A stretch of 60,044 nt of DNA, counting the filler, from Jimgerdemannia flammicorona (taxonomy: Eukaryota), in NCBI GenBank assembly GCA_003990765.1. It is 3 parts of 3 records of this genome, joined end to end, with 100 filler letters (N's around TTAATTAATTAA, not from the genome) between each part and the next. Parts side by side here need not be neighbours in the genome. Positions count along the whole stretch, not along the records: positions 40,100 to 60,044 come from RBNJ01001797.1; 2 more parts are not named here. One strand, written 5' to 3'. The notes under the pieces were generated by a model, which saw only the letters and a list, made by a program, of their open reading frames with translations, had not been told where the DNA came from and ran no database searches. The translations under genes and the position numbers were made by a program. How positions within the stretch are numbered: the stretch's first letter is position 1; every line of letters starts with the position of its first letter. Below, one piece after another: positions 1 through 60,044 of the stretch.

Positions 1-340
1 GATCATGCGTTGCTGAGTTATGAAGGAAAACGTCTGAATCGCCGATTTTGGAAATTCTTTGATTTGCCGATTTTGGAAATTTCGTCAAATGGAACGTTTT
101 CCTTAATATCTCGGCAACATGTAATCCGATTTTAATATTCTTGGTATCATTAGAAAGGCCTTATTAAGGGCTTTCAAATAACACCAAGATCATCAAATTT
201 GGATGATTATTCATCAAGTTATTGATGTAAACATTTAATTGTCTAATTTGGAAATCAAAACAATGGTTGATTCGAATCTGATTCGAATCCGATTCGAATC
301 CATCCGAATCCCATCCGGATTGACTCGTTCGGAGCACTAT
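1..340. repeat. Non-coding repeat fragment with an imperfect hairpin and GATTCGAATC-type short tandem repeats; possible DNA-transposon or Helentron-like end
   Basis: Imperfect palindrome TTGGTATCATTAGAAAGGCCTTA/TTAAGGGCTTTCAAATAACACCAA at 141-187. GCCGATTTTGGAAATT occurs twice (about 40-82). GATTCGAATC is repeated at about 269-320. Family not identifiable by eye. Confidence 0.4.
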
Positions 341-341
341 C

Positions 342-2189
342 CACACCTGCAATAAGTGGGACAAACTTCATTCAAAGAAAGAAGTACTTTGGTTAAACCA
401 GCAAATAGGCGAAACCCTATTCACTGAACTCCTTGCACTACACCCAGCAAGTCAAGATGAAGAAGGTCTTATTGAAGCTTTCTTTACTCTTCTCAACAAG
501 AGTTTTGTCAGCTCCACAAATCCAAGCGACCTAGGACAACCAGCAGCAGTCTTTCTAGCCTTAGTTCCTCATGAAGCCCAAGCCTCTATAGCTAAGTGGC
601 TCAACTCTACTGACTTTCACCGCACCAGGACCAAGACTGCCTTATACTACTGATTCCAGAACAGCAAGACCTGCCATATCCTTAAAGAAGAAGCAAGAGA
701 AACCCTTCATCAACTACCTGACTCTGAATCTGAAGCAGGCCCTGCTACAGCCCTACCTGAATCTGAAACTAATACCGAACCTGAACCTGACTTTGAATTA
801 AGTCCGTCTGAAATCAGATATATAACTGATTCTGTCTACTTTGATACCGAGCAAACCCAATTACACAGGGACCAAACCGAAGAAGAGGAGGAGTATCTCA
901 GTGAATTCGATCCCAGATATACCACTGAAGGAGAAGTACCTCTATCAGGACAGAATATACCTACACAGCAACAAATAGTTATCTATCAAGCCCTCACTCC
1001 AGACCCACAACTACTACTCTAGTAACTTACACAGACCCAAAGAACCCCATTACACTCTGCACCAGTACCTCAAGTAGTACCAGTAACACCACTCCCAGCA
1101 GCCCAACCACCTCCAGTAAACAACATGGCAAATCAACAGATTCTAGACCTCACAGCCCAAGTAGCTATAATGGCAGCAACCATTACTGCCTTAGCTGAAC
1201 AGACCCAACCTACCAAAAATCTGAGCCTACCTACCTTCAATGGTACTGCACAAGAAGTCCAAAGCTTCATTAGTGTAGTTGATACCAACTTTGAAGCCAA
1301 TCAATGGACCAATGAGCAAGTTGCTAACTGCATTCTGACAAACAATCAAGACCACACCCTGGAACAACTCTTTGCTACAACTACAGCCTATGTCCACCAA
1401 GTTATTACATTCTTCTGAGGACCTGCTGAAGAATGGTGGCGAACCCTTCCTGAAAAACCCCTCACATGGGATACCCGACCTGCAGTAGTTGCCCAGAATG
1501 CAGCAAATAATGCCCCAGGATATGGAGCCCATCTTGCAGCCCCTGGACTCAAACAACTTATGATTACTCAATACCACAGCAAAACCATGATTGCTGAATC
1601 TTGAGTAAAACTGCGCAACCTCAAATTTAATGTATATGGCAAAGAAGAATTCGAAACCTTCTGTATAAAACTCGAGTCACTCCTGAACACTGTTGGCCTA
1701 GGATACATCACCAATGATGAAGCATGAAATGGTACAAGAGCAGACCATTTATTTGATGCCCTGCCTGAATGGCTTACTAGAAAAATCTGAGAGCAAGGCC
1801 GCCCAGTTGGTTGTGATCACCAACAATGGTGCCTGGCAAGAATCAAGATCATGGTCAAGTGAATCCTAACAGCTGGACCAATTCTGCCCCGAAGACAATT
1901 TAACAACAAGGAAAGGACTTGGACCAAGAAAGAAGAACCCAAGCATGAAGCATTCCAAGCTCCCTCCACATCCACCTCTTGGATACCCAGAAATCATGAA
2001 CCCACCCAGCCAAGTACCTTCAAGAAACTTACTGAAGGTAAATGGAACAAACTTCGAAGAAGCAGAGCATGCTTCTATTGCCGAAAGACAGGATATATGG
2101 CCAGTGCCTGCCCTAACTGAAAACCCTGAACAGCAACCCGAGCAACTGTTACTACTCTGCACCATCTCAACAACCTGACCACCAGAACA
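342..2189 (+). pseudogene. gag: gag with a long in-frame N-terminal extension
   Basis: The frame from 342 is continuous with the ATG at 1125 (MANQQILDL...SLPTFNGTAQEVQSF) and with the zinc knuckle at 2070. It is interrupted by TGA/TAG/TAA codons that fit C>T changes. Confidence 0.75.
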
Positions 2190-2597
2190 CTGGACTTTGT
2201 CAAGTTAAGACAAACTGCTAAAGCCCCAACCAAAGGAAGTCAAAAAGCAGCTGGATATGACCTATATGCAGCTGAAGAAGCTACAGTTTCCAACCGAGAA
2301 GTCAAACAAGTCTACATGGGAATTAGTATCCAAATCCCTGAAGGATATATTGGAAGAATATGCTGTTACAGCAGTCTAGCACTAAAAGGACTCTCAGTAG
2401 AAGGAGGAGTCATTGACGAAGATTACACAGGCGAAATTATTGTCCTCATCCGAAACTACAGTTGGACACTCTTCAAGATCCCTATTGGTTTCTGCATCGC
2501 CCAGATCCTATTCGAAAAAATTGAGTCAACCCTGACAGTCAAGAAAGTTCCTGAATTACTGCCTACTATCCGAGGATCCAAAGGATTTGGCTCATCA
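2190..2597 (+). pseudogene. dut: Retrotransposon-encoded dUTPase domain between gag and protease
   Basis: Trimeric dUTPase motifs AAGYDLY, YSSLA (RSS-derived), GGVIDEDYTGEI, IAQIL and RGSKGFGSS, all in the gag-pol frame. Confidence 0.93.
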
Positions 2598-2819
2598 AAC
2601 AAGACCCCAGCCCAACCTACTATGAGCAAAGAAGAACAATTCTACAAGAAGATCAAAGATGGATATGTACCAAGTGGCCGATGCCCTCATGGCATTGGAA
2701 TGTACTCTTCTCAAATGATTGATGATTGCTTCTCTTGTGTCAATGAACTGGCTCAAAGAAGAACCAACAGAAGAAAAGCTTCTACAACTGAAATCACCAG
2801 TATTGGATTAGACAAACTG

Positions 2820-5800
2820 CTCACCCTTAAGGCTTTTGTCAACAGAGCACCTGTCAAGATTATGATAGATAGTGGTGCCTCAGGCAACTTCATTAATGAA
2901 GAGACAGCCAACAGACTCAAGGTCTTCACCTCTCCGGTACAGCAAACTCAAGCAGTTGCTATAGCTGATGGAACCTCACATATTATTAGCAAAGAAGTCC
3001 ACAACCTACTCTTCTGAATTGGTGACTATCGAGTATATGTTACCCTCTAAATCGTACCACTTCCTGACAATGAAATCATCCTTGGGACTCTATGGTTAAA
3101 ACAAGAGAACCCCATGATTGATTAGGTAAACCATTCTCTGATCATCAAGAAAGGATGTCACAACTTCAAACTACAAGACAAAAAGGACCCACTCAACTCT
3201 AGCAATCCTGGACCAAAGATCACTCATATCAACAAACTATAACTCAAGAAATTGGCCAAGAAATGCCCTCTCTTTGCCATCTCCATCCATCTATCCAAAG
3301 GAGAACCTGAGAACTCTGAAGAAGATTTTTCCAAAGTTGACAGCTGTGTCAGACCACTACTCCAGAAATTTCAAGACATATTCCCAAAGAAGCTCCCGAA
3401 AGGCCTACCTCCCAAACGAGCAGTAGACCATGCAATCAAGACTATCCCAGATTCCAAACCAGCCTTCAAGTCAATCTACCACATGTCTCTGAGAGAAATT
3501 GATGCACTCAAGAAGGAAATTGATGAACTCCTAGAACAAGGATTCATCAGACCCAGTATATCACCCTATGGTGCACCAGTCCTCTTCGTTGTCAAGAAAG
3601 GAGGAGACCTGCGAATGTGCATTGACTACCATGATCTCAATGAACAGACCATCAAGAACTGTTGCCCACTACCAAGGATCGATGAAATATTCGATAGGCT
3701 CACTAACCCGCAATTCATGAGCTCCTTTGACCTGCGAAATAGTTACTGGAAAATTGCCATGAAAGAAGAAGATATCTACAAGACAGCTTTCCGAACTCGC
3801 TATGGACACTTTGAGTTCCTGGTTATGCCCTTTGGCTTAACTAATGCTCCAGCAACCTTCCAGACACTGATGAATACTATTCTACATCCATACCTGGACA
3901 AATTCATTGTTGTCTACATTGACAACATCCTAGTCTTCAGCAAAACCCTGGAGGAACATCTTGAACACCTTGAACTAGTACTACTGAAACTCCAAGAAAA
4001 CCAACTCTTTGCAAAGCTCAGCAAGTGCAAATTTCTCCTGAAAGAAATTCAATTCCTTGGACACATTGTCACTCCAAACAGAATCAAAGTAGACCCTAGC
4101 AAAATCTCTGCAATCAAGGATTGGCCCCAACCCAAGAAGCTGAAAGACCTCCAGTCATTCCTGGGATTAGCAAACTATTACAGGCAATTTGTTGCCAACT
4201 TTGCTAAAATCACTACTGCCCTCACTCAAATGATCAAGCATAGCAAGAAACAAGAACAACCCTGGATCATGAAACAAGAGAAAGACTTCAACAACCTTGT
4301 AAATTGGGGACACAAGCAAGATACTGCCTTTCAAGCACTGAAAGATGCCCTGATAACCACTCCAGTACTTCAAGCAGCAAATCCTACCCTACCATATGAA
4401 GTTACTACTGATATCTCTGATCTAGCTCTTGGAGCAGTACTCATACAAGAAGGACACCCTGTGGCCTATCACTCTTGCAAGTTCAATGATGCCAAAATCA
4501 ACTATGCAACTCACGAGAAAGAAATGCTAGCCATCGTAGACACTCTGATCAAATGGCGACCATACCTAGAAGGAGCACACTTCATGGTATTAACTGACTA
4601 CAAGTCATTAGTCAACATCAAGACACAGGCTACCCTTTCTCAAAAGTAAGCCAGATAGATGAAAGTCCTCACCAACTTTGACTATGAAATCCAGTACCAC
4701 CCTGGCAAGGAAAATATTGTTGCCAATGCAATCTCCAGACCACCAATTGAAGAGGTTATCCAAACTCTGACCTTGGTTACCAACACTATCATGGATCAAA
4801 TCATCGCAGCATGTGTTGATGATAAAGAAGCTCAAGCACTCTGAGAAATCCTGAACAATGATGATGCTGCCAAGCATACTCAGTATAATCAATACCAACT
4901 CAAGGATAATACTATCTACTATAAGGACAGATTGTATGTCCCAAACAACCAAGACCTCTGAAGGACTATCCTATTCGAATGTCATGATGCCCCTACAGCT
5001 GGATATTTAGGATTTGACAAATACTACGAAGTTATCTCCTGAAACTTCTATTGGCCCCATATGGCAGATCAGCTCAAAACCTACATCACTTCCTGTGATG
5101 CCTGCCAACAAAACAAGTCCTCAACACTAGCAAAACCTGACTTACTCCACTCTATCCCAGTACCATCCATAAATTGGAAACAAATCTCTATGGACTTCAT
5201 TATACAACTACCCTGAACCAAGAACAGGAAAGATGCAATTGTTGTCTTTGTAGACTATCTCAGCAAACAAGCCCACTTTGTGTCTATTACTACTACTGCA
5301 ATAGCACCAGACATAGCCACACTCTTGTTTGACAACATCTTCCACTATCATAGTCTTCCCAAAATCATTGTTAGTGACCAAGATCTGAAATTCACCAGCC
5401 ACTTTTAGAAAGCCCTCCATGCACACCTTAGAACAAAACTTGCACTATCCACAGCCTTTCACCCTAAAACTGATGGCCAAACCAAAAGAATGAACCGAAC
5501 TCTAGAACAAATGCTAAGGAACTATGTCTCCTACAGATAAGATGATTGGCATGAACATCTCACCACAGTCAAGTTTGCCTATAACAATAGTAAGTAAGCC
5601 TCTCTTGGAATGACCCCATTCTTCGCCAATACTGGACAAAACCCAAACACCCCTTTGACACTTATCCGAACTATCGATGAACCCTCCACAGTTGAAGCTG
5701 TTGAAGAATTACTACTCCGAATGTGCAATCTAAGCCAGATCGCAATCAAGAATTTATCACGAGCTCAAGAACAACAGTCACAGTATGTTAACCAACACCA

Positions 5801-6260
5801 CCGAGAAGAAACCTTTGACATTGGAGAAAAAGTTCTACTAGACATCAGAGGATACCAAGTTGACAACCTCAAGCACAGACCATCTACAAAGCTGAACAGC
5901 AAGTTCATTGGACTATTTGAAGTCATTGCACAAGTCTCTCCAACCTCCTACAAACTGGTACTATCAGATACCATTAAGATTCACCCAGTCTTTAATGTTC
6001 AATATCTCAAGTGATACAATGACAATGATGATGAGCTATTCCCAAATCAGACCACCAAACTACCTGCACCTGTCATCATTAATGACCAAGAAGAGTATGA
6101 AGTTGAACAAATCCTCAACAAATGTGGTAACAAGAACTACCCTGAGTACCTTGTCAAATGGAAAGGTTACCTGATCCACGATGCAACCTGAGAACCCAAG
6201 ACCAATCTCCAGAATGCTACTGACCTAGTTCAGGAATATGATTCCTTGAACAACTAGAAC
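2820..6260 (+). pseudogene. pol: pol (aspartic protease, reverse transcriptase, RNase H, integrase, chromodomain), disrupted
   Basis: ORFs 2316-3017, 3252-4649, 4659-4844 and 5610-6014, plus chromodomain EEYEVEQIL...YLVKWKGY...AT*EP at about 6090-6250. The RT catalytic motif YxDD has become YIDN. Confidence 0.93.
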
Positions 6261-6397
6261 CAAATACTCCACACCTACCCATATATACTATATATTATCC
6301 TCCCAAATATTATAATTATTACAAACCAAACCAAGAACTCAGCAGAACAAAATTAGAAGGCCCCGATGAGGATGTCAAAAGCTAAGAAGGGGAGAGT

Positions 6398-8140
6398 TGT
6401 AAGCACACAACCTCCAAGCCACTGAAATCACACATGACCTCTGAACAAATCTAGAAATCACCTGCTTGATCATAAAGCTGAGTCAAACTGAAGTCACAGC
6501 ACACAAAGCTGAGTCAATACAAAGTCATGGAACACAAGATTTATACAAACGGAATCTTACCAATCAGGAGCAAATGCATATATACTGAGCACCAAGATGC
6601 ATCGAATCAGAGAACTAAAAACAAACAACAACCACAACTTCCAAACACACAAACATGACCACTGAGATCTATACCTGCATCCGTACTGACATTTGGAATG
6701 CCATTGTCAACCAAGCTACACCCCCTCTGCCCCTCATGAATATCCATAGCCAGCACCCCTCTACTTCATGGAAGCCCAATGGAATGCTCTGAACATACTT
6801 AGCAAGGCCCACTGAATTGGACAAATCTCAAGCTACTACCAAATCGGCCACCTCCTGAAAGATATGGTTGAATACCACCATGATACAGACATTACTCAGA
6901 TGTCTCAACACCAGAAGCTCATCACCTGCAAACATCAAGAACTCTTCTATGAGTACAGTACCATTATTCCCTACCTCCGAGTTACTACCAGCAAAATGGT
7001 TGCTACCCTGTCCTATGGCCAAATCGATGATATGATACAAGAACTCAACCACAAGTACCTCGAGTATGTCGAAACCACAGACAGAACCTTCCCACACCCC
7101 AATGATCAAATCCTGCAAATGCCCCAAGTTGGATACACCATGAAGGATATCTATGATATAATCTACTTTGATGAAGATAAAGCAGAAGACAATGATCCCT
7201 CTGATGCTGACATGACCTCTAGCCAAGGATCTCTGCCAACCCTGATCACTCCGCCAACCTTGCCAATGAACTTATAACAGTTCATAACTACATATGAGAT
7301 TTATTGGGACAATGACCACTGGTACGAATACCAACCCACATTCACCCTCGACTACTTCAACTACAATGAAGAGACTGGAGAACACAACCTATACCTTCAG
7401 ACAACCCTCGAGATCGAACCAACCACTTCACCACCAGAGTATGAGTGACATGAACTACAGCCTCCAGTATACTACAACCCCACAACTCACAGTGCTGTAA
7501 CCTATAGAAGATACGCAGACAGTGAATCCAATGAAAATGAAGACAATACACCCATCCTTCGCCCACCAATACCTTATCCAGCATATGAGACAGACAATAC
7601 TATCCTGTGGGATGGAGACAAAGTTCCAATGTATTATTACCTCAGTGAACAAGGAGAAGTAATTCGCGAACCATTATTCCTAGATGACTACTTTATCAGA
7701 GATGATGCAATCGATGGTGAGATCATCAAAGACTACTCAGACAGCACCTAAACCCATAAATAGCCTAGCAGTTATAGTATAGTTAGATTAGCATTATATG
7801 ATGTGACTGTGAACTGACTCAGCAGTCAGATGATCTCTTGACATATCAGATTACACTTGTACTATATGACTGCATTCCGACTCAGCAAAGCACTAAGTGC
7901 TACATCCATATTTAGTATAGTCCAGATAGCCCCTCACGAGTATAAATACCCCCTCCCCCAGACCTCAGAATCTCAGACCTGAACACACAAGAACACTCCT
8001 GAATACTTCCTCACAATACCCTTCACACAACTACTCCTAGTATAGCAATATCATAAATAGCGAATAAACCTATTTAATAACCCACAAACCACTCTTAAGT
8101 AAATCCGCTCCCTATTAGGTCTCACTCCTAACTCTGTTAT
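6398..8140 (+). repeat. Putative long 3' LTR of gypsy element 1, containing a decayed accessory ORF (about 6655-7751)
   Basis: Starts TGTAAG right after the PPT, with TATAAATACCCC at 7941 and AATAAA at 8063. The 3' end is uncertain because there is no second LTR to compare. Confidence 0.6.
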
Positions 8141-8149
8141 GAAATTTCC

Positions 8150-11100
8150 TAATTGAGTATTGTCTGCAGTGATACACCAATTCAACTAAGTTGGTCTTAG
8201 TTTCTTGAACTTCCTGAAATATGGAATATCCTGAACATCCAGAACTAGTTCAAAAAAGGACTTTGGTTGAGACATCAACCCAATCTTGAAATCAATAAGC
8301 ATAGAGGACATACTCCATATGAAATTGATCTTGACCATAAGAAAATGGTCTTCCAGAATATCCTGAACCTCAAGAAAACCCTTCTAGAACTACATAATAG
8401 TTATCCTAAAAAGTAACCTTCTTACATCTACCTACCCCCAAGACAACCAAAGCTGACTCAATGGAGGAACTTGCCAAGCAGTTTACTGAGATAACTGTAT
8501 ACCTTGGTGATGTTATTAGAGAAGTCTGAAGCACCAACAGGAGACCAGTACAGATATTTGCAGCTGCTATAGAAGAATGTAATATTATATGCTTTAGATA
8601 TAGAGAAGAAGGCCACTATGCAAAGAGTTATATGACTAAAACAAGATGCAAAGCCCAATAAAGTAATACTATCAAAACTAGAGAACAAACCAATATAGTA
8701 GTCATCAAGGAGATTGATAATACTGATGATAAAGAATATTACAAAGAGCCTGAATTCTACTCTATTACTGAAGATACCAGAACCTAGTTTAAGCCCTATA
8801 ACAAGAAGAGCAACAGTAAGCCAGTTAGAAGACCAAAGAAGACTCCAGCTGTCACTATCTAAAGCAAGACCCAATCTGAGGAGATTGATCAAGATATGGA
8901 ATTAGATGAAGCTACCTGTCAAATCATTGAAGGTACTACTCCAGTCTTAGGAAAAAGTAAAAGTAAGAAGGAATAGAAGCTATACAAGATCAAGATCCAT
9001 TAGTATAATATCTATAAGGAGCTCAAGGAATAGAAGATCAATGCTACTTTTGGACAACTAGCTGAAGTCTCTGCCTTCAGACAGCAGTTGAGAGTAGGAC
9101 TTACAACCACTGTCAAGAACCAAGAATACAAGATCATAGAAGCTCACAATATACAAGAAGATGATCAAGAAGACTCAGGCAAAGAATCTGAAGATCAGTG
9201 TAAAACATCAGCCTATATCTCATGTCAGATTAAAGATTATATCTTTGATATTATTATTAATACTGGTGCTAGAGGATGCCTCAAAAGCAAGAAGGCAATT
9301 GAGTGCTTAGGCTGAGATATTGAAGAATTCATCAAGATGGTCTATGTCACAGCAGATGGTATATGAGCTATCCTCCTTAGCAAAATCTGAGAAGTCTCTA
9401 TTAAGATAGGAGGAGCTACCATCCCAGTAAATGTGATTGTTACAAGTGCTACTAACTATGATATTCTCATTGGCAACCAATAGCTTCACAAGATCAAGGC
9501 CATTATTGACCTCAATATCCAGAAGATGTAAATCAACTATAGAGAAAAAAAGATACAAGTCTCTATCAATGTCTATAAAGAAGTTCTACCAGATATGGAG
9601 GAAGAAGATAAAGAGGACATAGAAGTCTTCATATACTTAGTAAACAAGAACATGAACAAGACACCCAAGCTCATAGATGAGTAGTAGTATAATAAGATTA
9701 TTGATAACTATGTCTCTCAAGAAAGCAAGCCTGAAGAGTTTGCCTCAAGACTCTACATTGACTATAGAAAGCTCAATGCAATCATCAAGAAGGATAGGCA
9801 GCCCTTACTAAATATTCAAAAAATTCTTATCACCCTTGGAAGTGAAGCCAAATACTACACCACCTTGGATTTGTTCTCAGGCTTCTATCAGATTGGTCTC
9901 ACTCAAGATGCCAGTGAGAAATCAGTCTTTATCACACCTGATACCACCTATATCTACCTGTGAATACCATTTAGAATGGGCAATACCCCAGCAAGTTTTC
10001 AGTAAATAATAAATAGAGTCTTCAGCAATGAGATTGGAAAATGGCTCTTTGTCTATATTGATGATATGATTATCTTCAGCAATACTGCATAAGAATATAT
10101 CAACTATATATAGCTAGCTCTCAAGAAGCTCAAGGAGTATGGCCTCTATATTAAGTTCAAGAAGTATAAGTTTACAGCTCAGGAAATTGCCTACTTAGGA
10201 TACCTCATCAATCAGACTAGAATCCACACAGATCTCATGAAGATTGAGGCTGTTGCAGTCTACCCAAGATCTAGAATAACTACAGAAGTCCATGCCTGCC
10301 TTGGACTGGCCTCCTACTATAGAAGATTCATTAAAGAATATTCTAATATTGCAGCACCTATCTACAAGCTACTGAAGAAGGAGACTAAATTTAAATAGAT
10401 CAAAGAATGCCAAGAAATCTTCAATGAACTCAAGACCAGGTTGATCTAAGCACTCATCCTCAGAAGACCAGATTGGAACCTAGAGTTCATCCTACAGACA
10501 GATGTAAGTACTATAGGACTTAGAGCAGTCTTAGTTTAGAAGAAAGATAGACATGAATATGTTATCTCCTATACAAGCTGAGGTACCTGTCGAGCAGAAC
10601 AGAACTATGAGTTATATAAGCTTGAATGCTTAGCAGTAGTTTGGATAGTAGACAAGTTTCACTACTATCTAGCTGGGAAATACTTCACTATTCAAACAGA
10701 CCATTCTGCTCTTACCTGACTATTCTATACTCTGAATCCCAAAGAAATATATACCAGATGGATCTATAGGCTATAAGAGTATGACTATACTGTCAAGCAC
10801 CACTCAGGAAGAACTAATGCTAATACTAATACACTCTCAAGGATATCCTAAAATACCCCCATTAAGACTATTTAATATGAATAAGGAGTTATACTATAGA
10901 TTAATCAGCTATCTTAGATAGAAAAAGATGCCTAATCATCTCAAACCCTGGACAATCACCATTATTAACTAGACTTGAAAACAGTTTGAACTAGACAACA
11001 CCACACTCAGAAAAGAAAGAAAGCTTTTAATACCTGAATATAAAAAGTATCAAGTAATAAAGAAAGTATACAAATAAGAATATCTAAGAGGAACCAATAT

Positions 11101-14009
11101 ATATAACAAGGCAAGAAGAACTATGTAGTGGTCTAAGATGGAAGAAGACCTATACCAATTTGTCAAAGAGTGTGATAAGTGTCAAAAACAGAAATAAGAT
11201 CAGTAAGACCAGGTACCTGGGTCATCAAGAATTGAGCCTATCTCCTTCCACCACATTGCAATAGATATCATTAGATTACTACCAGTAATACTATTAGAAA
11301 ACTACTATATTATAGTTATTGTAGACCTCTTTACTAAATGAATAGAAGCAGGAGTATTACAAGAAGCCAATGCCCTCTCTATAGCTGACTTCTTATACTA
11401 AGAAATTATCTGCCACTATAAGACACCAAAGCAAATTACCACAGACTATGGTACAGAATTTTTCAATGGATTCTATGAGATAATATATCAGAAATATAAG
11501 ATTCAGTACATCAAGATCACTGTGTACCATCCTTAAGGAAATGGACAGATAGAGAGAACCAACAAGACCCTTAAGAATATTCTAGCAAAGATTTTAGACA
11601 TATATAAGAATTGGGATAACTACCTCCCAACTACCCTCTCTGTCCTATAAGATATATGGTCATAGAGTATATACTTTACTCTAAGAGAACTGCTTTTCAG
11701 AGAAGAAGATTCTAATGGAACCTTAGCTACAAATCTAGACCTAACTTGGAGATGAGTTGACTCAGAAATCCAGAGACTATACCAAATCAGGAAGAAGGCT
11801 GAAGATTACATCATCAAGTCACAAACACTGATAAAAAAGAATATAGAAAAGAATTACAAGATCCTAGAACTCATCCAAATTGAAGAAAAGGTTCTACTAT
11901 ATTGAAATATGGTAGAAGTCTCATGGTTATAAAAACTAGAGCCTAAATGGAAAGGACCCTTCTATATGCCAGATATTAAGAGAACTATCTTCTGACTTAG
12001 AAAACTCTCAGAAACTATACTGCCTATCATAATATATAGGAATAGACTTAAGAAGTACTATAAACCTATATAAGAGAAGCAAAATATGATGACTGCCTGT
12101 AAGGTTCTAGTTCATAAATCATAACAGCATATCCCATGACTAGCAGGCAATCTGTCTGGACTATTCTCTAAGAAATACAGCACCAGTAACTACTCATTTA
12201 TGAGACTTTCAAAGCTAGAGAAGTTTGAACCATCAACTGATTAGTCAAGATCAGAATCAGGCCCTTGCTCTATATGAAGGAAGTGACTCTTCACCATCAT
12301 ACCAAAATATATAAAGAAGACACTAGCCTATAAATATCACTTTTCGACTCCCTACCAGAGGTTATGAGATTAGTAATTTTTTTAGAACTAGACCAATGAA
12401 TAAGGATGTTCAAGAAGATTTTTATTCAGGAGAAAGATGTAATGGTGATCTCAGAATGATGATATCAGCACAAGGGACAGTCTTTCTTTACAAGACATCA
12501 GATTAGAATATAAGAAGATTATATAGCATGACTCATCCAGGCTATAAGATGAGTAATGATAACCAACTATGAGTCATTGGGACCACAATACAGATATCTC
12601 AAGGAATATAAAAGAAGAATTAAGAAACCATAGTAACAGCAACTCAACAAGACCCACTAATCCCAAAATAGCTTAAAGATTTATCATAAACAAAATGTCT
12701 GCTGCTTGCCAAATCTCAAGATCAAAGAACTACCAAGACCCCTCAGTCTAAGAAAGGATATTTCAAGACATCTGAAGAGCTATAAGGACTTGTACCATAA
12801 GGACTCCTAGTGTCAACCTGGGTACTGGTAACTCTTATCATTATATCCTCTACTGTCATGAGATGGAAATAAAAATCACTATTGCTACTGAATGTCTCTA
12901 GATATGGTAAGAATATGAAATAGAAAACCTCCTCTGCTGGGAATTCCCTCAAGCCAGCCCTCAAGAGCTACAAGATACCACTCCTATGGATATATATAAA
13001 ATAAGGATAGCTAAGAAGATTTATCAGATCTTCAGGCATGTATTATGGTCAATCCCCAACTTAGAGTATACCAGAGTCTCAGACTTCAGGGATCTATCAG
13101 CTCATCATATCAATATACTAGAAGCCATGGTAGCTACAGAGGTCCAGTCTACTATTACTCTCAATAGTGATAAGATAGAAGAGTTCTGATATCCTATTCT
13201 CTAGAATAACTCAGATCAGTTCCTATAAGGATTGATCTTAGCTTTTCAAGACCCCAGTATCCAGGTTAGACCTCCCCAAGACTCCACATTTGTTCCTTAT
13301 TTTGTGGAAGAGAATGTCATAGATTGGAGAGCCCCTGCTACTGCCAAATATGATAATGTCATCAGTGGACATCATCTCATGTGATATATGCAAAATGCAT
13401 GATCTATGTGATAAGACAAATAAAATGTTTGTAGATCTCATCTCCTTCAGTGATGATGAGGATGAAGCCCCCATGGTCCTGAATATTCTACTTTAAAGTT
13501 CTTAGTGATACTGAATTCTGCCAGCATCCTTTTCCTGTATAATAGTTAATCCTTCCACTGGCATTCTGATCTTATGTGACTTGGAATTCTTCCAGCATTC
13601 TTTTTCTGTACTACCAAAATTCTACCAGCACTCTGAACTTGTGCAATCATCTATATCAATACTGAAATCTGTACTAATAACTGTAGTTTTCTATATTCCA
13701 GTATTTTATTTAGTTATTGGAATTTATATTTAGCTTTATATCTTAGCAACCATTGAATTATATTTTGTATAAATACCCCTCTTATTTCCTTCAAAATAAA
13801 ATTAGTTCCTCTCAGTACAATATATACAATTCCTTGCAAGCAATCTAAAAAGATAACAAGACAGTTTAAAGATAAGAAGTTTGAGGACTATAAGACCTTA
13901 GGAAGGCACTCCAATAAGAACTTGCTTATAACAAACTTGAGTTAGTCTAAGAGATACACCTTGAAGAGAATCTGATGTATTTGAAGGACTCAGCAACTAC
14001 TACATGACA
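8150..14009 (+). mobile_element. Second, more decayed Ty3/gypsy LTR retrotransposon (no chromodomain seen) with long 3' LTR at about 12438-14009
   Basis: Degenerate knuckle CFRYREEGHYAKSY (about 8590), protease IINTGARGC (about 9250), RT YIDDMIIF (about 10054), RNase H ILQTDVS, integrase with PKWKGPF (about 11945). PPT-like TTCAGGAGAAAGA then TGTAATGG at 12438; TATAAATACCCC at about 13768; AATAAA at 13795; ends ...CATGACA at 14009. Confidence 0.9.
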
Positions 14010-14279
14010 ATATTAAAAAATCCAGTGGTGAAACAGGAAAATTTATTGTTAACTTTGTCAATCAAAGATATGGGTGAAAATAAATGACTATGGTTATAAT
14101 GCATATAGCACAGAACAATACGATGAGAGTATACCTATTGCCAAGCTAAAAGATAGATCATCCGCGACTCCATCATTCAGCCTTGACCTAGTTGACAGAA
14201 GGTCACGGCAGGGTAAATCTGACACTATTAAATTTCCCCCAACGAGCCCAATCACACAGCTACCATGGGGGCCAAGCGA

Positions 14280-15405
14280 TTCAATGACAATGTCCCATTT
14301 CACATAAGTCGTTGCGAGCCTTCATCCCGAGGACGGAAAGCCATGCTGTCTGTGCCGAAACTCCCGACGGAAGCTCCACTACCTTGCCATCTTCCGAAAC
14401 GACCACTTGAGAACCGATTATACTGGAAGTTGATATTCTCACGTGTCTTTTGCGACATACGGACGGATGACCCGTAGGACAAACGGTGTTCTTGCAGGCG
14501 TGATGGCAAAATGCCATGTAGTGTGGAGAGGTTTCCACAATCTCGAGTCGATGTAGCAGATGAGCGTGAGGTCAAAGTGGCTTATCATTTGAGCAGCAAG
14601 ATGCGCGACGCGCCATCTCCTAGCCTGACCGTACCGTCACACCCGGAAACCATATCGTTGATGTCATTCAGAACAGCGCGGCGCTCCGAAGCCGACGGCG
14701 CGTTCTCGTTGTGCGCCCAAACTCAGTCGATGACGCACAGCAAGAGGTCGTGCTCGGAAGTGGAAAGGGCCGCTGCCTCGGTGAGGAGCAGCTCTGGGGC
14801 CTTTTCGGAGAGATCGGTCAGCTCACCGATAGCGAGCATGTGAGCGCGGAAGGGGTTGAGGAGCACGTCGTAGAGGTCCTTGTTGGCTTCGCTCCAGGGG
14901 ATGGCGGCGACGGCTTCATTGAGAAGCGATGAGGCGACACCAAAATCAGCGAGGTCGTGCGCGCGCTCCAGCACCATCTTCATGAGCTTCGGAAGGAGGC
15001 GAAAGTTTGCTGCGCAGCATATTCTTACCGCGATAGAAATGTTGACAGTGTTGTCGATGGTTTCAGTCTGAATGAAGCCAAGGACGATGTTGAGTACCGC
15101 GGAGGTTATGTCATTGAGGGCGACGCGATGAGAGGAACCCTCTTTCATGTTTCCGTACAGCATCACCTTGAATACTGGACATCTTTTAAGAGATCATATG
15201 AAATTAGGTGTGTGGAAAGTGTCATGGAAAATGACGGACACAACTAAACTATATAAGAGGATCGAAATCGGACAAAGCTTGAAGCCAGTACGGCACGGCA
15301 CGCACCTAGCTCGACACCGTCAGCGCAGATGATAACATCGTGGTAGGTTGGGTCCTTCCATATGGAGGCAATGTCGTCCTTGAGGTTAAGACCACTGTCA
15401 ACCAT
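14280..15405 (-). pseudogene. BTB/POZ-BACK domain gene, probably a pseudogene
   Basis: Exon 1 (15405-15278) encodes MVDSGLNLKDDIASIWKDPTYHDVIICADGVELGACRAVLAS. Spliced to 15182 it continues RCPVFKVMLYGNMKEGSS...AANFRLLPKL (BTB) and SEHDLLLCVID*VW (BACK). The donor reads CT instead of GT, there is an in-frame TGA at 14723, and the downstream frame is broken. 3' end uncertain. Confidence 0.75.
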
Positions 15406-15770
15406 GTTCACAAAACGAGAGAAATGGTGGGTTCTTTTAGGACGGTTGAGGTGTGGGTGTGATTTCGGCTGTGGAAAGAATCCCGTTTTGTTATGATCGT
15501 GGCGTTGGCTTAATTATCTAAAACAGAGATAGACTTCGTCTATCTCGCGACTTAGCGACGTTTGTGTAACAATGGAGCCTTAGTCGTAAGGACATCGAGA
15601 TGCCCGGATCTTAGACCCGGCACTTGATAATGGAGTGTCCAATGTAATGCATTGCGTCACAATGCGTGACCAGGCTGAAGAGCTCACTCGCTTAAGTATT
15701 TTTCTTTATATTTTTATTGCCGAGTCACGCACTAGAGTATTGTATTGAAATGGCATGACATAAGAGTGTA

Positions 15771-15822
15771 GATACACGCGAAGGATACACGCGAAGGATA
15801 CACGCGAAGGATACACGCGAAG
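15771..15822. repeat. Perfect tandem repeat (GATACACGCGAAG) x4
   Basis: Four exact 13-bp units read directly. Confidence 0.95.
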
Positions 15823-16778
15823 GTTCAAGCGTCAATTGAACGTTGCCGAAGTTCGCGACGGAGAGTACATAATGGTATTGTAAGTAGTCTCGACGTGATC
15901 GGACAAGATTCCTGCGCTTTTCTGTTGACGTACAGTGCATTTTAAGGGCTGGCTGAGCCTGTATTGTCTTTTCTAAAAGGATGACTTGCAATTATTTTCT
16001 CCTGTTCGAAGCCAAATCTCGTTTTAAAATCCGACGTTGTTGGTTGCAAAAGTCGGTTATAAAATAAAGTATTAATGGAACGGGAATCGGTGCTGGTGAA
16101 CAAAATGGAAGTGCGCCAAATGACCAAGCGCTTTTCACATAAGGGTCTCGAATAAAACTTCGTTGAAACATAACATTTGATTTTATACGAATCACGTCAC
16201 GTCAGCGAATGGGTCATATGCACAAAGGAACTTTTAATGCCTATATAATATTCAGCCATTTACCTCTTGTCAATTTTTATTATTGTTTAAATACTTTTAG
16301 TATGTTTGGCTTGATTGCGTACATTTTGAAAGACGAGCCGGAGGAGCGGGATATTGAGTTTTCGTCCGACGTTAATGTGGGCATTGCGGTATTAACATGA
16401 TGCTGGGAATCTCAAATTATTGGCTTTCCTTCTCATGCTGTGACCCGTCAATACAAAAGAAAGGATCAATGCAATAAAGGCAACCCGTGGTTTATATTTC
16501 GCTCACAATGACCGTTTGCCGTTCATTGAATACCGCCGATCAGATGTGGGCATCCTTTCGCCCTTATTGGACGTAACTAAATTGACCCATCCCAATACCT
16601 TCAATGATCACATACGATAAATTTATTCACAAACTACAACGCACCGAGCTTGCGCCCCGACACACCGTCGCTTCCGCAATCCGAACCAGGGCCCAGGTGC
16701 ACCAACCGGCCGCACTCCATAAATTAAATATTGTTCGTGGACTGTGTTTTGGATATATAGCTACAGATCTTGTATGTA

Positions 16779-17074
16779 TTATTTGCCGTAACGGGAATCG
16801 TACTCCCTGAGGGCTTCTTCCTGGGCGTGCTTCTTGGCCTTGTGTTTGTCGGGCCCCTTGGTCTCAAGGAGTTTTTCGATCTCAGTACCAGCAATGCCGA
16901 CCAGGATTTCCTTGGCCACTGCCGGGCGTGCCTTCCCTCGCTTGCTTGTCCTCGTAGAGCTTCACGGCCTCAAAGGCTGCGGCGTCGCCGATCAGCTCGT
17001 GCGTCCAGGAGGCTTGGTGCTTCTCGCCACCGTAGACAGCTTTGTGGGAATCCATACCGAAGAAAGACGGACAT
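16779..17074 (-). pseudogene. cipC: CipC-like protein (DUF3759), frameshifted
   Basis: HKAVYGGEKHQASWTHELIGDAAAFEAVKLYEDKQAREG, then a frameshift near 16920, then AKEILVGIAGTEIEKLLETKG..DKHKAKKHAQEEALREYDSRYGK*. This matches the fungal CipC pattern. A second frameshift lies just after the ATG at 17074. Not captured by the ORF track. Confidence 0.85.
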
Positions 17075-18550
17075 GTTTGTTTGTTTTGGGGGTTGTAGGG
17101 AAAGAGGATCAGGGTAGGTTAAAGGTCTGTCGTGCTGGTCGTGGCTGCCAAAATAATTATAGCTCGTCGCCCAATGCGGACTGCCTGGTTGTGCGACCGT
17201 CTTATCGAAGGCAGGATCTGGATCTTCCAAGGATACTTATTAGATCGCCGTCGGTGAAGGGAGTGGAGGGTAGAGGGACGCGCGTCAAAGGATGAATATT
17301 GTGAACGTCGATTTGATGCGCGGAGATGAGTAAACACCCTGACAGCCAGGCTTGTATATGCCGTCGTCACTGTGAAACCAACATTCCTCGAGCGTAATTG
17401 TCAAAGCTGCATCAAATGGTTAGCGGGAATTGTTCGGTGTCTCCTTTTTCCTTTCACCCACGCATCGCGGTCGTACTAGAAGACCAGATCCCATGGGATG
17501 CCGTTGGGGAACCGTGATGTCTGTCTTCTGTGGCGGCCTCTCCTCTCTTTACGGCGCGCCGGGTTAACTGGGACGGGTAGACATGGGGATGGCTGTGAAT
17601 GGGCAAGATTTTACTATTTGTGTCTCGCGTCGTAATATATTTTTTTATTTCTTGATGTTCTACGATTTGGTCGGTGTGGTAAGGCAGTAGCCATTTTTTT
17701 TTTTTTTTTTTTTTGGGGGGGGGGGGAAGGCTTGTACGGTCTTAGAGGGCTCATGCGATTCGGTATATACTAGCCTGCGTTGTTCCGTTGTGTAGAGGTA
17801 GAGGAGGGCCTGACTAACAATCTAGAATAGTTCAAAATAAAATGCTCGGAAAGCAAAATCGGAAATTTTCTACAGGGCAACGTAGCCCGAGAGTGCGAAT
17901 GTGGTGGCGTGACTATAAGGGCACGTGCTCCAAAAATCGACGCATCCTAAATCGAGCTTTGTGGAATGATGACTGGAACATTCGCCAAGCGTAGAGCTGT
18001 TTCAGCTTACATATCTTATAGTATTAGCCAGAAAGTCTGTATAAATAGCTGGTATTCGTCGTTGACAATAAAGACCAGTGATACGGGCAAGGAACAAATT
18101 ATCTAAAGAATCCGCTGGACAATTTCAGGTTGCAGACCACCCCTTTATGAGCACTTAGTTTTTGTGGAACCTCTGTGTCGTGACTTGATTTTCTCGTGAC
18201 TTTGAGAAGTTGGCCCTTTATGATTTATCCATGAGACTTTGACAGGCCTGGGTCGCCAAATAATATTTGTGTTGATTGTTTGTATTGCCAGCCTAAGACG
18301 TAGGTAGCATAGCTGCAATTTTGCGGTCAAACTACACTGAAACCATATCTGCACAAGCTATGCAGGGATGGGATGTTTGGGCCATCGAACATGATCAATG
18401 TCATGGGAGAATTTGTATTTGTGTCGGTGACGTCACCAACCAGCCCAAGACATTCCGTCCTTGGCATACCCTTACGCTACCCCCCTCTCTTCCACCCACC
18501 CATCACTGCTCTCTTCCTTTCACCCACCCCTCACACATACACAATCCACC

Positions 18551-19849
18551 ATGGTTCACCCCGCCATTATCGGCAGCATAATCGCCATGGCTGTCGTCGG
18601 CACCATCGCTGTCATTATCCTGCTGGAGGAGCGCAACCGTCCCTACGAGGAGCCTATCCACGCCAATAGCCAGCGCGGCCAACGCAGGGGTAGCGCCCGG
18701 GGCCTGGAAGACGAGTTTGAGCTTAACGGGAAACAAAATATGAAAAAAAAGGACGCCGGTAGCGGAGACGAGAGCGACGACGATGACGACGACCGTCAGG
18801 GCTCCCGCAATGGACAAAGCTCGAGAGATAAACTTTGGGAGAAATTTGGGATCAGGAAGAGGAGGGGGAAGAGCCTTGTGTTGGATATGGAGGAAGTTGG
18901 AACGTCTCCCGTGCGGGATACGGTGGGTATATGTTTCTCCCTTTGTTGCGTTTTTTTCTTCTTCTCTCATTTCTGGTTGCCGCCTTTGTGTGGGAGGTCT
19001 TTGTGACTGTTTTAGGAGTGGCACAATCATTGTTAGCTGCTATTAAAACAAAACAAAAAATGCACTTACAGTTTAACCTACCTACCTTACTCTCTTACTT
19101 CTCAGGACGCCCGTGAATCCGAGCTCCAAGAACGCCTCTCCTACATGACGGCCATGGAGCAAGAGATCGAGCGCAAGAAGCAATTCCTTGTCCACGAGCA
19201 AGCCCTGCTGATCAAGCAAGAGGACGACCTCCGCGCCCGTCGCGAAAAGCTCCAGACCCTAGGGAACACCATCACGGGACTGCCGAACGACTCTCCACTC
19301 ATGACTTCACCTACCTACCTCGTAGACGAGGACGAGACAACATCCGCTTCTGCCTCCGCCGCTTCTGCCTCCACCGTTATCCTCCCTGGCATAGGCCTAG
19401 GCATCGTGAACGAATCCGCGGCCGCCTCGCCACCGCACCCCCTCGATGCCCGTACTCCGGGCTTCTCAACTCCAACCACTTCAGCCGCAGGTTCGACAAC
19501 GCTCTCGCCGCCCCCACAGCACAGCACCCCACTGATGGGCCCGTTGTATTCGCAAACCCGCCTACGCGTTCCCAGTGACGTATCTGGGCATTCGTCCGCC
19601 GGCAGCTGGTCCGACATTGGGTTCGGGCTCGTCACGCCTGATCCGCTCCTTGGCGGGGCCACGCCGTCCATTGATGGGACTACGCTATCTGTGGGTGGAT
19701 TTGAGGATGAGGGGTCGGTCAGGGGTTCTATCGTGTCAGAAGTATTGGGGTCGCCGTCGCTCGGGGGGTCCGAAGTCGGGTTGGAAGGGAGCGAGGATTT
19801 TGTCGAGATTGAGGAGGAAGAGCTCATTGAAAGGGCGAGGTGGCGTTAG
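18551..19849 (+). CDS. Two-exon, about 371-aa protein: N-terminal transmembrane anchor, coiled coil, long disordered Ser/Pro/Thr tail, acidic C-terminal AIM/LIR-like motif
   Basis: Exons 18551-18922 and 19106-19849 (GTGGGT...TTCTCAG, phase 0) join in frame. Hydrophobic IIGSIIAMAVVGTIAVIILL; coiled-coil-like MEQEIERKKQFLVHEQALLIKQEDDLRARREKL; CpG-rich, gene-like composition. Confidence 0.85.
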
Positions 19850-19950
19850 GTCGTGAATGGTGATGTGGTGTGGTTGGAAAGGAGATGAAGCGAGTAGAGG
19901 CTGGCTAGGAAGCTAGAGGGGGTTGCTTGTGAAGTTTCGCTTTTTTTTTT

Positions 19951-20050
19951 NNNNNNNNNNNNNNNNNNNNNNNNNNNNNNNNNNNNNNNNNNNNTTAATT
20001 AATTAANNNNNNNNNNNNNNNNNNNNNNNNNNNNNNNNNNNNNNNNNNNN
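19951..20050. other. Artificial contig-join spacer (N44 + TTAATTAATTAA + N44)
   Basis: Exactly 100 nt; the central 12-mer gives stops in all six frames; identical to the second spacer. Confidence 0.97.
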
Positions 20051-23000
20051 TTTACCAATCCCCACCTGCTCCTCCCACCTGGTCCCCACCCCCGCCACCA
20101 GCTATTCAAAATGTCCAATAATAGCCATTCTCAATGTGCCACTCTATCCCCAATTGCAATCTGCTGACCCTCCTCAAATACATATAACCAATGTCTAGCT
20201 AGTCTAACCCAAATTGCCAGAGCCCAACCCAGGGTCAGCCATTCATCACCAACCCCCCCCACCAACCTGTGGTGGAGCTCTCCCCACCTCCCCCCTTCCC
20301 CTCCCACCAGGGCTCACGGCCCTAACCTGTCTGCAATACAGCACTAAAAAACCCCCAGAACATCACACTCGTTAAGCCAATGTTCAGGCATTTATATCAC
20401 TCCCCCTTTCTGTCCAATATCCAAACATTCCTCACACTCATACTGGCCATCAGCCACCAAGTGACCCAACTGAAAGTTCAACATCACATTCCTCCTTAGG
20501 TACTGTCACTACATGATCCAGAACTTGGGGGAAGCTACTGCAGCACCTGCTTACTCCAAGGCCAAAGCCCATTCTAGTCCCACTCCTTGCCAATCCCCAC
20601 CCTCTGCCATGCTATAGGCCACAGGTCCCCCCCTAAGCCCTGCAAGCACTCCATTCTATCACCAAGCCGAAATTTCTCCACCAAAGCACTACCTAACAGT
20701 AGCCTGTCCCATCTCCATATCTGCAGTCCCCAATCTCTCTTGCCTTCACCACCTTGCTATTGAAGACCAATCCTCCAGGCTCCATCCACCACCCCCCACC
20801 AAAAGCCCTTGTACCACATCCTCTCACTCCCCTCCAGGGCCACCATTGCAAGCAGATCGCCAGATATATCATGGGGGAAATACCAGGCCTCCCACACCCT
20901 TTGCATAAGTGGTACCCACTCCTGGCCCCTCAACTAACTTGCTCTTTTTAGCCACCATGCTCACAAGCAATGAAGTCATTTGGGAAAGTCCACCAAGCCC
21001 AGTCTGCCACCATCCACAGGTAAGGTCAGTACCTCCCATCCTATCTGACTCTGCCACCCAGCCCAGATCCACATCCTTGCCATCTTCAGAAGGCACCTGA
21101 CCACCCATGCTGGGAAATCCAGATGGTACCCCATATACCACAGCTTTGGTAGCCAGTATACATTCAGCACCATCACCCTTCCTGCCAAGGAAATGTACCG
21201 ACCACCCCACCATAAGAGTACATCCCCCCACACCAGGAGCTGCTGTTCCCACCAATCACGAGGTAGTAAGGACCCATATATTGAGAAGTAAATCCCCAGA
21301 TAGCAAACTGGATCTCCTGCTGGCACCACTGTTCCAATCATGTCACCACCAACTATTCCGCCACCTAGCACCATAGTCTCACATTTATGCCAATTAAGTC
21401 TAGCACCAGAGCCCCCCTCATACTATTCCACAGTCTGCCACAATTCCTCCACATCCACCAGTAAACCCAATCCAACTACCATATCATCCACAAAGGCCCC
21501 CACCTTTCAATTAATCCACAGAATGTCCAAACCCCCAATTTGGCACCTGATCCTGTCCAATAGGGGCTCCAAGGAAAGGGCATACAGGATGGGCAATAAG
21601 GGATCTCCCTGTGGCACCCCACGACCCAGAGAAAAGGTTACACCCCTGTGACTATTGACTACTAAAGCTGCCTGACTGTCCTCCAAAAGACTTATTAATT
21701 ACCTCCTGAACTCTGGGGAGACACCTACCCACTTCAGCACCCCCTCTAGCCAGACCCTCCTCACTCTGTCATATGCCTTCTCCTGATCTAAAAACACCAA
21801 TCAGCCATCAACCCTGGCAGCCCAAGCCCCTTCAATCACTCCATGGACCCAGGCCATCCCATCTCGGATCAACCAATCACCAACAAATCCTCTTTGCTCG
21901 ACTCCCAGTATCTGCTGAGTGATCCCCTGCAGCCTAGTCACCAAGAACTTCAACACCAGCTTGCAGTCCATGTCAAGGAGTATGATCAGACACCAGTTCT
22001 TCCAATCTTCCCTTCTCCTCTTATCTTTATAGAGCAAGGAGACCAGCCCTAGGTGCTGGCCCCCAATCCAAGTTCCTGACCAAAGAACCTCATCACACAT
22101 CCCTGTCAACTCCTCCAATACTACCTACACCCCAGCCATCTTCTTCCAAAAATACCAGGGAAGCCCATCCTCCCCTGGAGCTGTCCCCTTGCTCATTGAA
22201 GCCAGGACCTTACAGACCTCCTCCCCCCTCACTGAGTCCCTCAGAGCCCCTAGACCCATTGCTGGGTTCAGATGCCAACCCTCCAACTACCCATCAATGT
22301 TCAAAACATCATCACCCCCATCTTTCTCACTCTATAGGTCCTCCCAGCAGGACTTTAGCAATCTCAGAATCACCAGAGTCCCCACCACCATCTCCCCATT
22401 CTCATCTAAGAGACCATCCCACTGCTGCTTAGTTCTCTATGCTTGTAACATCTGCAATAAAAACCTAGTGGGAATTTCTCCCTCCTCCAACTCTTGCCAC
22501 CTCAATCTTGCTACCATTTCTTTCAATTTAACCTCTTCCTCTAATTGTATCACCTCCTTAAGCTCCTTGACTTCCTTTTGAATCCTCTCAACCTGTCAAT
22601 CTACCACCTCCCTGTCTTCTAGTGCTCCTGCCCATCTCCTCAGGAGTTCCTCCAGCTGCTGTGAGGCCCAATGCACTCTCTGCCACCACTGAACACTCCT
22701 TCCCTTTCCTGCCTCTCTCCAAAATCTCTGAGCACTTGATTTCAGCCTCCTCCAATGATCTCCAATTGCCAGGCCCTGCTTCCACCACCAACTTATTTTC
22801 CCAATGACCTCCATCTTCCAGGCAGCCCATAACTCACTATCCTCCAACAAAGAGGAATTCAGTCTCCAATGTCCAGGCTCATCCCCACTTCCCCCAAACC
22901 TCCCCCCCCTAAGCAGACCCCAGTGATCTGACCATGGGCACCAAACCACCTCCAGTGTGGCCCAGACATCCACTCCCCAGCATTCTGCCATCAGTATCCA

Positions 23001-25590
23001 GTCGATCCTGGAACCCAGCCCCACTGCCCAGTGAGTAAAAATTTGATGATCTCTCCAGAACTGTCTCCCTGAGTCCACCAAAGAGCTCAACCTCTCCATC
23101 TCTATCCAACCATCCAACCCACCACTTTGGCCCCTCATTCCTCTCCCACCGTTGGTCCTGTCCACTCCATTATTCTGTACCATATTGAAATCCCCCCCCA
23201 GGCAGTTGATCCCAGCCTCCTCCATGACACCAGTCTCTTGCAAATTCTGGATCCAGTCCACCTACTCTCCCCTCTCTGCTGGGCAATAGCATGACTCAAC
23301 CATCAAAGGGCTCTATCCCGGCCTCTTCCACACTTCCCATACCAACTGACTCCCCTAATGTCCTATATCTCTAATGTCCCCCATCCCCTTTCGGACTAGG
23401 ATACCCACCCACCCAAACCATACTGCTGCTTCCCCCCACTCTCTAGTCCAATCCTGGAAGTCCACATCTACCTTATACTGTACATCCTGCAGTAAGAAAA
23501 GATCTGCATCCAGTCCCTTTAGCTATCCAAATATGTACCTCCTCCTAGCTATCTCCTGTAACTCATTCACATTCAAAGAGAATATTCTAGTTATACTGTT
23601 CATATTGAATAATGTTTGAATTTGAGACCCCAGCCTAGTATTCCATGCTCATCTCATCCCCAGCCAGATCCAAGTGCTGCTCCACTTCTAAGTCACCCTC
23701 CACAACCACCTGAGCATCTAATGCCTCCAAGATTTCTTGATATTCTACCCCATCCACCACCTCTATCTTCAACCAATAGTTAGTGCAGACTACTTTCCAC
23801 TTCTCCAATCCCTTCCTCAAGCCCCACAAGTATGCAGCCCAGTCATTTGCAATCTCTCTAAGTTCTATCTCTCTCTGATCATCAACTTGGTATTCAACTG
23901 ATTCTAAGAGAACTGCCAGGATCTCATTCCTCACCTTTCTCGGCACCTTCTCACTATACAGGATTTCCTCCCAATGCCTCTCTTCCATAACCCAGAAGTC
24001 CTCTCCTCTCAGCTCCTCTGCTGCTACTCCTTCCAGAGTCTTCCACAGCCACTTCTCCTCATCCACTGCCTCTGCTATACCCTGGGCGACCCAGTCACCT
24101 CCCACCTCTGGGTCCACCAAAGTGCTCCTCCTCACTGACTCATCCCACTCCTCATCCAGTATATCCAGTAACTCCTCCTCACCCCCTGCCCCACCCAGGA
24201 CACTATACTGAGGGTGTACTCCTTTGCTCATTTCTACATCTGCCTCCACACCACCCTCCCTCTCCTTCCTTGGTCCATCCTGGGCCCCACCTTGGACCAT
24301 TCCATGTTCCCCTGCCCAGGCACTCTCATGCAATTCTGCTCTCCTATCCCCTGTGCTGCTGCCAGCCCCACCACTGCCCAACTTTGCTAGCAACTCCTTT
24401 TGAATTCTCCTCCCCTGCATCTTCTCTCAGATCACCCAATCCATCCAGATCCTCTTCCCATTGACTACTTCCACCACTGTCTTGACTTCATACTCCTTAT
24501 AAGCCAATCTCCTCCTCTCAACTGCACCTGCCAGATCCTCCAGAGCCTCAAGAAAATCTTCCTCCTCTTCCTGAGTCCCCTTCACCCATGTGACCTTGCA
24601 CTCCACCAGTCTCCACTTCAGAGTTGCTGGCCAATCCCTCATCTTCCCCATGCATTCCTTCCCAGCCAGCCTCACCCAGATGTCAATATCACCAGTCTGG
24701 AGTTCCATGCCCTCCCAGACCTTGAACCCAATGTCCACAATCTCTCCATACTCCTTGACCACACCCACAATCAACTTTCTGGCCCTTTCCTTTGACACTG
24801 TAGGTAGATCCAACACCATCAACTATACCACTCAGGGGTCCCAGCACATGCACCTGGCCATAGGGACCACAACCCTGCCCACTGCCACCCCCTTCTCCAT
24901 AGTAGCCAGCAATGCCTCCTCCTTCTCAAACCCCACCTCGACCCCTTCTTTCCCCCTCAAAAACCTTTCACCTCCTGTGCCACCAGCCCAAAGATCATCC
25001 TTGCAGTCACTGCCAAGCCCCTGAAACACATTGTGATGACAAATTCTGACCTTGATTTCTTGAGTAACAGTGCTGACACCATGCCCATCACCCTATCTGC
25101 CAGGTCTCCAGGCCTTGTGCCCACCCCTGTCCTGAACCAGTAACTGCTATCACATCTGGATTTTTTTCCAGATCCCCAGTCATAGCCCCATCAACAGTCA
25201 TATCTCCAGCCTCTACTCCCCCCCCTCTCCTACCACCAGACACTCCCCCAGACACTCCTCTCTGTTCCCCAGCAGCAGCCATCAACATCTTCCCCAGGCC
25301 CAGCCAACCATCCAGACCCGAGGCCATTCTTCCCATCTTGACCTTGTTAGCAAAGATCAACCTCTCCCCTCCTCATTGCCTCAGGCTGCCTCTCCCTCCA
25401 CCACCAGAACCTTGGCCAGCCATAGAGGCCCCTGGCATTCCCAAACCATCTCCCCTCCACCCCACTTTCTGCCAGCCAAAGGCGCCACTGCCCTCCTGGC
25501 CAGTATGCTCATCAGTATGATCATTGCCATCTATGTCAATAGTCCTCTTTCACTGAAAACATTGTAAAAAGTTTTGTCTGAGTCTTGTGT
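20051..25590 (-). mobile_element. Decayed L1/Tx1-like non-LTR retrotransposon (ORF1 about 25500-23635; ORF2 endonuclease-RT from 23603), 3' end cut by contig edge
   Basis: ORF2 starts MNSITRIFSLNVNEL. APE motifs LGGDFN, SRIDWIL, WSDH and WRLNSSLL. RT motifs KNWCLIILLDMDCKL, EQRGFV, DQEKAYDRV, GVPQGDPL and AFVDD. Many stops. Confidence 0.9.
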
Positions 25591-25599
25591 CATCTGAAT

Positions 25600-28500
25600 G
25601 TTACCAGTGAAAGGTGATGTCCATGGCATGATGCTTGTACTGGGATTCTTGAGTGGTATAGTTGATAGTACTAGATGTACTAACTGTATCAAAGAAAATG
25701 GCCAGGGAGTTGATTGTAGTGGCCATTAAGGAGTATGGGGAGATCATGAATATTGAGTTTAGGATCTGGGAGGGTATCAAATTCAGAACTAGAGATGTGG
25801 TCATCAGGGTGTAGCTGGCAGGCAAGGAGAATATAGGAAAGGTGAGAGACTGACCAGCAGTTCTAAAGTGGGGCCCTGTAGAATACAAGGTCTTGTGGGT
25901 GAAGGAGATGCTAGAAGAAGAGGACTTGCTGGAGGCATTGAAGGATCTGGCTGGAGCAGTAGAGAGGAGGAGATTGGTCTGGAAGGAGTATGAGGTCAAG
26001 ACAGTTATAGAGATTTTCAATAGCAAGAGGGTGTAGCTAGATCAAGCAGTCTGGGAGCAGGTGCAGGGGAGGCAGATTCAGAAGGAGCTGTTGGAGAAGT
26101 TGAGAGGGGGGATGGCAGGGGGGACCATGGCTGAAGGTACTGGTTTGCAAGCAAGTACCTAGGCAGGGAAGAAGGGGGTGACTCCAGAGGTGCCCCAGGG
26201 AGTGAGAGATGGCTCTGGGTTGAGTGTAGCCATGGAAGATATAGAGATGGTTGAGGGGGAGCACTCTCAGTATAGAGTGCTGGGTGGAGCTACTGGTGAA
26301 GAGGAACTGCAGGATGTACTGGAGGAGGATTGGGATGAGTTAGTAAGATAGAATACTGAGAGAGGGCAGGCAGAGAGGGTGAAGGGGGTGGCTGAGAGTG
26401 TTGAGGAGGCTGTGGATAAGGGGAAGTGGCTGTGGAAGATACTGAAGAATGTGGTGGCAGAGGAGCTGGGGGGGGAGGACTTTTGGATGCTAAGCAAGAG
26501 GCACTGGGGTGAAATTCTATAGAGTGAGAAGGTGCTGAGAAAAATCCATGATGAGATAATAGCAGTACTACTGGAGGCCAAGGCATGATAACAGGGAGGC
26601 AGTGCTTAGAACAATTGTAAATGATTATATGGCTTACATGTGGGGTCTGAGAAAGGGACTGGAAAAGTGGTGGGTGGTATTTGAGGAGTACTGGTCAGAG
26701 ATAGAGACTGTGGATAGAGTGGACTGTCAGAAGATCTTGGTAGTGCTGGATGCTCAGCAGGGGGAGACAGATGAGATTGCAGCAGAGAGGAACTTAGATC
26801 TTACAGGTGATAGAATGAGTATGGAATTGTAGGGTGGACACTTTCTTTCAAAAAACATTATTCAATGTAAATAGTACAACTAGAATCTTCTCTTTAAATA
26901 TCAATGGACTGAGGGGTGCAATGAGATAACAGAATATCTTTAGCTAGTTGAAAGGACTGGATCCAGATCTCTTCTTATTGCAGGATATGGGTTATGATAC
27001 AGACTAGACTTACTGAGAATGGGGTGGTACAGCAGCATAGCAGGGTTGGGTAGACATTCTGGTCAGAAAGAGGGTGGGGGACATTGGAGACATTGGATAT
27101 TGGGAGAGCTAATTGGTGTGGTGAGTGTGAAAGAGGCTGGGTTGGAGTCCTCAGACTGTAGAATTATACTATTGCTCAGTAGAAAGGGGGGAGTAAGTGG
27201 ATTGGATCTGGGGTTTGTGAGAGGCTGGTGTTCTGGTGGATGTGAGAATTGATTGTCTAGAGAGCAACTTTAACATAATATGAGATAGTAGGCTAGACAG
27301 AACTGATGGAGGGAGGGGTATAGCAGGCAGGAGTAGAGGGATGGAGAACTGAGAGGAGGTTGAGATACTGAGTTCTTTGGTGGATGCTGGGCAACTTGGG
27401 TGGGCAGATTGTAGGATCTATAGGCAGGACTGGGGGATCCCCGATAGACTGGGTGTTGATGGCTGAGTGCTAGGGTGCAGATATCTAGAATAAGATTGAG
27501 ACAGTCTGGTGCCCTTGGTCAGACCACTAGGGGTTGCTGAGCAGATAGAGGTTTGGGGGTAGTAGTGATGGGTCTGGACATTGGTGCCTGAAACTACATT
27601 GCTGGAAGATGGTGTTTTGTGGGGAGAATGAGTGATAGGTGTTAGTATTAAGGTTGTTGGCTGGAGGGCACAGGGATTGGAGATTGGAGATCATTGATGG
27701 CAATTGAAATCTGATGCTCAGCAGTATTAGGGTGAGGCTGGAAGAGGGAGGGGGGCCCAGCAGAGGTAGTATATTAGGTGGGCTTCACAGAGGCTGGCAA
27801 ACCTACTAGAGAGGTGGGCTGGATTATTGGAGGACTACAGAAAAGGGAACTGGAGGATTCAGTGGATCTAGTGGGAGGTGGAAGAACTGAAGGGGCTGCT
27901 TAGACTGGAGGAGGAATTGCAGGTGAAAGGGCTGGCGGCTTGGCTATAGTGGCAGGGTTTGGAGGAGGAGGAGCAGTCTACTAAATTTCTATTGAGGCTG
28001 CTACAGGTAAGAAGGACAAGGCAGTAGTGAGAAGGAGTGTTGGATGAGGGAGAGGATATGGTGACTGAGACACCAGAGATCCTGGACCTATTGTGATCTT
28101 TCTGAGAGCAGCTGTAGAGTAAGGAGGAGGGGGGAGAAGATGCTCTAGACATTGAAAGGCACCTGGAGGATTGGCACTCAGATCCAGCTGTGGGTCTGGG
28201 TGAACTGAGAGCCTCAGTGCATAGAGAGGAGGTGTGTCAGGTCTTGGCAATAATGAGTATAGAGATAGTCCCTGGAGAGAATAGGTTGCTCTGAGATTTT
28301 TGGAAGAAGATAGCTGGCATTGAGGTTGTGTTGGAGGAGATAGTGTGGATGTATGATGAGGTCATCAGCTCAGGGTCCTAAATTGGGGGACAGCATCTGT
28401 GGTTTGTAGCTCTATTGTACAAGGACAAGAGAAGAAGAGAGGATTGGAAGAACTAGAGGCTGATCATGCTTCTGGATATGGATTGCAAGTTGGTGACAAA

Positions 28501-30560
28501 GATTTTGGTAGCCAGGTTGTAAGAGGTGGCTCAGCAGGTGCTAGGGGCTGAGCAGAGGGGCTTTGTCAGGGGTTGGTTGATTCAAGATAGAACAGCATGA
28601 GTCCATGGTATTATTGAGGGTACTCATATAGCCAGAGTTGATAATTGACTAGTCTTTCTGGATCAAGAGAAGACATATAACAGAGTATAGCATATATGGC
28701 TGGAGGGCTTGTTGAAGTGAATAGAGGTCTCTCCAGGGTTTAGGAGATTATTGATTTGTCTGTTGGAGGAGAGTTGGGCAGCTATTATGATGAATGAGTA
28801 CAGAAGAGAGTCCTTCTCCCTGGGCAGAGAAGTGCTGCAAAGAAGTCCACTGTCACTAATTCTCTATGCCCTCTCATTAGAGCTCTTGTTGGATAAGATT
28901 TAGTATAGAGTTGGGAGTTTGAATATTTTGGGAGTGAACTGAAAGATTGTAGCCTTTGCTGACAATATAGTAGTTGGGCTGAGATCTTGGTAGTACTGAA
29001 GAGTACAGTGGAATAATATGAGGCATATTTGGGTGCTAAGCTTAATTGGTATCAGTATGAGACTCTGGTCCTAGGTAGAGGGATAGTTAGAGGTGATGTG
29101 ATCAGAATAGTAGTCTCAGCTGGTAAAGTGGTCTGCTACTTTGGGATTTATTTTTCAGTTTATAGTTTCCTGCTATCTCATAGCTAGTGAGAGCAGTAGC
29201 TACTTGCTTGAGGGAATGTTCTCTTAGAGTGGAGAGGCCAGTATATCTCTCTGGTAGGAAGAGTGATGATACTGAATGTGTCCTGGCTGCTGAAGCTATG
29301 GTATATTGGATATTACTTGGACTTTCTGGTATAAATATTGAAGATAGCCAGATTATAGATTTGGGCAGAGCAGTAGAGTCAGATCAGCTGGGAGATATTG
29401 ACATTACCTGTAGACAGAGGTGGGCTGGGCCTGGTGGACTTCACCAAGCATCTGCACTGTTTGAGAGCATAGTGGCTGAAGTAAACAAGTGAATTGTGGG
29501 GTTGAGAGTGGGTGCCCTTTATGTAGAGGGTGTGGGAAGTTTGGTACACTCTCTGAGATATGACTGGTGACCTGCTCTCTCTGGTGGCTCTTGAAGGAAG
29601 TCAGAAGATATACTACAGAGGATTCTAGTAGGAGTGGTGGATAGTGCTCACCACATTGGTCTCCAGTAGAGAAGAGATGAGAGAGAGGAGGAATGGGGAC
29701 TACAGATGTAGAGATGGGACCACCTACTGTTAGGAGGTATACTGGTGGAGAATTTTCAGCTAGAAAAAGACATAGAATGTCTATGGGAGCATGGGAGGGA
29801 TTTGTGACCAGAGATATGGCAGGGGTTAGAGATTGGTGAGGAGTGGGACTGGAATGGCATCTGGTCTTAGTGCAAGCAGATGACAAGATAGCTCTCTCCC
29901 AAGTTTTGGATAGTATGGTGAAGGATACTGAGACATAATGTAATGCTGAACTATCAGTCAGGATACTTGGTAGAAGGGAGTGCTTTAGAGTGTGAGGAGT
30001 ATCTAGATATTGGGCAGGTAGGGGGTATGGTACAGATCTCTGAATATTTTCTTAGGGAGTGTAAGGTTCTGGGAGATTTTTGGAGAGCCATTGAGGACTG
30101 ACTGAGGTTATGGTCTTTGAGAGGAGGAGAGGGTGAGAGGTAGGGAGATCTCTGACATAGGTTGGTGGGAGGAGTTAGAGATGAGTAGTTGACTTTAGGA
30201 TGAGCTCTGGCTATTTAGATTGGGTTTGCCAGACATTGGGTCTATGTATTTGAGAATGGTCAATATTTAGTAGTTGGGGTGAGAGTTGCATAATAGAAGT
30301 GACTTCTGCTAGACATCTTGAATAGTTGGTGGTGGGGGTGGGGACCAGGAGGGAGATTCCATATGAGACTTTTAGAATATATTTGCAAGAAGAGCAGAGA
30401 GAGAGTTGAGATAGCTGGGGGGTTAGTAACCCTTCAGAGAGATAGAGAGAGTGGGGGAGAGGGGTATTGGTATGGGATTAGGTGAAGGATACATCTGTAC
30501 CTTTGTATTAATATCACAAAGATTGATAATAAAGTGGAAGTCCAAGTGATTATAAAAAAA

Positions 30561-30578
<18 letters not shown>
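25600..30578 (+). mobile_element. Second copy of the same LINE family, 5'-truncated and more decayed, with poly(A) tail
   Basis: Collinear with the reverse complement of 20051-24880 (e.g. YMWGLRKGLEKW vs YLWGLRKGLEKW; DLTGDRMSME vs DLAGDEMSME). AATAAA at 30528; A-run 30554-30578. Confidence 0.9.
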
Positions 30579-30594
<16 letters not shown>

Positions 30595-30599
30595 TATCT

Positions 30600-33500
30600 G
30601 TCTTAACTTCTACTAGAATCTATATTCTAGCAAATATAGTAACTGATACCAATCTGTCTGATAAAGTAAAATTATTTTCAACTACTATATATATATCTGA
30701 GCCAGAGTTATCTAAGCTAAAAATAATAGTGATTAAGAATAGTAAGACTTTTGATAGCAAAGAGTCTATTAAGAGCAAAGAAAAGTCAAAGTATAAGTTC
30801 TGGAATGAGACTTATTCCAAATTAGAAAATTTTTGAAATATACTAGTAAATTCTAAATAGTAATACAAGAACTATATAAGCTATATCAAGATATATAAAT
30901 ATATATTTTTATAACTTCTAATGAGCCAAGTATGTATAATAAAGTAATAATATCTCCTGACAATAAGAAATAGAAGCAAGTGATAAATAAAGAGTATAAT
31001 TTACTCATTGAGATAGTATATGAGATCTGATATCTCTTCTGATTAATCAATAAGTTATATGATTACATTGAGTCTATAAAATTAAATATAAGAGCAATAG
31101 AAGTATAGAGTAATTAAAATTTCATTTTATAACTAAGAGTTATTTGCAAGATTATAGCATAGACTATAATGAGATATATTTTTTAGTATTTAAGCTTACT
31201 TTATTATTAGATAGTTATAAAGATGACTTTTCTCAATTGTGATATAGATATAGCACTATATGTTTACTAGCTATAACAATATAAATAATTATATACTATT
31301 AAGTAAGCAGCTCATTTGTAGAATAGAAAAATTGATAAATATCTCCTTGATAATGACTTCTTATACTGTAAAGTAGATAACTATATATATGTTCAATAAT
31401 ATATTAAATGAAATTATATTCATAGATAAATAAATAAATAATATAATTATTATTGTGATAAAAAACAAGCTTAATAGAGTCAAAGAAGTTCTGCATAAGA
31501 AATTCAAGGTAACTAATATATATAGATAACATGTCTTTCCTTTTAGAGATATCTATTATATATAATAGAAGTATATATACTATGTATTTCTCACAGTCAA
31601 CTAATATTCAAGCCATTCTTGAATAATTCAAAATAAGTAAATATAAGCTAGTAAATACTCCTATTGAAACTTTAGTAAAGTTAAAGAAGTTAACAATATT
31701 TTCTATTAGTAAGTAGTTAGTTCTCTTATATATATATATCTTATATTAGAAATAAGGCCTGACATCTTATATACTATAAATTAGATAGTGCAGTACTTAT
31801 CTTACTATGATAATTTGTATTAAAGTATCATTAAAAGAGTTTTCAGAATATTAAAAATATATATAGCATACTATGTACTCACCCTTAGTGAATTAAGTGA
31901 GAGTAATAATAATAAGGACAAGAATAACAGTATATAACTATCTGAAACATATGTATAATACTGATTGAGCTAGAAACTTAAATGATCACTGATCTATAAC
32001 TAGATATCTCTTCTAATTAAATAACAAAGAGATTATATCTTAGCAAATATATAAGCAGAGCTCAATGATAATATCATCTATATAAATAGAGTATCAAGTA
32101 TTGTCTATAGTAAATGAGAAAGCTATTTGATTATGCTAGCTATTGAAGAACTTAGCTCTGATCAGAAATATTACTCTATACTCATTCATCAGAGTAACTA
32201 GTCTATAATTACTATGACAAAAAACTCTATTTATTATAGCAGAATAAAGCATATTAATATATAATACTATTTTATAAGAGAAAATATATTGTAATGTAGT
32301 GGATGCGGAACTTGGTAAGTTGGTAGGATTTTGGAATGGGGAAAGAGTATGTAAAGAAGACTTTTTGAATTGAACTGACTTGATCTGACTGAGGTTTATT
32401 TACTCTAGATATGGAGATATTTATACAAGTTTGCTAGCTATAAGATAGCTAAGTTATAACTAAGTTTTCTGTGAGTCATTCTTTACAAGTGTTTAACATC
32501 TGTGAAATCTTCAACATCTGCAAAGAGTTTAACATCTGCGAAAACTTTAACAGTTGTAAAATAACAATGACTGCTATTTATAAAGGTATAGTATAATAAA
32601 TCAGGAAATCAAATTTATGTACTGCAATCAAATGTTTCAATTTCATACCATATGTCACATCTTCTCCCTGAATAGATTATTTTTGACATAAAAATATCTA
32701 TTTAAATTTTTACATTGCAATGTTTATATGTTTGTTCCCCCTATATGGACTTGTTTATAATATTGTATCCAAGTGGTTGTCAGAATGTTTTTCAAGGTCC
32801 TAAAAATCTTCAAATAATTAATTCAGGATTTTGTCTAAGGTTGGACAATATATTCAAAAGTCATCTTCAAAAATTGGGTAGCATTCATATGTTATCAAAA
32901 GTCGGACAACAGCATCTTCAAAGTTTAGGCGGGTGTTCATATGTTGTCAAAAGTCAGATGATGGAATTTTTCAAAAGTTGGGTGGCATTCTTCACTCAGG
33001 CAGTTTGTATATACCATCTTCTATAGGGCAGCAGTTTGTTTGCAACAGGCAGTGTTCTTCAAATAATTAATTTGGGCAGTTCATATACAACATCTTTTAA
33101 TTCTCTATGCCATTGTGGTTTTTTCAGCATTTTAGCAATTAATTCTTGTAATGTTGTCCCTTGAACTAAGGAGTAACCTGGCTATTAACTCAATGATGTG
33201 GTCCTTTGCAGAGCATCTATTGTTCAATACTGACAATGGTTCACAGAAATGAGACTGACAACTACAACAACCAATTAACAGCAGATGGCACAGAGATGAA
33301 TATAATACATAACAGATAGCATTCATATGTCGTCAAAAGTCAGATGACAGCATTCTTCACTCAGGCAGTTTATATGACATCTTTTAATTCTCTATGACAG
33401 TTCATTCAGGTAGTATTCTTCACTCAGGCAGTTTGTATATAATGTCTTCTCTGTTCTTCAGGGCAGTCCATTCATATGTCATCTAAAGTCAGATGGCATC

Positions 33501-35080
33501 TTCTCTCAGGTAGTTTGTATATGACATCTTTTAAATCTCCAGATTGGTTCAGGCATTTGTATGTTGTCAAAAGTCAGATGATGGCATCTTCAAAAGTCGG
33601 AGTGGCAGCATCTTCTATTTTCTATGGCGGTCCATTTGTATGTCATCTCAGGCAGTTCATATATGATGTCTTCAATTCTGCAGTCAAAAATAGGGCAGGA
33701 TTCTTCAAATAATTAACTTGGGCAACATTTTTTAATTCTCCTAAGCAGTCCATTTAGGCAGTATTCTTCACTTGGATAGTTCATATATGATGTCTTCTCT
33801 ATTCTTCAGGGTGGTCCATTCATATGTTGTCTTGGGTGGTTCATATATGATATCTTCAATAGGGTGGCAGTTTGTTTGTATCAGACAGTAGTAATGTTTG
33901 ACATGGTGGTTTGTTTGGTATTTTTCAGTAATTAATTCTTGTAACATTATCTCTTGAACTAAGGAGCAATCCAGCTATTAACTCAATGATGCAGTTCTTT
34001 GCAGAGCATCTATTGTTCAATATCAATGATTCACAGAAACAAGGCTGAAAACCAGAACAATCAATTAACAGCAGATGGCACAGAGATGAACAATGTCTTC
34101 TAATTTACGAAGTTTGTAAATCATATGTCATAGGACAGGTCATATCTTCAAAAGTCAGATTAGTAAATTATATGTCATGGGATAGCTTTGGTCCATATAG
34201 TGATCTTGTTTAGCATGATGGTTCATTCAGCATTTTTTAGCAATTAATTCTTGTAATGTTGTCTCTCAAACTAAGGAGTGACCTAGCTATTAACTCAACA
34301 ATGTGGTCCTTTGCAGAGCATCTATTGTTCAATACTGACAGTTTACAGAAATGAGGCTGACAATCAGAATAAGCAATTAATAGCAGATGGTGTAGAGATG
34401 AACACTATGTACAACATGATGATCTGTATGGTAGTCTGGTAGTCTAGCAGTCTGGTGGTCTGGTGGTTATTCATTTTTCAGCTTAAAAGTAAGGATTCTT
34501 CTTAAATCATCAGCCAATGGGCACCAAGTTGTAATATAGTGGATGCAGAACTTGGTAAGTTGGTAGGATTTTGGAAGGGAGAAAGAGTATGTAAAGAATA
34601 CTTTTTAAATTGAACTGACTTAATCTGACTGAGGTTTATTCACTCTAGATATTGGGGATATTTATACAAGTTTGCTAGCTATAAGGTGGCTAAGTTATGA
34701 CTAAGTTTCCTGTAAGTCATTCTTTACAAGTGTTTAACATCTGCAAAATCTTTAACATCCATGAAGAGTTTAACATCTGTGAAAACTTTAATAGTTGTGA
34801 AATAACAATGACTGCTATTTATAAGGCTATATTATAATAAATCAGGAAATCAAATTTATGTACTGTGATCAAATGTTTTGATTTCATATCATACATCATA
34901 ATATATAGAAAACAAAACTATATATTTAAAATATATCCTTATTAAAGCTCTCCTGAGACCTAATTTCAAGCAATATACTAAAGAAATAAGTCTTATAGTA
35001 AACTATATACCAGTAATTTAACATATATCAGTAATGAATAATTATGAAACATTTTATAATAAAAAGAAAGTAAAAAAATT
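30600..35080 (+). mobile_element. Heavily C>T/G>A-mutated Ty1/copia RT-RNase H relic, interrupted by a nested LTR element
   Basis: Degenerate copia motifs: H*VYKIKYK, ITKSYLQDYSIDYNEIYF (VAKGYxQxxGIDYxETF), IRPDILY, and SRIKHINI*YYFIRE, which resumes after 34900. Confidence 0.8.
32290..34900 (-). mobile_element. Non-autonomous LTR retroelement (about 2.6 kb; LTRs 32290-32659 and 34530-34900) nested in the copia RNase H
   Basis: Two direct repeats of about 370 bp, each starting TGTAAT. On the minus strand, PBS-like TGGTGCCCATTGG abuts one LTR and PPT-like TTCAGGGAGAAGA abuts the other. ATATAT flanks both ends. The interior is non-coding and internally repetitive. Confidence 0.88.
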
Positions 35081-35099
35081 ATTCATTATATCATTTTAT

Positions 35100-37900
35100 A
35101 TATCTCTCTCTTAAAACTATTATATTATATTATAGTTATTTATAGATTTTTTTTCTATATTTGGGTTTTCCTACTATTAGAATCTATCTCTATTCTTCAT
35201 TTTTACTATAGTTTTCTATATTTTAAGCATATATAGATAGTATTCTTTTAGTATATTTATAGTTATTTTGTAATTGTTGCTTAGTTATATTACATTTCTA
35301 CTTATATTATATTCTTTTTTAAATATTATCTCATTGAGCAGGAGTGTTGAAATTCTCATTATTATATATCTCAATAATATTACTTATATAAAACTATATT
35401 TTCTTATAATACTACTACTCTTCTCTCAACTTTATATTTCTAACATTATCTTCTATAGTCCATAACTCTATCTGAAGCTTACTAATTTACTTATAAATTT
35501 ATCCAGATTACTCTCAGTTAGTACTTTTACTACTATCTTCTATAAACTCTATTTCAGCTCCTTATCTAGTCTCTACTCTCTATTTTATTACTCTCTACTA
35601 GTTATCTTATCTATATCTCTTCAAAAAACCCTAGTTAGTTGCTTAAATCTTCTCTATCAATTTCTTATAGACTTTTCTTCAGCTTGTCATTTGATTACCT
35701 TTTGCTTTATTATCTCAACTAATCTTCCCCTCTTCTTCTTCTTTTTAAAAGAGAAATATTCAATCTTTATTAACTCTCACTACTCTTTTAGATACTAAAC
35801 TTTTCCTCAATCTCTACTTTATAATAATCTGATCAAAGATAATACTAAATATTGATCTTATTAAAATATTTTTTCAGTATTCTTCAACTAAAATCTAATC
35901 AATATATATCTTAACTAGACTATTATTAACTGAATATTATTTTGTAAATAGACTAGCTATCTTGTTCCTTTTTTACCAGATAATATCTATTAAGCCTATC
36001 ACTCTTTCTATTTATATATATTCACTTTGTCAAATCAAGAGAGACAGATATATCAATATTTTAGTCAGATCTATCTAATTATCTATCTCTAACTATATAT
36101 ATTAAAATCTTCTCTAAAAATATCCAACATTATCTTATCTAATCTTTCTAAGCTATCTACTTTTTTAGTCATTATTTTTACTCTCTATTAACTATAAAGA
36201 GATAGATAGAATATACTAATAATCTATTATCTATACTCTCTCTTAGCTAAAAATATCTAAACCTCTACCAACTCTCTTCTCTCTATATTAAACGAAATAT
36301 CAATCTGTTATTTTTATTTAATACTATTAAACTATTCTTTACTCTATTTAGCAAAATCTTTCTCACTATAAGCTTTAATATTCTGAGTACTTTTAGCTAT
36401 TAGAAAAGTTAGCTTCTCTTAATATATACTATTATATAACTAATTGATATTAAGAGATAATATTTATATATAAATATTTTATAAGATACATATAATAGTA
36501 AGTTATGACTACTTTTACTACTTCAGCAATCTTTGCAGTCCTTATAATAATGATATTCTTCTACTCATCATAGATAGTTCTTTTAATATACTTTTTATCC
36601 TTACTCTCACAATACTTGATAATATACTCTACTGTTATCTTTTTGATTTCTACTAATCTAATTCTATCTAACTCATAACTCTCACTCTCCAAGAGCTATT
36701 ACTAAGATTAAAATTAACTTTAGATATTAAAAGATAATATTTAAAAAATTGGCCTCTATCTCTTATAATTTATCTAGTACTTAGAATAAATTAAATCAAA
36801 GATAAATTTGATTTAAAGTTCAATTTAAACCTAATTTTTCAAAATTCAATAACTTAACCACAATAAATTCAAATTTAATAAATTATAACTTATTAGATAT
36901 ACCTTATTATAATAAATATAAACAATAAAGCATTTTAAATTTAGATATATTTTTATTAAGATAATATATTTTGAAGTTAGAATTGAATCAGACTCTAACT
37001 CAATTTGAACTCAATTTAATTTGAATTTAATTTAAATTAAAAAACCTCTAATATAATTTGATTTAAATTAATTTAATTTATTTGAAAGCTAGATCTATCA
37101 AATATATCCAACTTCTTAATATTTACTTCTACTAACTTCATCAAAGCTAAATTGAATCAATATTTCTTTACAAAGTCTCTGAGAAAAGATATCTGAAACC
37201 TGGAGATCTAACTTAACTCCTAAAGTATCTTTCTATTCTCTAATATATTTAATGGAATATCTGTAAAATTATTTTCATCAATAGTCTTTATTAGCCTTAC
37301 TATCTTATTAGTCTCTAGATAGTCTCAATATACTCTTATTGTCTCAGTTACATATTTAAATATCCTCTATCTGAATTTTTAATACTATTTCTATCTCTCT
37401 CAAATTTACTCTATAGTATTACAAAATACAGCTATATAAATCTATTTCTTTATTTTACTTTATATATATCTTAGATTATTATTAATATTAATAATACTTA
37501 AAGCTTATTTATATAAATTATATTATTATAGATATTTACTTATCGAGTATAATTGATTTACTTATTGAAAAAAAAAAAAATTATACATCTATATATAATA
37601 TTTTTATTATATTTTTTAAACAGACATAAATAGTTCTTTTTTAGTTTATATACAGTTTTTACAATTTATCATGAATGGTAAGTTACATATATTTTAATAA
37701 TCTGAGAGATCTGATTATATAAAGAGAATGTAAAAAAAACTATTTAATCTTAATATTACTATATTTACAAATCTATTATAATATTATATAATGATATAAA
37801 TTTGTTAATATCTCTAATCAATCAATAACTGTAGAGTAGTAACTGGATCATATTATGTGTATGAATTAATAATTACCCATAAAATAATAATAAGTATTCA
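35100..37900. repeat. Extremely AT-rich degenerate repeat relic, family not assignable
   Basis: Almost no CpG, strong TA excess, no credible ORF. Confidence 0.5.
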
Positions 37901-38951
37901 AAGAATGACTATTATCTGTAAAATGATATTATGTATCCAAAGAATGATAACTATTTTCAGTTTGAAGCAATTAGGCACAACAATCACAATTACCTTCCCT
38001 TAATAGTCAACCCGCAACAGAACTCGTCCCTCTTCCGTTTAAAAAGAATGAATCAAGAAAATTGAAGCATGAAACGAAGAACTCGAATTCAAATTAACAG
38101 AGGCATGCATTACAAGTGTAATTGACACTATTAACAAGCAAGGTCAGAAAGAAACACACAGCTTAACAACAGTTTCTGAGTGTCATTGTTATTGGTTGCG
38201 ATATTTGTTTTTCCCAACCTCAATTGAAAAAATAAAATAAAATTAAAAATTGTATAAGTCCGTTTAGCGTTGTTGTTTCTAGCATGCAAGAAATCTTGTA
38301 CTGGGATGTAAAAGATCTTCCAAAGCCCCCGGGCGCGCCAAAATGGGTACTGATCGAGTGAGGGGAACGAGAAGGGAAGGAGAAGAGGACATCAAAACGA
38401 GCAACAAAGTGAACGTTGGATTTGGCTGGTTAAAGCACGCGCTTCCCAGGCGCCCTCGCCTACGGCGATGAAGACCAACCTTTAATCGTATTTCACTAGG
38501 GATGGGAGGGAGGGGTGCGCGAAAACAGCTTGGGAGCTACTACTAGAGACTAATGCTATGCGAAGTACTGATGCTAAACTATTGTTCGGCTTATTGCTGC
38601 GGTGAATAAAAGTGCCCCTGAATTGTACTAACTATGTATACTACGGTTGGGGTACGCTACGTGTACTGAAATAGACTGTTCTAGGCTCCTTTCGCCTCAG
38701 GGACTTTGCCGCAGTTTGAACTACGTTCATAACTCTGACAATTTCTTTTTTTGAATATTTTTTTTTTCTTATCATACTAGTCAGATCTCCGAGGAAGGAC
38801 GTCTCTACCGGGGATTCTCTTTACAGTTTCGATGATTAGGGTTGGACTGCATGGAGGCTTAGACGGAAGAACCTGTGATAAGTCTCAATCCATAGATTGC
38901 ATGTGACGATCGGGTTCGACCCGAAAAGGGCATACCCTGCAAGGGGCGAAT

Positions 38952-39999
38952 TTGTCAAACACAAGTCCGATATCTTACCTTGCGAACACACGTATACTCA
39001 AAAATATGCAACTATCCTTGTTAAAGGATACCAAGAGTGGCCCCAAGGAAATCAGAGTACTCGTCAAGGTTTCCGCTGCCGATGATGAGCAGGCGAATCT
39101 CATTTACAGCCATTCCTTCGACCTTCAGCGTCTCCAAACCGGTCGATCAATTGCTGTCGAAGTCTTTAACGTAAAACCCAAGTCTACAGACCTCAGAAAT
39201 TATGGCAAAAAGTTATTCTGCGCCCTCTTTTCGGAAGATACATCCAGTTATGCATCGAAGATGTTGCAGGATATATTGCAGTCTCACTCCAAGGGTCGGA
39301 TCCTCCTAGAGCTCAACGGAGACCACGACCTTGACATCATCCCCTGGGAATATGCATGGGGAAACCATGCGTTTCTGGTCCATCAATGCGCATTTTCTCG
39401 CATGTTCAATGTGATTCGAAACCGCTCGCATCCAGATCTAAATCAGAGATTTTCGACGTTTTTTGGAGCCCTCTTTCGAACCGACCCTAACCGAACCATA
39501 TTGGACAATCAGGATGAGCAGCCAAACCTTCCACTGCGCATTGTTGTCGTCGTGCCAGACCCCGTCATCCCCTCAGACCATCCCGACGCCAACCTTCCAG
39601 ATTTGCACTTAAGCGACCAGTTCCAAAACTTCATCAATGGTCACCGTGCCAACACCAAAAAAGTAATATTGGAGCCCGTGTCCCCGCTGACCGTCGATCG
39701 AATGGATGCTTTGCTTATGAACAAGTCCGGGACTGCTACTGTGCTTCATTTCATGGGACACTGCACAGGGGACAATGACAATACAAGGACCCTCATTTTC
39801 GAAAATAGCGAGACTGGCGAACCCGAACACATTGATACCTTACGCCTAATCAGCGCGGCCAAGAACTTGAGCCTCGCGTTTCTGTCCGCCTGCGATACTC
39901 GCAGTGTTGCCCGCGTCCTGTTGGAGTACGGTGTTCCATATACCATTGGTTCATGCTGTTCCTTGCCAGACGATCTCGCCCGCAAATTTGAGTCCAAGT
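38952..39999 (+). CDS. CHAT-domain (caspase-like, clan CD) protease gene, 3'-truncated by contig end
   Basis: LDIIPWEYA, LRIVVVVPDP, VLHFMGHC (His at 39759), LIFEN, LAFLSACDT (Cys at 39891) and GVPYTIG are typical CHAT motifs. First ATG at 39006; true start uncertain. Confidence 0.85.
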
Positions 40000-40099
40000 N
40001 NNNNNNNNNNNNNNNNNNNNNNNNNNNNNNNNNNNNNNNNNNNTTAATTAATTAANNNNNNNNNNNNNNNNNNNNNNNNNNNNNNNNNNNNNNNNNNNN
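40000..40099. other. Artificial contig-join spacer (N44 + TTAATTAATTAA + N44)
   Basis: Same 100-nt structure as 19951-20050. Confidence 0.97.
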
Positions 40100-42191
40100 C
40101 AAACTTGTATAAATAACCCAGTATCTTCGAGTGAATAAACCTCAGATCAAAATAGTTCAAAGCAAAGAGATAGCAAAGGAACTAGTAAGCCTGCAGGCAG
40201 ATACACTTCGAACTCACCCACCCTCCCCTGTAACTCAAAGGACTCTGAGGAGTCAGAGAAGATCAAGTTTTCAAGATACAGAAATCTGACGTACTTTTAA
40301 GAGTAAGCATCTGCTACATTACACTATCTAGGAGGAATAAATATATACAATAAAGCAAAAAGAACAATGTGGTGGCTGGGAATAGAGAAAGATATCAAAA
40401 AATTCATCAAGACCTATAATAAATATCAGAAACAAAAATATGACCAATGAAATCAAAACTCTAGATCAGTACACATAGAACCAGTACTCTTTACATATAT
40501 TGCAATAGATATAATTGACTCTCTACCCTTGACCTTGACTGGCAACTAATACATCATCATCATTATAGATCTTTTCATGAAGTGGATAGAAGCAGAACCC
40601 CTCAAAGAAGCCAATGCTCAGTCAATTGCTGATTTCTTCAATAAAGAAATCATCTGCCTATTCAAGACCCCAGCATAAATAACTATAGATAGAGGAATAG
40701 AATTTGTGAATCAGTTCTTTGAGGTTCTCTACAAGAAGTACAAGATCTAGTATATATTTGAACTACAGCCTATCACCCTTAGGGAAATGAATAAGCAGAA
40801 AGAACCAATAAGATTCTCAAGAATGTCATTATCAAGATCTGTAATAATTACAAAAACTGGGATCACTATCTGCCAATAGCATTATCTGCTCTTTGAGATA
40901 TCTAATTACAAAGTACCCATTTTATCCCTCAAGAGATACTATTTGGAAAAGAAAGTTCTCAAGAAACCCTATTGTTCAATAGAGATACTGTATGGAAATA
41001 CATGGCCACAGAGATACAGAGACTATACCAAATCAGAAAGAAGTCTGAAGATTACATAACTAAGATACAGATATTATAACCAAATAATGTAGAAAAGATT
41101 TACAAGCCTTTGGAGATTATTAAGATAGGAGATAAAGTTCTGATATATCAGAATATAGTAGAAGCTTCATGGTTATGAAAACTGGAGCCTAAGTAGAAAG
41201 GACCTTATCTTATATAAGTTATAAAAAGAACTACCTTTTGGCTATAAAAGCTCTAATAACTGAAGTACTGCAACAGTACTCAAGATTACTGGTACTGCTC
41301 AAAGAGCTATTGAAAGAAGTGGTACACCACTAAATCTCTAACTATAGAGAGATCTTATGATAGTATTCAGAGTATTATCTAGATATACTTGTCATGAATC
41401 TTATACTTCAAGACCTACTACTATCAAACAGAATTCCAAGAGTACTTCAAACTTGGATAGATACTTAATCAGAACTCAGAAATGACTAAAGAGGATTACA
41501 TTACAGAATGCCAGCTATCCTATTCACAGATCACTATTGTCAAAAGGATCTATAAGTTATTTTGAGATGATGAACCAGCACTAGCCCACCTGTGAGAAGT
41601 AATACCTATAAACTTTGAGCTAGTAAGGTAATACCATTAGGCAATAGTAATATAACAAATTGTATAGTATAAGACTATACAGACTATTGAAGTTAGGAGT
41701 TTGAATAGATGCTTCAGAGATGAGATCATCTATTCAGAAGGAAGTTATAATAGTAGAGCCAAATTTGGAAAAAGGAATTAGAGATAGATATTTGATCACA
41801 ACTAGTCTCAAATTAGTATAGTCATATAGTTAGCAGTCACTGATTTCAATAGTTCCTAAATATTTTGAAATATTTGAAATAGAAAACCTGATATAGTATA
41901 GCATTTCAACAATGTCAAAATATTTTAATACTTTTGAAACAACTTATAACTTAACCACCTACTTTATAGCTAGCAAACTTGTATAAATATCTTTAATATC
42001 TAGAGTGAATAAACCTCAGATCAAAATAGTTCAAAGTAAATAGAAAGCAAAGAAACTAGTAAGCCTGCAGGCAGATACACTTTGAACTCACCCATTCCTA
42101 TAACCAAGAACTCTGTAGAGTTAAAGAAGATCAAGTTTTTAAGATACAGAAATATGATATACTTATACAGTTATGTGTCTGCTATATTACA
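40100..42191 (+). mobile_element. Gypsy relic: partial LTR (40100-40323), integrase fragment, accessory ORF, PPT and LTR (41746-42191)
   Basis: The two LTR copies share CAAACTTGTATAAATA...GAGTGAATAAACCTCAGATCAAAATAGTTC and end ATTACA. The integrase (IAIDII, DLFMKWIEA, EPK*KGPY) is homologous to 11080-12060. Confidence 0.88.
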
Positions 42192-42780
42192 GTATATTGA
42201 GAATATTTTGAATATATTCAATATATCTTGTATTGTCTGATAGACCTCCAATATAGGTCTGTCCATTTTTAGCTAAAATTATCTTAGCATATTACAGCTA
42301 TTTTCTTATTTAATATATATACATATTATTATATTCAAGTTTAGATATATGTACAGCTATAAAGTATAGTAGCCTCTTGTATTGCCTGAGCAGATCTGGT
42401 GTCTTTTTAGTCTACAATATATATATATATATATATGAGATAGGGAAATATTAAATAATACTATTGAACAAATATAGGTTATTTTTAATAAAAAAAACAC
42501 CATATTGCCAGATAATGCCATATTTGCACTCTATTATAAATTAGTTTTTTATATAAGATATTTATATCTTCTCTTCATTGAATAATTTGAGCGTCATTCT
42601 GTTGAAGTTTCTTTCTTATTGATTTGAATTTACTTACTGATATTATAAGTTATAACAGAGTGCAGACAGCGACAGCATCGCGGATCGTGACAGCCACGCG
42701 CAAAAGTGTTTGATGCCTGATTTATATATATACAACGGGTATTTTGATCGTCAGGTACGACGGACATTAAGTTATGGGAG

Positions 42781-43020
42781 ATCCTTCAACTCCGCCCTTG
42801 CGACACTGTCTTGCGCAAAATTCCTTCACTTCACTCCAGATAACTACACAAGTTCCCTTTAGGTATGCCAAATTACTTTACAGCTGGCCACGCGCTCATC
42901 ATTGGAGCTGGCACTCAACCCTCTAACTGGCTGGCCACGGTCCTCAAACAGCCATCGCTGTGTGCCTACCTGGAGCATAAGGTCAAGGTCCTTGTAGGCG
43001 GAATCATCCAGGGGCTGGAT
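42781..43020 (+). pseudogene. Third, 5'-only and internally deleted remnant of the caspase-like gene plus its upstream region
   Basis: MPNYFTAGHALIIGAGT/NWLATVLKQPSLCAYLEHKVKVLVGG matches 56114 onward. Upstream CCTTCACTTCACTC..GAT.ACTACACAA is shared with 56070-56100. Confidence 0.85.
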
Positions 43021-43527
43021 AACAAAACTGAAAGGTGCGCAATATGCATTTTTTCTAGGGGAAGGGAAGATAAATTTGGACTATGTAACTTTCACACAGA
43101 TACTGCGCGGTGGATCGATGAGTTGGTGACAGCCGAAGGGGGATTGCGGACAAGTTCTTTGTTTGTCTACAAACGTGAACGAGAAGTTTGGGAGCATATC
43201 AAAGAGACCATTGAAAAAAACCATATCCTCTATGCGAAAATGCTCTTACATGTAATTTTATGGCGACGCAATCCTCAAGGCCCGAGAGAAGGTTATTTAT
43301 TGTTGACCTTTCCGTTGCTATAAATGTTAGCTAAAGGCATCTTAATGTTATATGTAGTGTGAGCGGCCTTTCAAATACGCGCTCAATTACGTCTCTTTTG
43401 AGAACATGGGCATATCAGAATGTCCGAGCGCGCGAACCCTGTTCAGTACTTGATCAACTTAAAAGAATGGCGGGCAATGCGATAACGTCATCAGTTGAAT
43501 TTCCAGAACACAGTAGAGGAAACCTAT

Positions 43528-43581
<54 letters not shown>

Positions 43582-44909
43582 TCATACAAAGATTTGGCAA
43601 CGATGCCCGCGGAGAATACGATGGAGCAACTGCTCTAACCTTCCCATCACCATCGCAACCATGCTTGGTTTCTTGTCATTTCTTTGTACGCAGCTGCTAT
43701 CGAGGTCATTCACGTTTCTTTTTTTAACATTACGATTCTATAGAACAATCTCGGGGGCACTTTCGTTGCTCGATGGCTTGGAACCGTCGATTGTATTTAC
43801 GGATACAAGCAATAATTTCACGCTAGAATGGCGTGTTAAATGCATTCATTTGCGACAGAATCCGGTTTGGATATAGAAACATTCTTTTGCGCAAATGGCA
43901 GGGGTAGGCCAGGAAACAAACTAAACATCTAATCAGGTGCGGTGCCACTGGAATTCGAGACACATTTTGCGACGATATCATAGAAATGCCTTGGAACCGA
44001 CATAGAGATTTTTACGCCTCGTTAGTGAAAGTATATATAAGCTTAGTTTATATTATTATTATATAATTAGACTCTATGCTAATAAATATGTAAAATATCC
44101 CTTAGCTCATTTTCCATTTAATTTTAAACAAAATAAAAAATTCTGGTAATATAGAGGAACTGAGGGGCAGCGATATGAATAGTGTTATATTGGAATCACC
44201 GTGTTATCACCGGCTCGCTTTCGAACTATACATCGCGTCTCCGATACCATCGAGCTCCACATCATCGCCTCACTAATCCACACCGAACCAACGGTTTCTG
44301 ATGCGTTGAATACGGAAATGTAATCATACGGATCTCAAAAATACTTATTAAAAAATAATACTCAACTACAGCTCTGGGGGAGCGCGGGGTAAATTTCTCG
44401 ATGCCTGGATAACGACACCATATATTTATTTTGTTTACTTGGTATGCAGTGTCTCCCAAGATCCATTTTTCTGGCTCTACAATCATGTGATATCCAGTCA
44501 GACCCCGTTAATAGAGTTACGTGAAGAAGTAATACCGGCGTGCACGGCAATAGATACGCATCCATAGTTCTCAATTCGTTACACTAACTCATAGATTTTC
44601 TGACCCATAGTTGAACTCACAAAGTGCGAATGACGTCAAGCACAATTTTTATATAATGTGACCGAGATTGAATTACTGGATCCGTTAGTCGGAGACACGA
44701 GAGTAATTCTGGGATACATTGTTGCGACAGGATGTATACGTAGAGTGCGTTCCCATTATGTGTAAGTGTAGAAAGAAAGCGACAGAACCTTTAATTTTGA
44801 TGATCATGTTAAAACACGCCATCCGTTTCTCACATGTGCCATTTCATTAATATTGAAATAATTCCTACAAATATATTAATGGAGGACTTCTGTGTGGCAT
44901 TTTGCTATT

Positions 44910-45910
44910 TCACCGCCTCCAACCGTCTATACCATTTGTATAGCTGAAGTTGGCATTATCACCAAGCTGGTTTTGACCGGTAAGCGTAGGATCGTTGATG
45001 TGTTCAACGGTTATCGTGTTACTGTAGGTTGGAGCGGACATACATCTGCGGTCTCTTCCGTCTTCCTCATCACTGTCGATATCAACTCGAACCTCATATC
45101 ACCGAGCAACGGAAACTGGCTCGCCAATCCAGTAGTGCAGTGCCCTACCATAAAGTTATCTCACTTGTAGTCGAAACACGGTTGCCGCATTTTGATCTTG
45201 AAGGTAGCATATCCCACGCATGCCGCAAAGATATCGGAGCAGTATACCTCGGCCTTACCGGCCTCCTTGCCCTTACCCGAGAACCCGCGGGAGAGCCCGA
45301 TTGAAAAGACGCTGTATGTCTTATTCTTTACCGAGAGCCCGGTATGGACCTTTTGCGATGGTCGCACCGCGGACAGATAGGCGAAACCAGCAACCTGCTG
45401 AGTTGTTTGTCGCTAGCGGCGTGGCATTCCGACCAGGACCGAGGGTCGCTTCACTGTCGCCGCCGCGTTTTGTCATGACACGGCTGGCGTAGCAAGCGTT
45501 CAGGAGCAGTAAAACCCGACCCTCGAACGCCCGTAGATTGTCGGACAGCAGGTCCCCGTCGATGCCGCGGGTGGCGGCGGATCCATTGCCCTGCAATTAG
45601 AAGGGATCAGGTAGATCTTCGAGTTTCCTTCCCTGAAATAAAACACCACAACACTGCACTGCTCTTCGGAGTTGAGGAACAGAATTTTGAGGGCATCCAG
45701 CTCCTCGACGATGCGTTCTCATGTGGAGTATCCGCCTACGAAAACCTTGACCTGGTGCTCCGAGTAGGCGCACAGCGACGACTATTTGAGGACCGTAGCG
45801 AGCCAGTTGGCGTCGTTGATCGTACTTTTGTACATTTTGGGGGGCACACCTTTTATATCCGTCCCTGTTCCGAAGATGAGCGCGTGGCCTGCTGTAAAAT
45901 ATTTTGCCAT
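44910..45910 (-). pseudogene. Caspase-like (peptidase C14) protease pseudogene with C-terminal RHIM-like motif
   Basis: Paralogue of 56114-57145. Nonsense codons at 45782 (CAG>TAG) and 45161 (GGA>TGA), frameshifts, and the catalytic SGHG is destroyed. LLNACYA and the C-terminal ITVEHINDPTLTGQNQLGDNANFSY remain readable. Confidence 0.9.
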
Positions 45911-46199
45911 ATCCTTGGAGGGAACTTGTGTAGTTTTCTGGAGCGAAGTGACGGAATTTCGCCCAGAATAGCGTGAAAAGGGTCGGAGTTTCTAATCCAT
46001 CGGACTTGATTATTGGCGTGCAGTCGAACAAGTTAGGTAGTGCATGTGATTGTTTTCCACAGAAAAATAAACACTTCCGGTTTAGCCCTTTTGCATTCGG
46101 GATACTTTATATATTTATCCACGCTCTGCGTAGCTGCGGTAAATATTTAACTTCGCCTTTTTGACCCCCCTCGCTTGTCGCTGCGACTCCACGTTTCCA

Positions 46200-47443
46200 A
46201 TGGCTCGTAATCATCAACCTCCACCCTCGCATGGTCCATCCCCGTATGGTCCGCATGTTCCACCTCCACCCCAACATGCGCAGAACATACATGTAAGTGA
46301 AGTAAACGGACCTGCTTTCGCTGGACAAACTAGCATTGGTAATAATGCAAATTTTGGTAAGTACGACGTCCGTATGTCGAACTTGTCCTTTGAGCCGTCG
46401 ACCTAACCTCTCATTTTGACGTCTGTGGCAGAGTATACCAATTTGATAGTGAACCTCCAGCATAACCCGATACGCGCTTCGGGACCGGCTTACAAGCGAC
46501 TGGAAAGATATGCCCTTGAATTTGGGTTCGATTTTCAAAAGGTAATCAAATTATCATTTCGCTCTAGATCGTCGTCTAGTTTCGCGGGATTTACCGTGTT
46601 TTAACGTGCGTAATCCCTGTGCCTCCTCACCAGGACAATCCCAGGTTGCGAACTGCGCTAACTAAACACGTCACCCCCGCGGAGATAATCTTGCACGTTT
46701 CTGCAATACTGGGGGATGTTGAGGTCATCAGACTGCTCGTACAAACGGAAGGGGAGTACGAGGTATACGTGGACGCACGGCTTTGGGATGGTTGGACGCC
46801 ACTCCATCAGGCCGTGCGTTGTGGCAAGATTGAGGTGGTTTCCTTGCTTCTTCTAGAGCTCAGTGCTGAGGTGGATAAGGTGACGCTGGATGACAAGGGT
46901 CTGACGGCATTGCACGTCGCCGCGCTATATAACCGCGCGGAGATCGCGACGGTGATCGGCATAGCGCACCCGAACGTGGAGGCAAGGTCCAAGAAGGACT
47001 GGACGCCATTGCACGTCGCCGCCATGTGCGGACATGCAGAGGCGGCCGCCGCAATCGTCAACCTGAACGCCGACCGGCACGCGACGACCGATCGCAACTG
47101 GACCCCGATGCATTGCGCCGCGTTTGAGGGGCACGCGGATGCGCTGCGGGAGATCGCGCGTGTCCCGGGGACCGACGTTAACATGAAGGCTGTGGATGGT
47201 TGGACGCCCTTGCATTTGGCCGCAGCCGCTGGACACGCTAAGACGGTTGGGGTACTCTTGATGCTCCATGTCAAAATCAACGCGAAGGACGAAAATGGAC
47301 TCAATCCCCTTTCTGTGGCCAAAATGAAAGGGCACACGGAGGTGGTGAGGGTTCTCAAGCATCATGGAGGTGTTTTTGGCAGTATTCGGGACATATTTCG
47401 TGCATACTTGGAAAATCGAAAGTCATCCATGGAAAGACAGTAA
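46200..47443 (+). CDS. Ankyrin-repeat protein A (about 358 aa): Pro-rich N-terminus, RHIM-like motif, about 7 ANK repeats
   Basis: Exons 46200-46356, 46432-46541 and 46634-47443 (GTAAGT..CTAAC..GGCAG; GTAATC..CCAG) splice in frame. Repeats include GWTPLHQAV, GLTALHVAA, DWTPLHVAA, NWTPMHCAA and GWTPLHLAA. Confidence 0.92.
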
Positions 47444-48082
47444 GATATGGCCGTTATATCGAATGTGTCTTCCTATTCGTATTTGATCATTTCCGGCAAT
47501 GTATTTATGAATGCAACGATAATGTAACATGCATAGCATCCGTAATATTTCGAAATACATATGGGGCATGGCTCCGCCATTCGTTAATCGTCCGAGGAGG
47601 AAAACCATACATCCTTGGTTGTGCCCCCATCCAAATACCAACGTTTATTTCCCTTAATGGCAAAGCACCAGACTTTAAATCAGGCAACCGCGTTGTCAAT
47701 ACCAATGCAATTACCCTCTAGGTTCAAGGGGTCTGATATTGATCCCTCATGGCCGAAGTGTTCCATAATGACATGGATCATCAACACCGTGACAATTACT
47801 CTGGAGTTTTATCAAATATCAACGACGTGACTTGCCAAGGAAGCTAGCGTATCCGTTAGTCAGAGAATCGATAAGGAAACTTCACCAGAGACAATTGCAT
47901 ATTGTCACGAGCAATAGCGACCTAATTACTCTGAACACGAAAATACTCCGTTCGCTAAGTCTTCACATGAAAGGAATGCTGATATCTCAATACCTTTTAT
48001 AACCACCTTTGTGGAATATTTTGTAATATTTACTATATTGCTTTATTATATTCGACACGGACAGAACACAGTTATGCTCCAC

Positions 48083-49570
48083 TTATCTATTCTCCGTATC
48101 CTTGACCGCACGAGGGCTAGGTGCTCGTTGAAAAAACCCGCATGCAGTTGTCCCGTCGGATTTCACCAGAGGGCACGCGAATACGTACTGTTCGTCGCGC
48201 CGGCTGATTATCGTTGTGTCCCTGACCATATTACATAAGACAGAACAGTTGCAAACTGGCACGGCGGTCGCGCTAGGTACCGGCACAGGGACTTTTGCCC
48301 AGAGGATGTAGTCACACCCGCTAGTCCTGGTGCCGGTGGCATCGTAGGTGGCAGTATCGCAGGCCCAGTAATACCTCCCCCGGTTCACAGACCTCCAACT
48401 GGTCGCTCGTTTGTATACTAGCATGCTTCCACATGTACAATTCCCCAAAATAGGAGGCTCCCTCTGGAAGGGGTTCGCCAATAATGTGAGCGAGGTGTCA
48501 GTGGTGTGAATCCATAATAGCTTCTGATGATGGTGTAGAAATCCCAACCGAGGAAGAGCACAAAGGCAATGTAGCCGAAGAAGAGGCTGACTTTGAAAAC
48601 GTTACACCTGTAAGGAAAATAAAAAGAAGGATGAGATTGACGGCGGCACAATGTATTAGTGATGCACGTGCATAGGTATGTATGGGATCGGAAAGGTTCG
48701 ATCCAAAATGAATCTCATTCGGAACCAAAATTGGATTAAACCTCCCCGGCCACATATCCACCAAAAATGCGATACCCACCAACGATTGAACTTTACGACT
48801 GACAGCACAAGGCCAATCCCCCAGAACGCGGCAAGAAGGTGGTCGAAGACAGTAACAATAACGGACCACGACATGAAAAACGTGCGCCTACAGTAGACGT
48901 ATATGAAGTACACATCCGCGGTGACGGAGATACAACGACTACAGCTACGAAGTAGAAGTCCGAGACGTCGCTCTTTGGATGTGATGCCTGTGGAGAGGAG
49001 GGAGGATAAACAAGGGAGGATGTATGAGTCCTCGAATTAGAATTTGAGATACCGACAGATTGAAATTCGAGCCTCTACGGATCTGGTGTATCATGCATGC
49101 TCGTGTTTTGCCAACTCTTTCTCTTTCTCCTCATTCCTTTTTCCCAGAACCTCAACAGCCCATTCCATACTTACCAAGAACGCCCCAATCTGGAACGCAA
49201 ATTATGCCGCGCTCGCGAACGCCTGCCTGATCCTCATCCACAACCACTTCTTTGAGAGCTGGTGCCAAACCGAGAACCTCGATGGTCTCGAAGCGGACGG
49301 GGTGGCCGCTGGGGACGGGATGGTTGCTGGGGGTCTTCGTCGGTTGCTGACGAGTGATTGCTTCACTACCCCCTATCCCACCCCCGACCCCAACCCCATC
49401 CTCTACCACACTCCCGACCCCTTGCGCTCCCCCTTTCCAGCCAGTGACAATCTCTTCCCCGACCATATCATGCGCTTGCCCCGTAACCCCGACCGCACAA
49501 CCGCAGTCTCCGTATTTGGTTCCCAGACCTTCCCCAGGACCCGCGCCACCTCTTCAACCACTTTGTACGA
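48083..49570 (-). pseudogene. Pseudogene of the MARVEL-like 4-TM / GRF zinc-finger gene
   Basis: Same exon structure as 52484-54023. It has TCA>TAA in exon 1 (about 49203), a 1-nt deletion in exon 2, a frameshift in exon 3, and the 5' part of exon 1 is locally inverted. Confidence 0.85.
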
Positions 49571-50584
49571 GAGAGAAAAGGTTGCTTCACATGGTACCGT
49601 CCGTATGTGTATGGTTGACCTGCATGTTTCTTTGCCTGTTTGTTGTCTATCAGTCAGCGGCGAAGTTTATCTGGATTGGAAAAATTTCATTTCATCTGGT
49701 GTCACAGCGCCACTGCGCCACTACCTTAAAGAATTGTTTGTGTGACAAATATCTTTGATACAAAATCTTTCCACTGTCGAAATTCGAATTGTTTGGACAC
49801 TCCATAACCGAAAACAATGGCGCCGAGTTTCCGAGTTTGCGAGGGGATGTTACGTCACCTTTCCTTATATCGAGCCATCATGTATTATTCTTAATAAAAT
49901 TGCGACTCTATGCATCTGGAATTCCATTGCCATTGCATCACCATAAATAACATAATTATTCTGGTTGACAAAGTTCCGGCAAGACTTCCGATGTGAAATT
50001 TACCTCATCCAAATTTATCTCCTTGTTTGTAAATTATTTGGATTTGAATTACTGTAAAATAAAACTGTACCTCAGAGTTGTTCTAGTGATACACCCAGGC
50101 ATCGGACATTGTTTCCATAGACCACGGTTATGACGAAAAGAAGGGTAGGTTCAGACCCCTGTAACACTGTTGAACTGCGGATTTGATTAAATTTGTATTC
50201 CGGCATAACCGCATAATCCCGGGTTGTGGGCATAAATTAAGACTGCCCTTTTCGTTGAAAAATTACAAATCCCACGGTCCCTTGGAATATAAAACGGAAA
50301 GAGACCACACCACGACTGGCAATATCCCTTTGAAACTGTATTTTGGATCCGCGTCATTAACCTCGCCTAGCCTATCGATGATATCGCCAACGGTTTCCGA
50401 TGCGTTGAATAAAGTAATTCAATCACACGGATCTCTATTATAAGTAACCTCAACCTCAACTCTGGGGTAGGGAGGAAACGTTCTGGATAATGACATCACA
50501 CTTTTTTTTTTTTTTTTTTAAAAAAAAAGGGTTCACTTATTTTATAATGTCATATTTTGGCCTACAATCATGTGATATCCAGTC

Positions 50585-50900
50585 ACTTCTCTGGGAGCTG
50601 GTGCCACATCGAGTATATACATCGATGGTTTGGGAGAGGGCCTGGGGACGGGCGTTCGCCGGTTGCCCCTTGTGTTTCTCTTTGCGGGTACTCGGACAGC
50701 GGTCCGATTGGCGACGGGATAATTTGTTCCTCGTAATTATGGAGGGGGAATATGCGTGGGCGTGGGTTCGTACAAAGTGGTTGAGGTAGTGGGGGTGAGA
50801 ACACGGTTTTGTTGGGGAAGAGATTGTCGTTGGTTGAAGGGAGGAAGCGCAAGGGGTTGGGATTGGGGAGTGGTGAGGAGGTGGGACGTTTCGGGTGAGA
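50585..50900 (-). pseudogene. Third fragment of the 4-TM/GRF gene (exon 1 only)
   Basis: NYEEQIIPSP...YPQRETQG...SMWHQLPEK matches PYEEQTIP...HPQRDTQG...SVWHQLPMK. Abuts a direct repeat of 44270-44500. Confidence 0.8.
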
Positions 50901-51078
50901 GGAAGGGAGGAGAGTTGCTTCAAAGGGTCCCGTTCGTGCCACCGTCGGTATACGTATGGCTGACAGACTTGCTTCTTTGCCTGCCCACAGCCGTCGCAGC
51001 CGCAGAGCAGTCAATCTGCTGGCCCGTCACTGCGCCACTGCGCCATTGCTTTAAAGACCGCCATATATTGTTTTGTGA

Positions 51079-51112
<34 letters not shown>

Positions 51113-52483
51113 ATGCACACTATGAATATCTTTAATACAAAGCCGATCCCGTAAATATTATGCGCGCAATGTTTCTGGAAACACTATTGTCCAACTCCAA
51201 CCAGTTTGGACTCGCTGTAAAAGTAATTGGCAAGGGGCATTTTGATTGATATAGCAACAGACTATATGCATAACGTGTTACAAATCCCATTGGCCATTAA
51301 AAGACCGATATGCTTAAGGCAGGTATGGATTATTTTAGAGGTGTCGTCGTGTATTAGACGATTTCTCGCGAGATCACATGTCTATTATTTACGAAAACGA
51401 ACCTTTTCGTTCTGGCTGAGGTATTGGGGATTCATATTATACTTATGCAGAAGAACATACCATTCTCACATGGGTATGCTTTTCACGCACTATACGCTTC
51501 CTTACCCCTTATGTCATTTGGGCAGGTACATTGGCAAGTTAAAGAATTGAGGAATGTATTGTTGCAGCTTTTTAAAAACCCTCTAAGGTCACTAAGCATT
51601 CCTCTCTAACAGCTATTGTTGTATTTTCAAAAAATCCTACGTCTTCGAACTCTCGGTGACCCTCACCTCACGTTCCTGTTGCCAAAAATAACTTGAATCC
51701 TCTTTTATTAGGAAGGAAAAAACGGTCTCATTAAGGATGCAGGGGAACTTCGAAATTGCCTGCTTAATTCACATTATCTCGCTGTCCCATGTGGCGTACA
51801 TAATCCTAAATAAAGTTCAAGATTATCTTCTGAACTGGCGCTTATCGGGTGACTCCCTAAACTGAGAGATGCTCAAAATAGAATTTACCCGCTAACCGAG
51901 CATTTGTCAAACCTTGTTGTTCTCCCCACAAAGCCCAATATTGTTTATCTTGGCAATTCGATGCCAAAGGGATTCAACGCTCATTTGAAAAAATAAAAAA
52001 TAAAAAATTTATATTCATGAAGGCTATTATCGGAAGCAACTTCAGTACCTCTGTCGAATTCGCAGAGGGGCTTAACATGTATATCTTTCCTTGATGAATA
52101 ATATAGATGGGGTAAGGTGACGTTCTATCGAACTTGATACCCATTGCGATTACTCCGTGTCGCACAACCCAAAAAACTGGGGAATTAACAACATTGGAAG
52201 TGACTAGTTTCCAGAACGTTTCTGCGCATTTGCGGACCCGCAGTGCAACGTTCTACAACGAATGGGTGTGGTTCGATGCTGTGGGGTGACATTGGTCTGC
52301 GGCTCTGCTATCATTCTTTAAATTTAGCGTCGCCACACCGTCACGTTCTCTGTGGCGGCTTCAGCTGCTGGCCTACGTACCGATTTGGAAGTAGGGTTAC
52401 ATTCAACATGGCAGCATACATACACGGTCGTGTCATGAACCTGACATTGTGAAGCTTCTTCCACTCTTCCTCTACCTACCCGA

Positions 52484-54023
52484 ATGTCCCACCACCATAC
52501 CTCCAACCCCATGGGCTCCCCCCCTCCCGCTAGTGGCAATCTCTTCACCAACAACACCTTCCCCAGCTCCCGCGCCACCTCCTCACCCACTTTGTACGGG
52601 CCCACGCCCACTGCCACGCCCCCCCCCTACGAAGAACAAACCATCCCCGTCGCCAAATCGGAATCGGATAACCGTGCCGCTTCACGGCAGTCCGCGCACC
52701 CGCAAAGAGATACACAAGGTGGTGGCGGAAGCAGAAGCAACACTCCGCCCCAAGCGGACACCCCACCTGTTCGCACGCCACCGAGGCGCTCGGTTTGGCA
52801 CCAGCTCCCAATGAAGTGGTTATGGGTGAGGATTGGGCAGGCTTTAGCGAGCGCGGCGTCATTTGCGTTCCAAATTGGGGCGTCCCCGGTGAGTAGGGAA
52901 TGGGCTGACGGTTGGAGGGGTGTGGTTTTAGGGAAACTGGAATGAGGAGAGAGAAAATGGTGGTGGGAGACAAGCATGCATGGGACACCAGATCAATAGA
53001 GGCCAAGACAGAAACAATCGACCCAACTTCCTTTTCTCCATATCGCAATTTCTAAACGTCGTCCCTCTTTGACCATCCTTCCTCTGTGCAGGCAACCGGA
53101 GGAGAACCCATCCCAATGGCCGACGTCTCTGACTTCTATTTCGTAGCTGTAGTCGCTTGTCTCTCAGTGATTGCGGACGTGTACTTCATATACGTCTTCT
53201 GTGCGAACGCGTTTCTCAAACGGTGGCCCGTTATCGTTACCGTCTTCGACCTGCTTCTTGCTGCGTTCTGGGGGATTGGCCTCGTGCTGTCGGTTGTAAA
53301 TTTCCGGTGCCCGGTGAGCGGTTACAATCATTGGTATATATCGCATTCCGGGTGGATATGAGGCCGGAGATGTGCAATTCGGTTCTGATTCCGAGTGAGA
53401 GACATTTTGAATCGAAAACCTTTTCGATCCCCTACTTATATACATGCATCGCTAATCCATCGTCCTGCCACCCACCTCATTCTCCTTTTCATCCTTACAT
53501 CAGGTGCGACGTCTTCAATGTTAGCCTCTTCTTCGGCTACATCGCCTTCTTGCTCTTCCTCTGCACGCTCGGTTGGGATTTCTACACCATCGTCAGGAGC
53601 TATTGTGGAAGGCGCCGCAACTTCACCTCGGCCATATTGACGACGAACCCCTTTCAAAGGGAGCCTCCTACGATGGGGAACTGTGAAAAGTGTAGCGGCA
53701 TGCTGGTATACAGACGAGAGACCGATTGGGACTCCGAGGACAAGGGGAGGTATTTCTGGGAATGCAATAATGGCACGTACAATGAGAGTGGCACCAGGAC
53801 TGGCGGGTGCTCCTACGCCATCTGGGCACAAGACCCTGTGCCGGTACCTGGCGCAACCGCTGTGCCGTTCTGCAGATGCGGTCTCCTCTGTGATGTGACC
53901 AGGGCCGAAACGGCGAGTAGGCGGCGCGGCGAACAGTACGTTTTCATGTGCCCTCTGGTAATGACTAATGGCACAACGGTATGCAGGTTTCTCCAACAGG
54001 CATCCAGCCCTCGTACGGTCTAG
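52484..54023 (+). CDS. About 388-aa protein: disordered N-terminus, MARVEL-like four-TM domain, two C-terminal GRF-type zinc fingers
   Basis: Exons 52484-52888, 53092-53333 and 53504-54023 splice in frame. TM segments LWVRIGQALASAASFAFQIGA, FYFVAVVACLSVIADVYFIYVF, IVTVFDLLLAAFWGIGLVLSV and FNVSLFFGYIAFLLFLCTLGW, with loop RCPVSGYNHWC. Fingers CEKC...KGRYFWEC...GCSYAIW and CRCG...QYVFMC...VCRF. Confidence 0.85.
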
Positions 54024-54535
54024 GGTATGGAGATATTGATAATTTCTACGTTGAAGGAACTCAACAGTATACTATAGTTGTCCAATATAATTAATAAAGT
54101 AATAGAGTGAAATATTATAGAGTAATCCGCACAGGTGATTAAGAATGTTCCTAAATATCGATGTGTCGGCTCTCTTATTATGTGGAGGCTCAGCAAACGA
54201 AGCATTACCATATTAAATGACTATTGCTCGTGATAGCATGCAATTGCTTCTAGTGACAATCCCTAGATCGATGTGCTGGTTGGCTGATCGATGAAAGGCG
54301 GCGCTTAATAAGAGCCCGGCGTCATTTCTTCCCGCTATCTCGGATAGTGCATTTTTCCAGCTCGGACGATATGTAAAATGGCGGAGCAATGCCGGTTGGA
54401 ATTTCATATGGCAATATTATATTCTCGCGACATTCATAGGTGTTAAATACATTTCAAGTACGAATAGAAAGTCATATTCAAAATAACACTATCGTTCCAT
54501 GGACGACGTTCTGTTGATTTTCTAATTCCTTAAAA

Positions 54536-55742
54536 CTATGTGCGAAATGTGTCCCGAATACTGCGAACAACACCTCCGTGATGCTTGAGAACCCTCGCCA
54601 CCTCCTTGTGCCCTTTCATTTTGGCCAGAGAGAGGGGAGTGAGCCCATTCTCGTCCTTCGCGTTGACTTTGGCATGAAGCATCACGAGCACCCCAACCGC
54701 CTTCGTGTGCCCAGCGGCTGCGGCCAAATGCAAGGGCGTCCACCCATCCACAGCCTTCACGTTCACGTCCGTCCCCGAGACACGCGCTATCTCTCGCAGC
54801 GCGTCCGCATGCCCCTTAAACGCGGCCCAGTGCATCGGGGTCCAATTGCGAGGAGCGGTCGCCGCGTACTGGTTCGCGTTCAGCTTGACGATCGCGGCCG
54901 CCACCTCTGCGTTGCCCCAAATCGCGGCGACGTGCAATGGCGTCAAGTTACTCTTGGACTTTGCTTCCACGTTTGCGTTCGCCTCGCCGATCACCGTCGC
55001 GATTTTCGCACGGTCATATCGCGCGGCGATGTGCAGTGCCGTCAGACTGTCGTCATCCTGCGTCGTCTTATCCACGTCGGCATCGAGTTCGAAGACAAGC
55101 AAGGACACCACATCCACCATGCCGCATAACACAGCGTTATGGAGTGGCGTCCAACCATTCGGAAGCGTTGCGTCCACATATATCTCGTACTCCCCGCCAT
55201 CTTCCACGAGCAGCTTGACGACCTCAATATCTCCCAATACTACACAAACGTGCAAGATTATCTCCGCGGGTGTGATGAAATTTCTTCGCAACCGGGGATT
55301 GTCCTGGTGAGGAGATAGGGGATTGCGCATGTTAGACACATTTTCAATCCTGCGAAATAAGGCGGCTTTGTTGAGCGAAGTGATACTCTCATTACCTTTT
55401 GAAAATCGAAGCCAAATTCCAGAGCATATCTTTCCAGCCGCTTGTGTGCCGGTCCTGTAGCGTGTATCGGGTTGTTCTGAAGTTGCAATACCAAATTGTT
55501 GTACTCTGTCACAGAAGTCAAAACTGGATTAGTTCGACGGCTCGAAAGGACAGGGTTGACATTCCGACGCCGTACTTACGGAAATTTGCGTTATCACCAA
55601 TGCTGGTTTCTCCAGCGAAAGCAGGTCCGTTTACCCCACTGACATTGAGGTTCTGCCCATGCTGGGGTGGAGGTGGAACTTGCGGGGATGGACCTTGCGG
55701 GGATGGACCGTTCTGGGGTGGAGGATGTTGGTTCCGAGCCAT
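54536..55742 (-). CDS. Ankyrin-repeat protein B (about 346 aa): Pro-rich N-terminus, RHIM-like motif, about 7 ANK repeats
   Basis: Exons 55742-55580, 55505-55396 and 55303-54536 splice in frame, with the same intron phases as copy A. Confidence 0.92.
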
Positions 55743-56113
55743 TGGAAACGTGAAATCTCAGCGAGAACCGAGGGGGGCCAAAAAGCAATGATAAATATTT
55801 ACCGCAGCCTCGCGGAGAGTGAATTATATAACGAACTCACCGATTTGAATGCAAAAGGGGAAACCCGGGATTGTTCGCTTTTCTTAGTAACCCAAGCACC
55901 TGTTCTGTCAAACCTGTTCGACTGCGGTATATGGTGTGACCAAAAGAGATTGGTCCCTGATTATAGTCAATCAACAGGTACCACAGTCATTTAGGCTTTT
56001 TCCGGTGGGATGAGTAATCCTTCAACTCGGCCCATATAATACCCCTGTCATACTGGCCTTCGCGAAAGTCCTTCACTTCACTCTAGATCACTACACAAAT
56101 TCCCTCCAAGGCT
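55743..56113. promoter_or_regulatory. Putative bidirectional promoter between the ankyrin and caspase-like genes
   Basis: 371 bp between divergent ATGs; the paralogous interval 45911-46199 is 289 bp. The caspase-proximal block is conserved in three copies. Promoter function is inferred from position only. Confidence 0.55.
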
Positions 56114-57145
56114 ATGGCAAATAATTTTACAGCTGGCCACGCGCTTATCATCGGAACGGGCACCGATAACGACGGTCAAATCACCAAGGATTACAAAAGC
56201 ACGATCAACGACGCCAACTGGCTAGCCACCGTCCTCAAACAGCCGTCGCTGTGCGCCTACCCGAAGCACCAGGTCAAAGTCCTCGTAGGCGGAGACGCCA
56301 CACGCGAAAACATCATCAAGGAGCTGGATGCCCTCAAGACTCGGGTCTTCAACTCCGACGAGAAGTGCAGTGTTGTGGTGTTTTTTTCGGGTCACGGAAA
56401 ACGCGACGTGTCCAAGACCTACCTGATCCCTTCCAATTACAGGGCCAACGACCCACTGGCCACCCACGCCATCGACGGAGACCTGCTGTACGACAAGCTG
56501 CGGGCGATCGAGGGTCGGGTTTTGCTACTCCTGAACGCTTGCTACGCCGGCGGTGTCATGCCAAAACTCGGCGGTGACGGTGAGGTAAACCTCGGTCCTG
56601 GTCAGAACGCCACGCCGCTTAGCGACAAGCAACTCAGCAGGTTGCTGGACGGAAAAGGGTTCGCCTATCTGTCCGCGGCGCAATCATCGCAAAAGGCCAA
56701 CACCGGGTTCTTTGTAAAGAATGCGAATAAGACGTACAGCCCCTTCACGATCGGTCTCTCCCGCGGGTTCTCGGGCAAGGGCAAGGAGGATAGTAATGGC
56801 GAGGTGCGCTGCTCCGATATCATTGCGGCATGCGTGGGATATGTCACCTCCCACACCAAGTTGCAGCAACCGTGTTTCGACTACAAGGGAGAAAACTATG
56901 TAGTGGGCCACTACACGGCCGGGGCGGCGAGCGAGTTTCCTTTGCTCGGTGACGACTTGCCGTTCGAAGTTGACATCGAAAGTGCGGAGGAAGACGAAAT
57001 ACACCACAGAAATACGCCCGCCCCAACCTACAACAACACGATAACCGTTCAACACGTCTCTGGCCCTGCGCTTGTCGGTCACGTCCAGATTGGTAATAAT
57101 CCCAACTTCAGCTATACAAATAGCGTAAACCGTTGGAGAGGGTGA
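56114..57145 (+). CDS. Intronless caspase-like (peptidase C14 / metacaspase-type) protease with C-terminal RHIM-like motif, 343 aa
   Basis: HALIIG, INDA, ATRENI, VVVFFSGHG (His94), VLLLLNACYAG (Cys143), YLSAAQSSQKA, YSPFTIGL and QQP. An acidic linker leads to ITVQHVSGPALVGHVQIGNNPNFSY. Confidence 0.93.
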   Translation: MANNFTAGHALIIGTGTDNDGQITKDYKSTINDANWLATVLKQPSLCAYPKHQVKVLVGGDATRENIIKELDALKTRVFNSDEKCSVVVFFSGHGKRDVSKTYLIPSNYRANDPLATHAIDGDLLYDKLRAIEGRVLLLLNACYAGGVMPKLGGDGEVNLGPGQNATPLSDKQLSRLLDGKGFAYLSAAQSSQKANTGFFVKNANKTYSPFTIGLSRGFSGKGKEDSNGEVRCSDIIAACVGYVTSHTKLQQPCFDYKGENYVVGHYTAGAASEFPLLGDDLPFEVDIESAEEDEIHHRNTPAPTYNNTITVQHVSGPALVGHVQIGNNPNFSYTNSVNRWRG

Positions 57146-58329
57146 ATTGGTAAAATACCAAATAGAAATCCTCCATTTAACGTATTGTGGACATTATGTC
57201 ATCATTAATGTGTGCAAATGGATGTGTTTCAACATGGCTACCATATGTTGGGGACGAACTCTATGTATATATCCTGTTGCTGCAATGTATAACCAAAATT
57301 ACCGCTTTCGCTCAATCTCAACGCAACTATGTTACAAATCGTGCTTAAGGTCGTTCGCTCATTGTTAACCCCTGGCCATAAAACCTATTCGAGTTAAAGT
57401 AACAAAATGAGCACTGTCGATGCGTATATCCTGCCGCGCACGCAGGTATTATTTCATTGTCCGGAGGTCGCATAACAAGCGTCTACCTCAAAAAATTTAT
57501 ATATTTAATTCATATACATAATACATATAACTGTTGACATATGAAAACTTAATGTTCCATAAATGCAGACGCCATATGATAACGGGCCGTACCGCATCGA
57601 CATTGATTACTAATGTGTCAACGTGTGTTCTCATTGATCCAATTCCCGAATCAAAATACACGAGGACGCCGTCACTGAGTCGATTACGATGAGACAATTG
57701 AAATATGTGACTCCATGCGATTGCCTTAAACCAAGGAGATAACAAAGGGAAAGAGATAGCGCTCTTCCGAGGGTTCAGCTGTGATGCTACTATACGTCTT
57801 CGGATGTGGTTAGTGCCATCTGCCTATTGTAATGACAGGAACGTGCGCAATATATATACCTCAACGTCGGAGGTCAAAGGAGATTGAACTTTGTCAGAAA
57901 ATTCTGTTTAAAGTGTTTTTTTGGGACACACATGAACGTCGTTGGGCAACATTCACAAGAAATAACATAGAATTACATAGATATGAATGTTTTCAAACCG
58001 GGTAGCAAATTATTGTTTAAGGTTGTGGCGCCACGAGGAGCCAGATATGTAACTGTCATTATTCTCATTGTCAAGGATCGAAAGCACAAGGGACCCCATT
58101 CATTCAAACGGCTTAAAGGGTGGTTAATAGCATAATGAGACTCATAATATTTTGCGGCTCAATACCCCATGGGCAAATCAAGGTCTCTTTGCAGAATAAA
58201 ATAAAAATGCATACAATTTCGAAGTCAAGAGCAATTGTTGGGGCAACGATGTTGCTACGATATTGTGACGAGCATATACTATAGCATAGCCAGATCATGT
58301 ACAAAGAACACTTAGCATAGTTACCCCTC

Positions 58330-60044
58330 ATAGTTACCACATGCACCACCAACTTGTATAAATAACTAGATGTACCAAATCAGGTATATTGATCTCATTC
58401 CAAGTGGAACACTTGTTCCAAGTGGAACACTTGTTCTAAGTAGAATACTTGTTTCAAGTAGAACATCTGTTCCATAGAGAATGCCTGTCCTACAGGGGAA
58501 CAAGTGATCATACCTTCTCTAAATTAGCCTTACTATACATTCAATAATTATCCAGATGATAATCAGATAGTAACCACACTTGTATAAAATATCCCAGAGA
58601 TTTGAGTGAATAAACCTCAGTCTGAAAAGACAAAGAAAAGCAAAAGCCAATTGTCTGGAATACTTAAGAGAAATGTCTGCTAATTCAGAAAGAATTACAA
58701 TACTTAAAAGATATGTATGCCTGCCAATGAGCTACTGCTAAAAAAATTATAAGCTTTATTTCTTTTCCACTCTAGTCTACTTTCTAATATATGAAGTCTG
58801 TCAAGTTATAGTGAAGAACTTAGTTACTATTTTGGTTTACTTATCAGATAAAGCCTGAAGAACTCTGAGATATCTGCTAACTTGAAAAATTCATCAAATT
58901 ACTATATTATATAGAGCTTACACTAATTAGAAAATTATTGAAATTATTAATAAGAGAACTTATATACTTTTAAAGCTAACTAAATATTTTATTACTTTTT
59001 GACAAAATATCTGAGGGCTTATGCCAATCTATATAGCTGCTCCAACCTTTAATTTATCTCTATTGATCAGTATGTTATATTTGAAGACTTAACTGAGAAG
59101 ATTTTTAAAATTAATATGACTTTTTAGCTCATAGAACCCAATAGACAAACTGGATACATTTGGTATAGCACTAATTTTCATTACTAGAAGAAGAAAATTA
59201 TCAGCAGCATTTGGACAGAAAGAGAAGTAATTACCTCCAGACTAGCCAACTATCTATCATTAAAAAAATCCTAAGAAGAAGCCAGTATAGTATAGAACTC
59301 TTCACTATTATCAGTCTATTATCTAGATTATAGTTTATAAATAAATTAGAAGTATCAGTAGACTTATTACTAAGAGATCTAATCCCGTCTAACCAACTAG
59401 ACAATATAGATAATCTCACTTAATACTTTGATAAACTTATATAAGAATTTGAAAACTATATTGTCTAATTTCAATTCTTCTTAGAAGTCTCACCTATTTT
59501 ACCTCTATTTGGATCAGCAGACTCTATAAGCTCAGTATCATTAAGAATACTAAGAATTACACTTATATTCCAGAGATCAAGTACCTATCTCTAAACTCTT
59601 AGTAGCTCAACCAAACTCAGTATACCTATAAAAATAACAACTGCAACATATTCAGACACTAAAAAAAAACCAAAAGACAGTAATAATGAAATGACAGCAC
59701 TATTATCCATATTTGTAAGATATCTAGAAAAAGATCCAAGAGAATTTCTAAATATTCTCAAAGTAATTACTGCTTTAAAGAATCTTATATCTAAAAAACA
59801 AATTGTAATCTTCAAAGTACAATTGATAGAACCAGCTAAAGAAATCTTTACAAGAATATATATATATATATCAAATAATCCAAACTCTGATCTAGAATAT
59901 GTCTTAGCCACTATAAACTATTATGTAAATCAGTGTGAGACCACCTCTCACTAGATTATCAAAAAGTATATAAGAACTAAAATTTACTATAAAGCTTAAG
60001 AATTTATTATATAGATAAAAAATAAATCTCAGAGAATCTCTTTT
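58330..60044 (+). mobile_element. 5' part of another decayed LTR retrotransposon (LTR-like region followed by gag-like relic)
   Basis: LTR core CTTGTATAAAATATCC...GAGTGAATAAACCTCAG at about 58580-58620 is shared with the other LTRs; CpG-depleted, stop-riddled coding-like sequence follows. Confidence 0.65.
58399..58472. repeat. Four-unit 18-bp tandem repeat (CCAAGTGGAACACTTGTT), decaying rightwards
   Basis: Read directly; units are contiguous and partly palindromic (CAAGTG/CACTTG). Confidence 0.85.

Follow-up and report, generated by a model that had tools for sequence, protein, structure and literature searches.

A spliced and apparently undescribed fusion of a MARVEL-type membrane domain with two GRF-like zinc fingers in Jimgerdemannia flammicorona

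MARVEL proteins act in membrane apposition or membrane shaping, and GRF fingers are known from soluble repair enzymes, in which they grip single-stranded DNA; some plant zf-GRF proteins carry a single membrane helix, and a membrane-bound GRF finger may have a precedent there. Two short motifs of importance below are PPPY, used in ubiquitin-ligase routing, and NPF, used in endocytic sorting. Fungal MARVEL proteins are described as little studied (PMC9040847, the part consulted). For the fingers, the consulted part of PMC9561275 gives R518 and W547 of NEIL3 as DNA contacts and reports that the two NEIL3 fingers together bind more tightly, although the second likewise deviates from the motif, and the consensus of the fungal TOP3 fingers consists of four cysteines and NxGRxF (PMC9369019, also in part).

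As a case study, we consider a gene located in a window of 60,044 nucleotides from Jimgerdemannia flammicorona, which consists of three contigs joined by N spacers and of which positions 40100-60044 correspond to contig C1797 (RBNJ01001797.1). Three exons on the plus strand (52484-52888, 53092-53333 and 53504-54023) form an open frame of 388 residues, with a low-complexity N-tail, a four-helix MARVEL domain and two C4 GRF-like fingers. Exon 1 encodes the N-tail, including PPPY at 52619-52630, and the first membrane helix, and is partly covered by run X1 at low depth; the disordered tail of about 105 residues announced by the original prediction is indeed of low complexity, 65 of the first 105 residues being P, S, T, Q, N or G. 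Exon 2 encodes helices 2 and 3 and the first cysteine of a C-P-x6-W-C loop, which was also predicted and is present, with C208 and C217 as its cysteines and with intron 2 falling inside it. Exon 3 encodes helix 4 and a basic end common to the orthologues, after which some 25 linker residues, including NPF (53646-53654), lead to the two fingers and the stop. Both introns, intron 1 at 52889-53091 (203 nt) and intron 2 at 53334-53503 (170 nt), are of the GT..AG type.

Two public runs (X1 and X2) contain the region; neither is recorded as RNA, and we infer that both are RNA because their contigs skip intron 2 of this gene and both introns of the neighbouring ankyrin gene. Whether RNA joins the membrane and finger exons had been named as a check on the fusion, and contigs of both runs join them across intron 2, one in X2 for this copy and one in X1 with the letters of a paralogue on contig C7569. 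Record 7 of X2 runs from 53152 through both fingers and past the stop to 54065 (53503-54065 for exon 3 and its flank), with 0 differences from this copy over exon 2 and 5 over exon 3 plus flank, and therefore places the membrane exon and the fingers on one molecule. At the X1 joint, five letters match the C7569 paralogue and the deletion of the left-arm copy described below is absent, and the C7569 copy is therefore spliced too. Intron 1 is bridged by no contig of X1 or X2; in its favour, three copies (this one, C7569 and a further paralogue on C9779) have it at the same place, and the family profile crosses the junction.

Exon 2 alone scores 22.6 bits against Pfam MARVEL (PF01284; E 1.2e-4), under the cut-off of 32.8, which is passed by 5 of the 16 proteins recovered by a first exon 2 profile search of 1.84 billion representatives. 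Two proteins of that search (P0007 and P0014) were judged to be chance matches and dropped. A second round gave 64 proteins among 8000 scored candidates of 40-622 residues. The 77 proteins collected include 75 with a match to the membrane domain. Of these, 37 fall short of the end of helix 4 and are uninformative on the tail, and 38 extend to it; 37 of the 38 stop within 17 residues, and the last (P0006) is a 2677-residue model in which several genes are apparently fused. All named relatives are Mucoromycota (Mucorales, Umbelopsis, Glomeromycotina and Bifiguratus). A family profile built from 37 relatives, with the copies of this genome left out, scores 113.5 bits against the finger-bearing protein (positions 5-140 of 147; E 1.5e-36 for a set of 3 targets). 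These alignments place the membrane part in a MARVEL family found across Mucoromycota, of which the N-tail and the cysteine loop are ancestral features. A word-index protein search with exon 2, a weak method covering longer proteins only, gave no match among 191 candidates, and exon 2 of C9779 retrieved MARVEL clusters from the ESM Atlas at 0.86-0.89, a lead only.

The four membrane helices of the original prediction are upheld by the family profile and by the model of an orthologue, although a Kyte-Doolittle plot of the protein has no more than three hydrophobic stretches with windows above 1.5; the first helix is assigned by homology, from the profile over four helices and the four long helices of the model. 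This model (P0022, mean pLDDT 78.9) is a four-helix bundle that matches synaptogyrin 8A6M (Foldseek probability 1.00, E 3.3e-3) and, with 139 residues aligned, synaptophysin 9BRA (Z 14.6, rmsd 3.1), sarcospan (Z 14.4) being tied with them. Its best fold matches are MARVEL and tetraspan bundles, and gasdermins and MLKL/HeLo proteins do not appear among the top 50, although a pore-forming fold beyond that list may still apply.

A 28-row tree pairs the intact finger-bearing copies (99/93) and unites them with the C9779 paralogue and one exon from a sequencing run in a clade (100/99); searches of the genome find MARVEL exons only on C1797, C7569 and C9779. The C9779 paralogue adjoins an RSE1/SF3B3-type gene, which suggests that it is the parental locus. 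Its exon 3 was not found in the assembly, its contig ending after exon 2, so that the timing of the fusion is not fixed. Exon 3 of the finger-bearing copy keeps the ancestral MARVEL end and continues into the fingers without an intervening intron, which fits an origin of the fingers by extension of the last exon. A GRF profile scores in none of the 77 proteins (best E 0.19), a literature search for a MARVEL and GRF zinc finger fusion, with subscription papers and supplements outside its scope, returned nothing, and MARVEL does not occur in PMC12881547. The combination, which the original prediction could not match to any characterised protein, therefore keeps its novelty: the fusion is real, spliced and apparently undescribed, and from its distribution looks lineage-restricted.

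Finger 1 (53682-53825, plus strand) has its cysteines at C276, C279, C303 and C318, and finger 2 (53871-53996, plus strand) at C339, C341, C365 and C376. Four zinc ligands in GRF spacing are found in both fingers of all three copies that carry them, all eight cysteines being retained. With six GRF fingers of this genome as the profile, finger 1 scores 19.9 bits and finger 2 12.1, values reached by 0 of 1000 shuffles each, the margin for finger 2 being thin (shuffle maximum 11.3 bits). Pfam zf-GRF (PF06839) matches finger 1 at 15.2 bits in this copy and 22.0 in C7569, both below the 25.9-bit cut-off, and a scan of finger 2 gave no match; therefore both fingers are, by profile, divergent. The core of finger 1 is kept, with G-R-x-F, an arginine ten places upstream and a terminal tryptophan: it reads G-R-Y-F with Trp323 here and G-R-Y-Y in C7569 (probability 86.8), with an aromatic cluster after the last cysteine. 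Finger 2 is degenerate, with G-E-Q-Y in place of G-R-x-F and no terminal tryptophan, and by this core test is GRF-like and not a zf-GRF member. The prediction of two GRF-type fingers holds, with the C4 spacing present in both and the core in finger 1, although finger 2 lacks the core and Pfam scores are below cut-off or absent. The tandem GRF of NEIL3 (7JL5) is colinear over both fingers (E 0.18) and, in our own residue mapping from this alignment, the arginine and tryptophan of finger 1 would align with R518 and W547. For exon 3, AlphaFold gave a poor model (pLDDT 48.6). Fold searches from it said little about a GRF beta-sheet, the GRF domains of APE2 and NEIL3 coming at ranks 5 and 6 with a non-significant E of 0.7.

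In each intact copy, finger 2 resembles finger 3 of the host TOP3 most strongly (z 8.4 and 6.5) and finger 1 does not discriminate among donors, a weak hint of a TOP3 origin. At the DNA level the fingers show no similarity to those of the host TOP3, and no free-standing finger copy was found in the genome by protein or DNA search (the first look being loose), so no transposon donor was found. The host TOP3 itself, on contig C651 (L055), carries three GRF fingers and a likely CCHC knuckle. The same weak word-index search, restricted to longer proteins, found no match to exon 3 among 221 candidates, the ESM Atlas returned nothing usable for exon 3, and metagenome scans with exons 3 and 2 and one viral scan with exon 3 gave no confirmed relative.

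The C7569 copy is intact, with all eight finger cysteines. Between the two intact copies, dN/dS is 0.22 for the MARVEL domain (0.11-0.41), 0.43 for the fingers (CI 0.25-0.74) and 0.78 for the N-tail. Finger changes, synonymous/non-synonymous, are 6/6 on the C7569 branch, 26/38 on that of the 52484-54023 copy and 2/15 on that of the pseudogene; the intact branches together (32:44) differ from the pseudogene (2:15; Fisher p 0.025) and depart from neutral (p 0.0003), whereas the pseudogene shows no purifying selection. The dS over the fingers (0.57) exceeds the intron divergence (0.26), and the apparent constraint may be somewhat inflated. The membrane domain and the fingers are both under purifying selection.

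We propose, tentatively and with a probability of roughly 0.45, that the protein is a membrane-anchored adaptor that holds single-stranded nucleic acid at the cytosolic face, probably independently of the neighbouring protease. The gene would be a spliced, conserved duplicate of the Mucoromycota MARVEL protein whose last exon extends into two GRF-like C4 fingers, these having perhaps been captured from another GRF gene, possibly TOP3. Both ends would face the cytosol, because lysine and arginine are enriched before helix 1 (4), in loop 2 (2) and after helix 4 (4), with 0 and 1 in loops 1 and 3. PPPY in the N-tail and NPF would direct the protein via ubiquitin-ligase and endocytic sorting, and finger 1 would bind single-stranded DNA or RNA with finger 2 in support. 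The gene would have become a neighbour of an ankyrin-caspase pair once, and then have been copied as a passenger in an unstable gene island of the immunity type.

The fingers could also be kept as zinc ribbons that do not bind nucleic acid and serve a membrane trafficking adaptor as a cytosolic protein-binding module, a reading that we regard as rather unlikely but which accounts for several features. Finger 2, the one without a GRF core, is the better conserved of the two (76% identity, dN/dS 0.31, against 57% and 0.60 for finger 1, whose interval of 0.27-1.20 includes 1), finger 1 of this copy is acidic (net charge -3, with +1 in C7569 and 0 to +5 in the six host fingers), and PPPY and NPF are present in both intact copies. 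However, both intact copies have a finger 1 that keeps the G-R-aromatic-aromatic core, the upstream arginine and the tryptophan, together with a basic finger 2 (+3 and +4), and the deviating second finger has its parallel in the tighter-binding NEIL3 pair (PMC9561275, the part consulted).

The surroundings of the gene bear on its proposed independence. The block is ordered MARVEL-finger gene (plus strand), ankyrin-repeat gene (54536-55742, minus strand; three exons, 346 aa, N-terminal G/N-rich motif) and Peptidase_C14 caspase-like gene (56114-57145, plus strand; single exon, 343 aa, His/Cys dyad intact, C-terminal motif matching that of the ankyrin protein), the last two being head-to-head and 371 bases apart. 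Positions 44845-50958 are an inverted copy of the block at 67-80% identity, with an intact-looking ankyrin copy (46200-47443, plus strand), a broken caspase (approximately 44900-45910, minus strand), a broken MARVEL-finger copy (48086-49570, minus strand) with a stop, frameshifts, a deletion in the cysteine loop and part of exon 1 inverted at 49363-49570, and a further decayed exon 1 remnant (50584-50958, minus strand). Co-duplication with the ankyrin and caspase genes, and inactivation in the same arm as the protease, were thus both correctly foreseen. Divergence between the arms is similar for the caspase (dS 0.30) and the ankyrin (0.32) and resembles that of the MARVEL exons between the intact copies (0.34-0.47), which therefore points to one ancestral juxtaposition that was then copied; on this comparison, all linked copies descend from one duplicated block.

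Elsewhere in the window, the second contig carries a 4.8-kb inverted repeat (20072-30355) with 67% identity and strongly mirrored GC skew, and a CHAT-domain frame (38907-39999, E 1.8e-11) cut by the end of that contig, and retrotransposon frames with dUTPase, aspartyl protease, reverse transcriptase and RNase H lie at 2130-4649.

The sole intact caspase of the block is still flanked by intact MARVEL-finger and ankyrin genes. On C7569, a broken caspase precedes the intact, spliced MARVEL-finger gene by about 2.2 kb, and this contig starts 341 bases before that caspase. On C48, 16 kb with an ankyrin start and a broken caspase contain no MARVEL gene. Because the C7569 copy adjoins a broken caspase, retention of the MARVEL-finger gene does not track the protease, and the linkage to the neighbouring protease is likely shared duplication only. 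The 1782-base contig C27561 (L067) is a fold-back in which two nearly identical ankyrin 3' ends face one another, a palindrome or an assembly artefact.

At least 13 caspase-like genes without internal stops are found in the genome (L014-L028), most of them with varied G/N-rich tails. Two caspase frames have a predicted membrane helix, one N-terminal and the other C-terminal (L075:6342-8171 and L083:985-2184). On C814, a frame of at least 1560 residues (L080:2-4681) with a weak MACPF match (E 0.009, under the cut-off) lies 2.4 kb from an intact caspase and is a possible pore-former. C2834 has a second head-to-head caspase-ankyrin pair (L045:6085-9088), which is older (caspase dS 1.0); a frame that lacks a Pfam match and has about five predicted membrane helices (L046:814-1737) lies 1.7 kb beyond its ankyrin, and a frame upstream of the ankyrin has a motif that matches, by eye, the tail variant of that caspase, which suggests co-varying motif pairs.

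The protein might instead act as a co-sensor or decoy that binds foreign nucleic acid or an intruder effector at the membrane, its state being read by the ankyrin repeats, which would activate the caspase via the common motif; we find this quite improbable. The MARVEL-finger and ankyrin genes are tail-to-tail in both arms, a remnant of the 3' flank survives beside the C27561 ankyrin ends, both runs contain contigs for each of the three genes in the intact block, and other caspases of the genome have ankyrin, Sel1 or TPR genes as neighbours (several loci; 30 of the 90 listed frames scanned). Against these stand the left-arm ankyrin, intact beside a dead MARVEL-finger gene, the C7569 contig, which retains the MARVEL gene and has no ankyrin, and the C2834 pair, near which no MARVEL gene is found in 16,000 of 16,576 bases.

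The G/N-rich motif shared by the ankyrin N-terminus and the caspase C-terminus (54536-57145) resembles RHIM/PP amyloid motifs. A bolder, and distinctly doubtful, proposal is a three-gene fungal immune module without an NLR, assembled from a trafficking MARVEL protein and DNA-repair fingers, in which a membrane-tethered tandem GRF protein would catch foreign single-stranded nucleic acid, from a mycovirus or endobacterium, and would trigger, or be cut by, the ankyrin-caspase pair coupled via the amyloid-like motif.

Besides a membrane-tethered nucleic-acid sensor, close to the reading that we favour, the original prediction offered a membrane substrate or executioner of the caspase, in the manner of fungal gasdermins, where cleavage would remove the N-tail or the fingers and free a toxic four-helix unit. 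The physical linkage and the death of the gene in the same arm as the caspase agree with it, and a precedent exists in that 80% of 1,884 fungal gasdermin genes lie at most 10 kb from a protease gene (PMC8851545, in the part consulted). The idea did not survive well and we hold it to be very unlikely: the membrane part is orthologous to a widespread, finger-less protein with a fold like that of synaptogyrin and synaptophysin, the N-tail is ancestral and near neutral between copies, the linkage goes back to a single copied block, and loss of two of three genes in a duplicate is unremarkable. In addition, the intact C7569 copy adjoins a dead caspase, and 0 of the 12 other caspase loci of this genome that are free of internal stops have a MARVEL or finger match within the 4-17 kb covered around them, although action in trans on the one intact caspase is conceivable. 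The motif common to ankyrin and caspase is also absent from the MARVEL-finger protein (152 of 500 shuffles reach its score of 26, and 0 of 500 the 75 of the ankyrin).

That the finger region is a functionless chance read-through into decayed sequence, as sub-threshold Pfam scores, the poor exon 3 model and the want of any relative found outside this genome might suggest, is scarcely credible given an open frame and eight cysteines kept across a dS of 0.57, purifying selection that is significant on the intact branches and absent from the pseudogene, and spliced contigs.

The adaptor reading, if correct, would make the anchoring of GRF fingers through a MARVEL domain a new use of both parts, and the gene, a fusion seen in one genome and with a predicted function, offers a small, testable example of domain fusion in a duplicate of a conserved gene. 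Were the protein to belong to the ankyrin-caspase pair after all, it would represent a nucleic-acid sensor for fungal immunity.

Compared with known systems, the protein is nearest to the uncharacterised Mucoromycota MARVEL proteins (PF01284; among them Phycomyces nitens KAI9016398.1, Geosiphon pyriformis KAG9285570.1 and Syncephalastrum racemosum ORY93903.1), with which it shares a long low-complexity N-tail, four helices, a basic end after helix 4 and two loop cysteines that are invariant in 31 of 31 aligned relatives; unlike these, which stop 7-17 residues past the W-D motif of helix 4, it continues for 149 further residues with 10 cysteines. Synaptogyrin and synaptophysin (PDB 8A6M, 9BRA and 9B8O) are the best fold matches of the orthologue model, not of a model of the finger protein itself, and lack zinc fingers; identity is 17%, and the common fold does not show function. 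With the tandem zf-GRF of NEIL3 (PDB 7JL5), APE2 (5U6Z) and fungal TOP3 it has in common two C4-type ribbons and a short linker, and it differs from these soluble DNA-repair enzymes in having no catalytic domain, a membrane-domain anchor and divergent fingers. It resembles the fungal gasdermin-protease clusters (HET-Q1/HET-Q2; PMC8851545, the part consulted) in that a membrane-related gene lies less than 3 kb from a gene for a caspase-fold protease, and departs from them in its MARVEL fold match, in a linkage confined to one duplicated block of one genome, and in a cleavage that is putative.

Follow-up and report, generated by a model that had tools for sequence, protein, structure and literature searches.

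A candidate homotypic adaptor pair of a caspase-like protease and an ankyrin-repeat protein in Jimgerdemannia flammicorona

Ascomycota and Basidiomycota have effector and sensor proteins linked through a short motif common to both, the effectors being pore-forming proteins, lipases, or PNP_UDP enzymes. In multicellular bacteria, such pairs include EAD- and BASS-linked effectors. The EAD principle is described as homotypic adaptors common to adjacent genes, which recruit caspase-like effectors among others (PMC7159879, PMC8195603), and the amyloid-motif principle has been published for fungi as well as bacteria (bioRxiv 10.1101/2020.01.06.895854, PMC9815663). In the fungal amyloid pairs (HET-S/NWD2 with HRAM, PP-motif HELLP/NLR, sigma, and PUASM), the motif sits at the effector C-terminus and at the N-terminus of a repeat partner encoded by the adjacent gene. 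According to the same survey, these motifs have 20–30 residues, are G/N-rich with interspersed hydrophobics, and lie outside folded domains (PMC9815663). Fungal gasdermin clusters are also relevant. In these two-gene clusters, as described, a CHAT or S8 protease is tied to ANK, TPR, or WD40 repeats, a nucleotide-binding oligomerization domain (NOD) is optional, and protease and repeats form one polypeptide with a gasdermin neighbor (PMC12881547, PMC10197012).

Here we analyzed a locus of J. flammicorona, an early-diverging soil fungus of the Endogonales, within a window, i.e., the whole stretch of DNA under study, of 60,044 nucleotides. A caspase-like protease and an ankyrin (ANK) protein encoded by adjacent genes show one short motif, which is placed and built as in the fungal amyloid pairs. 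The locus differs from those pairs in that the partner has no NACHT/NB-ARC domain, and the effector is a Peptidase_C14 protein instead of HeLo, HELL, SesA, SesB, or PNP_UDP. The host belongs to Mucoromycota, whereas the motif classes in the survey come from Ascomycota and Basidiomycota (PMC9815663). The motif has no Pfam match to those families. With the gasdermin clusters, the locus shares the two-gene arrangement and a caspase-superfamily protease associated with ANK-type repeats; unlike them, it encodes two proteins joined at most by the motif. Our literature search found no paper combining Jimgerdemannia with a caspase. Amyloid signaling combined with Peptidase_C14 returned an unrelated review only, and neither caspases nor Mucoromycota come up in the main text of the principal survey of fungal motifs; the supplements of that survey and of the BASS papers could list such cases.

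Two divergently transcribed genes

The caspase-like and ANK genes lie head to head, with start codons ~370 bp apart, and are transcribed divergently (Table 1). RNA contigs from two runs cover both genes, and the head-to-head pair proposed in the initial annotation is real. The ANK contigs (− strand) end at 55761, and the unspliced caspase contigs (+ strand) extend from 56094/56096 to beyond 57300 in the two runs, contig ends being a weak indicator of RNA ends. The contig depth was unequal for the two genes, and depth cannot rank expression. Soil and root metatranscriptome runs yielded short pieces alone (151–245 nt).

The effector has a clan CD caspase fold. Pfam assigned Peptidase_C14 (PF00656) with E = 8.1e-14 and 52.3 bits against a cut-off of 21.4. 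The catalytic dyad consists of His94 and Cys143, in SGHG and xxCxxG contexts, and Cys143 is invariant in 20/20 aligned family sequences. The AF2 model displayed a confident core at residues ~8–280 and pLDDT values below 50 over residues 287–343. Its top Foldseek matches were metacaspases, legumain, MALT1, and caspases (E = 7e-9 to 1e-6).

For the ANK gene, the introns at 55579–55506 and 55395–55304 (each GT..AG on the − strand) are removed in the spliced contigs of two runs. The contigs start ~19 nt before the ATG and continue past the stop with splicing as modeled, and the spliced protein is identical, letter for letter, to the 346-aa NCBI protein P0026. Exon 3 matched Ank_2 with E = 1.4e-44, with four further ANK families above the cut-off, and the AF2 model consists of seven helix-pair repeats of the ankyrin type. 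Pfam returned ANK families only for exon 3 and for full-length P0026, and nothing for exon 1; neither NACHT nor NB-ARC was found. Because the spliced transcript covers the gene as modeled, there is no space for extra ANK exons, and the absence of a NOD is real. The partner is therefore a repeat protein without NACHT/NB-ARC, as annotated, and not an NLR/STAND protein; 47 residues with two helices separate its motif from its repeats. Across the window, a Pfam scan of the 67 ORFs of ≥110 aa found neither NACHT/NB-ARC nor a gasdermin family, although a multi-exon gasdermin gene could escape it.

Table 1. Features of the caspase/ANK locus and of its duplicated copies (positions along the window)
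Feature	Position	Strand	Evidence
ANK exon 1: start codon, Pro-rich N-terminus, motif	55580..55742	−	Translation; splice joint 55580|55505, two runs
ANK motif, residues 32–56 of 346	55649–55580 + first 5 nt of exon 2	−	Regex scan
ANK exon 2: two-helix linker, residues 55–91	55396..55505	−	Splice joints; AF2 helices 56–65, 74–84
ANK exon 3 with stop: seven ankyrin repeats, residues ~103–334	54536..55303	−	Pfam, AF2
Shared divergent intergenic region, ~330 bp	55762..56093		Transcript contig ends
Caspase-like protease gene, single exon, 343 aa + stop (P0001)	56114..57145	+	Translation; Pfam; AF2; Foldseek; transcript contig
Acidic low-confidence linker from caspase fold to motif, residues 276–309	56939..57040	+	pLDDT, regex, alignment
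C-terminal G/N-rich motif of caspase, residues 310–334 of 343	57041..57115	+	Translation, regex scan, BLASTP
Arm-1 ANK paralogue, 358 aa (P0029), intact	46200..47443; exons 46200–46356, 46432–46541, 46634–47443 with stop	+	Spliced CDS = P0029
Arm-1 ANK motif	46287–46356 + splice	+	Regex scan
Arm-1 caspase copy, pseudogene	44910..45910	−	In-frame stops, SGHG lost
Motif remnant of arm-1 caspase pseudogene	45014–44940	−	Regex scan; tail HMM E = 0.0019
Third caspase copy, truncated 5' fragment, without catalytic region or motif	42795..43323	+	Translation; direct repeats

A motif common to the protease tail and the ankyrin N-terminus

Scanned by regex in six frames, the entire 60 kb window returned four motif copies and no more, all where they had been annotated. 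Translations and Pfam confirmed that the motif is C-terminal on the Peptidase_C14 effector and N-terminal on the repeat protein encoded by the adjacent gene, where its last two residues straddle the exon 1/exon 2 splice. BLASTP aligned the caspase with ANK exon 1 over a gap-free stretch having 11/23 identical residues (E = 5e-5). A profile HMM was built from 29 other caspase tails, excluding the window's own caspase, and run against 1280 sequences (all window ORFs of ≥30 aa and the proteins collected up to that point). It matched both ANK proteins with E = 4e-5 and 6e-5; the next unrelated window ORF followed at E = 0.42. The window caspase tail itself fits the family profile weakly (E = 0.011), and the ANK motif is closer to the profile than this tail. 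By these sequence comparisons, the similarity between the caspase and ANK motifs exceeds chance. The motif-coding DNA is identical at 35/70 positions (50%), so the likeness is not a recent DNA copy, and a recent duplication of the motif between the two genes was ruled out.

Both motifs lie outside the folded domains, in segments with pLDDT below 50, which suggests that the motif is disordered in both proteins. In the ANK protein, this segment comprises residues 1–54. It is probably disordered. The AF2 model left it undocked at low confidence, an outcome of little weight for or against docking because the alignment held two sequences.

The initial annotation likened the motif to the RHIM of RIPK1/RIPK3. 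The resemblance is limited to the window caspase, which alone has V-Q-I-G, followed by N-N, in a motif of comparably short length; this tetrad we take to resemble the RIPK3 core. The core is not conserved in the fungal family: phi-Q-phi-G occurs in 1/31 tails and 0/2 ANK N-termini, and VQIG is restricted to the window caspase tail, neither ANK protein having it. The Pfam models of RHIM (PF12721), PP, HET-s, and sigma matched none of 20 family members at E ≤ 10 (HMMER filters may lose very weak matches), and RHIM gave no match in ANK exon 1 at E ≤ 1. The RHIM assignment was consequently abandoned. The motif does not fall into PP/BASS3 either: its signature, G-phi-Q-phi-G (bioRxiv 10.1101/2020.01.06.895854), is absent from all 31 tails, and there was no Ses_B/PP Pfam match. 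EAD10 (PF19954) does not accommodate the fungal motif: with E ≤ 10 as the limit for 20 fungal caspases and E ≤ 1 for ANK exon 1, no EAD model matched. The consensus given at first also proved too narrow. Recurring across the family are glycines set at intervals and, at the end, an [FI]-G-[DN]-N-x-N-F-S-like sequence, both picked by eye from the alignment; Q is not conserved.

The locus is one arm of an inverted duplication (I2, I7, I8, I11, and I19; 77–87% complementary), and the direct repeats D10 and D11, at the third caspase copy, match 56042–56293 at 81–87%. The duplicated arm had been annotated with two further motif copies. Both are present, but the caspase carrying one of them is a pseudogene with stops and without SGHG. 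The arm-1 ANK protein is 72% identical to P0026 (BLASTP), and both ANK paralogues are intact at a dS of 0.36. Their dN/dS ratio is 0.42 overall, 0.47 in the repeat region, and lowest in the motif (0.17). Counted by eye, caspase and ANK motifs of one arm agree at 12/25 and 13/25 residues, and those of different arms at 14/25 and 11/25; the cognate caspase/ANK pair is no closer than a cross-arm pair.

These data bear on whether the two genes are functionally coupled at all. The ANK gene might be a decayed remnant (an NLR minus its NOD), or might have gained exon 1 by rearrangement, leaving the motif likeness as a relic. The region would suit such a history, being rich in duplications and retroelements and holding a pseudogene and a truncated third caspase copy; the databases searched also yielded the partner architecture from no other locus. 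We nevertheless consider a relic very unlikely, since the ANK paralogues have stayed intact with the motif as their most constrained part, and two runs show the gene transcribed with correct splicing. The significant protein match at 50% DNA identity and the better fit of the ANK motif to the family profile point in the same direction.

Because the arm-1 ANK gene is intact and constrained beside a caspase pseudogene, its function is independent of its own neighbor. This would be compatible with the ANK protein being a regulator and not a sensor, either a motif-bearing decoy or cap that would co-assemble with the caspase tails and block or buffer their polymerization, or a substrate or targeting adaptor recruited to the protease through the motif. 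CARD-only proteins, for example, block or buffer caspase-1 polymerization. The lack of a NOD agrees with a regulatory role, as does the reported presence of bacterial EAD10 on repeat proteins that lack a STAND NTPase (PMC8195603). However, the repeat region evolves under weaker constraint than the motif, as expected of a recognition surface, and we regard the regulator as unlikely.

Relatives of the protease in fungi and bacteria

Conservation of the motif in relatives, on which the initial annotation had staked its reading, was observed. In Jimgerdemannia, Endogone, Calcarisporiella, and others, 31 caspase relatives end in a G/N-rich tail after an acidic linker. The tails of the 31 closest members contain 17% N and 16% G, versus 5% and 9% elsewhere in these proteins. 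A 20-sequence alignment retained the caspase domain, the acidic linker, and the tail, in which two glycines are invariant. The linker starts at a PLLGDD..F-D/E-I/V-D/E junction conserved across the family (LLGDD-like in 24/31 members by regex). Ten representatives sorted by genus included five from Jimgerdemannia, one from Endogone, and two from Calcarisporiella. A metagenome scan with the caspase alignment gave 189 matches to the pattern, none of them confirmed as a relative, a genome contig scan with the single protein P0131 found no relative, and an ESM Atlas search with the tail returned no usable match.

At least six J. flammicorona caspase paralogues bear tails, and the ANK pairing was found at a single locus, with local duplication as the origin of its second copy. 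The caspases and the ANK protein might accordingly be clients of a third, unlinked hub bearing the motif, such as a STAND/NLR protein or another scaffold; the ANK protein would then be co-recruited, and the adjacency would be incidental or co-regulatory. In favor of a hub, one caspase tail at a bacterial locus (L024) matches three neighboring ORFs, and the two of these that were scanned both contain NB-ARC. Still, a hub is rather unlikely in view of the absence of NACHT/NB-ARC from the window ORFs of ≥110 aa, the few NLRs reported in sampled Mucoromycota (PMC12258605), and the head-to-head order preserved in both duplication arms. Searches with the ANK N-terminus, among proteins of 96–2000 aa for the exon 1 query and 190–606 aa for the query of residues 1–110, found no second protein of the ANK type, and the exon 1 query found no long protein bearing the motif; diverged motifs would escape these searches because shared 5-residue words were required.

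Outside the fungal clade, the nearest relatives belong to bacterial conflict systems in which caspases are linked to NLRs. The caspase domain had 772 homologous representatives at E ≤ 1e-10; the 150 matches listed were ~30–40% identical to the window caspase. An alignment search of genome contigs collected 79 related loci, mostly from Chloroflexota, cyanobacteria, and Methanothrix. In 15/77 bacterial/archaeal loci, an adjacent ORF of ≥500 aa matched the caspase tail within its N-terminal 120 residues, compared with 0/77 in each of two mismatched-locus controls. NACHT or NB-ARC was present in 17 of the 20 matched neighbor ORFs scanned, together with TPR, HEAT, or FGE-sulfatase domains. Five of these 20 begin with Pfam EAD10, and the EAD10 core was matched in the tail of 5/20 bacterial caspases scanned. 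EAD7 was found C-terminal to the caspase domain in 3/26 representatives, which is the position of the fungal motif.

The fungal pair is therefore like the bacterial EAD (especially EAD10) and BASS motif/NLR pairs, in which a tail matches an adjacent sensor-type N-terminus and the caspase is homologous (PMC7159879, PMC8195603, bioRxiv 10.1101/2020.01.06.895854). It is unlike them in being eukaryotic and intron-containing, in its motifs having no EAD score, and in its partner having ANK repeats only, whereas most bacterial partners are NACHT/NB-ARC proteins. The view of a caspase effector as unprecedented was thus overstated, as bacterial homologues share a tail motif with adjacent NACHT/NB-ARC proteins and caspase-like EAD effectors are published (PMC7159879). 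The fungal tail profile found nothing at E ≤ 1 in the 6089 ORFs of the 79 bacterial loci (the best, at E = 1.9, was unrelated). An anecdotal likeness to bacterial '...VNGPILSG...' tails was dropped after this result. Consequently, the bacterial parallel consists of caspase-domain homology and an analogy between tails, without demonstrated motif homology.

A putative sensor–protease module

With the above results in hand, we see an even chance that the locus encodes a homotypic adaptor pair, i.e., a clustering-activated module of a caspase effector and a NOD-less ANK partner that descends from bacterial conflict systems. It would be a two-component module of the effector-plus-partner type known from cell-death and immunity systems. 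The proposed effector is the clan CD protease, with its catalytic domain, flexible acidic linker, and G/N-rich tail of 25–30 residues. Its partner would be the seven-repeat ANK protein, which displays the same motif N-terminally and has no nucleotide-binding oligomerization domain. By analogy with the described pairs, the motif probably serves as a docking tag between a sensor and a cell-death protease. Two copies would associate as homotypic adaptors, most probably by templated β-strand (β-arch, amyloid-like) co-assembly, since so short a motif could not fold by itself. The ANK repeats may sense a ligand, and caspase molecules gathered on the ANK protein would be activated by proximity. The ancestral form would be the bacterial systems in which caspases share a short terminal motif with an adjacent NACHT/NB-ARC protein.

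The adaptor pair is possibly amyloid-like. Against it count the ANK-only architecture, which offers no obvious ligand-driven oligomerization to nucleate amyloid, the pairing at a single locus, the weak fit of the window caspase tail to the family profile, the cognate motifs resembling each other no better than cross-arm ones, and the lack of bacterial matches to the fungal tail profile. A bolder form of this idea, which we offer tentatively and hold to be doubtful, takes the motif as a new prion-like (amyloid) family of Endogonales and Calcarisporiella. The NOD-less ankyrin sensor would nucleate a templated polymerization that activates the caspase-type protease, inherited from bacterial caspase/NLR systems with the NTPase dispensed with. 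If true, a eukaryote would possess a minimal pathway resembling an inflammasome, with its 'caspase on a filament'.

If the adaptor pair is real, the principle of motif-joined signaling would extend to Mucoromycota, with few NLRs reported in the sampled species (PMC12258605), to a caspase-family effector in a eukaryote, and to a partner having recognition repeats without an NTPase. The fungal caspase clade would form an evolutionary bridge to the caspases of bacterial NLR-linked conflict systems. The pair bears on how caspases activated by proximity originally became connected to sensors, and on whether a NOD is required to nucleate motif-based signaling; two small proteins make both questions testable.

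Two longer proteins with a C-terminal caspase domain, P0036 (781 aa) and P0173 (1188 aa), were considered as fused forms and rejected, as their N-terminal parts contain no Pfam domain and the His context reads SGDG. Merged gene models of a degenerate paralogue probably account for both.

The protease and ankyrin genes

The protease gene encodes a protein matching Peptidase_C14 in Pfam (E = 8.1e-14), with His94 (in SGHG) and Cys143 (in NACYAGG) as the catalytic residues. AlphaFold2, given an alignment of 20 sequences, modelled residues ~8–280 with confidence, and pLDDT fell below 50 in the loop 145–165 after the catalytic Cys and in the entire tail 287–343. Foldseek grouped the caspase core with metacaspases, legumain, MALT1, and caspases (E from 7e-9). 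The DNA of the window is of fungal origin; the closest relatives of the protease were found in Endogone sp. and J. flammicorona.

The protein of the divergent ankyrin (ANK) gene was identical to the NCBI J. flammicorona protein P0026 (346 aa). Spliced contigs from two runs of one organism covered 54413–55761 with both introns removed exactly, and an unspliced contig from the same runs extended from 56094/56096 through the caspase gene. Both genes are therefore transcribed and the ANK gene model is right; the contig ends delimit ~330 bp of divergent intergenic DNA. Run X2, which has the same organism label, yielded the pair over 54413–57300, differing at single bases and lacking 3 nt at 54850 in the ANK repeats. 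The repeat region may vary in this way between alleles or strains.

The AlphaFold2 model of the ANK protein comprised a low-confidence segment (residues 1–54), linker helices 56–65 and 74–84, and seven ankyrin repeats. Pfam returned ANK families alone, without NACHT or NB-ARC, and the protein has no space for such a domain. The initial annotation had proposed a partner lacking a NACHT/NB-ARC-type oligomerisation domain (NOD), and recognition-type repeats without a NOD are indeed what this locus encodes.

Features of the gene pair and of its surroundings (positions along the whole stretch)
Feature	Position	Strand	Remark
Caspase-like protease gene	56114-57145	+	single exon; 343 aa (translation)
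Acidic junction, PLLGDD..F-D/E-I/V-D/E	56939-56983	+	caspase residues 276-290, between caspase fold and tail; 24/31 family members (regex)
ANK exon 1	55742-55580	-	three-exon gene
ANK intron 1	55579-55506	-	GT..AG
ANK exon 2	55505-55396	-	three-exon gene
ANK intron 2	55395-55304	-	GT..AG
ANK exon 3	55303-54539	-	three-exon gene; stop codon follows
Inverted duplication	~44845-49482 vs 57210-52745		72-88% identical piecewise
Truncated third caspase 5' fragment	42795-43323		
Cys-rich ORF	53133-54023	+	adjoins ANK copy; no Pfam match
Cys-rich ORF	48083-48601	-	adjoins ANK copy; no Pfam match
CHAT-domain open frame	38907-40000	+	Pfam E = 1.8e-11; enters assembly gap
N runs after CHAT frame	40000-40043, 40056-40099		
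Ty3/gypsy-type retroelement pieces	2130-6014	+	dUTPase + aspartyl protease, RT, RNase H, Tf2-type SH3

The caspase tail and its counterpart in the ankyrin protein

An exhaustive phmmer search with the caspase gave 3282 representatives at E ≤ 1e-3, a number that fell to 772 at E ≤ 1e-10 and to 20 at E ≤ 1e-30. Members of the close group are ~310–410 aa long; of ten examined, five belong to J. flammicorona, one to Endogone sp., and two to Calcarisporiella thermophila. Their common C-terminal plan runs from the caspase fold through the acidic junction to a G/N-rich end of ~30 residues with spaced glycines, often closing with [FI]-G-[DN]-N-x-N-F-S (alignment, by eye). The last 30 residues contain 17% N and 16% G, as compared with 5% and 9% in the remainder of the proteins. 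Speculatively, the conserved acidic junction could be an autoprocessing site that would free the protease from the motif. Two longer J. flammicorona proteins, P0036 and P0173 (781 and 1188 aa), carry a C-terminal caspase domain with SGDG replacing SGHG and an 'NGPAF'-type tail; a degenerate paralogue with merged gene models probably accounts for both.

Scanning all six frames of the window by regex recovered four motif copies and none further, exactly where the initial annotation had placed them, and the proposed arrangement of a C-terminal caspase tail and an N-terminal ANK motif on head-to-head genes was borne out. By BLASTP, the caspase tail and ANK exon 1 matched without gaps (11/23 identical, E = 5e-5). 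An HMM was built from 29 caspase tails, leaving out the window's own caspase, and run against 1280 sequences (all window ORFs of at least 30 aa and the proteins collected up to that stage). It matched the ANK proteins P0029, the paralogue from the other duplication arm (arm 1), and P0026 (E = 4e-5 and 6e-5), the two ANK exon-1 ORFs of the window (2.5e-5 and 8.6e-5), the arm-1 pseudogene tail (0.0019), and the window's own caspase (0.011); the next unrelated window ORF followed at E = 0.42. The motif-coding stretches of the caspase and ANK genes were identical at 35/70 DNA positions. This low value shows that the likeness is maintained at the protein level, and it rules out a fresh DNA copy as the source.

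The kinship with RHIM suggested in the initial annotation was not sustained. The VQIG that had prompted it is confined to the window's own caspase: phi-Q-phi-G occurred in 1/31 family tails and 0/2 ANK N-termini, and G-phi-Q-phi-G in 0/31 tails. Pfam scans gave no RHIM, PP/Ses_B, HET-s, sigma, or EAD match for 20 family members (E ≤ 10) or for ANK exon 1 (E ≤ 1). Judged by its sequence, the motif is a separate family.

The pair sits in one arm of the inverted duplication. Stop codons and the loss of SGHG mark the arm-1 caspase as a pseudogene; the arm-1 ANK gene is intact (P0029, 358 aa, 72% identity by BLASTP, canonical splice sites). Comparison of the ANK paralogues yielded a dS of 0.36 and an overall dN/dS of 0.42, with regional values of 0.71 for the Pro-rich N-terminus, 0.17 for the motif (a small sample of 26 codons), 0.30 for the linker, and 0.47 for the repeats. 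The Cys-rich ORF is kept in both arms (inverted repeat I5, 74%), and the duplicated unit therefore comprises at least three genes.

Prokaryotic homologues and known amyloid systems

Relatives outside the fungal clade are caspases of prokaryotes. Among 26 Pfam-scanned representatives, the fungal-type proteins showed the caspase domain alone, and several others carried domains characteristic of NTP-dependent conflict systems: three had EAD7 on the C-terminal side of the caspase domain, AAA_35 and DUF900 occurred in two each, and NACHT/NB-ARC, TIR, VWA, and TCAD domains were also present. Chloroflexota, cyanobacteria, and Methanothrix supplied most of the 79 loci with homologous caspases that we collected, and short G-rich tails close many of their caspase ORFs. 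Each of 77 tails was compared with all other ORFs (E < 0.01). Matches occurred within the same locus for 25/77 tails, as against 6/77 and 4/77 in two mismatched-locus controls; for matches within residues 1–120 of ORFs of at least 500 aa, the counts were 15/77, 0/77, and 0/77. NACHT or NB-ARC was present in 17/20 scanned matched neighbour ORFs, many of which also had TPR, HEAT, or FGE-sulfatase domains. EAD10 stood at the start of 5/20 of these ORFs, and its core was matched in the tails of 5/20 scanned bacterial caspases (one above the gathering threshold). In one cyanobacterial protein (locus L047, 4962–6689, +), a caspase domain is joined by an EAD10 core and a TIR domain. At another prokaryotic locus, L024, three neighbour ORFs match one and the same caspase tail at their N-termini, and both scanned ones contain EAD10 and NB-ARC.

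This sharing is the published EAD principle, by which a small adaptor common to adjacent genes recruits to a regulatory core an effector that is often a caspase-like peptidase (PMC7159879). Repeat proteins that lack a STAND NTPase are also described as carrying EAD10 (PMC8195603), and bacterial amyloid signalling motifs can sit on TIR and CHAT domains (bioRxiv 10.1101/2020.01.06.895854). The fungal tail profile detected no bacterial tail in the 79 loci. At the sequence level, the fungal–bacterial link is thus one of caspase-domain homology and the same architecture, and does not extend to motif homology.

In the known fungal families HRAM, PP, sigma, and PUASM, NLRs are paired with HeLo, HeLo-like, SesA, SesB, or PNP_UDP effectors; these pairs come from Ascomycota, and Basidiomycota supply additional candidates (PMC9815663). 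Caspase, Peptidase_C14, and Mucoromycota go unmentioned in the main text of that paper. Few NLRs were reported for sampled Mucoromycota (PMC12258605). In the literature searched, no paper joined Jimgerdemannia and caspase, and a single unrelated review covered both 'amyloid signaling' and Peptidase_C14. The window pair differs from the known pairs in motif family, lineage, partner architecture, and, as regards eukaryotes, effector class.

Proposed coupling and neighbouring elements

The most economical reading of the sequences is that the tail would act as a homotypic adaptor coupling the caspase to the protein with the same motif. Each mechanistic step for the window pair is an unproven proposal. 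We consider a templated beta-strand (amyloid-like) mode more likely than a folded adaptor domain, because the motif is too short to fold alone, is G/N-rich with hydrophobic residues at intervals, lies in termini modelled at low confidence, and has the same position as the EADs and amyloid motifs of related systems. Homotypic coupling with activation by proximity has, in our estimate, an even chance of being correct. An ANK protein without a NOD has no obvious means of nucleating an assembly, and the rival readings keep weight for this reason: an unlinked hub and a decoy or regulatory role of the ANK protein both deserve appreciable weight, and a relic is the least likely. Searches with the ANK N-terminus recovered only P0026 and its local paralogue P0029, which makes generality the main weakness of the adaptor reading.

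The CHAT gene, ~16 kb from the pair, encodes a second, unrelated protease of the caspase superfamily. Between about 20000 and 30400, flanked by the N run 19951–20050, the GC skew is about -0.5 at 20–26 kb and flips to +0.5 at 26–30 kb. Nested inverted repeats occur here (20072–20439 vs 29988–30355, and several around 23.9–26.6 kb), and the region resembles a large palindrome or fold-back structure. The segment 30000–38000 is very AT-rich (GC 0.20–0.33), with several direct repeat families at 32.3–34.9 kb.
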